From positions 992,001-1,056,000 of the forward strand of contig VJWM01000025.1 in assembly GCA_010909165.1 (NCBI GenBank): a stretch of DNA of 64,000 nt, written 5' to 3'. Position numbers and translations under genes: made by a program. The notes beneath the pieces were generated by a model, which was given only the letters and a program-made list of their open reading frames with translations, was not told the DNA's origin and ran no database searches. Below, one piece after another: positions 1 through 64,000 of the stretch. The stretch comes from Anthoceros angustus. Lineage: Eukaryota > Plantae > Anthocerotophyta. Positions within the stretch are counted from its first letter, which is position 1, and each line of letters starts with the position of its first letter.

Positions 1-2421
1 AGAATGGGCCAGATCTCAGAAGTTAGACTATGGTGCAACGTTTTTGGGCTGTGCAGGTGTCAGCAGCAGCGTTGACTCCCAGCTCCAGCTTTATTGCAAC
101 TCCTGCAGCATCCTGGTTGGATGACTTTCTAGTATGGCTGTCACCAGATGCTTTTGGGTGTTGCCGCAAATTTCCCAATGGTGAATATTGCCCTCCCGAC
201 GATCAGGTTTGTTCTTGCAGCACACACCTCAAAGATGACTAGAGTAGTTTCTTCTAGAGTTTCGACTGGAGGCCTCTCAGTGGAATGAAGGGGGTTACTG
301 ACATCACGGTGTTGGTTGCTCTAATCAGCCTCCGTGCTGTCCTGCTGGCGAAGATTTCTGCGGCCAGAGTGAGTTTTGTAAAGATTGCACAACGGTAATA
401 GCCTGTTCCGGTGCCTGCTCTCTTGGTGGCCAACAAGTTCAGTCTTGTTTGGTGGAAACCTTCATTCTGGGGAGGCATTTAACATGTGGTCTACGGATCC
501 CGCACAACTGTGATTTGACTTTCTGCAGTGTTTCCTGAGGACGGACCTTCATGAAGGTCGACCCTCTACAGAACAATTCAAAGAGAAACTTCCTTGGTTT
601 TTAGAAGCGCTTCCCTCGGCAGACTGTGCAAAGGGTGGTCATGGTGCTTATACAAACAGTGTTGATCTAGATGGTGAGTTTGAGAGGCTGCAAACTTCTG
701 TTCTCCTGTGGATTGAAGGCTTGCGCCATGTAGACATCTCTATACCTGCTTGACAGTTTCAGGGTCAAAAGGCATGTACTGACATTTCGGAGTTGTAGAG
801 TTTGAAAGCGGGATTATCAAAGCATCAGAGTTCCGATCCTACCATACACCTTTGAACAAGCAGGTTGGTTTCTATTTGAAGGTGAAAACGTAATCTACAT
901 GGATGTTAGAGAGGATCTGTCCTGAGGGGGACTTGGTTTTGCAGAGTGACTACATTGATGCTCTACGGTCAGCTAAAGATTTTGCTCGGAGCGTCTCCCT
1001 TTCTTTGAATGTAAGTTTCGTTGGCATTTTGGGCTTGAAGTCCCCGTTAAGAAGCATTGGAGTGACTACTTTGTGCGGTGTGTGTGCTGCAGATCACAGT
1101 TTTCCCATATTCCGTGTTTTACATTTTCTTTGAGCAATACTTGGACATATGGAGGATGACCGTAACCAGTCTGGTACTAGCACTCGGTGGGGATCTGAAC
1201 ACCAGACTGTCGTTATTTTGTGGTCTAGAGGCTGATTTTATGCTCGCTAATCTGGGTTTTGATACATGTTGAATCAGCCACTGTGTTTTGCGTATGTGCT
1301 GCAATAACGAACAGGTATATATCATCTCCACGGTCCCTTGGAACTTATTGTTCTGGCATGAAGGTTATGAGGTGATTCTGAGATGTCTGCCAATTGTGCA
1401 TTCGATGAAGCTTCAATTTGTGGTTGGATGTGGTTGGCAGCATATGGACGTCGGCCATCATCGTGCTTGTCATCTCCATGATAATTGTTGACATGCTGGT
1501 AACTCCTGGCTACTGAATCAGCTATGTACTTCCCTTCCATGTACTATTGTGATGAAGCGTCTGCGGGTCTCAATTGAAGTGTCTGAAGACTGAAGCACAC
1601 AGAATCGATGTGGCAATTTTGCAGGGCTTTATGGTACTATGGGGTATCCAGCTGAATGCTGTTTCTGTCGTGAACCTTGTGATGTCCATCGGCATTGCAG
1701 TGGAGTTTTGTGTCCACATCACCCACGCCTTTGCGGTTAGTAGTCCCTGAACAATGTGTCAGAGCTGGTCCCCAGATTTACATTCCTTCGGTCTGTAATT
1801 GAGGAGTGGCACTGCAGGTGAGTAGTGGGAGCCGTTCGGAGAGATCAACGAAGGCACTTCTGACCATGGGCGAGTCTGTCCTCAGGTGAGACATTCACTT
1901 GCAGTGGGGTGGCCCTTTTGGGTTTCTGACAGCTCTACCCCTCATTGCACTTGCCTTGATCACTCGTCTAATGCTGCTGCTGCGTTTAACGCGTTGGCAG
2001 TGGAATCACTTTGACGAAGTTTGCGGGTGTCCTGGTGCTTTTCTTCTCTCAGTCTGAAATCTTTGAGGTGAGTGTCGAACGCATATCAGAGACGTCAAAA
2101 TTCATTTGCACGGTCCACCCCCTGACCATCTTTGTACGCTCTGGCAGGTGTACTACTTCCGCATGTACTTGTTACTGGTTATACTGGGAGCACTACACGG
2201 CCTCGTATTCCTGCCGGTATGTTTCCCAAAACAACAGAGAAATTTTTAAAACCCTTAGTGAAGCCATGTCCTATGTTTTGATGTCGTCCTGTGTTTGTGT
2301 GCGCAAGGTTCTGCTAAGCATATGTGGGCCGCCTTCAATCTCCGTTGATTCCATGGAGGACATAGGATTGTTAGCAACCTCTGAGACAAGGAGGTCTGAA
2401 GCATTGAAAGCCAGGTCTTAG
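1..2421 (+). CDS. NPC1: Niemann-Pick C1-like sterol transporter, 3' part of a multi-exon gene (5' end outside window)
   Basis: GT-AG spliced exons translate to [139 protein letters not shown]; stop TAG at 2419-2421. Confidence 0.95.
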
Positions 2422-2591
2422 AGGAGCCGGGTAGCAGCAGCGGTGAAAAATCAGAACTGTATGTTTGTTAGAGATGTGTTCACTGATCAGCCGCCTCTGC
2501 TGCTACTAACCTGTGGATTTTAATGTCATCAATTTCTTGCCCATTCAGGGTGTCCATGTGTTTTCATTCATGTAGAAAGGCTTCCATCGTT

Positions 2592-4496
2592 TCAGCCTGC
2601 AGCACCCGCAGGAAAGCAGGATTCCTCGTTCCAGACAAGCTGCAGCCCGCCTTCCTGATCCTGGCAGGCGTGCACATGGCTATCCATCCAGTCCTGGTGC
2701 TGCGCAGTGACAGGGTTTCCGAGACTGGCGTTGGGGCAGTCGGGATGCTCCATCGGGAAGTGTATGCAGGGCTCGCTGGAGATCCCGGGGGAGCAAGCTT
2801 CCCCGGGCTCCAGAGTCTCCCCCCTGACGTTCATGATGAGAGGACGCAGCCCGGCCAGGCCATGCGCCACGTACCCGAAGGTGGAGTAGGCGGAGGTGGC
2901 TATGGCGTCGCTCAAGCTTAGCAGCCACATCTCCAGCAACGCCGTGCGGGCCTGCCGCATCGTCTCATCCTGCTGCCCGCCTTCTCCACACTGCTTCCAT
3001 AACCAGCAGCACAGGCATGGATCGATCAGGATGGCGTGACATAGCCAGCAGCGGCAGCAGCAGCAGGTGCAAGAGCAGCAGTCGGAGGAAGGGCATGGCG
3101 AGATGACATACAGAGTGGATGCTGACAAGCCGGCCGTCGTCACTGGCTCCCTCGCTGTACTCCCGCTTCATCTCCTGGTAGTACCTCTGCTGCAGAGACG
3201 CCACCAGCACAGCCACGCTGCCGCCATCTCCAGCCGGCTGGGAAGGTGAGGAAGATGATGAAGAGGAGGAGGCATTGGGAGGGGACAGCCCGGGGAGCAG
3301 GCGGTGCTCCTGCAGGCACTGCAAAACCCTAGCGTGCACCGCGCTGTCGAAGGCGGCCAGATCCCATCTCCCGTGGAGCCGGATCTGGACTCCCACTCGA
3401 GCTCCGGAGCTGGAGAGGTATCCCTTGTACACCCGCAGCAGCTGCTTCCAGATAGGGTTTTGCGGCACCACGATGAGGCGGGCCAGCTGCGTGAAGATGG
3501 AGAAGTGCGCGTCTTGGTAGATGGCAGCATCTCCCCGGCCTGGACATTGTTCCTGCTGCTGGCGGGGAGCGAAGAGCGGGACGAGGCGGTGCCAGAAGGA
3601 AGGCAGTATGAGCAGGCGGGAGGCGTAGTACTGCGTGCTGCTCCAGGCCAACCACGTCACGTCTGGCGTGACTGCGTGGTGCGTGGAGTCGCAGAAGAAG
3701 GACTGGTCGCCGGCGCTCTGGATGTGCTCCAGATGCAGGTTCACGACCGGGGGCGCCGCCCGGCCGGCTGCTGCTGCTTCCCAGGCGGCGCCCAGCGCGG
3801 GAGCCTGCCGGACCGCGTCGTAGGGGAAGTCCTCCGGGAGGAGCCAGGAGGAGCCCGGGAAGGGCTGGCAGAGCAGGTTTCCCAGCTTCTTGCCCCCGCC
3901 CGTCTCCAGCATCAGGACTCTGTCGGTGGCCAGAGCGTAGAGGAATGCAGACACCAGGGCCAGGATCTTGTTCCCCAGCCCAGCCGAGCCCTCCATGAAG
4001 ATGAGGTACCTGCACGAGGAGGAAGATGCCCCAGGACCCATGACGAAGGCCTCCGTCCAGTTGCTGACCCGGGATGAGCAGAGCTTGCGCAGGCTCAGGT
4101 ACCGCTCCCAGCTCTCCTCCAGCGCATTGGACGGGGGGAAGCGCTGCCCGGGCCTCCGATACTGGTGTTGCTCGCTGCGAGCCAGGCAATCCGCGTCATG
4201 TTCTGCACACACCACCCACACCACGGTTTCTTCAACAATTTCCTCTCCTCAGGTCTGTGCTCTCTCTTGCTCTCACCTGCTTCATCCAGGTAGGAAGACA
4301 CTGTCGTCTGCGTCCTCCTCGCCTCGGATCCTGCAGGCTCGGGCTGGAGCTGGGGCTCCCTGTTCTTTCCCCTTCCCCACTGCCACTGCCACTGGCGGAG
4401 CAGCTGCGACTCCACGTAGAGCAGCACGCACACCAGGAGCAGCGCGATGCAGATGGCCCCCCCTATTGTCAGGAGCCTGTGGGGCTTGCCCATCAC
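2592..4496 (-). CDS. GT37 xyloglucan/galactoside 2-alpha-L-fucosyltransferase (3 exons)
   Basis: N-terminal TM segment (ORF 4095..4496); intron ~4203-4276 joins DEA|EHDADCL; motifs GLGNKILALVSAFLYALATDRVL and VGVQIR; after intron ~2993-3111 the last exon reads EMWLLSLSDAIATSAYSTFGYVAHGLAGLRP and SSEPCIH. Confidence 0.9.
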
Positions 4497-6466
4497 TCCT
4501 CCGTCTCATCAAGCTTGCTTGCCTCACCCTCTCCCCATGGGGGCGAGCGAGTTTGAGGACCAGGTATCATCCGACCTCAAAGCCAGGTCTCTGTGGCTCC
4601 TGTTGCCTATGGGGTGGCATCTCCCAGCTAATGAACCTGGCCCTGCTTCATGCTGGCATCCTCCATGGCTGAATTGTCCCCTCCCCAACAAGAAAACCAG
4701 GACTTCTTGAAACCCTTCGTCCTAACGGACTTAACGGTTGCTACTGTCACCCCACCAATATGCACAACCTTTCTGGTCCATACTTCATACATACGTACAT
4801 ACGCACGGGCCATTATGTATTGTATATAACAAAAGTCGTTAGCGATTAACTACGTGATGTAGACGCTCGTTCGATTGGATACACTCACCTGGATAAATCG
4901 TACCTAGTAGGTATGTATGTCCTTGCAAGGGGTTTCGAACGTTTCGTATGCTTTTTTAACCGTAGAAGGCCTAACCCTTTTTCCAGTTATTCTAGATAAA
5001 TAAATGTTTTTTATAACTATTTTCGCTTTGCTCTTGCATCCACAAATACCAGCTCACCATAAAATACCAGTTCACCAAGATCTGCATTCCTTGTGGTTTG
5101 AAAACTAGAAACCAACTTGGTGTGTCCCCCACTAATTTCCAAGCGTCTTGGGCCTCGGTTACCATGGTGATAGTGGGGGAGCATCGTTCACTCATTTTGA
5201 ACTTCTACTACTCAGATTGTTGAGCAAACTTGCTTGGGGCTAGATTCAAGCACAACCCGTAAGTTGCCAAAAATCAGGCCTAGTTGGATACTCCACGGCT
5301 AGTCAAAACATCTTCTGAAGACAAAAATCTTGGGGGAGGCGGGACGCTCACGTTTTACCATCATGTGTGCAAGAACAAGACCTTAGACCGAGGGGTTGAT
5401 ATAGAGAATCAGGCAGGATCGATCTGATATGAGGATTGGAGGAGAAGGAAGACTTGTTATCCAAGAGTGTGCACACAATCATTCTTATGTTGCAAGAGGT
5501 GTGAGTCTCCTTCAAACAATGTGTGTCCCTAGCTGCCATGCTGGCTAACAGCTCTATTAACAGGAGATGTCTGCATATTCTAATAGTTGAGGCGAATCTT
5601 GAAGCATCTTTCCATGTTTCGGCGTGTAGCACACGATTCATGGCACTGATTTTTGTCATGTAAAATTCCACATGGCTACCAAGCCCTCCGCATAGTTTGT
5701 TCAAGTGTCCCTTGGCTTGAAACCTCCTAAAAAGAATTCACGGCCTTTAAACGATGGGCGAACAACTCAATTTGAGTCGCTTTGTCCTTGTGAGTTAAGG
5801 AAATGGAAGTTTTTGTAGATGTAAATAGAAGTTTCTGCAGGATGTACTATGCCTCTTCCTCAAATATCGGTTCCTTATTAAACTAGTAGCTATTGCATAA
5901 AATGGTATGTTGATTATTGGAGGACAGAATAGAACCCTCCTAATAGTTATAGAAATAAAACAGTGAGAGTGAGTTACTATTTTTTGGGACTTAATATAAA
6001 AGTATATATTTTGGTGCAGTTGGTGTATATCTCGTAGCATGCAATGATGGCTCCTATATTCAAGCTGAGGTTCCGGAAAAGGCTTTTAATAGTGCAAATA
6101 TATCTTTCCAAGTGAAAACAACGAAAGTATATGTATTAGGGTGTGAAGGGTTTTACAATAAATAGTTACCAAGGGTTAGGAACCAACATCACTAGGGACA
6201 GAAATAGTTGGTGTAAACATTCAAGTACAGAGAACCCGTTAAGGGTCAATATTAGTTGGGGGTATGCACCTCATCCCAACAATTATCCAACCTCAAGGGT
6301 GTTTTATTGAAGAAGTATTGTGTGCGAAATAAGTTACAAATCAATCAGTTCACATCATAAAGGAGTTCTTGCTGGGTATTTGATCCAACATTGTATTTTT
6401 TATTTCAACACTTAACGCAAAGCTAGTTATCTGGTAAAAGAAGAGAAAAAGGAGTCATATCCAGAT

Positions 6467-7153
6467 ATGGAAAGACATACCTTGGAAAAAGCTTATAACG
6501 AAGAAGAAGGAGAAGGAGAACAAAGGAGAAGTCCTAAAGGGAAAGATGAATTTGAAACTTTATGGGGAGGCTCGTGGTGGAGTTGCTTCATACGTGAACA
6601 AACTATTAATGGGTATCTGGTAGAATATGAAAATATGCCCAATGACATAGAAGAGAGACCAGCATGCTTTCTTCGAGAAAGAACAAGGAAGCTTGAAGAC
6701 AATGATTGTGAAGATCATTTGAAGCACCTTCTCCCCAACAAAGAAAACAAGGACCAATGTGTTGTATTTGTTACTCATCCCACTTTGAAGAAGAGAAAAC
6801 GTGATGAAAAAGTCTTAGAGGTAAGTACTTAGAAATTCTATATTCCCGTGTCCCTATTTAGTTTTCAAATTATCTAACAAAAAATATTTTAATAATATTC
6901 CATAATCAATCTATGCTCAATCTTGGTACAGAAACGATGGTATGATGCTCAACTTATTAAAGTAAAACGAGGGAGGAGTCGAACTTCAAAACAATGTACT
7001 TGTAAGTTTGAAGTTTTACTTTATGAGTTGAGGTTTACAGAAAAAAGAGGAAAAGAGTACCGATATGCAATAGATTACGACACAAAAATCCCTCGCAGTA
7101 TTATGGTAAATATCAATAATATATGTGTTTATGTATCCGAGGACGACTCCTAA
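6467..7153 (+). CDS. Stand-alone SAWADEE-like domain protein, 2 exons (6467-6820, 6932-7153), 191 aa
   Basis: Clean phase-0 intron (GAG|gtaagt...tacag|AAA). EFETLWGGSWW, YLVEY..RERTRKLEDNDC, WYDAQLIKVKR..CTCKFEV and VNINNIC match the SAWADEE pattern EFE..DGAWY / RxRS..E..EC / YYDAxV..CxCxFxV / VxLxxIC of SHH1/DTF1. Confidence 0.7.
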
Positions 7154-7513
7154 AGAGGTACATGTTGTGTTGGATGACTTTAAGGATTTGATGCATGAGG
7201 AATTGTTTACCTCTTCGCAAAGTGTGGATCATGAGATTGAATTAGATAAGTGCACTTTCATCTAGAGCATCTTTGCCCTCCTTTTTTTCCTGGGACCCAT
7301 TAATGACTATTGATTATATTTTTATTTAGATATTATTTATTTACTACATCATGTGCACAGGGTCCAAACATAGCCACATTAGAGTATTGGACCTCCCTTC
7401 AAGAGTGACAGTTAGACTTGGGTCCATTGAAAATCCATGCTCAAGCACCCTTGAGTCAAATCACTACTAGGATGAGGTGGTACCCATCCTCTCTTACAAA
7501 AGCAAGTCCTATT

Positions 7514-7720
7514 GGGCAGCCTATTGTAAAACAGCCATAGGGGCCCGCTTGGTGTAAAAAGCACTTAGAGGAATTTTGGGATGCTCTAAAAGCCTTAGGG
7601 GCCCGCTTGTTGTAAAAAGCCCTTAGGGGCAATCTATTGTAAAGCCTTAGGGACCCGCCTATTGTAAAAAGCCCTACGGTGCCGCTTGCTGTAAACCCTA
7701 CGAGGCTCCTGCTGTAAACA
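7514..7720. repeat. Degenerate minisatellite, about 8 units of 24-30 bp (consensus GGGGCCCGCTTGTTGTAAAAAGCCCTTA)
   Basis: The recurring core ttgtaaaa(a)gcc(c)ttagggg(c)ccgc is directly visible. Confidence 0.85.
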
Positions 7721-8339
7721 TTATGGGGCTACTCTGAATTAAATCCATAATCAAGTTGACTGAAAAACGACCAAGTTGACTAAAAAACATTAGAGTGTTG
7801 TGAAACGCAATGATCCAATCCGATAATAAACCGAGAGAAAAAATAAACGATCTTCTAGAGTAGCTGGTGAAAATGAAAGCTTGCTTGAGGTCTTCCCCAA
7901 GCTGTCCCATAACTATCTACGTATGTACTTGTTCGGCATGAGAAAGTAGCCAGTTAAATGGGAGCTTGCTTGCCACGGCCTGTCAGGCAGTGATTCGCTA
8001 TACCGTACAGGGTGTTACCGATGAGCCGTCTGGGAAAATAATATAAACGAATTAAAAAAATCATTCCCGCTCTAGGCAACAGCTTAGAATTATACACATC
8101 TAAAACGAAATCTCTCCTCGGTAATATAAGGATGTATGTCCGATTTAGGAAGGACATGAGCACCCATACCCTGCTCCAAGGTCCTCTACAGTCCGCCCCT
8201 CTTCTACATGAATATTGCACGTCAACACGAGGGAACCCGGCTGCAATCGTTTGTTATAAAGGCAAGTCTCTCCAGTTGCCTGCTTTCCTGGCCCTGAACA
8301 TGTTGCGGGTGATGCTCCGACTTCACTCTATCCTGGACT

Positions 8340-9486
8340 TAACGACGGGTGAAGGACGTGCCCACCTTGCGTGTCTGGCTTCTAGCTCTTGCCTCATTAC
8401 TGTAAGCCACCACATGATAGTTAAAAACTAAAGCCACAAGAGAAGTGTCCCGAGCCGGGAACACACTCACTTGTCAGCTCAGCAAAACTCACCTAGCAGC
8501 GTACTCCATCCTCGCCTTCTTCATGAGTCTTCCTCTGGTAGTAGAGGAGCTTCCTCCTGCAGTGCCTCCTCGGCCGAAAGATGAGGGGCCACCCTTCCGC
8601 TTCTTTGAAGCTGGGGGAAGCTTCTCACAGACGACGAGTTGTCTGCTCACTTTTTCTGCGCAATTCAACAAATTCATCATGTCACCCTAGCTCAACAAAC
8701 CCGTCATGTCTCTATAGCTCAACAAATTCAACTTATCACTCTAGCTTGACAAATTTCAACATTTCTCTTGAGCTCAACAAATCCATCATACCAACCTAGC
8801 TCAACAAAATTCATCATGTCACCCCAGCTCAAGTAGTAAAGTGAGCAGCAGGCATGCATGTGCAGTGGAATGCAACTTGACACTCACCTTGCTCCGCCTT
8901 CTGGTACAGCTGTTTCAGCCGGCTCACCCCGGCCTGCTCCTCCTTTTCTCGATCCCTCAGCTTAGCCTGAGAGGAAGAAATCCACGAGCGCATCGTGAGT
9001 GAAAGCAACGAAGCTAAACCTAGCAAAGCAAAGCCCCGTAAAATCCCCGCTTCTCCTTACCTCGTACAAGTTCTTCCACGTATAAACTTTGTTCAGCCGC
9101 TCCATCTTGGCCATGGCGGCCTTCACGCGGTCCTCCCCAAACCTCCGCTGGTAGATTTTTTTCCATAGATCGTTTGTAATGGGAGTGAGATCTCTGCCCT
9201 GCGCATGCAAAAATAGCGAAAATTCCTCAACACGGACAGGGCCGGCCCGGTGTCAGAAAAGAAACACACACACCGCTGGTACTCTCAGAAAGCAAGCCTA
9301 CCATACCTTCGTGCACGTTTCGATACGCATAAGCTGATCCTCCGTGCAGTGCGGCAGGATCACGGCCAGCAAACTGGCATCGGTGTCTCCAACATCGCTT
9401 AGGTAGGCTACGTTATCGATAGCTCGCTGGACGCACAGCTGCTGCAGCTTGGGGGCCATCGCGTCTTCGTCACCACTCGACTCCAT
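8340..9486 (-). CDS. Elongin A-like (TCEB3) transcription elongation factor; 3' end uncertain
   Basis: BC-box-like APKLQQLCVQRAIDNV, DVGDTDASLLAVILPHCTEDQLMRIE, DLTPITNDLWKKIYQRRFG, TWKNLYE, RLKQLYQKAEQ|EKVSRQ, GRLMKKARME; exons joined by GT-AG introns; ATG at 9486. Confidence 0.85.
8661..8832. repeat. Intronic minisatellite, about 6 units of 27-28 bp (CTAGCTCAACAAATTCATCATGTCACC)
   Basis: Tandem units visible inside Elongin A intron 8656-8887. Confidence 0.85.
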
Positions 9487-10122
9487 ATTGCTACGCAAAT
9501 TCCGCAATTCTATTGTTCCTCAGCAATACTGATAGTATTATTGCCCTACGACAATTGTTTTTCAAAGATGAAAATACACCGTTTGGTGATAAACAAGGCG
9601 GCACAGTCCCCGGGCTAAAAGCTCGAAGCAAAAGCGACCTAGAGTGAACAGTAGGCCCGAGGAGTGGATAGGCCAAAATGGAAAATATCAGAATGTCCTT
9701 TCAGCCCCAGATGACCGAGTGTCCCGAATTGATACTCTCGAGCCACTTTTTGGCCTGTAGCGAAAACACTGGTGCATACGTCTTGCTGGGGAGGGATCTT
9801 TGTCACGTTTGAGGGACTGTGGGTTGTTGTTCCTCGTCCCTGGCGATGGCTCCACGAGCGGGGGTTCCTCCTCTGCCATGGTATGAAGATTGGCTCACTA
9901 TCCATCCCTCAATTCTTTGTTTCAGCAATCTGTCGCGCTGGTCGTTTGGTAGATGGGCTCACCCCAAAAGGTGAGCCGGCAGGAGCAGACCGCCGGCATG
10001 TTCAGGAGCAAACCAGGTCACCAACGTCCAAGTTCGCCGTGTTTTCATTGGTATGGGATCGCTGCGCACGGTTGAGGTGCGTCACAGCTTCATTGCTTTG
10101 GATCACGCTGGTCAGACTGGAA

Positions 10123-10138
10123 TTTAGGGTTTAGGGTT
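10123..10138 (+). promoter_or_regulatory. Short telomere-like repeat/telo-box (TTTAGGG x2)
   Basis: Sequence tttagggtttagggtt; reverse complement contains AAACCCTA. Confidence 0.45.
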
Positions 10139-12252
10139 GGAGAACTCGGGTGGGGGCTTTTTCTGGGGATGCTGCCCTTCAGCCGTCTAAGTCTGCGAGC
10201 TGTGGCTCGTCTGGTGAACAAAGCACAGGTTTTGGGATGATTGAGAGGTTGACATGTGCACAGTGGGGTAACGTCAGATTGGAGCTTTCCTCGTGACGGA
10301 CAACGGACTTCAGCGCATAAAGTAACAAGGGGGGGCTGCAGGAGGGGGCTGAAAGAGGGTTAAGAGCTTTTCAGGCCTGTTGCAGTCTGGACAAATTGTA
10401 AATCTGTTGTGTGTGCGCATTAGCCCGGAATTCTCGCCCTCTCGGATCACAGGATTCACACACAACACACGCAGCCCACTGACTCGCAATGATATGCTTG
10501 GTGCAGCACTGCACGTTCTGCAGTTGCACATAGATCAGTGGTTTCACTGTCAAGGCTCAGCAACAACACAAGTAGTTAGCCAGGCAGTTGCAAGGGTCAG
10601 TCAGTCTCAAAATTCCTGTCCGGGGGAGGTGGGACGAGGAGCCGGTCTTCATGTGGCACACGCACATACAAAATCTTGGAAGCTTTACCAGAACTTGAAT
10701 ATCTCCGGATAGAAAAGAAGAAGTTGTGATCCAGGGGCTAGTCCCCATGCTTGCATTCGAGGTGGCAGTACAACATTGTGTCTGGGCTCTATAGCTCAGC
10801 CTTCTGCTCACACCTTGGCTACCATTAACATCAAAGTTCCCATTTCCTCGAGATATCGTACTGAGTGCAAGGGCCCATCTCACCTAGTGCTCGCATCACC
10901 GTGCTGCCCTTAAGCTGTCTTCCGGCCTTTAATGGCACCTATGTCTTTCCCATCCAGTGAACATGCCTAAGGCTCACATCACCACTTTTGTACTTGAGGT
11001 TGCCTTTCCCTCTAGCAGTACCTAAGTCTTTCCCATGCCCTGAACATGATCAGGAACACAAAAGGAGGATACATAGGATAGGTTATATGGGTAACACAGA
11101 AACAGGGTCTCCGATCACAGTGGGAGACGACGGTTAGAGATAAGTGTTCAAAGGATCTAGACGGTATTCTTGCATGCAAAAGGCTATATAGAGACCACGG
11201 CTCTGATGTGACCGCTACCCTATTGTGCTGAATGTTGTTTTGTGAGAAGTTGAAGCAACTGGATTCCAGGTCATGAAGCCTAACTATCACACAGCCCTCG
11301 TATGTATTGCATTGTAGCGTGGTGTTGAGCTTTGTCTTGTGCTTTTGCAGAAAAAGGTGGTGCCGTGCAGGTCTCCCCTAGAGAGAGAGGAGGACTAACT
11401 ACCCATGCTAGGTTCAAGTTTTGCAGCTACTTGAGTCATCATAGTTTTCTCTTCATGTCACTGAGCTTCATTTTCACTCTGAATATACGAAACAGGCCCA
11501 GCCAAGAGATGAAACCAACCTTTCAAGTAAAAATGTGTCTTGCAAACACAAGTCTTCACCTAACTTGGATCGTCTGTCCTTCGAGGATGTTTTTAGGATG
11601 TAGCCTGCAACTCTTGCTCAATAAAGTAGCCGTCAACTCCTACCAGTAAAGGAAAGGCCACCAAAGTTCTGCCTTGTTCCTCAAATGCAGCCCCTAGCTC
11701 CACCACCTGCTCCACAAATGAACACTTTCCTATTCTGACCTTCCATTGTTGATACACTCTAAATAGTAGGACAAAGATTTCTCAGAAGTTTCCATGTCTG
11801 GAGGGAATACATCTACATTAGACTGATTCGTTACTTTACGAACCCATAGTTTAATTACCTAGACTCTTGCCCCAAAGCAAAGGTATATTGATACTATTAA
11901 CGGCTTCAATTGACTGAATAAATTGCTTTTCATTAAAGGTGTGGCATTGTAATTATTCTTTCTATGATTCCTTGGGTGGCTCTGTGGTAGCTTGGAAGTG
12001 TGTTGTGGCTTGGAAGTGGATTGTTTACGTTGTTCAGGGTTTGGAAGTGGGTTGTTTATGTTAGTCAGGGCATAGTAGGTGCTTCACACCTTTTTTGTTA
12101 ACAGGTTCTTCATAATTCAGTCTTGAATAAATATTGTCACATATATCATGTCACTCTAGAACAGAAGAGTTTGTGGAGACTTAGCTGGTGATTGCAAGAG
12201 TTTGTGCAAACTTAGCTGCTGATTGCTCTTGCTGCTGAACAAACCATAAAAA

Positions 12253-14567
12253 ATGGCTAAAGAGCACCATGGAAACCATGGGCAGGACGGAAGTGAAGAG
12301 TTTGGTCATGGACATGATGGAGTTGGAGGGTTTGGACATGACTTGGAAGCCAGCTTTCCTTACCGTCATGCACATAGTCACATACCACCCGGTAGAACTC
12401 TCGAGGTTCCACATGCTTGGGTTCCACATGCTCCAGTTCCACCTACTCAGGAATCAAAGTACGACAAGTGTGAGGAGTGTTTGGGTTCCACAATAATTTG
12501 TTCTTTATTATTAAGTTTGATGGGGTTTACAGGTAACTATTTCACCTGAAGGGTTTAGGGTTTAGGGTTTAGGGTTTAAGGTTTAGGGTTGGGTTTAGGG
12601 TTGTAAGTCCTGGCAGGCCTAATTAATTAGGCCTGCCAGGACTTACAATGGTAGATAAGTTGGATATGTATTGACCGCTTTACAAATCTTGTTTGTCTTT
12701 CAATTGTTTAGGTATGACAATATTTTCTCTTAGTAAAGGTTTTGGACAAAGCGAAATTTGGGAAGTGAGATCCAACAATTCTATATTGATAGAAGCAAAG
12801 TCAGTGTTTACCAATGAGATTCAGGTACATTGAAATCCAATAGTTTTTCGCAGTTTCTGTGGATAGAGGTAGATTCAATTTATGTTTTACTGAGATTTAG
12901 GTACAAAGATTTAACAACTATGTGTCGATAGAAGTAAATTATGTTTTTACCAAGGAGATCTATGTATTTTATGAGAGCTTGGATACACACATGCTCATGG
13001 CAGCATATGTTCGCGCTCTGTTGAAAAGATAGTTGTTTTTTCATAGAGATGCATCAAGGAACAAGAGATGAAGCTATGTGCTATGCGTAATGGTACTATT
13101 TGAGCTGCGTCATGTGTAGGTGAAGAGCCTTACGTCCAATAGTGGCCCAATTTTGTACACTTTTTCTAAAAAACCACCTCTGAGCCGTTCAGTAGACTAC
13201 TCGGTGAACTTCAATTCTTCTATACAACACTTTTGGGTAAGTTTCACTTTGTGCTTTTCTTTGTTTTTGCCATGTGTACTACATACTTGTACATGTGAAG
13301 CGGATTGAATTGTTTATATCTTTATTCAGGCACAAGATTTTTGGCTCAACAAGCATTCAAAATTAAAAATTTCGTACAACGTTCTTAGTTCTGGGGACTA
13401 TACTCTTCTAGCCCTGCCCACAGGTGACTTCTAAGGTCTCAATGCATTTAGATCCTTCTAGAACTAAATCACTTGTGACAAAATCTTTTCCCATATCCAT
13501 ATCGTTTCGGTCAAAAGTGATTCAGTTCTATATACCCAGACATGATTCGGTTCTATGTACATAGACAAAGATTAGATTTGACAGTCTTGAGACTTGTTGA
13601 AATTGCAGGGCGTGATAGCTTGGAGTCGTGGCTAAAACACCCTAAGGATCCAAGCAAATCGGAACATATGTGGTGGATAGAAGGTGAGTGAGTTTTGCGA
13701 CGGCTATGGGGTTGTGGATGTAGCTTCCTTGCACTAAATCCGACTAATTTGTTTATGGCTTTGTCCCTTTCTGTCCATGCTTATCTGTTTGTTCTTCGTA
13801 CAGGCACTGGGGAGCTTTCGTTTGTCGTGCCCTACGATGATATCTTTTATGTTGCGCTTTACAATTATCATCACTCCGAGATCCAGGTTAGTAATTTGAA
13901 TTGCAGAGTCTTTGTAAGATGTATAGCAAATTGTTAAATTTTACGAGCTTCATGTCTAATGCAAAGAATTGTGTAATAGGCCTCATTAAACGTGACCATT
14001 CACAGTCTCCTGTATGAGACAGCAATAGCTAATACAACATGTGAAGTTTCTGGTAGAGTTTGTCATGCAAAGATCTCTATCTTTAGCTCAAAATCTGTTG
14101 TTCTAGAAACCCCTTCTGAGGTAATTTCTACTTGGTTTATTGTTGTCTAGACTTCTGACCGTGTGAAAACATCTCTTTTGACGTCTCCCTTGGTGAGTTG
14201 TAGGGTACTATACAAAGCTGGAACGTCAAAGTAACATACAAGAGCAACTGGACATTTTTCTGGGTTATGTTGGGTATGTGCTCGTCTTTGGCTTGGATTC
14301 AAATGTTTGCTTTTGTGTACAAGGCACTCTGTCCAAGTAACTCTATATGTATCTAAACACTCCTATGCACATCGGATGTGTTGTTCAGGATTCTTTGGAA
14401 TGCCCCTTGTCATGAGGTGTGGACTAGCTCTTTGCCACTTTATTGTTGTGAGGATTCTCCCTATTTTCAAATCCCCGAGAACAGATATAGAGCTTGGGAT
14501 CAAAAGAAAGCCTTCGCATCAATCCAAGTGGATCACCCCTGATCTTACGAGTTTGCCGAAGATATGA
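12253..14567 (+). CDS. APD-like (ABERRANT POLLEN DEVELOPMENT family) two-TM protein, 9 exons, 383 aa, no C-terminal RING before the stop
   Basis: Exons 12253-12532, 12712-12824, 13120-13236, 13330-13423, 13609-13683, 13804-13886, 13980-14120, 14204-14273, 14389-14567 splice in frame with GT-AG. Motifs GPILYTFSKKPPL, FWLNKHSKLKISYNV, GRDSLESWLKHP..WWIEGTG, DDIFYVAL and WNVKVTYKSNW parallel APD (GPMLYGF..PPL, YFLNKGS.VNISYSV, G.EGL..W..DP, WYVKVSYGPRW). Confidence 0.75.
12551..12602 (+). repeat. Interstitial telomeric repeat array (TTTAGGG)~7, degenerate
   Basis: gggtttagggtttagggtttagggtttaaggtttagggttgggtttagggtt in intron 1 of the APD-like gene. Confidence 0.95.
12601..12648. repeat. 48-bp perfect palindrome
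   Basis: ttgtaagtcctggcaggcctaattaattaggcctgccaggacttacaa equals its own reverse complement. Confidence 0.97.
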
Positions 14568-17324
14568 AAGGTGCTCAATTTGGGGAAGCTAGAGCACAAG
14601 GAGTCTAGTATTCTTCTGCCCAAATTGCAAGATGAAAGAAGACTTAAGGAAACTAGGGGCTGATTGCTCTGGCGACGATATATTCTATAGAATAGATCAG
14701 CAAGCTAGATACTAAGGCATCTGAGGCCAAAAGACACACCCCTTGGTGTGAGGGTACTTCAGCCCTTTGGGCACAACATAATTCACTGGTCACATTCCTC
14801 CTTGTCCTAGCTCCTATACCTGATCCAATATGGTATCAAAGCCTAAGGCTTTCGATCGTAAAGGCTAGGACTAGATATTATCTGTATCTTGGCTAGCGAT
14901 GGACAAAACATGAGCTCTTCGTCCGACTATGGGTCAAAGTCTCTCAGCATCTGCCCTCTAGGCACCTATGGAAAGACCTTGGCGATAACCCTCATGGCCC
15001 ACTCGCCCTCCCAATGCGCGCCACACGCGTTTTCATCGAAGCCATGACCGCCCACAAGCAACTTTTTTTTGCATCTTCTTTGCATAAATTGCCCCCATAA
15101 TTGCTTCTCTATTGCCTACAACACCTTGGAAAGCCTCTGCAGGCCCAGACGACCTCCACGACCACCAATCCACCCCAGTCTCTACTATCAAGTGGAGAAA
15201 TTGTGAGATTATCGCCATGCCATTGCCCAAGTCTCACATGCCCCTCTCACGAGTGGTATGAGGATCAATCCACCCCATAAACACCTGCAAATTGGAGCAC
15301 CCTCAGCGGCATCTCAGGCAACTTCAGCCTACTGGCCAGATTTGCCAGAGGAATTTGCAAGATTTGGCGGCCAGCATTGCTGTGCACCCACGGCGTGAGG
15401 CGAGGCATGCATCGCATTCGCGCACAGAGGAACAAGGGGTTTCCACCCTATTTTGACCTTGTGAGTGGGGGGGCCTTTACCCCTCTCTTACACCTCACTT
15501 CGAATTTTCAACCTCCTTTTGAATTTTCATAGCAGATTTCTGCCTCAACCCACGGATTGGCTATGCGCATTCCAGCTTCAGAAATTGGTCACTATCAAAC
15601 AGGAAATTCCAGACCTTCCCGGTGATTCCCGCAGTTTGATCACACATCAATTCGGTCGGCTCTCTTCACTTTGGAATTCATTAGCATAGATCTATAAATA
15701 TTGATTTTAGTGGACGTCTTCGCCTAGCTTCGTCAGTGTGACCCGTCTTCAAATTCCGCTAGTGCTTTTGACTCCAAACCTAATTTGTGAACTTTGGCTT
15801 GTCCTTTTACATTGTAAGACATTATGGCATCCAATGACTTCGTCAACAAGCTTGTGAACTTCTTTGACATGACTTATTTTGCTTCTTAGAGTCGTAAGAT
15901 CGAGATCTCTCCTTCGAGAAGACCTATTTGGTGTTGTTGCTGGGAGCGATTTACGTCGTGTGACTCCACCCGCTACTCCTGGTGGTACGATTCATCACAC
16001 ACCTCCAAGTGGCTTCGGGAACAAGTCCGAATGGAACTCTAAGGACCAACTTGATGCTTTATATGAAGGACGCCCAAATGAGCGTCATTTGGCATTTACT
16101 AACCTCCAAAGAGGTTTGGAATTGCTTGACAAAGAAGTATGTATTTGACAATGCCATGAATAAGGGGTTTATGATGTGGAAAGGCAAGGACCTCCTGGCA
16201 AGGGCAACCCATTGCACTGGCAACCCTACTGACAAGCGTAAACTTGGGGCCTGCTCTTATTGCAAGATGCCCGGACATCACGCGCGTGATTGCTGCAAAT
16301 GCCTTGCTGACACTTGGGCCCAACCCTTCACCAGCAGTGCCACACATGGCGCCCGCTTGTTCATAGTTTGCTTGAGTGTCACTCTTGACTCTCACACATG
16401 GTTTGTGGTTTTAAGAGCTACTCAACATATGACTGGGCGGCGAGAATGGTTCATCTCCTTTGAGCCCAATACCATTGAGAGCTTTGTCTACCTCGGTGAT
16501 GATTCTCGCCGGGCGATCATGGGTTCTTGTACAGTGCCCGTCATTTTGCCCAACTTCGAGGTACGTGAGCTTAACGATGTTCTCTATGTTTCCCACTTGA
16601 GCAAGAATCTCGACTCGGTCGGGCAGGCACTTGAAGCTGGCCACACTTAAAATTTGTATTTGCTCCTAACAAGTGCTCTATCTTTGATGCATCCCGCCAA
16701 CTCGTTTTTGTATACCACCAGATTGGCAGGTTGTTTGTCTTAGGCACTAGCCCCACCTATCATGCTAATGAGGTTCTTTTGTCCCGAGCCGAGGAGTTTG
16801 TCTCACCCCAACAAATCCTTTAGTTCTTTAGTGTCTACTATGTTAGCGGACTTATGGCACCTTAGGTTAGGTCACGCATGTTTGCAAAGGATGAAAGCTT
16901 TATTGTAAGATAACTATGTCTTGTGCCTTCCTTTACTGCTTTTGGCAATCATTGTTGGTAGCATGGTATATTTTTACGTAATATTTGTATAATACGTATT
17001 GTTTGCACTTGAGCAGAATGAGGTCATCGAGCGACTCCACTTGGTGACCTCATTAATCACCTCCCCACTAAGGCTATTGACGGGAAGACTCCTTACAAAG
17101 CATGGACTGGTCATAAGATTGACTTTAGCCATCTCCGCATTTTTTATTCCCCTGCTTTCGTCTATGTCCCCAAGGCCTCACGGAAGAAGCTTGATTCCAA
17201 GTCGAAGGAAGGGATTCTCTTGGCTATGGCAAGACCATCAAGGCTTATCGCATCTACTTGAAGGACTCCCCACACCTCGTCTTTGCTCGCGACGTTATCT
17301 TCAATGAGCAACCCTTAACATAGT

Positions 17325-18690
17325 AATATTCATTCCGGCAAAATAAACAATGCCGGTTATGAGAAAGTTGCCGCCGCTTGGTAGTTTTTGTCCAGTCACT
17401 AATTCACATTAAACACGGCACGTCAAAAGCACCCGCTCCTGCGCTTGGCAATCCATTAGAGTGGGATGTAACTTTTGTGTCCAAATCATTTGAAATGATG
17501 GTGACAAGGCGCAGGAATGCTGCCGCCCAAGCGGAAATCCTTTGTTCTAATTAGGTTATCTCCATAAGAGCATAGGGTGCTAGCATATTGGCGCCTTCAT
17601 TAGTAGAACCCTAACCCTAGGGTTAGGGTTTAGGGTCTCAGCCTTGTTTTGACGAGCGTGCGGGTTAGGGCGCATCAGAGCTCGAGGGTTACATTACTGA
17701 ACTTTGTGTTGTACAAAAGCGGCGTCTTCGACTCAAAATTCTTTCACGAGGAACGACTTCAGGGCCGTTTTTTGATCCGTCCATAACACCCTATTGTAAA
17801 CATGTCGGAGGGATTCGGTATGGGCATTGGCTAGCCGGCGTCAACCACCATACCTAGTCAGGTATTCCTCCTCCATAAGGTGCTGGCATGCCGACGTCCT
17901 AATTAGATACGTTTTCTGTGAGTGCCGATGTGCATGCGTCCGTGTTAACACTAGGGCTTACAACCACTTGTTGTGCACCTATGCACATTATGACTTACAT
18001 ACATAAGGCCATGTGTCGCTTACTTGCGCAAGAGAATGAGAAAGAACATACCACCTTTGCTTCCGATGACGACGCAGTCTGGGTCGCTCACAAAGATGGT
18101 GTCCAACACACAAAATACGTGTTCATTTGCTATGACCTCCATAGAAAGATAGTCGTGGCCTGTAGTGAGCTCGAGAATAGGGAAGAAACTTGGCCGTATA
18201 ATGTCTCACTTCACCTTGGATTTTAATCTCTCTCATTTCAATCCACATTATCTATTCCCTAAGTATATGTTGAATGAGGACGTATGTCAAGTGTGTCACT
18301 TACGGTATGTTTAGGGTCTTCATACCCTCGGCTGTTGTGCACAATGACGTCGACCGTATCTGGATTGGATGTATAGCACGAATATAGAAATAGCCGTATG
18401 CATTCCCTTCGATGCTGTTGTAGAGATGGTCGCCCATGTTCATTTACTGTTGTTTAACAAATCACACGCACTAACAACATGGGCATCATTTCCATCGAAA
18501 ACAATGGTCGTCCTATAGGATGAACCCTTCGTCTACCACTATGGGTCGCTAAAAGATATAAACTTCTCTATGACACCCTAATTGTGTGCCTTCTTATCAG
18601 GGTATACTCAAATATGGCATTTCAATGCCCATCAAAAACCCCGTTCTGCATATATTCACGTCAAAAGCCGCTTGATGTATATTCAGCCGC
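17325..18690. mobile_element. About 1.35-kb unrelated insertion nested in Copia pol (class unknown, boundaries approximate)
   Basis: Separates the integrase C-terminus (RDVIFNE) from the Pro-rich linker before RT; no pol similarity seen; contains telomere-like repeats. Confidence 0.5.
17607..17635. repeat. Head-to-head telomere-repeat palindrome (24 bp) followed by TAGGG
   Basis: aaccctaaccctagggttagggtt (17607-17630) is self-complementary. Confidence 0.9.
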
Positions 18691-21079
18691 TTCAAATATT
18701 ATCGTGTTCCTTTCTCACCCCACTTGGTGCCAGGGGATCTGTCCCTCCTTTTGATCCTTCCCCCTCTGCCTTCGACCCGGACTGGTCGCTAACATCGGTG
18801 CGTTGGGGGAGGATGAATGGAAGCCCGCTCCTCCGCGAGCTACAATGCTTCAGCCTGGCCCCCCCAGGGTTGGACCAACAACCCGTTGCTCGTCCCCTTG
18901 TCATGGCCCTTATGCCATTACTCGTGCCAGCTCCTCATGCGACTCTATCCACCTGTCATGCTCCTAACTCTTCTCTACCCTCCAGCAACGAAGCCTCGGA
19001 CCTGGACCTCAGCGGACCACTCCTCCTCCCTGCAGATGAGGTAGCTCACCCCCCTTATTTACCTCGTCCTATAGATGACCCTCTAGCACTTCGGCGCTCG
19101 ACCAAGGAGTAAAGTCTCAGTAGAAGGAGTAGAAAGGCCTCGAGAATCTTGAACAAACACAACGTATTTCTGATACACAAGCTACTAGCATTGCCATTTC
19201 CGCTCCTGTTCACGTTTTGCAATCTACCTTGGATATTGTTCATCCCTCTACCCTTACGACTGTCGTATCTGGGCTGCAAGTAGTCGAATGGAAGAAGGAT
19301 GTGGACGATGAGTTTCAACCCTTGCAGGACAGTAAGACTTGGCAACTTTGTGACTTGCTACCTGGATGCTTTGCGATGGGAAGCAAATGGACTTTCAAGA
19401 TTAAGTACATCGCCGACAACCCCATCGACCGTTACGAGGCATGACTTGTGGCACAATGTTATACCTAGCGGGCGGGCGATGACTACGATGTAGATAATCT
19501 CTTTTCCCTTGTTGTCAAGACTAGCTCTCTGTAAGTCATTCTTGCTAGGTGGTGGAACTCGATGTCAGGATGACTTTTCTCTACAAGAAACTACAAGAGG
19601 AGATATACAAGCGTTAGACTGTGGGGTACGAAGAGAAAGGCAAGGAGCATATTGTATGCTTACTCCAACGTAGTATCTATGGCCTTAAGCAATCTGCCAA
19701 GAATTGGAATGTTTACATGGATGACTTTCTCCTCGCCTGCAGATTTATGAAGTGCCCCTCCAATGATAATGTATGTTTCCTCTGGTCTGGAGATGTTCTT
19801 GTTATCCACCCTCTATATGTGGATGATTACATCCTTGCTAGTAATGATAAGCATGGCTTACTTGCTGAGACCATATCCATGGTCAAGTCTAAGTGCAGTA
19901 TGGCGATTTAGGCAATATTCACTATTGTATTAGGATGAAGGTTACTTGTGATCCTCCACATTGATAATTGCATTTAACTTATAGCTAATACATTAAGAAC
20001 ACGCTAACTCGCTTCAATATGCTTGATTGTAAGCCTGCACCCACTCCGCTTACTGTTGGAGCACCCTTGTCTTCTGATCAGGGACCCAAGACCGACGAGG
20101 TGCACAAGTACATGCAATCCATTCCTTATCAAGAATCCGTTGGGCGTATCATTGGATATGTATTACGATGCGGCCCGATATTGGCCATGCCGTACGTATG
20201 CTGGCCTAGTAGATGGCCAATCTCGGGCCAGCTCATTGGTCTGCCCTCAAGCGTACTTTGTTCTACCTCAAGGGAACCATAGCTTATGGCCTCTGGTACC
20301 ACGAGCCCCCGACAGTGGCTACAGCTTCGATCTTCTTTCCTCGACTCTCAGCTTACACTGATGCTGATTGGGAGGGAGATGTGGACCTTAAGAAATCAAC
20401 ATCAGGATTTGCTTCAAATGATGAGGCATGCAAAGTCTTTCAAACCTTAACAATGACGCTTAAACGTCTCGTTAGAAAACCACACTTATAAACCAGTTGG
20501 ATAATCAAACATACAGTGGTCTAAGTTTCCATTGTGTTCCAACTTAAGTACTTTATGGTGGGGTGCAAAGCCGCAGGCTTGAAGCAAGTGCACCAGTGTA
20601 TCGATGTACCCATGGGGTGGAGGATCACAAGTATTTGGAAAAGGAGGAGTGCACTGACATAACTGTGCATTACCCCAGTGAGTGGCATAGTCACGGAGGG
20701 ATAAGGGTGAAGGTGCGCAGTCAAACAGTGGGTGCACCGATGCATGTTAATAGAAAAAGGGAAATAGGAGCAGACAAGCGGTGCGTACGATGATACCCAA
20801 GGTCACCAATGGCCCCTTAGAAACACTGAAAATATTTTGCAAGCCCCAATCTCTGTAGTGTGTAGTGCTTGTTTTTGACATTTTCTGGCAACATATTCGG
20901 ATTGGCCTAATTTAAGATAATTGGTTACTCCAAAAAGTCAGGGACATGTCTATTTCGTCTCATTAACAACGAAAGGGCAACTCAAATCCTAAGCCTCCCG
21001 TTTGCGTGTGAAGCCATACCAGCCTACATGCTAACAGACGTACAGAAAGGGAAGAATAGAAAGTTCATTTTCAGTGTTT

Positions 21080-23420
21080 AACCATCTGTGTCATGATTAA
21101 TGCGGAAATTTAAATTCAAAATCTCCGCATGAGGGAATCCGTTTGTGAGAGCAAATGTTTTTAAAAATTTACTGTAGGACAAAACTGATATTTTGCTGAA
21201 CTGTGTGGGGAAGAACTGAAAAACCCGAAAGCCAGGAATAAATCGTCTCTCTCTAGACGCTGTTTGAGGCGATTCGATGAGAGGCTCAGGGAGAGAGAGA
21301 CTGTGTGGTTTTCGGGGCGCCAATGAGGCGATTCCTTGAGAGGTCCAAACCTCGAACCTCACGTGTGGATCACAAGCGCCAATGGTCCATCCGATCGGTT
21401 TGATTTGTCAACATCCCCGCACTGGAAGAAAAAATTAACGCCTGCAACGTTGTTGTCACCTGCGGACAAGTGTCGTAGCTTGGGTGACGGTGTTAAGATC
21501 CCTGTGAATTTGTTGCCATGGAGAATCAAATGGGTGAGGCTTGTGAGACCCTTCAGGGAACTCCTCCGTCCAAGAGCCTCAAATTGACCAAATTACGCGG
21601 CTGGTCAGGGATGCCACCCATTATGCCATTGTCAGAAAAAGACAGAACCCTCAGCTTGCTCAATGTTTGCAGGCTCGGCAAAGGACCCCGGGGAACTGAG
21701 CGGGGAGACTGGACACAAGCTGTGGGCAACAGTAGCGATGTGGTGTTATTTTGACCCGTCCCAAGCTCGGTCCGGTCCAGATGTGTTACAAAAACATGGG
21801 ACCGGAGGTTCTGAGGAGTTAGGTCCCCACCTCGGTCCCCCTATTACCCTCGTGGACCGAGAGTTCATAAAGGTCCGGTTTAAAAATTAATAAATTACTT
21901 AATTTTATATCCAAGGATTTATATTTATTATGGACACATGGACCCATCTTATCATGGACGCAGCTTATGCCGGATCGCGATGCGGACTCATAATTTGCAG
22001 TTTTTATATTATTATTTATAAATTATTTATTTAATATTTAATATATTTAGTGACCAAGAGTCACCAAAAGGCACGGTCCTGCTCGGTCCGGGACCGAGCG
22101 TAGCCAGGCTAGGCGGTCCGGACTGAGCTAGTACTCGGTCAAAATGACACCGTAGCGGATGGTGCGTGGTGTCATTTTGACCCGTCCCAAGCTCGGTCCG
22201 GTCCGGCATGTGTTAAAAACACGGGACCGGAGGTTCTTCATGAGTCCGGTCCCCACCCTCGGTCTCCTATTACCTTATGGCACCGAGGGTTCATAAAAGG
22301 TCCGGTTTAAAATTAGTAAATTATTTAATTTTATATCCAAGGATTTATATTTATTATGGACACATGGACATCTTATTATGGACGCAGTTTGCAGTCTGCC
22401 GGCTGGGCTGCAGCCTGTGGACTCCTGCAGTCTTTATATTATTATTTATAAATTATTTATTTAATATTTATTATATTTAATGACCAAGGGTCGCAAAAGG
22501 CACAGTCCCTGCTCGGTCCGGGACCGAGCGTAGCCAGGCTAGGCGGTCCGGGGACTGAGCTAGTACTCGGTCAAAATGACACCGTAGCGGATGGCGTGGT
22601 GGTGTCATTTTGACTCTAAGCTCGGTCCGGTCCGATGTGTTACAAAAAACATGGGACCGGAGGTTCTTGAGGAGTTAGGTCCCCACCCTCGGTCCCCTAT
22701 TACCCTCGTGGACCGAGAGTTCATAAAAGGTCCGGTTTAAAATTAATAAATTACTTAATTTTATATCCAAGGATTTATATTTATTATGGACACATGGACC
22801 CATCTTATCATGGACGCAGTTTGCAGTCTGCCGGCTGGACTGCAGTCTGCGGACTCCGCAATTTGCAGTTTTTTATATTATTATTTATAAATTATTTATT
22901 TAATATTTAATATATTTAGTGACCAAGAGTCACCAAAAGGCACGGTCCTGTCCGGGACCGAGCGTAGCCAGGCTAGGCGGTCCCGGGGACTGAGCTAGTA
23001 CTCGGTCAAAATGACACCCTGATGGCAAGGTCACCTGATGAGTTGTTGCCCGCGAAATAATACAAAGTTCCCTGGCAAGGTGTCGGAAAGATCCAGACGT
23101 GTCAGCCTGGTAAGAGTCTCAAGACTTTGGAATCAAACGGGCGTCTGGATTGGATGACACATTCAACTCCCTCAGACTCTGCAGAGAGCTCAAAACGCTC
23201 ACATCGCCAGAGCCAAGGTCCCAAGAGGAGAAATCAAGCCGGACCACAGCCGAATCAGAACCACATTGCGCACGCCCACCGAGGGCAGCGTCACCGCCGG
23301 CGTCGCCCATGGCTTCCGGTCGCGACTTGCAACCAGGCTTCCTGACTCGAACCCCAAAGGCAAGCTTGCGAACTCGGAGGCCGCCCTAGAGGTTGCTGAG
23401 ATCAAACACACCAGATTCCT
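21080..23420 (-). pseudogene. LRR receptor-like (RLK/RLP ectodomain) pseudogene interrupted by a MITE array
   Basis: Frameshifted LRR pieces on the minus strand: QCGSDSAVVRLDFSS..LSSLQSLRELNVSSN, LETLTRLTRLDLSD, YFAGNNSSG; beyond the array LQTLSKLRVLSFSDNGIMGGIP, LKGLTSLTHLILHGNKFTG, VRGLDLSRNRLIG. Confidence 0.75.
21742..23018. mobile_element. Three tandem MITE-like units (21742-22151, 22168-22583, 22601-23018) with ~37-bp imperfect TIRs
   Basis: Each unit starts GGTGT(C/T)ATTTTGAC and ends GGTCAAAATGACACC, has an AT-rich core and many GGTCC/GGACC motifs; units are separated by 16-17-bp spacers gtagcggatgg... Confidence 0.85.
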
Positions 23421-24276
23421 GAATTCCTCACACAAGCATGGCAGATGGAGTGGCGAATAGGAATTCTCTAGTCTGGTCTGCAGTGACACCGTGTGACTTC
23501 GATCCGTTTCAGACTTGTCTGCTCCCTCTCGCGATCGGCTGGGCCTTGGACACAAGCCGAAGGGCTGCTGACCAGACAATGACGCAAATACAACGAAATT
23601 TGCGATTGGCCTTTTCTTTTCATCACATCCTCGAACGGAACCCTTCTCTCTGCTTCAAGCTCTTGCACGATGCCCTCCATTGTCATACCCATATGCCTCT
23701 ATGTCCAACCCACACATCACACATACGGGAATGGTTGCAGTCAAAGCTTAAGGCTCCCTGAGCCTTAAGACACAAACATGGGGACTACAGCAGCAGGTAT
23801 CAGAACTTTGGCTTCAAATTGCTCTCACCTCGACATTTCCCTCTGCAAAACAGTCCATTGGCCGGCGGGAAGGCCACGAATTACGTGAGCTGATGAGAGG
23901 ATCGAGCTCCTCGACCACCTTGCTTTGTGGCAGCTGGGTGGTTTCGGCATCAAACCCTACCCGGTAGGAGAGACACGGGATACGTAGGTGGTTTACAAAC
24001 TTTACGGCATACGCGCATTATGTCATTTGATGTAACAGAAGGCTAGATTACCGCCACAAGGCGATGAGGTGGAGCCCCGAGGTGGCAGCAGCGCCAACAC
24101 TATTGGCCACAGCATATCACAGCCTATCCGCTACAAGGGATGGAAAAGCGGACTTCCGTCCGTCGAGCGTCGATAGCCTGATCCTGCTGCGCTGCTTGCT
24201 CCATCCTCCGCGACTCAAGAAACCAGGAAGCCAGGAAGAAGGCGGGAGCAAGGAGTTGAGCTAGGAATACTCAGCG

Positions 24277-24930
24277 ATGGCGGCAACCACAGCGCTTTCC
24301 ACCTCGGTGGCCGCGTCTTTTGCAACCCGCGACTTCCAGGGCCTCAAGGCCTCCACCAGCTTGAGCACCAAATGCAGCGTGGTAAGCCAAGTCTCCCGCT
24401 CCAAACTGTCCTCGAATTTTTCATGCATTTCTCTTCCTGAAGCATCAACATGCCAGTGCATCGTTGCCGTAACCTCGGTTTCTTGGTCCCAGCCTATGCT
24501 GTCCACCAAATGCGTGAAGGGGAGAGGAGCTCTCGGCGCTAGGGCCGACTACATCGGTTCTGCCACTAACCTGGTGAGACTGTCTGTGCCGCGCAAGCAA
24601 AAATGCGAGCGGCATTCTGGAGCTTCAACTTGTCGCGTGTGGCTTCGTTTTGTTGTGATTTCGTGGTTTGCTCATGGTCTTCTCCTCCTGTTTCTGTTGC
24701 AGATTGTTGTAGGATCCACCACTTTGTTCTTGATAGCTGGCCGCTTCGGTCTGGCCCCCTCCGCCAACAGGAAGTCCACAGCCGGGCTCGCTCTTGTGGA
24801 ACGGGACTCCGGCCTGCAGACCGGCGACCCCGCGGGCTTCACTGGCACCGACACCCTGGCTTTCGGTGCCCTGGGCCACATCTTTGCTGTAGGACTTGTC
24901 CTGGGCCTGAAGGCAACCGGCGGCCTGTGA
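24277..24930 (+). CDS. PSAK: Photosystem I subunit K, chloroplast precursor (exons 24277-24381, 24493-24573, 24703-24930; 137 aa)
   Basis: [39 protein letters not shown]...[26 protein letters not shown], with an N-terminal transit peptide. Confidence 0.97.
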
Positions 24931-25868
24931 TTGTACATTTCCTTCTCCTAAGGAGTATTCATTTGCCATTCGCATCTTCCTAAAAGTGTCCACTCCCATC
25001 TCGTGTTGCTCCTCTCTTCGTCTTCCTCCCTTTTTTCACAGCTCAAGCCCAGGGCAAGCTAATTTCCCCTTCACCAAGGGGTGACACTCAAACGCAGACG
25101 TTGGGATACGTTGGCCCACCCAGTACCTCCTTCTAAGCTTTGGTGGACATCTGACTCGGGATTGTGAGGTTCGAGAGAGGATTTTCATGCTGAGTCCACT
25201 GCCCTGTCCTCTTAAAGCCAAGCCGCGAGTGTAGATTGCTCTTCTTGCCCAGTTCGTTCTACAGCAATCGAGAAGTACGCCAAATGCCATGAATTTTACA
25301 GGATGGGTTACTTGAGCACGGCAGCAGGATGAAAATAATCTGGCCTCTTTCGTCCTGCTGGCCCCAGTGCCTGCATCATTGCGAGGATTAGACCATATCT
25401 TTTGCTACTAACTTTTGTAAGTCCGTCAACTTGTCTGATCCAAACCCAACGGACTACATGAATCATACAGCACGGACCGTGCACACTCTGGATATCTAAG
25501 ATAGAGAGAACCAGATAAAATAAGACTCCCTTGTCTGGCATGTAAAGCATCTTATTAAAGTTTATGTATCTCTTCATATGGCATTTTCTCTCCCTATGGG
25601 AAAATATAGATGGATATCTCTGGTCCTTTATGATTTAATTCTTATGACTAACACACATAAAAAAAAGCAAATACATTAGCTTTATAATTTAAGGATAAGT
25701 AGAATTACGGTATGATTATAGGACATTATTGATAAACAATTAATATATTTACCATTATCATTTACATACAACTAACCATTTGCAAAAAATAAAATTATTT
25801 GATATATTTTAGTATAAAATATATCTATATTCATTAGCTTATACAAAAAAGGAGTTAGGTTTTGTGGA

Positions 25869-26459
25869 TTATCTTGTAGGACGGGAGCTTGATGGAGCAT
25901 CTTTTGTTATTGGTGTTGGAGCTGTCGCCTCTTGTGTAGCTTTTGTTGACTTACCTGTAGTCTTAGTGGTTGAAGACTTAGTTAATAAGGGTTTCTTGTT
26001 TACTAAGGTTGGACCCATTTTTGCTGCTGCTTCCACATATTCTGAGAACAAGTCTCTTTTGTGGAAGAAAGTACGATCAGTTTTCTCAATCAAGCGTTCA
26101 TTATATTTGAAATCAGCAGCCGTTTGACTTTCTATTTTCCTAGTGGGAATGACGTATCCTGCATTCAACCTCTTCCACATTTTCATAGAAAGATCATTCA
26201 TTCTTTTATTTTCTGCATTTTGTGTATATCTCATTGGATCTATAGGAAGTGCATTAGAAAGAACACGATTTGTTTTCTCATCCTCATCACCGTTAGAGAC
26301 AAAGATATTCTTTGACATTTTAGAAATTTGTAGTATATATTTAGCAAAAAGATTCAAAATTGTGTAGAATAATACACAATAATTCTTTGTTTGGACCTTG
26401 TTTGTTGACAATGATACATTTCTTCCTCTTAGTATTTGTGAAATATTTTTCTCTAGCAA
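25869..26459 (-). CDS. Hypothetical ORF in AT-rich island (possibly TE-derived)
   Basis: 196-codon open frame in very AT-rich DNA, with an internal ATG (MSKNIF..) and Thr/Lys-rich tail; no family recognised. Confidence 0.35.
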   Translation of the reverse strand: MLEKNISQILRGRNVSLSTNKVQTKNYCVLFYTILNLFAKYILQISKMSKNIFVSNGDEDEKTNRVLSNALPIDPMRYTQNAENKRMNDLSMKMWKRLNAGYVIPTRKIESQTAADFKYNERLIEKTDRTFFHKRDLFSEYVEAAAKMGPTLVNKKPLLTKSSTTKTTGKSTKATQEATAPTPITKDAPSSSRPTR

Positions 26460-27619
26460 TACAAAGGTTCATGTAACCTCATAGTACAAGTAAGATAAAA
26501 ATACAGCAAACATATATAATATCTCTCAACAACTTATGTATAGAGTTGAGACACTTAGATAACTTAGGAGATATTCTCATAAGAGTTTTTAAGATAAGCT
26601 AATAAATTTTTTTATGGTACTTCACTTGTTGTCTACAATTTTTTTATATGTACCTTTTTTTATCAATTAATTTAATTTTATTGATCTATTATTGAAATAA
26701 TAAAATATATTGATAGATATTTCAGATTAATATGAAATATTAGATAAATTTTTATATTAATATTTTGATTTAACTATATACCCAAAGTTTGACAATAAAC
26801 TAACCATTCTCCCTTGGAGGAGTGACATGTAAATAATAATACGTTAGACTCCGTAATGAAGACCCTCTGTAGAGGCAGAAACACCTCTGGGAATTTCAAC
26901 CTCTAGAAACACCTTTGGGATGGGGTGTTACCCATCCCCTATTCTAAGGTCCTTTAAAGCTCTTTGAAGCCCTACAAGTCCTGCTAGTATGTTTGTTTTA
27001 AGCCCTCAGAGGGTTACAGAAGAATAAGTACAACAAAAATTCAACAGCTGACAAGCTAGTTTTATTGGCCTTGATCATGATAGATAATGTTTATGAGATT
27101 TATTTTAATCAACTACCTATATGAGCTCATGGCTTTTTAACTTCATATCATGATAATGCATAATACAACTCTATAGAAGAGATAGACAGATGGATGGATA
27201 AATAGATGGATTGACCTTCATAGACATGTTTTATGCATGTCTTGTGTCATAAGGTGTGATGCGTACTTAGAATTTAGGTTTAGGTACCAATTAGGTTTTT
27301 ATAAATAATATTTAATATTAGACTTAAATATGTATATCCAAAAATAGCTATGAGGATCTTTTAGTAATATTGAGTTCAAAGAAATAATATCTCTAAGGTT
27401 AGAATACCTATGGTTTAATTGCACACAAACATGAGCAAATTATTCTGTTATCTTTAGAGAAATTACATTATTAGGGAAGAACATATTGTTTGAGATATTT
27501 TATGCATTTATGGGCAACAATAGACGTACTAATTGATTTTATAAATTCTTTATCAAAATACCAGAAAATGTTATACAAAGTTATGATGAAGAAGTACAAC
27601 TTTTGAATAGACTTACTAT

Positions 27620-28490
27620 TACAAAACTTAAATGCATAAGCTTGATGAGCCAACCCGACAAACCTAAATCTAGCGCAGTTCTTTTTTAAATAAGAAATGT
27701 ATGAGAATTGTAGGGCATGCATATAAGAAAAAGGTGTTAAGAAACACACAAATGATCAATATTATTACAGATGGTATCAATTAGAAAGCCTCAAAAGGCA
27801 ATGTTCATCCTTTTGGACATCCTTGTGTTAAGTGTTTGTGCGTTATGATGGTATTGAACCTCACTCTCTTGAAAATAATTGTTGCCTGTAACTGTCTTAT
27901 CTGCAATGAAGTTATTTGCATTGCACTTCATACGATATAGGTTTGGGACAGACATCTTTGGGGAGTACCTAAGCTTCCCAATCAACAATTGTGGAGCTCT
28001 TGTCCATGATGAGCTCCACTTATTGCATCACAATTTTCCTATTCTAACCCATGGTTCGCTCATAGGCTATTCCCCTTCATGAGGATAAGATGAATTTGCA
28101 TTTTGAATTGGTGTCGCATAAATAGGCATTGCAATTGGTTTCATTCCCTCGTGTGCAGGGTCATCACCCCAGTGTCTTTTTCTTCTACAACATGTCCATC
28201 TCTCTGGAGTTGCCACTCGATTTTTAGGCTCCTTAGATGCCGCACAACCCATGCCTTCTTCGAGCAATATTGTCTTAATGGTGCCTATTTGCTATTCAAG
28301 CCAATCCTTCAACCAATTAACATTCTCCAATAAATATCGATAGTGTGCAATTCAATGTGCTTGCTTACTTATGGTCTAAAGTTGTTGGGGGAAATCATGT
28401 ATGTTTTGAATACTAGGTCTGTGTTCATTTCAAACTAATAGAGAATACACACATTCCTTCATGTATAGCCTTCCCTCCAAACCCAGCTAA
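27620..28490 (-). pseudogene. Possible degenerate C5 cytosine methyltransferase fragments (speculative)
   Basis: RYLLENV (motif VI-like) followed in frame, across one stop, by IKTILLEEGM and RRKRHWGDDP..GMKPIA (VII/VIII-like); later ARFRFVGLAHQ (X-like). Catalytic PC not found intact. Confidence 0.25.
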
Positions 28491-29721
28491 TCAAAATATA
28501 AGAAGATTCTGTAACCTTAAACAACCAATTTGTCTTAATCTACATATAATCTTGTGGGCAATCTTTGCATGTTTATTCAATTGCGGTTACCCATGCCAAT
28601 ATAAATATTGGTGTGTCCACTTTGCAGCCAATCAAAGCAGATGGGATTTCATACCATGAAGGCAAAAGCAACCTAGAGGTTACAACCCAGGAGTCGTCAA
28701 AGTAAATACCAAGAGTCACTAAAATGAATGATTGAAGTGTTTAACTATTATGTAATATTTATTTATTTATTATAATTAATGAAGAATGAAATGAAATATT
28801 TTTTGCCAAAAATGAAAGAATGAAATGAAATGGACTTCATGACATACAAGAACGGACACACAATCGTAGAGGAAAATAGATGGAACTTCACCGGCTCACA
28901 CATCGACATAAGTCGTGAGGTTTTAGATTTTTTAGACTTATAATTATTTATGTAATTTCTAATATAGCTATAGTTAGATCTGCCGCTTGCTGCGACATTG
29001 TGAATGTTTGCTGTGACTTACTGCGACATTGTGAATATTCGCAAAAAGAGGTTGATAATCAATTTTTCTTGAGAAACTTTTGAACCCTTTTCTACGAATT
29101 GGCATTTCGACAGGATAGATTGAACTGAACTCCACATACTAAACTCTAAAGCCTAACTATCACCACACAAGAAAAGTGCCAACTATCGCCGCACAAGAAA
29201 ACTAGTTTTGAATCTTCCTAATAATGACTCATAGGTGACTTCAGCCATGGTGCTTAGTTATTCTTTTTTATTGTGACCCTTGGGGTCTCCCCATGATGTC
29301 CTAATGTAGATGACATCTCCTTGTCTGCTCTCTTCCAATAAAGTTCATTTTTTGTTTTTTGAACCAAGTAGACTAAAAATATTAAGTGCACTATTATCAT
29401 GGTAGAAGAATAATTTAGTTCCTTAGAACTGCACAATGCACGAGTTGTAAATGAACCAAATTTCATACAATGGCCACCCATATGTGTAAAGCTGGAATTG
29501 TCAATCCATTACGGTCCTTAGTTCAAGAGGTTAGAATATAGTTCCTCATTGCTCGGATCTTAACATCTATTTCAATGAGGCAGAGTCAAGCGTGGAGTTA
29601 GGACTATATGGACTATGAGAGGAAATGCTTTATTAAGGGGGAAGAGATGAGGTGAGCTCATGTACCTTCGAAAGGCCATTACATGAAACCTAAGGGTCAT
29701 ATGAGGGAGTAAATAGGGAAG

Positions 29722-29811
29722 GAGGTCGAGGTCCAATAGATTAATTATGAAGAGGTCGAGGTCCAATAGATTAATTATGAAGAGGTCGAGGTCCAATAGG
29801 TTAATTATGAA
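29722..29811. repeat. 30-bp tandem repeat x3 (GAGGTCGAGGTCCAATAGATTAATTATGAA)
   Basis: Three near-identical copies read directly. Confidence 0.95.
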
Positions 29812-29919
29812 GCCAACAACATGTAAGTTTGTCCTCCCTTTCAAGGAGTGACATCCAAACATGAGTTCATTGCAGCTCCCTAGTTAAGCGTCCTTCAGAG
29901 GGATTAATGCTCTTATCTT

Positions 29920-30365
29920 CATGGCCCTGCGGGGCTACTTGTTATTAACATCATGCAATTAAGCTGCTTGTTATTAACATCATGCACTTAAGTGTTTGAG
30001 GAGTTCTCTTACCTTCATGGCCCTATGGGGCTACTTGTTATTAACATCGCAACTAGTTAAGCTCTTACCTTTCTTCTTCTTCTTCTATATGTTACTCCAG
30101 ATCAAACAATTTCCCATCAAAACCAAGAACAAGAGCTTCTAAATTCTTCTTCTTCTTCTATATGTTACTCCAGATCGAAGTCCCCCTCTGCCGCCAATTG
30201 TTAGTACCCTAGAGGTTATTCCACATCAAAATCCCAGAGGGGGACTTCGATGTATAAAGAGGGGGACTTCGATGTATACTTTGAAGTGCCCTATGGGTTA
30301 TTCCAGATCAAAATCCCAGAGTGGGACTTCGATGTATACTTTGAAGTACGAGACTTCGATGTATA
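29920..30365. repeat. Cluster of short dispersed direct repeats, TE/LTR-like
   Basis: cttcatggccct..ggggctacttgttattaacatc x2, ttcttcttcttctatatgttactccagatc x2, gacttcgatgtata x4. Confidence 0.7.
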
Positions 30366-30610
30366 CATATTGTGAAATACCTATAAAGTCTTTAATTTCT
30401 CTAAAAAAGAACATGGAAGTTTAGCCTTGCAGTAGACCCGATCCATCGAACATAATTCGATGATGAGGGACAGTGTAGTCGGAGGTAGGACACCGTCACC
30501 TCAAGTTGAGTGCTGTGGTCACTTTGGGGCCAGCGTTCACTCGTTTGTCTGTTACCATGGAGGTGATTAAGTGGAGAGACGAACTCACCACTAGTACAAG
30601 AATTAACAAC

Positions 30611-32752
30611 TCAGGTCCTGTAGCTTGGGGAGCCAGGAACAGCCAAGAAAGGAAAAGGCGCCATCGACACGCATGCGATGGGAGAGAGGTGGGGCCTTTT
30701 TCTGGAGGTGGTGACTTCCACTTCATCTCTACTGCTTTGATCGATTTTTGTACCAGTCCCGACCTTCTGCCTCTCTGCCAACTTGATAGGGGTGGCGGCT
30801 GGATTAGGCAGACGATGCACCACCATAGACGCCATGAAGAGAGGAAGATAAAGTAAGCTTGAGAGAAATAGTTTGCGTGCTGTTGCAGATGACGGCTGGA
30901 GATAAAAGTGAGACGCCATCAAAGCCATGCCAGTTGTTAGCAAACTTGTCTCCACCGTGAAGTATTTGGAAGTTGTACCCCCTGTTCAGGAACATGACAA
31001 GACAGATGAAACTGCATCAGAAAGACCACAACTCCCCAAGCAATACGGCACATGAAGCTTCGACCGTGACTACTTACATTGGTAAGCTAAAAACCCGAGA
31101 GGAAGGAGATAAACGCAATTCCGAAGTGCTGCGGAAGCTGTCCTCCTGCCAGAAACATCGAGAAGTGAAAGCATCTTGTACCTGAATCACAACGTCTTTT
31201 CAAACATAAGAGGTGATTTTGCGAAAATCTTTGACACAGGATAGCCGTCTCTTTATTTAGATGGAATACGTTTAAGAGGAAAAATACCAGAAAATGAAAG
31301 AACCTAGAACATACCCTCCAGCTGCATAATCCGTTCGGCAAAGAAATGCCAAAGCCATGAAATGCGGGATCTGCCAGAAGTACAAAGCGCCAGCAAGCAC
31401 CCAGCTTGCAGGATCAAGGTGTCCAGAGGCAGCTGCCCATCTGCCATCAGCGAGTAAAACTATGAGAGGCAAAGACTTGTCTTCCAAGTAAACAAACAGT
31501 GCATGCACACAGCTAAAACACTGCAGGAAACGGAGTCACACTCCAAAACAAAACGGAACATGGACAACCATATCACGGAAGACAGAGACCCCGTGCATAA
31601 CCAGCTAAACATCACTTGACAGTGGAGCTACAAACTCAACCTACCCCATGAGCGGAGGAATGGCACCAACAACTGCCCCAACCCAAGTATTAACAGGATG
31701 GATCTGCTTGAGGGGAGTGTATGCGAGGGTGTACAAAGCAATATTTGCAGCTCCTAAGGTGGCTGTCAGTGCGTTGGTCTGCAACACACTTAAGAAAGCA
31801 ATTTCCCATCAAAACCAAGAACAAGAGCTTTGCCACAGAAAAAAGGAAAGAGGTTTGTTGACGCGCCGAAAAGAAGAATTAGAATTCACTGCTTGGAGGA
31901 GTTCGAATGGAGAGAGGGCAACCTTGCAGGCTAGTATAGTAATGCCAGTAGCGCCAACACAGGCGGCCCACACCAAAGCATGAGGCACAGTCAAGCGTCC
32001 TGACGGCAGAGGCCTTCGCATGGTCCGCTTCATAACAGAATCGTTGCTAACTTCCATCACCTGGCCGTCAAACCATGGCATCAGCCTGGAACCAAAATTC
32101 ATGGAATTCATCCAGGAGCAGCATTCCCCGAGCTGCCACATCATCTGCAAACCGCAAAAACTGGCACCTGGTTGAATGCGTTGGCAGATGCAGCTGCCAT
32201 CATGGTCCCGGCTGCTGTCCAGGCCAGGCCCGTCCAATCCAGAACCTCTCCGCTTCCCATGACAAATCCTACTCCCGCAGTAGACACGACCAGCATGCTG
32301 CAACCAGCAGGGAGGGTGGATCCACATGTCAAAATCCTGCGATGTGCATCCAGGCGAGATGCAGTTCAATTCTTCGGCACAACTCACCTGAGCCGTGCCT
32401 TGGATAGCTGCCAATAGCATTGCCCGTAGTGCCGGATGGCCTCCGCCAGCGGCCTGGCCGTGTAGGGCAAGACCTCGGGCTGCCCGGCAGCTGGTGCTGC
32501 CGCTGCCAGTGCCGCAGCAGCTGAAGCAGAAGATCGGCGCACACCATGGACCAGGAGAGCGCCGCTTCTCCTGGCCCCCACCGCTCTGACCAGTGCTCCC
32601 AGCGTCATGGCCATTCCCACCTGCCTGAGCGCGCGTCCACACCAGCAAGGAGCAGCAGCAGCATTCCACAACTGGACACGCCGGGAAACCGGGCGAAGAG
32701 TTGGTGACCGGACGCGCCGGGAGGAAGGTGACCCGTTGGTGACCGGATGCAC
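30611..32752 (-). CDS. COX10: Protoheme IX farnesyltransferase (heme O synthase), mitochondrial; start may be 32752 or a downstream ATG
   Basis: [99 protein letters not shown]. Confidence 0.95.
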
Positions 32753-33009
32753 CGGTCATCTCAAACCCTATTCTCATCCTCGTCGGTGGCGGGAGGGCGA
32801 TCGCCGTGCAGCTGCGGGACGGGGAAGAAAGGAAATGAGTGGAATTGGATGAGCAACAGAAGAAGAAACAACGAGATCAAGCTTGGAGACCACTTATCGA
32901 AGTCCTTGCCCTATATGTTGTCCATCGCAACCGCACATCTGAGCAAAATTTTGTGACTCAGATTATTTCATCCGATTTGGTGGTCTCCCCTTTGTCTGCA
33001 CGCGCAGTG

Positions 33010-34412
33010 ATGCCGTATCTGCAAGATTTCATCGCAAGTATGTGATGTTCTTACTGATAGATCTTCTTTTCCTCCGGTTTCAGCCGTTGCTGTATTCCAA
33101 GTAGAACTCAAGCCATCTGTTTTTGATGTCTCCCTAAACCCTAAGACTTGAGCCATGTCTATGTTACGTGTTGAACTTGAGCCATTTCTGTTGTTCTCTT
33201 GAACGTCAATCCCTGGCGGTTCCGATCATACTATTTTGGCAGGTTTGGGAGGGCTGCCTGCACATCTTCAGAAGCAGTATGGTCTCCTCGGACAATTGGA
33301 CCAGCAGTTCCAAGGTGATGGACCATTTTTTTAGCCAGTTGGATTCTGGTGCCAATTCTGGTCCTCCGTAAAGCATCAACCAGTTCTTTGGCACCATAAT
33401 TCATCAACCATTTTGTGACAAGCTTTTGTGCATTTTTGACAGAGCATGAGAAGGCAATGCTGGAAAAGTGTGTACAGGGGCACAAGGAAGTCACAGATGC
33501 AGCACGGAAGTCTGGTGGTTCCGGACTGGAAGTTCTCATTCGAAGGCACACTGCAGGCATAGCAGAAGCCCACAGGGCAGCTCTCGAGGTTGCTGATTAC
33601 AAAGCGACCTTGGCACAGCAGACGTATGATCTGGTCTGTGTTCGATGTATGTTTCTGTGATTCACTGGGTGCAGGTCTACAATTTTTCCGGATCGTTTTC
33701 TGTTTATCTGTACTGCAAGAATGACATCATGATCCCTTTTGCAGGTTGACAGCCACATTCAGCGGCTTGATAAGGACCTGAAGAAGTTTGAGGAGGAGCT
33801 GAGGAGAGGTTTGACATAGAAGCCAACATTCTCTGTTCCTCTAATTCTCACTCAGTTTCGGTTCAAACTCGTCATCTTGTTCCGCAGAGCAAGTTCAGAT
33901 TGGGGGCCAAGGTATTGCAGCAGGGTCAGAGATCCTCACTCAAGAAGAAGCGGGGAGGAAAAAGTATGCACTCTAGACCACTTTCTTGTTTCAAAGCGTC
34001 CATCCCCTCCTGCAGCTCTTTCAGCATCTCACATCCTGCTTAACTTGCTCTCTGCAGCAGAGGACAGTACGCTGTCCCGGCTGCCCCCCAAGTGGAGATG
34101 GATCTACCAGTGCATCCAAACGAGCCAACGTACTGCTACTGCAACCGGGTCTCGTATGGTGAAATGATAGCTTGCGACAATTCAGAGGTGCACAACCTTC
34201 CCTTCCTAACTAAGTTGCCAACTCCACTCCACTTCTTCCCTGCCACCTCTGTCTCAATATCATCAACTCATCACTGTCCATCGCCTGCACTTGGACACCA
34301 GTGCCCGATAGAGTGGTTCCACTTCGACTGTGTCGGCATCACTGCCCGGCCAAGAGGCAAATGGTACTGCACCGACTGCTCTACAGTGATGAAGAAACGA
34401 CGAGTGAAGTAA
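33010..34412 (+). CDS. ING1: ING-family PHD finger protein (ING1-like), multi-exon
   Basis: MPYLQDFIA|SLGGLPAHLQKQYGLL, LAQQTYDL|VDSHIQRLDKDLKKFEEEL, MDLPVHPNEPTYCYCNRVSYGEMIACDNSE|CPIEWFHFDCVGITARPRGKWYC. Confidence 0.92.
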
Positions 34413-35748
34413 TTGACAAGCAGGAGGGAGGCACTCTTGCAGGAGGTATAGAACCTTCGCAACACAAAATGAACCACTTCCAGACTTCACTAGCTTGTTC
34501 CATTGTGTACATATTTTCCGACTTTCTGAGCTGCTCAGTGTTACACTGCGGGTTCGGACTCACGGACCCTAAACCTTTGCTAGGCGCTAAGGCATTCTGG
34601 ATGTTAAACTCATCAGTAAAAGCAAAATGCCAGGGCAACCAGACGCAAGAATGTGCTAGCTACCACTCACTGTACATGTTATTTGATGTTTGGTAAGCAG
34701 ACGGATTAGTTAGTTAACCATCTATTCTGGCAACGGTTAGCTGGTGAGTTTGGAGCCATTTTGCCCCTGGGCTTAATATGGCTTGCTTTTGAATGGTTCA
34801 CCCTTTCTTCTCGCGGTTGCTGGCGGCAGGGAAAGGCGGCCTCGTCGGCCCCGGCCACCAGAACTCGGCGCTCGCGCTTCCGCTTCCTGCCTTCTGCCCG
34901 TTGCATTATTGTGTGGTACGTTTTCCCCCCTTCAGCCTGCATGCGCGCCTCGTCCTGGCCCGGCCCGGCTCCCGCGCCTCGCCGTCGCCGAGTCTGCGGA
35001 TGGCCGACTCAGAGTCGCGTCTCAGCCTGAGACGCGCGGGAGTCTAGTCGGAGGCGATGCTATGAGACACGCGGGACGCATTCCGGGACTGTCACGGTGG
35101 CACTCCAGGGAATTCGGCGCCCTTGGGGTTGCAGGGACGGAGATGAGGCATTGCAGGTCATTTCCACCCGATCTCGGGACGGCTGATACGTGGGAGGAGC
35201 GGATTGCATTTGCCGCGGCCATGCCGCAGATTTTTGCGTTTTAGAAGGTGGAAGACGATGGAGAGATGCGTCCACGGAGTCCGTGCATGTTGTCTCTTTC
35301 AATCTCCGCTTGAATCAACACATACCAGTGGAGGATTTCGATGACGGAGCTTTGATCCCGGCTGGCGCCATTTTTCCCAACAGCATTGCAGGTAAGAAGT
35401 CTGAAATTTCAGAATGTTCGATTTTGAACGTGAATTCTGTGAGAACGGCAGATCTCCCGGTTTGCGAAGGTTGTGGCGTTGCCATGCCGAATTCGTAGGC
35501 GGTATTAGGTCTCCGAGGTCATGAGTACGAGCGGAGAAGGTTGGCTTAGAAAGTTGTTGCTGTCGGTTTTGTAGTTTAAATGTACACAAGCGGGGAAACG
35601 CTTGATAGTTGCTACCAGAATCGAGTCATCGGACGCTCCAACGTAAGCGAGCATTTGCATACGGTTCAATAAGGGGGGATGCCTGGATGAGACGAGGATG
35701 CGTAACCGCTGCTTTTTTGGGTTTCTGCCTGCCTGGCCTCACGCAGGA

Positions 35749-38700
35749 ATGGAGAATGCTGAATGGTGGTCGCAGCAGGGGTCTCTGGAGGGGTGCAAAT
35801 GGGAGGAGCAGGAGGCGAAGAAGGCTGTTGATCGGGCCACCAAGTTCATGAAGGATGAGAAGTATCAGAAGGCCATATCTTTGCTGGAAAAGGCCGAACG
35901 GTTGTTCCCTGGTGTCAAAGGTCTGTCAGAGCTGATGGCCGTAGCAGAAGTTTGCTTGGCAGCTACATGGGAACAGTGCACATGCCAAGCAAGGCCTCAG
36001 AGCAAAACTCCGGACTGGTATCGTGTGCTCAAGGTCACCTTTACTACCCCGAGCCGAAACAATTCCTTTCCCTTCGAGCATATACTGTATTGGATGTGCA
36101 GCTGCTTATGTTGGGGCTAGTGAGAAACACGTGGACGTGTCTTGCAGGTGGATGAGAAGGCAGATACTAGCGTCATCAAGAAACGATACCGCCAGCTCGG
36201 TAAGCCTATCAAATCCTGCTTATTTGAGGTGTGGAGGAGCTTGACTTGAATTTTCTGGGCTAGGGCATCGTAGAGATTAAAGATATCTGAATCTTGTAGT
36301 GGTTTGGGATTCCCGTTGTGCAGTAGGTAGACTCGGGTGGTACTTTTCTGGGGAAGATTGTAGTGGTTGTGATGGAGGTAGGCGTTTGGATTTTGTCTGG
36401 TTTTCAGACCTAGACATAGGAAACAGTCCTGCCAAAATAGTACTTGGCACCCTGGTCGTGACTGATTTTCAGTATGATGAAGGCTTGTTGTGCTCGAGCA
36501 GAAGGTACTCATGATGTCCATGCACTATGTCATGTTACGATGTTCCAGCTCTGTTGCTGCATCCAGATAAGAATAAGCATGTCAAAGCTGAGGCAGCATT
36601 TAAGCTTGTTTCTGAGGTAAATCTGTGGTGAGCATGTATTTGATGGCCACTTGTTGCAATATGCCTGATTGTTGGATAGCTTCCGAACTGATGTTATGTT
36701 TAAAAAGTGTTGCTGACGTCGATGCTGGTTGGCAGGCATATGCATGCCTCTCGGACAAATACAAGCGTAATTTATACACACTCGGAAGGTCAAAGGCTAG
36801 GTGCAAGAGGTGTGTGCTGACCAGTCGTATGCAATCACCTACTCCATCGTTTGGCTACTTCCAGGAACATCAGCAGAAAGTGTCAGTTCAGCAGAAGCCG
36901 CAGGCACCAGCTATAGCAAAGCAAAGCCCTTCCGATTGGAAATCGGATGCTGAGAAGCTGCAAATGTTCCGGGAGAGGGCAAGGGCAAGGGTCTCTTCTC
37001 TGGAACACGCTTGGGATGCTAGGAATTCAAAATGGAACGCCCGAGAAAGGGCTAGAGGGGATCGAGGTTCCATTGAGACTTGCAGAGATCAGCGATCTGA
37101 TAAAACAGATTGCTTTTCAGACTTGAGACAACAGCTAGAACAGATGGAGAAAGACTCTAGACAGGGTATGCGTGACAATTTCAACTGGAGGGGTTCAGGT
37201 AGGCAATCCCAGACTGCAGAAGGGAAAACTGGAGATAGGACGTTCACTAACCTGAAGGAAATAGGAAGGCAGAAGAGGAAGGAGAAACCAAACGTCTCAC
37301 AGAGCTTGGATGATTTATTGAACATGTTGCGAGCAGAAAATTCAGCGTATGGAAGAAGGGACTATGTCGGCAGTCGAGTAGAATCTAGAAATGGGACGAA
37401 GGAAGACGCCATAACACCAAGGTATCGTGACAGTACTGTGGAGGCTGGATCGACTTCACATGTGGACCAACACGTCCGTTCGAATTGGTCCTCAGGCAAC
37501 GGAGAGGCTCATATTTCTGACAGTGCTGCGGCTGCTGATCTCCATGCTCGAGCCATCGACAAATTTTTGGCTGACCTGGTGCGCTCAGTGGACCGTGCGG
37601 CTATGGAAGAGGTCCCCGAGGAAGAGGGTATATCAACAACTGCGGAGGACCACTGCTTCCAGAGCAGAGATGCGTCGGACAAGAGTCAGCAATCCTCGGC
37701 GCATTCACCGACAGCGGAATTTGGCAGTTTTGCAACGGGGACTTCTCAATGGAACAGCAAGAGTCCTCGGAGTGGGGAAAGCGCCACAGAGTCCCCCAAG
37801 GCCGATGATATAGAGGATTGGAGCGGATCATACAAGCAAGAGTTTGAGGGGAACATGGCGTCTTTCTCCGAGGAAAATGTTTGTACATGCAATCTGGCAG
37901 GAGGAGAGCACTCGGAACCATTTGACTTCAACCCAGTTTGCTCCGAGCCCAATTTCTCAGACCCCTTTGAGAAGGAAGGAGATGATAATCTATTTGTGAG
38001 CAATCTAGGGGAATGCAGAATAAGAGATATTCTAGAGGATATGGACACCACGTTTGCAGCGAACACGGCTGCCACCTTCTCTGCAGAGGCAGAGTCACCA
38101 GCAATGGACATCCCTGTGGTGCAGGATGCTGCTGAAGCCGTTGCGGAGAGCCCGTTCCGGTTTGGGAGTTTTTCCAAGCTCGCAAAAGAAGATTCAACAG
38201 CTGCCAGCAGCTCTACCCCAACAACTTCCAGCACAGGTCGGGCACCAGAAACATGTGAGTTTATGGATGGAGGGGTCAGTAAGATCAGAATACCGAGTAT
38301 GCATGCTGCTTATGATGAGGTGACATCCAGACGTGTCTTGACTCCCTCACGTAGCCCTCTCTACTCAAAGCATCTTCAAGCTAGGACATGTGATGTATTC
38401 GATTTTCAGGCAGGTGTCCGACAACGGGAGAGTCAGTTTTGTAGATCACCTGGGGTCCAGACACCTGCCACAGGTCGTCTTTCGAAACCCCATCCTGCTA
38501 CTAGTCCACTGAATGGAGAGACTGAGATTGTAGATGCATTTCTCCAGAGTAATGAGTCAACTGGATTAAGAGAACCTTCACCAAGGTCTGCAGACGGCAG
38601 TCTGCATGTCACACAGGGAAGAAGTGAGAGGCTCCAGGAAAGTCCCTTGGAAGGCAAGACTGAGAGCCGGCAGGCCGGAAAGGATTCTTGGAACTCTTAC

Positions 38701-39008
38701 GACCTGGACCGCGAGCAGACAATCATGAGAGAGCACAAGGAGGTGTGTATTTGCCCTGTTCCTACTTCAGCCTTGATTTGCATCAAGGCAGAGTGTCGTC
38801 GTCCTCACCACCTCAAATTCAATTGTGTTTTGTGCAGAAGTCAGACCAGCTGCTTAAGACCTTGGAGCGCCTGAGAGAGGAAGCCAAGTCTGTGGCTGCG
38901 ACTCTAGACAACCTCAGGCGCACTGTGGGAACAGACACAGAAGTTGTCGGTAGCAGCAGCTATTTTGTAAACAGTTGCCATCCGGCAGCTCAAAGCCTGG
39001 TGGCCTAA
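35749..39008 (+). CDS. DnaJ/J-domain protein with long disordered C-terminal region and terminal coiled coil
   Basis: N-terminal helical EAKKAVDRATKF..AERLFPG; J-domain PDWYRVLK|VDEKAD..IKKRYRQL|LLLHPDKNKHVKAEAAFKLVSE|AYACLSD; last exon LLKTLERLREEAKSV ending at 39008. Confidence 0.88.
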
Positions 39009-39640
39009 TGTCCACGGTTCATTATCTCGCTGGCAAAAGTCGCCGGTCAACAATCAAACCCCTTGTGCCCATGTCCCTCGTCGTCTGCAAACTCGGCACC
39101 TTGGTTTCAGCTACACAAAAGCCGACGCACGAAGCAAACCAATTGTTGGCTTGTGAGAAGGAGAAGAAGTGGAAGACGTCTATTACAGTCCACTTGGACG
39201 GAATTTTCTGTCATGGGACTTGACAACTTGTTCCTTGTGTGGCCAAAGCTACTTGCACCAAGGCCATCCACTCCCTCGAGGCATCCTCTCTAAGTACCGA
39301 TCTAAAGTGCAGGATGCTTAACAGCCATGTTCTTATAAATGTGTACCCGTTCATACCCGTTGAAGTTGCACCTATCTACGACTTGAGCGACATTCAGATG
39401 AAATAATCTTTGAAAAAGAAGTTGCCCACCAAGCTGATACCACCTATCTTTTCTCCTAATAATCTTTAAATAAAAAAGAAGAAATTGGCTACCTAATACT
39501 AAACAATTTGTCTCTCGTCCTACAAAAATAAGCCACATGGAAGAAATGCGAAGCGCGGCCTCCACTAGATGCGGCAGAGCCTTATCATATCCTTTACTGA
39601 GCTGAACTCCGGTTACAGTACCCGAAACAAAGCTACGTCT

Positions 39641-40569
39641 TCACGGAGCAGAATTTTTTCTCTTCTTCTTCTTCTTCCTCTTCTTGTTAGTGTTGGCTTG
39701 CTCCTGGGCCTTCTCCGCTAGAGGGCAGAAGCTGTCGTCGGTGCTGGGATACAGATGGAAATGCCAAAGTCTGTGCACACCATCAACCCTGTTCTCTGCG
39801 CAAAGAAACTCCTCCGCAAAGGTCTTCTCCACAATACGGTCCACGTCGTGCAGCATGATATCAGTGTAGTTGCCGCCAGCAGTGGATGTCCTCTGCTTGG
39901 CCATAACTGCCATGGTGAAGATGGCACCCATCCTGCCGGGAGCCTCAGGGAAGTAGCCTCTGGGAGCGTCTATCATCACGACATCCCACTGCACGTCCTG
40001 CACACCCTCGGGGAGGTTGGTGATGGCCAACCTGCAGCGGGAGGAGGGAATGTGCTGCGACGGCCTGCAAGCCCCGCCCCTCTCCGCCCTGGAATGCTGC
40101 AGCAGGTCGCCGTTGTTCTGCAGCTGCGTGCTGTAGTTCATGTGATAGGCCTCCAGCCCCGGATGCCTTTGCTGCATCTCCGTCACCCAAGACGCCGTCT
40201 CCTCCAAGAACACGGTGCGACCGCCGTGGTTGAGCGTCTTCCACATCAAGGTGTCGTACCCCAACCCGAACACAAGAAAATTGCAGGGCGCCCGCGCCGC
40301 CAGAACCTTCTGCGTGATGAGAATCTCCTCCCTGCTCTGCTGCGGGATGTCCTTCGCCTTGGCGTAATGCACAATCGCCAGAGCAACATCTTCCGGCAGC
40401 CCGCCTCCTCTCCCCGGCCCCGCAAATCCGTGGTCCAGCACCAGGTCCCGCGCCATGCCCGATTGCCAAATGTTGGAGTACCACAGGACGAAGAAGAGGA
40501 ACACCCCCAGCAAACCGCCTACCAAGATCCGTCGCGACCTCGACGCCGTCTTGTGCAGTACCCCGCCAT
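39641..40569 (-). CDS. DUF579 polysaccharide O-methyltransferase (AGM/GXM-like), with apparent frameshift next to the start codon
   Basis: TM segment, PCNFLVFGLGYDTLMWKTLNHGGRTVFLEE, WDVVMIDAPRGYFPEAPGRMGAIF, HDVDRIVEKTFAEEFLC; the ATG at 40569 is out of frame by one base at a G run. Confidence 0.9.
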
Positions 40570-41774
40570 GTCCCGCGGTAGGGCACGGCGCACCAACGAC
40601 TCAACTGAAACACGGAATCCCCCCTCCTGCACCTCCGGCCTGTCCATCCCGGGTCGCCTCAGCACCGAAGCCGGCGGCCATACAACCTGCGCAAGCCCCG
40701 ACATACACACGTACATAACCGCCCTCGCTCGCATCCATCTCGATCGCACCCAGTACATCTTCCCACACACCGACAGCACACAAAAGAACGCATCTCATGG
40801 CACGCACCACCTCACCTCGGGAGCACAGAATTGCAAAACGCAATCGCACGTGCTGTGTTGGAAGGTTCCAGGTCGGGACTCAGGCGCCGCCTCCAACGCG
40901 CCAAATCGCAATCGCGTTCCCTTCCCCTGATGCACAGGCAGGACCACCGATTCAACATTCACTCTCCACACCCCCAGGACACCGGGCCACCCACGTTTCC
41001 TGCTTCCCACCCAGCCAGCGCTTCAACAGCTTGCGAAGCTTCGGCTTCCACCCAGCCCTTTCGCCTCTCTAACGTTCCAGTTGCGACATTGCAACAGAGA
41101 TCGGCTATCCAACATCCCCGTGCCGCAGGAGGAACACTGGCGCAACTCTTCCTTTCCAAGAAAGGAAGAGTATCCTTTCCATCTGCGACAAATCCCCAAA
41201 CAGTGCCGCAACTCGAATCATTTTCCAAGAAAGGAAGAAAAGGAAGAGTTTGCTCAAACTCACAGCCGCCGGTCACCGCCCGTACGAATTCAAGCCGTCG
41301 TTTTGCCGCGTGCACCGCTCGCGGCCATGGCGGCCGATCCCTCCTGCCGTGTGCTCCTCCCTTGAAGCTTGCGACTGTGAGCCGTCTGCACATCAACTTG
41401 CACCTGAATCCCTTCCACACTGTGGAAGAAAGCTCTGTTGCAAACGAGACAGGCCGAGTTCGGATCAGTTGAAGGAAGCTGCCACTCATTGTAGCAAAGT
41501 GACAGATCTGATCACTCCCATCTGTGTTGCAAGGCACAATTCCCGAATGCTGCGTCGATCGAGGATTGCAAAGCGGCGGAAGAGGGGAAGGTTTAAGAGA
41601 TGGAGAGGATGGACAGAAGAGGAGGGGGTTTCAGAGATTCGGGAGGCTGCTATTCACCGATGCCGGAAAGAGCATCTCGTGCACCGCCCTAATATGACAC
41701 AGCACGTAGATAAATAGCGTCCGGGATAGCAAACTGTCAGTCCAGGTCTGCATGCCGTGGTGATGAGAGTTGCG

Positions 41775-43214
41775 ATGGCGGAGCCGAGCAGCGGCGGGAA
41801 GAAGCGGAAGGCAGCAGAGGTTGATGAGGTGGCGTGGTGTCGGCTACCGGATGATCTGCAGGCGCAGGTGCTGCTATGTCTGCCCATGCGGGACCTGCTG
41901 CGAGCTGCCGCCGTCTGCTCGCGCTGGCGCAGCATCACCAAGGCACCTGCATTCCGCGCCTCCTGGTCGCAGATGGCGCGGCACAGGGAGACTTTCTACC
42001 TGCCCTACCTGGCCTCGGCGTCTCCGCCGACTGTCTGTCTGGCATTCAGCCCTGCGGAGCAGCGCTGGCTATCCATGCCGGATCTCACCTTCCTCTATCC
42101 CTCTGTCAGCTTCTTCTGCACCTCCACTGGTAGGGTTTGTCGTCTCTTGTTGTTGTTGTTGTTGGTTGTTTTGTCCTGAGCTGAGCTTGAGCTTGAGCTT
42201 GAGCTGCCGCAAGACCACGTGTTTCATTCTCGCACTTGTCTCTTGTCTGTGTTTTGATCCGGTTCCCCATGGTGATCAGGCGTGTTCGAGTCCATTCATC
42301 GAGGCCTCTTCTGCAAGTGGAACTACCTCAAGATGAGTCCTGCTCTGGTGGTGTGCAATCCTGTCACCAGGCAATGCCGCACGCTGCCTCCTCTGGAGGC
42401 GGAGAGGAATCACAAAGCGGAGTACTGCTCCACGCACCTGCGCGTGGCCGAGGATGGTAATTCCTTCACAGTCATTGTGGTGAAGAGTTGTGGAGACACC
42501 CTCCAGGTGTGGAATTTCGATTCGGTTTCCAATGCTTGGACGCTCTGGTTCTGCTCCTCCTCCGAAGGCCTCTCCTTGATCAACTATGCCAACAGTGTCT
42601 ATCGAGACGGCGTCATCTATATCGTCGGACGAAATACGAACCCGGAGTGCGCACCATAGCTGGCCCTGTTTGCTTCTCTCCCGATCCATTTCTGTTCCAG
42701 CAGATGGGTTTGCTGACCGGGTTCCTCGTGCAGGAATGACGACTGCCCGAACTACTGCCTGTTTTCCTACAACGTGCAAGCCCGTGCGTGGAACAAGGTC
42801 TGCGAGCTCCCTGACGACGAGAAGCTCCCCATGTTGGTGGAGTGTGCATCTGGGATAATGGTGGTCACTTCCAATACCTTGGTTTACCGCAAGGGCCTGA
42901 CTGTTTACAATCTCGACTCTTGCTCCGGCCAGCTGAATGAGATTGCGCAGATGCCTGATGAGTTCGACCAGTTCTGGAAGTGCTTTCACTCCGAGTACCA
43001 AATGTGCTTCCTACATCCTGTGGGCTTGGGAGACCTGATCTGCTTCCCCACTCATTCGTCCAAGCAGGCTTTGATCTTTAACACCTCGTTAGATACGTGG
43101 AGCTATTGGCCAAGCGGGCCATTTAATTGGCCTGACAGGCCTCAAGATCGGCAGAATTCTGCTCTTATTCCCCCCCTGTGGTTTCCGGTAAGCTTAAGCT
43201 TTTTGAAGCCCTGA
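41775..43214 (+). CDS. F-box protein with kelch/FBA-like C-terminus (3 exons)
   Basis: WCRLPDDLQAQVLLCLPMRDLLRAAAVCSRWRSI, LVVCNPVTRQCRTLPPL, YNVQARAWNKV, LVECASGIMVV; introns ~42131-42280 and ~42648-42732. Confidence 0.88.
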
Positions 43215-43265
43215 GTTTCTTCAGACACCATATCTTAACCATTTCCTCACAAGAAGGATGCCTTT

Positions 43266-44939
43266 TTAAGGTGAAAGGGTAATCCACTCCTGAGGTTTTT
43301 TCCTTTTCCTTCCCTTGTATGCTGCAGCATAAGTTGAGTGAACATATGGGGAGTTCGACAGTTCCCGAGGGATGGGGGATTTGGATGCCCGAAGAATATC
43401 GATCAGACCTCTGAACAGAGCCCTGTCGTCGTTGTTGATGAACGCAAATGCTGAACCAGGCTTATTCATGCGAGAAGCCCTGCCTATCTGGTGTACATAA
43501 TCTTCAAGAGAATGGGGCATGTCGAACACTATAACCTGACTGACCCGGAGAAGATCCAGACCACGGCCAAGCACTCCTGTGGCTATCACCAAAGGTATCT
43601 CACCTTCCAGAAACGAGGCGAGACTCTTCCTCCTCTCCTGCGTCGACTTCTCCCCGTGAACAGCAGCAGTTTTCAGGCCGGTGACTGCCTGCACCGACTC
43701 TGCCAGGAGCTCTGCCCCCGGCCTGCTGTTCACGAACACCACAGCTGGAGGCATGAAGTGCTTGGAGCTGGCGAGAATTTCAAACAGCTTCTTCTTCTTC
43801 TGATTGGATTCCACCCAGATGATGGTCTGCTTCACAGCGCTAGTTGGCAGACCAGGGTTCCCCACAGAGACTACTAGGGGACATTTCAGCAGCCTCTGTG
43901 AGAGCATTGCAATGGCTTGAGGTACCGTGGCCGAGAACATGAGAATTTGAGGCTGAGACAATGCAAGCATCAGCTGCGTGACTTGTTCAAGAAAGCCCTG
44001 TTCCAGCATGCAATCCACTTCATCCAGCACAAGCATGCAGATGTCCTCCAGTTCCACCGGATGCTTGGTTAGAAGATCGATGAGTCTCCCAGGTGTGCCG
44101 ACTACCAGCTCCACCCCGTTCTCGATCCTGTACACCTGCTGAGGCAGAGCATCTCCTCCCACAACCAGAGCTGTTTTGAAGCGCAGACCCTTCGCCAACA
44201 CCTTGGCTTGCTCTTCCACCTGCCCGCACAGCTCTCTAGTCGGCGTAAGCACCAGAGCCAAAGGCCTATTATCGTGGTGAGACAGCTTCTGCGTGCGGAT
44301 CCTGCAGCTTCTCTCAATAATCGGCAGCAAGTACGATAATGTCTTCCCTGATCCAGTTGCCGCAGATACCAGCAAGTCTCGCCCAAGCAAAGCCGCAGGG
44401 ATAGTCTGCATCTGCACAGGTGTCGGACTCTCGTATCCCGCCCTTTCCAGGTTCGCCTGAAGCCGCGGCAGAAACCTGCAGTCGCAGAAAGCCAGAACAG
44501 GGGCCGGGACATCACTCCCTTGCACATGGATGTCCCCTGCTTTCCTGAGCGAGTTGGCCTGCTCTTCATTCACTTGATTGCGCAATTCAGGCTGCCATCG
44601 TAACTGCGCTGCCCCGATCGGTGCTGGGCCGGCCTGATCTTTAACCCTAACGCACTCGTCAGGAAGCACAATTCTCCGCCCCGCCAAACAGGACCGCAGC
44701 TCAGAGCCAGAACCGGAGACACGAGGCACAGGCACAGGCACAAGCGGATTCTCGGCTGGCGCAGCCGAGGATTCTTTCCGCAACCGCAGAACCACCGCCT
44801 TGCACTCCAAGCTGCAAACGTCATCATCCGTCTCATCACAGATGTACTCCCCATACCGCTGGCAGACAACACAGCAAGGCTCCCCTGGCGCTGGACTCCT
44901 TTGATCGGCGCTCCTTGCAACGACGCCATCTGCAGCCAA
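43266..44939 (-). CDS. RH41: DEAD-box RNA helicase with zf-HIT (DDX59/RH41-like), intronless, 557 aa
   Basis: CVVCQRYGEYICDETDDDVCSLECK, PTPVQMQ, AATGSGKT, PTREL, LDEVD, FSAT, HRIGR-equivalent HQIGRASR. Confidence 0.93.
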   Translation of the reverse strand: MAADGVVARSADQRSPAPGEPCCVVCQRYGEYICDETDDDVCSLECKAVVLRLRKESSAAPAENPLVPVPVPRVSGSGSELRSCLAGRRIVLPDECVRVKDQAGPAPIGAAQLRWQPELRNQVNEEQANSLRKAGDIHVQGSDVPAPVLAFCDCRFLPRLQANLERAGYESPTPVQMQTIPAALLGRDLLVSAATGSGKTLSYLLPIIERSCRIRTQKLSHHDNRPLALVLTPTRELCGQVEEQAKVLAKGLRFKTALVVGGDALPQQVYRIENGVELVVGTPGRLIDLLTKHPVELEDICMLVLDEVDCMLEQGFLEQVTQLMLALSQPQILMFSATVPQAIAMLSQRLLKCPLVVSVGNPGLPTSAVKQTIIWVESNQKKKKLFEILASSKHFMPPAVVFVNSRPGAELLAESVQAVTGLKTAAVHGEKSTQERRKSLASFLEGEIPLVIATGVLGRGLDLLRVSQVIVFDMPHSLEDYVHQIGRASRMNKPGSAFAFINNDDRALFRGLIDILRASKSPIPRELSNSPYVHSTYAAAYKGRKRKKPQEWITLSP

Positions 44940-45271
44940 GGCGCAAGCGCGGCTTCAGGCTCGGCAAGGCAGGAAATCGCTCCCGCCATAGCCAGCAAAG
45001 TCGGGAAACGGAGAGCCAAACCAACCAACCTGACGAAGCGCTTGAAAGCATCGCGCGCCAGTCTAGCCGCACAATCGTTTTAGGGCTTCTTCACGCTCTC
45101 CGCTCTCAGAAATAGTCTAAGAGCATGTCTTCATGAAGCATTCACGTACTACCTAGTCTAGATATGTGACCCTCGAAGCTGTCCTATGGTGCATGTGTAG
45201 GTGAGGGAGGCCTTGAGGTGCAAGACCTTGTGCTAGTAGTACAATAAAATCGCACGCAGGGTGATGTATCA

Positions 45272-46796
45272 ATGGCGTGGCCCTTAGTAACGAAGGGCGT
45301 GGGAGGAAGACCTTCTAGAATAGGTTGCCTCAGTCTTGTAGTAGCTTTGGCCTTGTCAGCTATATGTCTGCTGCAGGTCATGGAATTCTACTGGAGAAGA
45401 AGTAACTCCAATGGGAACTCCTTTTGGAACGGGGAGAGCAGGAGGTCAGAGTTCGGCATCCTTGGAGTGCCTTGGTGTAGGTCTCTCTCTCCCCTTCTCG
45501 GAAGCTTCCTGATTTGCTCCATTTCCGGGTTAAGCACGCTATCAGGGCGGGGCTTGCTGATTTTGCAGGACCAAGCGAGGGCTGCAAGTGGAGTGGACCA
45601 GAGAGGATCTGTTGCACAGTCTCAGCACGTTTGTTGCTTTGTACCAGAAGCGTCCTGTGAGGAGCAATGTCCATGGCATGCAATTCGACCACTCTTTCGG
45701 GCTTTGGTTCATGGCATCTTGGCTCAAGCCTGACCTCATCATAGAGAGTGGTGCATTTAAAGGACATTCCACATGGGTTCTCCGACAGGTATGTTATGTT
45801 GTGACTGGAAAGATGTAGTGTGGCCTCTTCAAGATGTCACTGTGATGGGGATGGTCATCAAGAAGTTGACATACTGGGACTCCAGGCCAGACCAAATGTG
45901 CCCATCGTTACCATTAGCCCTGTTCATCCGCGGAAGTATGCGAAGAAGGGAGATGGATATGTGGACTCCAACTGTCACTATTATGCTGGCTCGAAATTTG
46001 TGGATTTCGGGAGAATGGATTGGGATATGGTGTTGAAGGAATATAAAATCCAAGACAAAGGGAAGGTGCTTGCCTTTTTCGACGACCACCAGAGCGAATT
46101 GAGAAGGTGTTGTTCTTCACGTTTGTATCTTTGCTGGAGAGAGGCCACTGTCTAAGCCAGCTCACCCGCTCAATATCTTGGCATAGTTCAGAGTGAAGGA
46201 AGCACTCGCTGCAGGGTTTCAGCACCTCGTGTTCGAAGACAACTATGATACTGGGACAGGCGACCATTATTCTCTTCGCCAGATTTGTGACCAGTTCAAC
46301 ATCAAAGGTAAAATGGACGTTTTTGTAACATTGTTTCTAGCGTTGCATCCACGTTGTATATCGAGGCTGGTGTTTCTGTGCACCAGGCGTAGGGCACAAC
46401 TGCCATACAGATGGTGATGAAGCACGCCTACGAGCTACAAGGACTGCGACATGGGAGAAAGCAGTGGAGATCAAGGAGCTGTGTGGAGCAGGGGATGCAT
46501 GGTGGGGAGTCAAGGGTGAGATGAGGGATAATTTCAATCACGTTTCTTCTCCTATATCAGCAGCCCAGCATCGCCAGAATTCCCAGTTTTTGGAGTCAGT
46601 GCTGGACTTGTACTGGGAGCTTCCTCCCGTGGCTGGCCCATCTTTGACCATGCAGACTAGGTATGACCCTGCAAGGACCAGTTTGCCCCTCATTGAGAAC
46701 CAGGACATGCCGTCATTCCGACGGCATGGCCTCACCGCACTCAATCTTTCAGTTTTCAACGGCTACACACAGATGGCTTACATCAGGATATCCTAA
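45272..46796 (+). CDS. Conserved plant type-II membrane protein with SAM-methyltransferase-like motif, function unknown (multi-exon)
   Basis: N-terminal TM; YQKRPVRSNVHGMQFDHSFGLWF..KPDLIIESGAFKGHSTWVLRQ; AFFDDHQ; LVFEDNYDTGTGDHYSLRQIC; GT-AG introns. Confidence 0.8.
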
Positions 46797-47202
46797 AGTC
46801 CTTTCGTCATTTGCATCAGTTTGTACATGGAGCTTTGAAGGATTTCCGTGTCATCAGAAACATGTCTTTAAGACTTCAGGCGTGAAGAGATCAGGCTTGA
46901 GTCGAAGCCAACCTGGTTGGTGATACTTAAAGATTCTCGTCATACACCAGTTGACAGCAGAATGAACCTTGCTCTTTGAAATTGGGGAGGAAATATGAGC
47001 ATGTTACAGAACTTGAGGGAGGAAGTAAGGGGATGATACAGAAAATTCGGTAATGAGAATTCCCCGTAACGTATCACCACATTTCCTGGAGAAGAATATA
47101 CTCATCAGAAATTGTTCTAGCGTCTGGCAATAATCCTCGAGTCTGAGAACTCTAGTTAGCACTATACATGCACCAAAAGTGCTGACAACTTGAAAGTACA
47201 AA

Positions 47203-50200
47203 TCATCCCGCAGACTGGGCCTTCAGCTTCTCCAATTGATCCAATGCGGTCTTATCACCCGCAGCAACCTCCGCGAGGAAGGCAAATCGGGATGCTGGGT
47301 CTTCCACTTGGTACAAAATGAGTTGCAGAAGTAGGCCCTTCAGAGTTTAACACATCCAGGATGTTAGCTTGTGTCCCACGACTCATCATACGAATGATCC
47401 TCTGAGGACGATCAACACGTTCATGCAAATTGACAGATTTAGAACAAAAGGAACCGCGATCAAAACAAACCTGCTGTGAGGGCTTCCGAGAAACACTGTG
47501 TAACAACGATTTCGCGAACTTAATATTGGACAGGGCATCCTTTCCCACTGGGTCTCCAAACACAAACAGTGCAATATGATGCAACACCAGGAAAAAACTC
47601 ATGGAGCCAAGTGCAGCTGCTTTCTCCAGTTTCCCAAGAGTCCATGCTGACACATACGCATCCAGTATCTTCTCGTTTCTCTGCACCAATCCAACGCAAC
47701 CTCCAAGATTATAAAAAGACCCCCCCCAGCTGTCACTGATGTTTCCTGAAAGATATCAGCAATCAAACACAGTCATTGAGGTCATGGGAGTCCTATGCAC
47801 ATACCTCTGGAGGATGGAGATATCCTGCTTGATTGCCACAGCACAGGTTAAGAGGAGGAAGAAGATGCAAAACTTGAGATTCCGCCAAGTGTTGCCAAAT
47901 TGCAAGTCTAATTGGATCTGGAACATCCCGCCGCAAGTGAAACGCTACCTGGCGTGCAAACACAAGAGCTCCGTAGGACTCAGCTGAAAAGTTGTCAGCC
48001 AGTGTTTCAGCAAACTGTGTGTAGTTACTATCTACAGCATATAGATCCAGAGGCTCTCGAGATGCTGAAACTTCTGGCAACCCGTCAACATGACCACCCT
48101 TGACTTCTTTGAATAGAGACGATCCATCAAGCTGTAAAGCATACATCTCCTGCAGTGTGTAGATCAGACCCTGAGCAGATTGTTGGAAGAATGTGTCACC
48201 TCCCAGCACAAACACGGTGGACAGTGCATGGACCTTTCTAGCCATACTAATGGGAGAGGATCCAGAGTCAGCAGATCTTAGCGCACTATCTGACATGACT
48301 TCCACTGCCAGAAGAAAAAATAGACCAGAGCCAATAACCTCCTCCGACTGGTGAGCCTTTCGAGCACCGATGCCATCATCTACTTCCTGGCCAGTAGTCC
48401 AAGAATTTCGCCCTTCGTGTTGCTTTGCCACATTCGTAGCAAGGGGGCTCGGAAACCAGTCCACTGGGAGTGGCAATCTCTGTCCAGCCCATTCCCTCCC
48501 CACGCTACTTACAATTTCATCTTTAACCTTGGTATTGTCCTCGTCTATCCTGGCCAACTTGTGAAGTGCTCCGTTCTTCTGGTCTTCTTTAGGAGTCTTG
48601 TTGTCCTTTCTCCGTTTTTGCGACAGCCAGGTCTGTGTAAAATGCTGCAGAAGAGCGTTCCTGATCCTTTCGACATCCAATTGTGACATGTAGTCTACTT
48701 GACCTATATTGTCCTGCAAGTCCTTCAATTCGGCACAAACCTTCAAGGCTGATTGCACACCCTTTGACAATGATGTCAGGGCTTCTTTATCCAGCAAGAC
48801 AGAAGAAAGCACTTTCTGCAAAAAATCACCCTCACCGGGCCCAGCGGTCATGGCGACGCCCAAGCCCACCTGAAATTTCCAGGAGAGATCAGCAGAAGGC
48901 ACGCATGCAGTTCCCACCGAGGATATATCCTGTTGGACAGCAAGTGCTTTTTCTTCATCATGAGAGATGCCCAATCTTGGTGTCGTCTCAAGAAGGTCCA
49001 ATGCCAAGACGGCAGTTATCTTGGCTAATAAGAACCGTTTTGACCAAGTTCCTCCACCAAGCGATCCCCATCCCAATCCAATGCCAGGAGCTGGCCCTCC
49101 TCGGCCATGGAACTCACTTGAACTTAAAAACTTCTGATTCAAGATGACCTCCTTTCCACAGCAATCCAGCAGGTACCTCAATTCCTGTTCACCACTTGCG
49201 ACAAGTCCGCGAGACAGTATCTCATGCGCTCTGGTCTGAGATCCTGAATCAGGCTGTGGTGAGGATGCTTGTGGTCTTGCCTCTCTTATGAGGTGATCAA
49301 CCACAGTTACCAGGCGAACTATACCATGCAGACAGCTAGTCGCGATTATCGAAGTGTCACAATCAGATGCCAATCTTAGTTTGTACAGATATCCTGCAAG
49401 AGAGCATCCATTATTCTCAGCAGCCCCTGGAGTAAAGTTGAGAAGTTTGCTGTTCACAATTGACAGCCCGAGCTGTGGCACAAACGTTGGAAGCCATGGA
49501 GCACACGAATTCTGTTGACTTGCACGAGTCCAAAGCTGACCCATGTCACTCAGTGGCAGTATTCGTCCACAGACTGTTGAAAGAAAATGAAGCACAGCAG
49601 CCAGTGCACCCAATAGGTTTTTATTGCTCTCACCAGTGGGGACATCCTCAGAACCTATCTTGTCCGCTTGGACCTCCTGTTTGTCCCATAGCGTAACAAG
49701 GGTTGCTAGGTGGTCAGATGATAACCAATCAAGAGCTGTCTTAACCAATGGCACTGCAACTGCCCATGACCAGTTCGTATGAATGGAAATCTCATCACTT
49801 GATGCTGTCCCTCCCCCATTCGGATGTATAAGAGGCAGAGTCCTTGCTATCTTCTCCAGCAAACTGAATGATTCACGAGTCAGGCAGAAAGCCACAGAGT
49901 TTCCCTTACTGTTATACTCCTGTTCTGAAAAGGGGGCCAGCCAAAAGCAAAGGGCTGGGTAGAAATCTGAAAACAAAGAGATCCCAATCTGATGGGAAAT
50001 ACAAACCCTCCACAGCCGCAGAGCCTCTATTAAGGTGGGACCTAGGCCACGGAGGTATTCTTGGCCGACTCTTGAACGAGTTGGCAGAAGATAGGCCTGC
50101 TGAAACAATTCACTTTGTGCCACCTGCAGGGCGCCTGACTCAGCAAATCTGACACAGTTTGACCGGCTCGCCTGGCTGAGGACCTGCCAAGGTCACCCAG

Positions 50201-52732
50201 ATCACATTAGGAGACAAGAAATAGAAACTCAATGAGAGACATGTCCACATCGGACATGCAAGCTGCTCGTAAAACAACCCCAAGGATGGCAACGCCAGCC
50301 ACACCTTCAGTAGCTGGATAGCCTTTGTCCGAGCAGGCCGGATACCAAGCACCATATTCTCATCACTTGCCAGGAACTGTTGTATGATTGTATCCATCAA
50401 CCTTGGACACTTCATCACTGCTTCTGCACCTGCAGGTGAATGACGGGCTAGCGCTATAACAACATCCATTAAGAATTCTTCCGCTGCCACATTTTTCTCC
50501 ACCTGAATTGGGAGCATTTAAATCATTATCTGCAACTACTGAGGAAAAGTATTCACAAACATAGCAACAATTTACAGCAACAGAATAGACGGTGCGTCAC
50601 ATCTACATATGCAGAAGCAGTTGAATGACTCTTTACGATGCAGTACCTCCAAAATATAGCGAATTCTAGGTAAGATGCCCATCCTGATGAGGGCAGCAGC
50701 TACATCCTTCTCGGCAATTGTTTCGTCATCTCCCACTGTGTCTTGCCCATCTTCAGGCTTTGCCTCATTGTTTGTAGCAACAAACATCTCACTAGGCTTC
50801 ACATTGTACTTCCATCGGCCACCACCAATGAAACCCTCATCTTGCTTTGTTTGCCTTCGGAAGACAGGAGCGGTATACAAAGGTCTTTCACCAAGCCAAG
50901 AAGTCTACAAATCACCACCATAAAAAAATAAGACGCACCACATGCAGATGCTGCACAGCATGTAGGCAGAGAGAGAATCAAACTACCACAACTCTTGGAA
51001 GAAGAAAAGATGACTACCTCGTGTAGTTCAAAAAATCTCTCATTCGCCGAACAACTCAGTAAGGCCTGTAGGGCTCTAGCACAGGCAGACACAGTAGTGG
51101 CATACTTGTCATCCAGAAGGGATCTCAGAGTGAGGGCAAGTCTTGGCTCAGGCCCTACAGCGTACGTCCACACAGCCTGCCAATCAACCGGGCCACTGCT
51201 ATCGGGAACCTCTGCTTGTTGCAACCCAGATAAAGCTTTGCTGAGTAGAGAAGCAAGAAGGCGAAGGGCCATAGTTCTCTGACCAGGAACCTGCACAACC
51301 GAAGTAATTACAATCAGTGTGACAAGCTAAAGAAGGAGGTATGCGGGGTTTGGCTCTTGCCTCCTTAACAAAGGAACAACAAAGAGTGGAAAAATTGTGC
51401 TAACCGTGCTGCGAGCTAATGCAGCAGCTTCCAAAATGGTATAGCCAAACGCAGCAGGATCACCCTCAGTTCTCAGGAGATCACGTTCTGCCACCGTCTG
51501 CGCATCTCCCTTCAGCTCACGTATCCGATCTGTGAGAACAAACTCACAACATCAGGACCGGATGGCCAACTCATCTCCCAAACTATACATATAGCAGGGA
51601 GACAGAAAGACCAAGCTGAGACAAGCGATGATTACCAGGATCTGCGGGGTCCACATCCCCTACAGCAACCACCCGCCCATCCAGATCAAATTTCAGCAGC
51701 CTTACAGCATTAACTCTCGCAGACCACGAGTTCCACAACGAAGCAACATCGACAGTTCCGGAACTCCCTGAGTCCACAGACTTGGCACCAGCTTTAGACA
51801 CATCAGCATGCAGTATTCCTGGTGCACCACCTCCCACAAGCCCAGCTTCCAACGATTGGGGACTCCTCTGCTCACTCCCACCAGATTTCCGCCCCCCTCG
51901 TAACATCCTCTCCTTCACTTCACCTCGTTTTCTCAGCATTTCCAGGATCTCAGGCCGGATCCTCTCCTTCAGCGCCACCCGAGCATCCTCCAATTCGGCA
52001 GCGGACATAGAGAGCACAGCCGTTCTATTCTCACGATCAATGGACTCCACGCTGGACGCAACAGGCACCCTTTCTAAGCCCCGATTCCGCTCCACCCCAT
52101 CTTTCTCGCCCGTAGCGTGAGCCTTGACCACACCAGGAGCATGCACACTCTCCGCTGCAGGCTTCCCCACGCCATGCCCTGCTCTCTTCACGGCCCCAGC
52201 CCCTCCGTCCCCCCCACGAGTGCCTCTGGATCTCCCGAAAAGCGAGCTCGGCTTCTTCCGCAGCAGGGGCTGGGCGTAGCTCGCATGCTCATCTACGCCC
52301 ACTTCCTCCACATCCCTCCCCGCCTCAGGGAGGAGGTAAACCTCCTTCACGGCAGGATGCCAGTGCTGGAAACAAAAGCAACGCCAACCCGTATGAGCAA
52401 TAAATGCAGGTGCCCAGTGCTGCTGGAAACAAAAGCAACGCCAACCGTGCAAGCTCAAGAGCATAAACACCAGCATGCAATAGACGCAGCAAACATAAAA
52501 CATGCAGTGTCTAAGCCAATACCGGCCCCTCAGACCGGTGCCTGGCCACGGGGAAAGGATTCACTCTCGGCCCGGGAGCTGCAGCTGGAGCAGGCGCACA
52601 CGCCTTCACAAACCCCTTCTCCTGAATCTTCCCCAACACCTCCAGCGGGACATACTTGCTCTCTGAAACAGCTTCGGCTCCACCCCTTCCTACCGGCCCC
52701 TCACTCAGCTCTTCGGCATTTCCGCTGGACAT
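47203..52732 (-). CDS. IYO: Transcriptional elongation regulator MINIYO (RPAP1 homolog), multi-exon
   Basis: PFPVARHRSEGP, RPAP1_N ESIDRENRTAVLSMSAAELEDAR..ILEMLRKRG, RPAP1_C ERDLLRTEGDPAAFGYTILEAAALAR, MGILPRIRYILE, RLPLPVDWFPSP, C-terminal GLLLQLILY..RFAFL..LEKLKAQSAG stop at 47203. Confidence 0.92.
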
Positions 52733-54673
52733 GATGCTTGCATTCCCACCCCGTCCCTTCGCAATGAGCTCAATTCCAACACCAGCAACAGCTCCCTGGA
52801 GCTTGCGCGCTGCGTATCAAAATACGCATTGCAAAAATGACCTCCCACAATTCGTCCACAGAGCTCTTCGCAGACAAAGGCCCCCGGGCTCCTGCTGCCC
52901 CTGCCGGGACTCACATGCTTATATACAGGGCATTGCACTGCCCACCTCGGCAAACACAGACCCAGGAGCGGAGATATCACATGCGTAAAGCGGGTGTAAT
53001 TGGAAAACAAATGTGAAAGCAAATCACGCTCGACGGACCGCACTCGACTCGACTCGACTGGACACCGGACCCGACTCAAACTGGACATAAGCAAAGCAAG
53101 AATCGTGGATCGAGGAAGGGAGCTCTCGAGCCACCATCGCAAAGCGAGAAACAAGATGACGAACACGGCACGTGGGGCCACGGTCCGGTGGCTAGTCTCA
53201 ACACACAAGAAAAATTAGCCACAGGCACACGTGGCAGAGTTAGGGTTCACCGCCCCACCTGGGCTTCGTGATAGGTACAGGGTGGCGGTCTGAAAGTGGG
53301 TTGGAAAAATATCGTACTTTCATTCCCGGAGTTGTGCTGGAGGCAGCAACCTATGGGGGGCCGCCATGTCGCCAAAACACTGGTGCATGATAGAGGCAAG
53401 GCGAGGAATGCACGGAGCACGGACTGGCGGTTCGAGACGCGATCGAGACGTGATGACACTCGGCCGGACCGGTCTGGTTGTGGTGACGACTCTGCGTTTC
53501 CGTCGCCAAGCTTTCTGCACGGCAACGGCAGGAGTGAGTCTGTTTTGAGACGAGGGCACGTTTCAATCCGCATTGTGCAAGGACTGCAACATCAACCTTT
53601 GTTTGGTACGAATGCAACATAACATCCTTGCTTTGAGTTAGTAGCTTGGAAGATGAGAACAACAATCCTTGTTTCAAGCTTTGTTTGGACCAAATAGCTA
53701 GATGCACAGCTAGCTGAGGCATGCTACACTTGTCTGTTTTGTTGGCAAACAAATCAACAACGTAACCAGCGTGCATGCATTTTTTTTTTTGCAGTTTAGT
53801 ATGTTAGCATTCGGGCATGGATTCTGGAAGCTGTCGTTCTTTAAAGCTCCTTAGGAAAGTAGGAGAGAGAGGAAGGATGTCTTGCGGTTGGGTAGCCAAA
53901 TCCCGAGGGAACCAGCAGGAGGAAGGTCGTTGCATACGACGACAGGTGTACTCACATGCCTTGCTGTTGTCGACCCGGCTCCCCATTTACTACACACATA
54001 TGTATGTACATATTCGCAAACATTATGTTATCACCCCAGGTAGGTATGTACGGGATGCAAGGTGGAGGGACCGCCACATCCCGCAGGCGGCAAAGACTCT
54101 CTTGAGGGTTCTGGAATGCGGTTTTCTCTCTGGCCACTCAGCCACTGTTGCTCTCACAATGATGCGTGGCGGAAACGCAGTGTTAGCCTGTAACCTACCA
54201 TCGCTGCTGGTGTGGACGCCCATGTCCTCGACCTCCACTTCTGCGTGCTGGTCCCCACTGTGAACCGGGGACGGAACTCTGTGGAAGCAACGCGTGGATG
54301 GATTCCTGTTCCACGATCTGTGCCTGACTCGGGAATCAAACACGGCAACCCTGGGGCCTTTTGTCTGCTTCAAGCACACTGCCTTCCTGGGATATGTCCA
54401 GCATAGACATGCATTTCTGCCGACCCAATCACGGCAGTGAGGATGGAACACTGTCCACGACAGTCCAGCCCACCTACTGCTTCTCATCAGTTTCACTTCA
54501 CGAGATGGCTTCGGTTCCCGAATCCCTCGGCTTCCTCGGGAAGCATCGAAGATAGAACCAGGACACCACCACATGAAATGAAAGGCACATGAGATGGCAA
54601 ACAAACGTGTTATGAACCTGCAACTACTGTATCCCGGACTGGACTGCGGGAGCCGTCTCTCGTCTCTCGTTCT

Positions 54674-57600
54674 ATGCCAGCCACGTTCCCTCGGCGGACC
54701 GGGTCACGCATGCCCGTCTCTTTGGCAAGGTCCTTTTCCTCCATAGCTCCGTCCTTGAGGTCCTTGTCACCGGTGAACGCTTTGTGCCAGCCCACACACT
54801 GTGAGGGTATTGAACTGTACCGGCACCTGAGACAGACGGCGGTGAAGCCGACCAACCGTGTGTTGGTGGCAGTCCTGAAGGCATGTGGGGGTGCAGCGGA
54901 TTTGGCGGCAGGGAAGCAAGTCCATGCCGACCTTCTGGGAAGGTTCGTGAAGCCCAGTTTGTTTGTTGGGAATGGGCTTGTGGAGATGTATGCCAAGTGC
55001 GGGAGCTTGGAGGATGCCCGCAGAGTGTTTGACACATTGCCGTCGAGGAATGTGGTGACGTGGAATTTCATGATCGCAGGATATGCCAAGCATGGGCTGG
55101 GTCGAGAGGCTCTTTCTCTTTATGGGAGGATGGAACATGAGGGCATCACTCATGCCAACGATGTTACGTTTGTCAGCCTCCTCAGAGCGTGTGCCAGCAT
55201 CGGAGCTTTGTGTGAGGGCAAGAAGCTTCACCTTCAGATTCAGGAAAGAAAACTTGAAGCCAATGTGATTGTGGGCAACTGCTTGGTGGATATGTACGCC
55301 AAATGTGGGAGCATAGAGGACGCTCGCAGGCTGTTTGACAGATTGCCCACAAAAGATGTGGTCACGTGGAACGCTATGCTGGCAGGGTATGCTCGGTACG
55401 GGCTTGGTCACGAAGCGCTCACTCTTTTTGGGAGTATGCAACGGCATGGCATCGTTGTTGCTGATAAGGTTACGTTTGTGAGCCTCCTGAAAGCGTGTGC
55501 CAGTGTGGCAGCTTTGAGTGAAGGGAAGGACCTGCATTTCCAGATTCGAGAACGAGGACTTGAGGCTGACGTGGTTGTGGGTAGCAGCCTGGTGGACATG
55601 TATGCAAAGTGCAGCAGCTTGGGAGAAGCCCGAAAGGTGTTTGACAGTTTGCACACAAAGAATTTGGTGACTTGGAATGCCATGCTTGCAGGGTATGCTC
55701 AGCATGGGCTCGCTGAAGAAGCGCTTGCTCTGTATGCAAGCATGCAACAGGAGGAGGATACAGGCGCAGCAGCAGATCATGTTACATTTGTGTGCCTCTT
55801 GAAAGCATGTGCAAGTGTTCGGGCCCTCCATGAGGGCAAGCAGCTTCATCTGCAAATTCAAGAACGGGGGCTTGAATCAGATCTAGTTGTGGGTAGCAGC
55901 CTTCTGGACATGTATACAAAGTGTGGGAGCCTGGAGGATGCCCGCAGAGTGTTTGACCGACTGCCGGCAAAGAGTGTGGTGACGTGGAATGCCATGATTG
56001 CAGGCTATGCCCATCATGGCCTCGTTCGAGAAGGTTTCATTCTGTACAAACAGATGCAAGAGGAAGGCATTTATTCAGCTGACAATGGTCCGCTTGTGAG
56101 CCTCCTGAAAGCATGTTCGAGGAATGGAGGGCTGGGTGACGCCAGACACCTGCACATTTACGTACAGGAAAAAGGGCTGGATGTTGATGTTGTTGTTGGC
56201 AGCAGTTTGGTGGACATGTATGCAAAGTGTGGCAGCGTAGAGGATGCACGCAAAGTCTTTGACCAAATGGCATGGAGAGATGTGGTGACATGGACTGTCA
56301 TGATTGCAGCATATGCTCAGCACGGGCTCGGTGAAGAAGCCCTTAACCTCTATACTCGCATGCAGCTAGAAGGCGTCAGTCTGGCTGATAATGTAACGTT
56401 TGTGTGCCTCCTGAAAGCATGTGCCAGCATTGGCCCTTCAGCCTTGCATCAGGGGCAACAGTTACATTTGCAGATTCAGAAGAAGGGGTTTGAAGCATAC
56501 GCAGCTGTGGGCAGCTCTTTGGTGGACATGTATGCGAAATGTGGCAGTTTACGTGATGCTCGTAGAGTGTTTGATGGATTGCTGGGAAAAGATGTGGTGA
56601 CATGGAATGCCATGATTGCAGGATATGTGAAGTATGGCATCGGCCAAGAAGCCCTTGCTCTGTATGCAAATATGCAGCAGGAGGGCATTGATCTGGCTGA
56701 CAATGTTTCATTTGTGTTGCTCCTGAAGGCATGTGCCAGTCTTGGTGCTGTAGGGTTATGCAAGGGCAAGGAGCTTCATTCCCAGATTCAGGAAAGGGGA
56801 CTGGAAGCTGATGTTGTTATTGACAGTGGCCTGGTGGACATGTATGCAAAGTGTGGCAGCGTGCAAGAAGCCCGCTCCATCTTTGATAAAGTTCTTGCAA
56901 GAGATGCAATGACATGGAATACCATGCTTGCGGGCTATGCTCAGCATGGACTTGTTAACGATGCCATTGCGCTGTACACAGATATGCCACAGGACTGTGT
57001 TGGGCCATCAACGTTCGTGTGCCTCCTGAAAGCTTGTGCCAGCACAGGAGCCATTCATCAGGGAAAGCAGCTCCATTTGCAGCTCCAAGGTAGAGGACTG
57101 GATGATGACCTAGTAGCTGGTACTGCCTTGGTGGACATGTATGCAAAATGTGGAGCTTTGGATCATGCTCGCAGAGTGTTTGACAAACTACCATCAAAGA
57201 GTGTGGCGATGTGGAATGCCATGATTTCAGGCTGCGTCCAGCATGGGCTTGGTCAAGAGGCCCTCCTTCTCTTCACAAGAATGCAACAGGAAGGCATTTG
57301 TCCGGCTGATAGTGCTACATTTTCTCAGCTTCTTAACGTATGTGCTAGCCTTGGAGCCCTGAGCAAGGGCAGGGAGGTTCACTGCACAATTCAAGAACGA
57401 GGACTCGAGAGCGATGCGATTATTGGCAGCAGCTTGGTGGATATGTATGCAAAATGTGGCGCCTTGGATGAAGCTCGCTCTGTTTTTGACAGACTGCCAA
57501 CTAAGGATCTTGTAACCTGGACGGCCATGATCTCAGGATACGATAAGCAAGACCTTGGTCAAGAGGCTCTTAGTCTTTTCACCCGTATGCATCTGGATGG

Positions 57601-58729
57601 TATCCACCCAACCGACCATGTGGCATTCATCTGCCTCCTGAGAGCATGTGCCAGCACTGGAGCTCTGCATCAGGGGAGGCAGCTTCATTCTCTGATTCAG
57701 GACAGAGGACTGGAAGCCAACATTTTGGTCGGCAGCAGCCTTGTCGACATGTATGCGAAATGTGGAAGGATGGAGGATGCCCGGAAAGTGTTCGACAGAC
57801 TACCGACGAGAGATGTGGTGACATGGACTGCTATGCTGAATGGTTATGGCCAGCAAAATAACGTGGAAGCTGCAATCCAGTGTTTTAAAGCAATGCAACA
57901 CCATGGAGTGGAGCCCAATGGTGCCACTTTCCTGTGCCTTCTTGTGGCTTGCAGCCACGCGGGTCTCGTAACAGAGGGTCAGCAGTATTTCAAGATAATG
58001 AAAGAGCTTTATGGCATCACACCGACTGTTCATCACTATAACTCCATGGTTGATCTTCTTGGCCGATCAGGGAACCTTGACGATGCAGAAAACATGCTGG
58101 AGAGTATCCCTGTCAAGGATAACGATGTTGGGTGGACATCTTTGCTTAGTGCTTGCAAAAGCCATGGTGATGTAGAGCGAGGAGAGAGATGTTTCAACCG
58201 GCTTGTGGAAATGGGACCAGGAAACGCACCTGCTTATGCACTCTTGGCTAGCATCTACTCCCATGCTGGGATGTTGAGTGATGTAGAAAGGATAGAAAGC
58301 CTGAGAAAAAGTGCAGGAGCTTACAAGATGCCTGCAAGGGCTTGCATTGAGATCAACCGCGCAGTGCACAGGTTTGTTGTCGGGGGTGATAGAGACGACA
58401 CTTCCTCAAAGCTCAAGAGTGTGAACTTAAGGTTGAAGGAGGTAGAGGGCCTTGCACCTCAAACACAGCTGCTCGCCAAGCCAGAGTCTGACACAAGGAA
58501 CGAGGACACCTTATGTGGCCATGCTGAGAAACTAGCTCTGGCCTATGGACTCCTCAACACTCCAAAAGGTACCACCTTGCTAGTGACAAAGAACCTTCGA
58601 ATGTGCAATGACTGTCACAGCGGCACCAAGATAATGTCCAAGCTCGAAAAGCGAGAGATCGTTGTAAGAGATGCCCACCGGGTGCACCATTTTGTAGATG
58701 GCTTCTGTTCTTGTGGTGATCGTCACTGA
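54674..58729 (+). CDS. Intronless PLS-class PPR protein, 1351 aa, ten DMYxKC-bearing repeat units plus E domains and a DYW:KP (DRH-type) deaminase domain
   Basis: Ten (D/E)MY(A/T)KC repeats at ~104-aa spacing; C-terminus KMPARACIEI..VHRFVVG..CGHAEKLALAYGLL..KNLRMCNDCH..RDAHRVHHF..CSCGDRH; N-terminus resembles an organellar presequence (ARSFSS). Confidence 0.97.
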   Translation: MPATFPRRTGSRMPVSLARSFSSIAPSLRSLSPVNALCQPTHCEGIELYRHLRQTAVKPTNRVLVAVLKACGGAADLAAGKQVHADLLGRFVKPSLFVGNGLVEMYAKCGSLEDARRVFDTLPSRNVVTWNFMIAGYAKHGLGREALSLYGRMEHEGITHANDVTFVSLLRACASIGALCEGKKLHLQIQERKLEANVIVGNCLVDMYAKCGSIEDARRLFDRLPTKDVVTWNAMLAGYARYGLGHEALTLFGSMQRHGIVVADKVTFVSLLKACASVAALSEGKDLHFQIRERGLEADVVVGSSLVDMYAKCSSLGEARKVFDSLHTKNLVTWNAMLAGYAQHGLAEEALALYASMQQEEDTGAAADHVTFVCLLKACASVRALHEGKQLHLQIQERGLESDLVVGSSLLDMYTKCGSLEDARRVFDRLPAKSVVTWNAMIAGYAHHGLVREGFILYKQMQEEGIYSADNGPLVSLLKACSRNGGLGDARHLHIYVQEKGLDVDVVVGSSLVDMYAKCGSVEDARKVFDQMAWRDVVTWTVMIAAYAQHGLGEEALNLYTRMQLEGVSLADNVTFVCLLKACASIGPSALHQGQQLHLQIQKKGFEAYAAVGSSLVDMYAKCGSLRDARRVFDGLLGKDVVTWNAMIAGYVKYGIGQEALALYANMQQEGIDLADNVSFVLLLKACASLGAVGLCKGKELHSQIQERGLEADVVIDSGLVDMYAKCGSVQEARSIFDKVLARDAMTWNTMLAGYAQHGLVNDAIALYTDMPQDCVGPSTFVCLLKACASTGAIHQGKQLHLQLQGRGLDDDLVAGTALVDMYAKCGALDHARRVFDKLPSKSVAMWNAMISGCVQHGLGQEALLLFTRMQQEGICPADSATFSQLLNVCASLGALSKGREVHCTIQERGLESDAIIGSSLVDMYAKCGALDEARSVFDRLPTKDLVTWTAMISGYDKQDLGQEALSLFTRMHLDGIHPTDHVAFICLLRACASTGALHQGRQLHSLIQDRGLEANILVGSSLVDMYAKCGRMEDARKVFDRLPTRDVVTWTAMLNGYGQQNNVEAAIQCFKAMQHHGVEPNGATFLCLLVACSHAGLVTEGQQYFKIMKELYGITPTVHHYNSMVDLLGRSGNLDDAENMLESIPVKDNDVGWTSLLSACKSHGDVERGERCFNRLVEMGPGNAPAYALLASIYSHAGMLSDVERIESLRKSAGAYKMPARACIEINRAVHRFVVGGDRDDTSSKLKSVNLRLKEVEGLAPQTQLLAKPESDTRNEDTLCGHAEKLALAYGLLNTPKGTTLLVTKNLRMCNDCHSGTKIMSKLEKREIVVRDAHRVHHFVDGFCSCGDRH

Positions 58730-60787
58730 GCAGCGGCTGATGATAGAAAGGTGCAAAAAGTCTGCCAATCTTCCCTTGAGTTCCGCGTTAGAGTAAATTG
58801 CCACGACTGAAAAGGGAAAAGCCTTCACAGCCGTGGGGCCTTATTTTGCTGCCAGTGCCAGCCTGGCCTTAAGTCTTTGCAGCCTTTCCTTCTTTATTTC
58901 CTTTGTGAAAAGTCCTTACAGCCTTTTCCCTTCGCACGCCTTCTCCTCCCGCAGCTTGCTCTTGCAGAGCGATGCTGTGCTGTGTTCCTATATCCCTCTG
59001 CTGAGAATTTCACAGGGAGTCTGCATGGTTACATTCATGTTAGCTATCTGCTTGGCCCCTTCATCTCCCAACGTGACTGGCAACACCAGCCTCCCTCCTT
59101 TGTGGTGTTTGTGTTGTCACCGACACAGTTGGGTGATGAAGCGGCTAAACAGCTATCTGAGATGACGAGCACCTCACCAGTCCGTGCCAGACTCCCCCCC
59201 AGCTCCTTGTGGTTCTGCGTCCTCTCGTCTGTGGTAAAGTTTGGTGTCTTTGTTCGGGATTCGTCAAAAGCCCGTCCCCATCCTGAGGTGTTGTCGCCTC
59301 GTCGGAGACCGTTTTTACCAAATTCCGGCAGGCACTTGTTGTAGTCACCCTGCCATCTCACTGCAGCTTCTTCTTGTGTGCAGGATTGGCTACCTGCGAA
59401 CGACGCAATCGTGCGATGCTCACGTTTCTCGGGTTCGGTCAGGGCAGGACGCACCTTCAAGAAAGTGCTGTCGCTTTAAGATTTACACTGTTCCTTGCTT
59501 CTGGTATGTAGTTTCTCTGCAGAACTCTCAGATGTATGCAGAGGAGATTGTTTGGTTCGTAAGCATGTGACAACAAGCTTGCATAGGGTCTTGGCCAAAT
59601 GTAACCTGCGTCACAAGCCCGAGCATCATGCAACTCGTGGCATCTTGTGGAGTCCTCTTCTAAAATCCAAAGCAAGGAACAGCAAAAGCTTCACAAAACA
59701 ACACAATCCTCACACGAATTTTCGTACCTACTGCCGAATCGGAAAACAATAATACCACGTATGGAAAACTTCTTTTAACAAGGAGTGCTGTGTCGGCCAA
59801 ATAGAGACCTGTAGAGTATTGTTGGCAAAAATAGGGACCTGAGTAGGCAAGGCAAATGAGACAGCTCTACCTTCCGGGAGACAATTTAAACAAGCACGGA
59901 TTCGTGTGGATCAGCCGCAATCCCAAAGGCAAGATTGGCGAAGGCACGCGAAAAGGCGGGAATTTGGAAAGCAGAGCAAGGAGAGCAGGACATGGCGCGG
60001 AGAGCTACCAGTGATGAGAGGAGTACTTACAATGATGGCGGAGGAAGGTGGAAATCGCAGCCTGGATTACCGAATGGAAGTACGCCATGCAAGATATCAT
60101 TCTTTGCTAGAGTTCAGTAAACCAACCTCTGTAAAAGCACCGTCCCTCGACCAACTCCCACCCGCTGTCCAAGCATTTGGTAGGAAAAGGTTGAATGTAA
60201 GCAAATCGCAAACATGGCAAGGGTCTTCAAGGGAAGGGAAGGGAAGTGCAGAGCGGGAGCAGATAGAGAAGAAGAGCAGGGTTATGTCTCGTCTAATATA
60301 TCTTGTCTTCTACAAGCCGGTACATACTGTATTCTGAGCCACTGGCGGCTGCAATAAAGCCTTACTGAGTTCCATGTTGCCATTTGGCTCTCTCTCAGCG
60401 GAAGGAAGCTCGCAGCCTCAGCCCCGTAGTCTTCTACGAACCTTCTATCCTCGTGTTGCTGCTTCCTCTCGCGGCTGCATTCTCGTCCTGCACCAGTTGC
60501 GTCGTCGGAGCATCTTCTGCCTGGTGCGCTCTGGTTGCCAATTGTTTTCTGCCGAGACAAGCACGTCGCTTCATTCGCATCCTCAGACGAGTCTTTCACC
60601 AAGCAAAAGGAAAGCAGAGCAAGCGGAGCCAAGCCAAGCAACGCAGAGCAGAGCAGACAAGAGAAGAAGAGCAGAGCGAAGAAGAAGAAGATGAAGAAGC
60701 TGGCAAGGGCGAAAGGCAAGGACAGGCAGGCCAGCAGCTCAGCCACTGGAAGCATCCAAGATCCCGATTCGCACGAGGATGACACCT

Positions 60788-63700
60788 CCACCTCCGCTCA
60801 GGTAACTGTCACACCATCCAATTCGAGCTCCCTGGAAGCGCTTTCACTTCGCGCCTTGCTTTGAGCTTTCCGTGCTGCATTTTTCCCAATCCTCCAAGCT
60901 TGTTCTAACAGCACCGCGCCTCCGGCTTGTGCAGACGAGAACATGCGCGCAGCATAACTCCAACTCGCATCTGGTGCATTACTCGGACAGAAGCGAGTTG
61001 CGGCGCATCTGCGTGGTGTGCAGCAAGCGGCAACACTTCTACTGTCCGTCCTGCAACAGCTTCATGTGCCTCGGCCCCTGCTTTGTCAAGCATCACTCCG
61101 GCTGAGCTCAGCTTTCAGACTGTCAGAGGCCATCCGATTCTGTCCTCTTCCTCCTCCTCCTCCTCCTCCTCCTCCTCCTCCTGGCACTGCCTGATCAGCG
61201 AGGCTAGGTACTGGTAGTAATCTTGCCCCGAGCATCGGTGCATAGCAATTTTGGTTCGCATTCAATTTCTATCCAATCTTCTGGAGAGGGACGAGCATCC
61301 AGGGTAGGATTCGAAATGTAACAAGTTACCATACCTTAGAGCCACCATTCCAGCCTCGTGCAGGCGCAGGCCTCCTGGCCTTCAATCCGTCGGTGCAGGA
61401 CAGCACAAATCATCCTGTTCAGCAACTGGTGCCAGTGCTGGAAATGGTGCGTCCTCATCCACAACCTTGTACATTCCTCCACACCTAATACTTCTACATC
61501 AAGCGTAGCAATTCAACACTTTCTTTGCTCCAGGTCATCAGATTTCCATTTCGTCATTGTGAACTTGTGCTCCTTTCTTTCACGATTCTGTTCTCTTGGC
61601 AATGCCTTCCTCTGCAGAAAGCTATACCAGCTTATCTCCAAGTCGCAAACTGGCATTGGTTACTTTTTTGCTCAGGATTCAAGGACAGTGTGGCTCACGA
61701 CACTCGCATTCACAGCTACTCGCTGTGTCCACACAAATCACGAGCTTCCCTTGTCATCATCAGACACATGTTGGCACTACCTCTTATCTACAATATACCC
61801 TCGTCTATACGAGTCTATCTATTCTAGCAGCTGTTGTAACACCATGCAAAATATGCAAAACCAAAAATGGAAAAGCATGCATTGGGTGCTATGAAGCTAG
61901 GTGTCCAATCGGGCAGCGGCCGGCATTGATGAAGAAGCGAATATTATCGGTGGCTAAATTTATAATAAGCAGGGTTGATGCTGAGCTTGTGGGATGGCAG
62001 CCTGTAAGTGGCCGCTGCCAAAAGATGAGCGAGGGCAAGGGCAATCATCACGTTGCTCCTTTCACGTTTGCTCTTAGCGAGCCTCGGCCTTGGTACGCGC
62101 CCTCATTAATTGTATTGTGGTCCCAGCCCCCTTAATTGTGCATGATTATCCTGCGGGCTTCCTTAAAGCCCTGCACATGTCTGCCAACAAACACCAACAC
62201 TTGGGTGTATGCAGATGGCATAGGACCCTTGCAATGTAATGTTCGCTGTTGTAACTTCCTTTTCCCAGAATCCAATTGGGGACTTGTTCTTGATTTGTTA
62301 ATCGTTCTTGCAGGTAAGCCGATGACTCATTCACTTGGCTCACACTAATGACAGAGAATTAAAATGAGTGAATCAAAGTGCCTTGAGTGGCGAGTGGTGG
62401 AGGGGGGTGATAACCGAGGACGAGGCTTTAATGAGCACGCAACGGCATTTAGTGCCTGCAGGCTAAATATAAAGGGGAAGCAATCAGCGGTCCCGCTAAT
62501 CCTGCTGATATTGTGCAGCCCGAGCCAGCCCGAATCGGGACGCGGCCCAGTTTGGGCCGCGTTTCCGCCCACCTCCGCTCAGGTAACTGTCACACCATCA
62601 ATTCGAGCTCCCTGGAAGCGCTTTCACTTCGCGCCTTGCTTTGAGCTTTCCGTGCTGCATTTTTCCCAATCCTCCAAGCTTGTTCTAACAGCACCGCGCC
62701 TCCGGCTTGTGCAGACGAGAACATGCGCGCAGCATAACTCAACTCGCATCTGGTGCATTACTCGGACAGAAGCGAGTTGCGGCGCATCTGCGTGGTGTGC
62801 AGCAAGCGGCAACACTTCTGTCCGTCCTGCAACAGCTTCATGTGCCTCGGCCCCTGCTTTGTCAAGCATCACTCCGGCTGAGCTCAGCTTTCAGACTGTC
62901 AGAGGCCATCCGATTCTGTCCTCTTCCTCCTCCTCCTCCTCCTCCTCCTCCTCCTGGCACTGCCTGATCAGCGAGGCTAGGTACTGGTAGTAATCTTGCC
63001 CCGAGCATCGGTGCATAGCAATTTTGGTTCGCATTCAATTTCTATCCAATCTTCTGGAGGACGAGCATCCAGGGTAGGATTCGAAATGTAACAAGTTACC
63101 ATACCTTAGAGCCACCATTCCAGCCTCGTGCAGGCGCAGGCCTCCTGGCCTTCAATCCGTCGGTGCAGGACAGCACAAATCATCCTGTTCAGCAACTGGT
63201 GCCAGTGCTGGAAATGGTGCGTCCTCATCCACAACCTTGTACATTCCTCCACACCTAATACTTCTACATCAAGCAATTCAACACTTTCTTTGCTCCAGGT
63301 CATCAGATTTCCATTTCGTCATTGTGAACTTGTGCTCCTTTCTTTCACGATTCTGTTCTCTTGGCAATGCCTTCCTCTGCAGAAAGCTATACCAGCTTAT
63401 CTCCAAGTCGCAAACTGGCATTGGTTACTTTTTTGCTCAGGATTCAAGGACAGTGTGGCTCACGACACTCGCATTCACAGCTACTCGCTGTGTCCACACA
63501 AATCACGAGCTTCCCTTGTCATCATCAGACACATGTTGGCACTACCTCTTATCTACAATATACCCTCGTCTATACGAGTCTATCTATTCTAGCAGCTGTT
63601 GTAACACCATGCAAAATATGCAAAACCAAAAATGGAAAAGCATGCATTGGGTGCTATGAAGCTAGGTGTCCAATCGGGCAGCAGCCGGCATTGATGAAGA

Positions 63701-64000
63701 AGCGAATATTATCGGTGGCTAAATTTATAATAAGCAGGGTTGATGAGCTTGTGGGATGGCAGCCTGTAAGTGGCCGCTGCCAAAAGATGAGCGAGGCAAG
63801 GGCAATCATCACGTTGCTCCTTTCACGTTGCTCTTAGCGAGCCTCGGCCTTGGTACGCGCCCTCATTGTGTATTGTGGTCCCAGCCCCCTTAATTGTGCA
63901 TGATTATCCTGCGGGCTTCCTTAAAGCCCTGCACATGTCTGCCAACAAACACCAACACTTGGGTGTATGCAGATGGCATAGGACCCTTGCAATGTAATGT
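60788..64000. repeat. Direct tandem duplication, unit ~1781 bp (copy A 60788-62568; copy B 62569 to beyond window end)
   Basis: Near-identical sequence from ccacctccgctcaggtaact onward in both copies; copy B differs mainly by small deletions. Confidence 0.95.
60935..61105 (+). mobile_element. piggyBac-type transposase C-terminal Cys-rich domain exon (TE-derived fragment)
   Basis: HLVHY..RRICVVCSKRQHFYCPSCNSFMCLGPCFVKHH matches RxxCxxC..CxxC..LC..CF..H; can splice in phase 0 to an upstream exon (donor 60802); no catalytic DDD core recognised. Confidence 0.55.

Follow-up and report, generated by a model that had tools for sequence, protein, structure and literature searches.

Several hornwort PPR proteins end in a DYW-like deaminase domain of the DYW:KP class, and the question raised by the present locus is whether such a native protein acts as a U-to-C RNA-editing factor. 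U-to-C editing has so far been demonstrated with consensus-designed KP domains only; as of 2025, native KP proteins had been neither linked to a site nor assayed, their activity was stated as unknown, and the hornwort DRH subgroup was without demonstrated activity (PMC11845758). Here we analysed a candidate gene in a 64,000-nt stretch of Anthoceros angustus DNA (termed the window) for an intact frame, the domains and predicted fold of its product, the class to which this belongs, and signs of expression and selection.

An intact gene for a long PLS-class PPR protein

The window represents land-plant nuclear DNA, as it also harbors the genes of xyloglucan fucosyltransferase, RPAP1 and a DEAD-box helicase. 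On its forward strand, positions 54674-58729 form a single unbroken ORF that runs from ATG to TGA and stays open throughout its 4056 nt (Table 1). Pfam analysis detected the PPR, E and DYW domains, in agreement with the first-pass annotation, which had described the gene as intact: matches to PPR, PPR_1, PPR_2 and PPR_3 are distributed along the whole array, followed by E_motif (residues 1164-1225, E = 2.5e-13) and DYW_deaminase (PF14432, residues 1260-1349, E = 8.5e-33). The protein comprises tandem P, L and S motifs (about 35, 35-36 and 31-32 residues by the definition of the PLS class), a P2-L2-S2 triplet, the E1 and E2 motifs, and a terminal domain with the HxE...CxxC signature, which altogether constitute a PLS-class PPR-E1-E2-DYW architecture. 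The first 45 residues contain 11 Ser/Thr, five basic and one acidic residue, a composition suggestive of a putative presequence that would direct the protein to an organelle.

Table 1. Features of the DYW:KP gene; positions are those of the window
Feature	Position	Strand	Basis or remark
Putative unspliced transcript, about 4.9 kb	54398..59288	+	X1 contigs, colinear, 0 differences, no joints
Coding sequence	54674..58729	+	1351 aa plus stop, intronless; ORF and Pfam
N-terminal 25 aa (MPATFPRRTGSRMPVSLARSFSSIA), putative organelle presequence	54674..54748	+	Composition
PLS-class PPR array, 33 motifs	54749..58123	+	Motif table, Pfam PPR families, 306-nt period
E1 motif	58124-58225	+	Pfam and motif table
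E2 motif	58226-58327	+	Pfam and motif table
KMPARA box, in the place of the PG box	58325..58342	+	Alignment; relatives carry KKPAxA
DYW:KP-type deaminase domain, 133 aa	58328..58726	+	Pfam, alignment, tree, predicted fold
Gating-domain equivalent, 51 aa, without the SHP-containing 4 residues	58367..58519	+	Alignment, motif table
HAE: zinc-binding His, KP-typical Ala, catalytic Glu	58520..58528	+	Motif table
KNLRMCNDCH: Lys88, Met92, CxxC zinc ligands, then His	58589..58618	+	Motif table
C-terminal DRH and stop codon	58718..58729	+	Sequence; DRH = 58718-58726

The PPR array starts with a degenerate P motif and an L1-S1 pair, continues with nine P1-L1-S1 triplets, and closes with P2-L2-S2. It had been described as a highly regular array of ~30 motifs; the motif table gives a slightly higher count of 33 PPR motifs in addition to E1 and E2. 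The array is regular in that it follows a consensus-like (P1-L1-S1)n layout with a period of 306 nt (67% matches), but its repeats are not near-identical: the nine full triplets share a mean identity of 58% (maximum 69%) at the protein level and 69% (maximum 75%) at the DNA level. The likeness among these triplets is comparable to that of paralogue triplets, which are 46-56% identical to those of the present protein, whereas the arrays of P0040, P0045 and P0050 have within-array identities of 71-87%, far above it. A fresh internal tandem amplification was also considered as the origin of the regularity; it is ruled out by the triplets being at most 75% alike in DNA. Twenty-two of the P and S motifs are readable by the PPR code, and reading the 5th and last residues of the motifs yields a predicted upstream target, which would span positions -36 to -4 with the sequence nnYYnUUnAUnaUnGGnGUnGynaUGGGnGAnY.

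Contigs of run X1, which is probably RNA, cover the gene colinearly. In the same run the depth drops to zero at 53300-54397, where X2, a DNA run from that sample, reaches about 6x; coverage holes in such contigs prove nothing by themselves. The putative leader of 276 nt contains eight upstream ATGs. In run X3, from a second (sister) species whose copy is known as short Logan contigs only, the contigs are ~93% identical to the gene and show no indels in the covered coding sequence, the DYW domain included. The 40 listed differences, all inside the array (55042-56932), comprise 29 synonymous and 11 non-synonymous ones, with 30 at codon position 3. Given the colinear X1 coverage and the mostly synonymous divergence of the sister copy, the gene is probably live, transcribed and under purifying selection.

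A DYW:KP deaminase domain of the DRH subgroup

The motifs first noted from the letters alone, namely KMPARA, HAE, CNDCH and DRH, were all located at the coordinates listed in Table 1, and the zinc ligands are intact. In the numbering of the deaminase domain, the protein has M1-P2-A3-R4-A5, C6, G64, H65-A66-E67, K88 (K1306 of the protein), M92, C93/C96/H97, V113, A116, V119, C127/C129, and a final D-R-H that ends with H133; this set agrees with the relatives that terminate in DRH or GRP and sets the domain apart from the HSE/PG/DYW types. The domain is 133 residues long, which is the KP-type length (132/133 residues, PMC11845758), compared to 135-136 residues in the PG type (PMC11845758, PMC12733224). 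The shortened gating region without SHP was also found: the stretch from the His of VHRF to the Gly preceding HAE has 51 residues, against 55 for the matching stretch of OTP86 (H837-G891, PMC7611903), and the four missing residues fall at the ‘GDxSHPxxxxIY’ position of PG-type DYW domains.

Further analysis placed the domain in the DYW:KP class. HAE occupies the place where HSE would mark the PG type, Ala or Cys after the His being the criterion (PMC11845758, PMC9478123). At the domain start, the K-P pair appears as M1-P2, which keeps the Pro and the AxA but has no Gly and replaces the Lys by Met. The same clade has MP in P0019, LP in P0015, KL in P0001 and KA in P0006; thus KMP, which had been regarded as a variant of KKP, falls inside the natural variation of the family. 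In a maximum-likelihood tree of DYW domains with a small reference set (37 rows), the domain groups within the HAE/KP clade (support 97/94), apart from the PG-type domains, and further within a set comprising 12 DRH-like and four GRP rows (16 in total, support 96/80), in which the DRH-like sequences form a paraphyletic assemblage with respect to GRP. The DRH ending itself is common to the present protein, P0002, P0004 and P0006. DRH and GRP are the two KP subgroups of hornworts, as defined by Gerke et al. 2020 and Gutmann et al. 2020 (after PMC9478123). The KP class is expected in lineages with U-to-C editing, namely hornworts, lycophytes and ferns; relatives of both the DRH and the GRP kind were found here, a pattern described for hornworts (PMC9478123).

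The AlphaFold2 model has a mean pLDDT of 81.8 and superposes on the synthetic PPR-DYW protein (PDB 9kfx, TMq 0.82) and on the DYW domain of OTP86 (PDB 7o4e, TMt 0.87); the β-finger of the gating part is of low confidence (pLDDT about 40-53, model residues 80-96). Altogether, motifs, alignment, tree and predicted fold support the assignment to the DYW:KP class, DRH subgroup, among the relatives that end with DRH or GRP.

Direction of editing and alternative readings

The gene had been read as a native reverse-editing enzyme. We likewise infer a nuclear intronless gene for a PLS-class DYW:KP (DRH) protein that is imported into an organelle and, in the reading we favor with some reserve, most likely converts U to C. 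The presequence would carry the protein into the plastid or the mitochondrion, where each of the 33 PPR motifs would recognise one base of a single organellar transcript, along ~33 nt in total, S2 lying opposite position -4. E1, E2 and the DYW:KP domain would then position the pyrimidine at position 0 in the zinc site (H65, E67, C93 and C96), beside Lys88. By analogy to the designer KP proteins, U would most likely be turned into C via a lysine-dependent amination that forms a crosslink. U-to-C editing by the designer proteins requires HAE and CxxC (PMC9478123), and Lys88 is essential to it (PMC11845758). Moreover, the Introduction of Ichinose et al. (PMC9478123, its ref. 13) states that the KP class matches U-to-C sites by the PPR code. 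Points counted against this reading of the gene include the inactivity of the designer KP1, the presence of H133, the replacement of the eponymous Lys by Met, the guessed RNA nature of run X1, and the eight upstream ATGs.

The statement that synthetic KP domains edit U to C stands for part of the designs. Ichinose et al. 2022 observed U-to-C activity for three of seven, the GRP-based KP2 and KP3 and the fern-based KP6 (PMC9478123). Since the activity was reported for these only, the DRH-based KP1 is not among the active designs; in E. coli it displayed neither U-to-C nor C-to-U activity (PMC9478123). This failure bears on the first alternative, that the DRH subgroup is a working PPR-aimed zinc deaminase that acts hydrolytically at some or all of its sites, and is thus a C-to-U or bidirectional editor. 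KP6 edits in both directions in human cells, and its variants with F133H and E64G, with or without L113V, retain C-to-U activity only (PMC11845758); the present protein carries G64, V113 and H133. Lys88 is conserved in PG-type domains as well, and is therefore not diagnostic of the editing direction. However, G64 and V113 also occur in the natural GRP-type relatives, which leaves H133 as the only one of the three specific to DRH; these relatives share A116 and V119 too, and the designs based on them edit U to C. In addition, C6, A116 and V119, all present here, shifted KP6 towards U-to-C (PMC11845758), KP1 lacked C-to-U activity as well, and the match of the class to U-to-C sites noted above points the same way. 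We consider this alternative unlikely, although it is the strongest of the three.

A catalytically silent RNA binder, which would serve as a specificity or stabilising factor for a DYW protein in trans, or have a non-editing role, is less probable still. The inactive DRH-based design, the divergent gating β-finger with its low-confidence model, and the Met in place of Lys speak for such a binder, but all the zinc ligands, the catalytic Glu and Lys88 are retained, the sister-species differences listed for the array are mostly synonymous, and the covered coding sequence is free of indels up to and including the DYW domain. Besides, full-length DYW proteins of early land plants usually edit alone (PMC10482289, moss PPR56). 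A third alternative, for which the guessed nature of run X1 and the eight leader ATGs speak, is a recent copy that is already dead or silent and whose frame is open by chance. This is highly improbable in view of the 4056-nt frame, the sister copy, which lacks coding indels and differs at synonymous and non-synonymous sites in a 29:11 ratio, and X1 coverage of the gene but not of its upstream flank.

Returning to the U-to-C reading, natural DRH-type KP proteins might conceivably differ in function from the GRP type, in that they need a partner, are bidirectional or have C as their substrate; we give this idea little weight, but if true, it would explain the failure of the DRH-based designer. 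In that case the present gene would lend itself well to a test with a native protein, and might provide the first example of a natural KP editing factor with a known site. Being intact, apparently transcribed and selected, and equipped with a long readable code, this DRH-type gene is a reasonable native KP candidate. It is read as an ordinary further member of the already described DYW:KP class. Genes of this kind are numerous in hornworts, whose genomes contain about 1,600-2,300 PPR genes per species (PMC13386178); its value lies in the class rather than in the locus.

Comparison with known systems

The hornwort DRH-type DYW:KP proteins share with the present protein the PLS array, E1, E2 and the 133-residue DYW variant, in addition to the xPAxA box, HAE, KNLRMC, ‘RDAHRVHHF’, the DRH end and the four-residue deletion at the SHP position. 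Over E2 plus DYW, the nearest relatives show 55-64% identity to it, and over DYW alone at most 69% (P0007; the P0007 and P0002 contigs both derive from the Logan sample SRR33208242). They differ in the K-P pair, where the present protein, like P0019, has Met for Lys. A full-length word search of the protein database did not find an orthologous protein; the top match over the full length was 50% identical. With 33 PPR motifs and 1351 residues, the protein exceeds all the 24 fetched KP-type relatives (753-1155 residues). The array is thus unusually long, as had been proposed, among these relatives, but not among PLS proteins in general, of which those of 1300-1800 residues are common outside the KP relatives.

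The GRP-type DYW:KP proteins, on which KP2 and KP3 are based, belong to the same clade and have K88, M92, G64, V113, A116, V119 and HAE in common with the present protein, but end with G-R-P and have a Gly at position 6, where the present protein has a Cys. The fern-type proteins, the basis of KP6 and represented here by the natural hits P0020, P0021, P0025 and P0026, form a sister group inside the HAE clade of the maximum-likelihood tree, and are 47-52% identical over E2 plus DYW. Features in common with the present protein are the KKPAxA box (KMPARA here), HAE, K88, M92 and a short domain; however, the fern-type proteins end with DMF or DLY, with an aromatic last residue, and have E64, L/I113, D/N/T116 and I/M119.

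The canonical DYW:PG factors that edit C to U, represented by OTP86 (PDB 7o4e/7o4f), DYW1 (PDB 7w86) and a synthetic PPR-DYW protein (PDB 9kfx), have the deaminase fold with a gating insertion, two zinc sites, the PLS-E1-E2 architecture and the PPR code in common with the present protein. Compared to it, they have a longer domain of 135-136 residues that carries the PG box, HSE, ‘SHP’, RVC, ‘RFHHF’ and the DYW end, and the identity is 35-42%.

Layout, setting and probable expression of the gene

The PPR gene forms a single uninterrupted frame from ATG to stop that encodes 1351 residues, the longest ORF in the window by a large margin. Pfam matches to PPR, PPR_1, PPR_2 and PPR_3 extend along the whole protein. 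PPR motif borders were set from the repeated VxTWN, TFxxLLxAC and GxxLVDMY signatures. The coordinates of every motif were confirmed by translation, and each motif named in the first-pass annotation is present. The C-terminus carries, in order, AGAYKMPARACIEINRAVHRFVVGGDRDDTSS, CGHAEKLALAYGLL, TKNLRMCNDCH and RDAHRVHHFVDGFCSCGDRH.

Features of the PPR protein (aa) and of its surroundings (nt of the window)
Feature	Position	Strand	Remarks
PPR gene	54674-58729	+	ORF listing
Presequence	aa 1-25		Ser/Arg-rich, acidic residues nearly absent (composition)
Degenerate P motif	aa 26-60		signature anchoring
PPR array after degenerate P			L1-S1, 9 x P1-L1-S1, P2-L2-S2; 33 PPR motifs in total
E1	aa 1151-1184
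E2	aa 1185-1218
E motif (Pfam)	aa 1164-1225
DYW-type domain	aa 1219-1351		exactly 133 aa
DYW_deaminase (Pfam)	aa 1260-1349		E = 8.5e-33
RPAP1-like gene	47793-52503	-	RPAP1_N and weak TPR_RPAP1 match; split over at least 2 long ORFs
DEAD-box helicase	43266-44939	-	N-terminal HIT zinc finger (DDX59-like layout); single 557-aa ORF
Long ORF	36625-38874	+	749 aa, no Pfam match
Long ORF	39755-40930	+	391 aa, no Pfam match

The window also encodes a xyloglucan fucosyltransferase, RPAP1 and a DEAD-box helicase with zf-HIT, which identify it as land-plant nuclear DNA. The RPAP1-like gene lies head-to-head with the PPR gene, their coding regions ~2.2 kb apart, so the two may share a promoter region. The helicase gene looks intronless. 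Neither of the two long ORFs matches a Pfam family at E <= 0.001, and the 749-aa product is Ser/Glu/Arg-rich and looks disordered. GC content reaches about 0.60 at 40-42 kb and falls to 0.31-0.38 in an AT-rich stretch (26001-30000), against a window average near 0.48-0.50.

Public sequencing runs were aligned to window positions 53300-59290. In run X1, whose RNA label is a guess, eight overlapping contigs span 54398-59288 with zero differences and no own-locus joints; its depth is zero at 53300-54397, where X2, a DNA run of the same sample, reaches ~6x. Gaps in contig coverage being no proof and X1 only probably RNA, this coverage fits an unspliced transcript of ~4.9 kb. The apparent 276-nt leader (54398-54673) contains eight upstream ATGs, the first at 54409, which makes the true 5' end uncertain: either transcription starts further downstream, or several upstream ORFs precede the main one. 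Contigs of X3, a run from a sister species, match the locus at ~93% identity along most of the coding sequence, where they show no indels, and in the 3' flank. In a sample of 40 differences within the array (200 more exist), 29 are synonymous and 30 fall at codon position 3, a clear sign of purifying selection. Among the 11 non-synonymous ones is D470E (window 56083, codon 470). It alters a P1 motif at its final residue, which belongs to the PPR code (ND to NE at -24), and could give the two orthologues slightly different target preferences.

Membership of the DYW:KP class

With E2 plus DYW as query, a word-index search matched 38 proteins. The top 19 (P0001-P0019, 52-64% identity), all from Logan assemblies, share a KKPAxA-type box with few variants, HAE (HVE in P0003) and KNLRMC. 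Three of the 19 end in DRH (P0002, P0004, P0006) and four in GRP (P0010-12, P0018); P0005 has two extra residues after DRH, and the remainder have other variant ends. Two transcriptome proteins (P0020, P0021; 50-52%) and Adiantum and Ceratopteris fern proteins (46-48%) mostly carry HAE, with HSE in two Adiantum proteins, and have variant ends, including DMF in P0020, P0021 and the Ceratopteris protein. Identity to HSE/PG/DYW-type proteins is only 32-41%. The closest KP relatives, P0007 (1155 aa) and P0002 (845 aa), were traced to a 2025 Logan sample, SRR33208242. Several other top matches may derive from it too, in which case it would offer a second set of DRH- and GRP-type genes to compare.

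In a maximum-likelihood tree of DYW domains, the HAE/KP clade (support 97/94) takes in the protein, which sits there in a 16-row subset (96/80) of 12 DRH-like and 4 GRP ends; PG-type rows stand outside. Hornwort DYW:KP proteins fall into two subgroups, DRH and GRP (PMC9478123). The AlphaFold2 model of E2 plus DYW (alignment of 27 sequences, mean pLDDT 81.8) resembles 9kfx (TMq 0.82, E = 1e-17) and 7o4e (TMt 0.87), with poor confidence confined to the beta-finger of the gating part. The protein thus very probably belongs to the DYW:KP class, as the first-pass annotation had proposed.

Numbered as KP domains are in PMC11845758, its residues include M1, P2, A3, A5, C6, G64, H65-A66-E67, K88, M92, C93, C96, H97, V113, A116, V119, C127, C129 and D131-R132-H133. 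The shortened gating region without SHP was borne out: PG-type 9kfx (synthetic PPR-DYW), 7o4e (OTP86) and 7w86 (DYW1) have four residues at the "SHPxx" position that are absent here, and the OTP86 gating domain (H837-G891; PMC7611903) spans 55 aa, compared to 51 aa for the equivalent stretch. Methionine replaces the K of the class K-P pair. Same-clade relatives vary likewise, with MP (P0019), LP (P0015), and KL and KA in others; judging from these sequences, we treat the substitution as variation inside the family, in agreement with the earlier reading of KMP as a variant of KKP.

Repeat array and predicted target

The array had been described as ~30 motifs long and highly regular. It is consensus-like, with 33 motifs, but its nine full triplets are only 58% identical in protein (48-69%) and 69% in DNA (maximum 75%), and TRF detects a 306-nt period with 67% matches. 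These values rule out recent internal amplification and indicate an old, consensus-like array; within-array identity reaches 71-87% in some conifer and other PLS proteins. The supposed unusual length holds against all 24 KP-type relatives retrieved (753-1155 aa; a small, assembly-limited sample), but not more widely, since conifers, ferns and lycophytes commonly have PLS proteins of 1300-1800 aa. Specificity positions vary between motifs. Reading the 5th and last residues, as had been suggested, by the PPR code (TN/SN = A, TD/SD = G, ND = U, NN = Y; PMC12733224) predicts the upstream target nnYYnUUnAUnaUnGGnGUnGynaUGGGnGAnY from -36 to -4 (lower case, weaker assignment; n, L motif).

Likely editing activity and comparison with known KP proteins

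U-to-C conversion by designer KP proteins has been shown in E. coli and in human cells; it needs HAE and CxxC (PMC9478123) as well as Lys88, which crosslinks to the edited base (PMC11845758; PMC11332814). All three elements are kept here, so that the most likely function is U-to-C editing, which the protein would perform at one or few organellar sites. The synthetic precedent invoked earlier applies in part: three of seven designs were active, GRP-based KP2 and KP3 and fern-based KP6, but DRH-based KP1 was not (PMC9478123), and the activity of natural KP proteins is stated to be still unknown (PMC11845758). KP6 is shifted towards C-to-U by E64G, L113V and F133H, and towards U-to-C by L6C, D116A and I119V (PMC11845758). 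The protein carries all six "consensus" residues (G64, V113, H133, C6, A116, V119). Natural GRP-type relatives share G64, V113, A116 and V119 with it; only H133 is DRH-specific, and therefore the direction of editing is not readable from sequence. Class membership together with U-to-C activity is, overall, somewhat favored.

No orthologue at the protein level was found in the protein database searched. The literature already describes the DYW:KP class, its subgroups, how abundant it is and its confinement to hornworts, lycophytes and ferns, along with the ~1,600-2,300 PPR genes of hornworts (PMC13386178, PMC10030945); the present gene stands apart from these known systems only by being long and intact and by having M in place of K.
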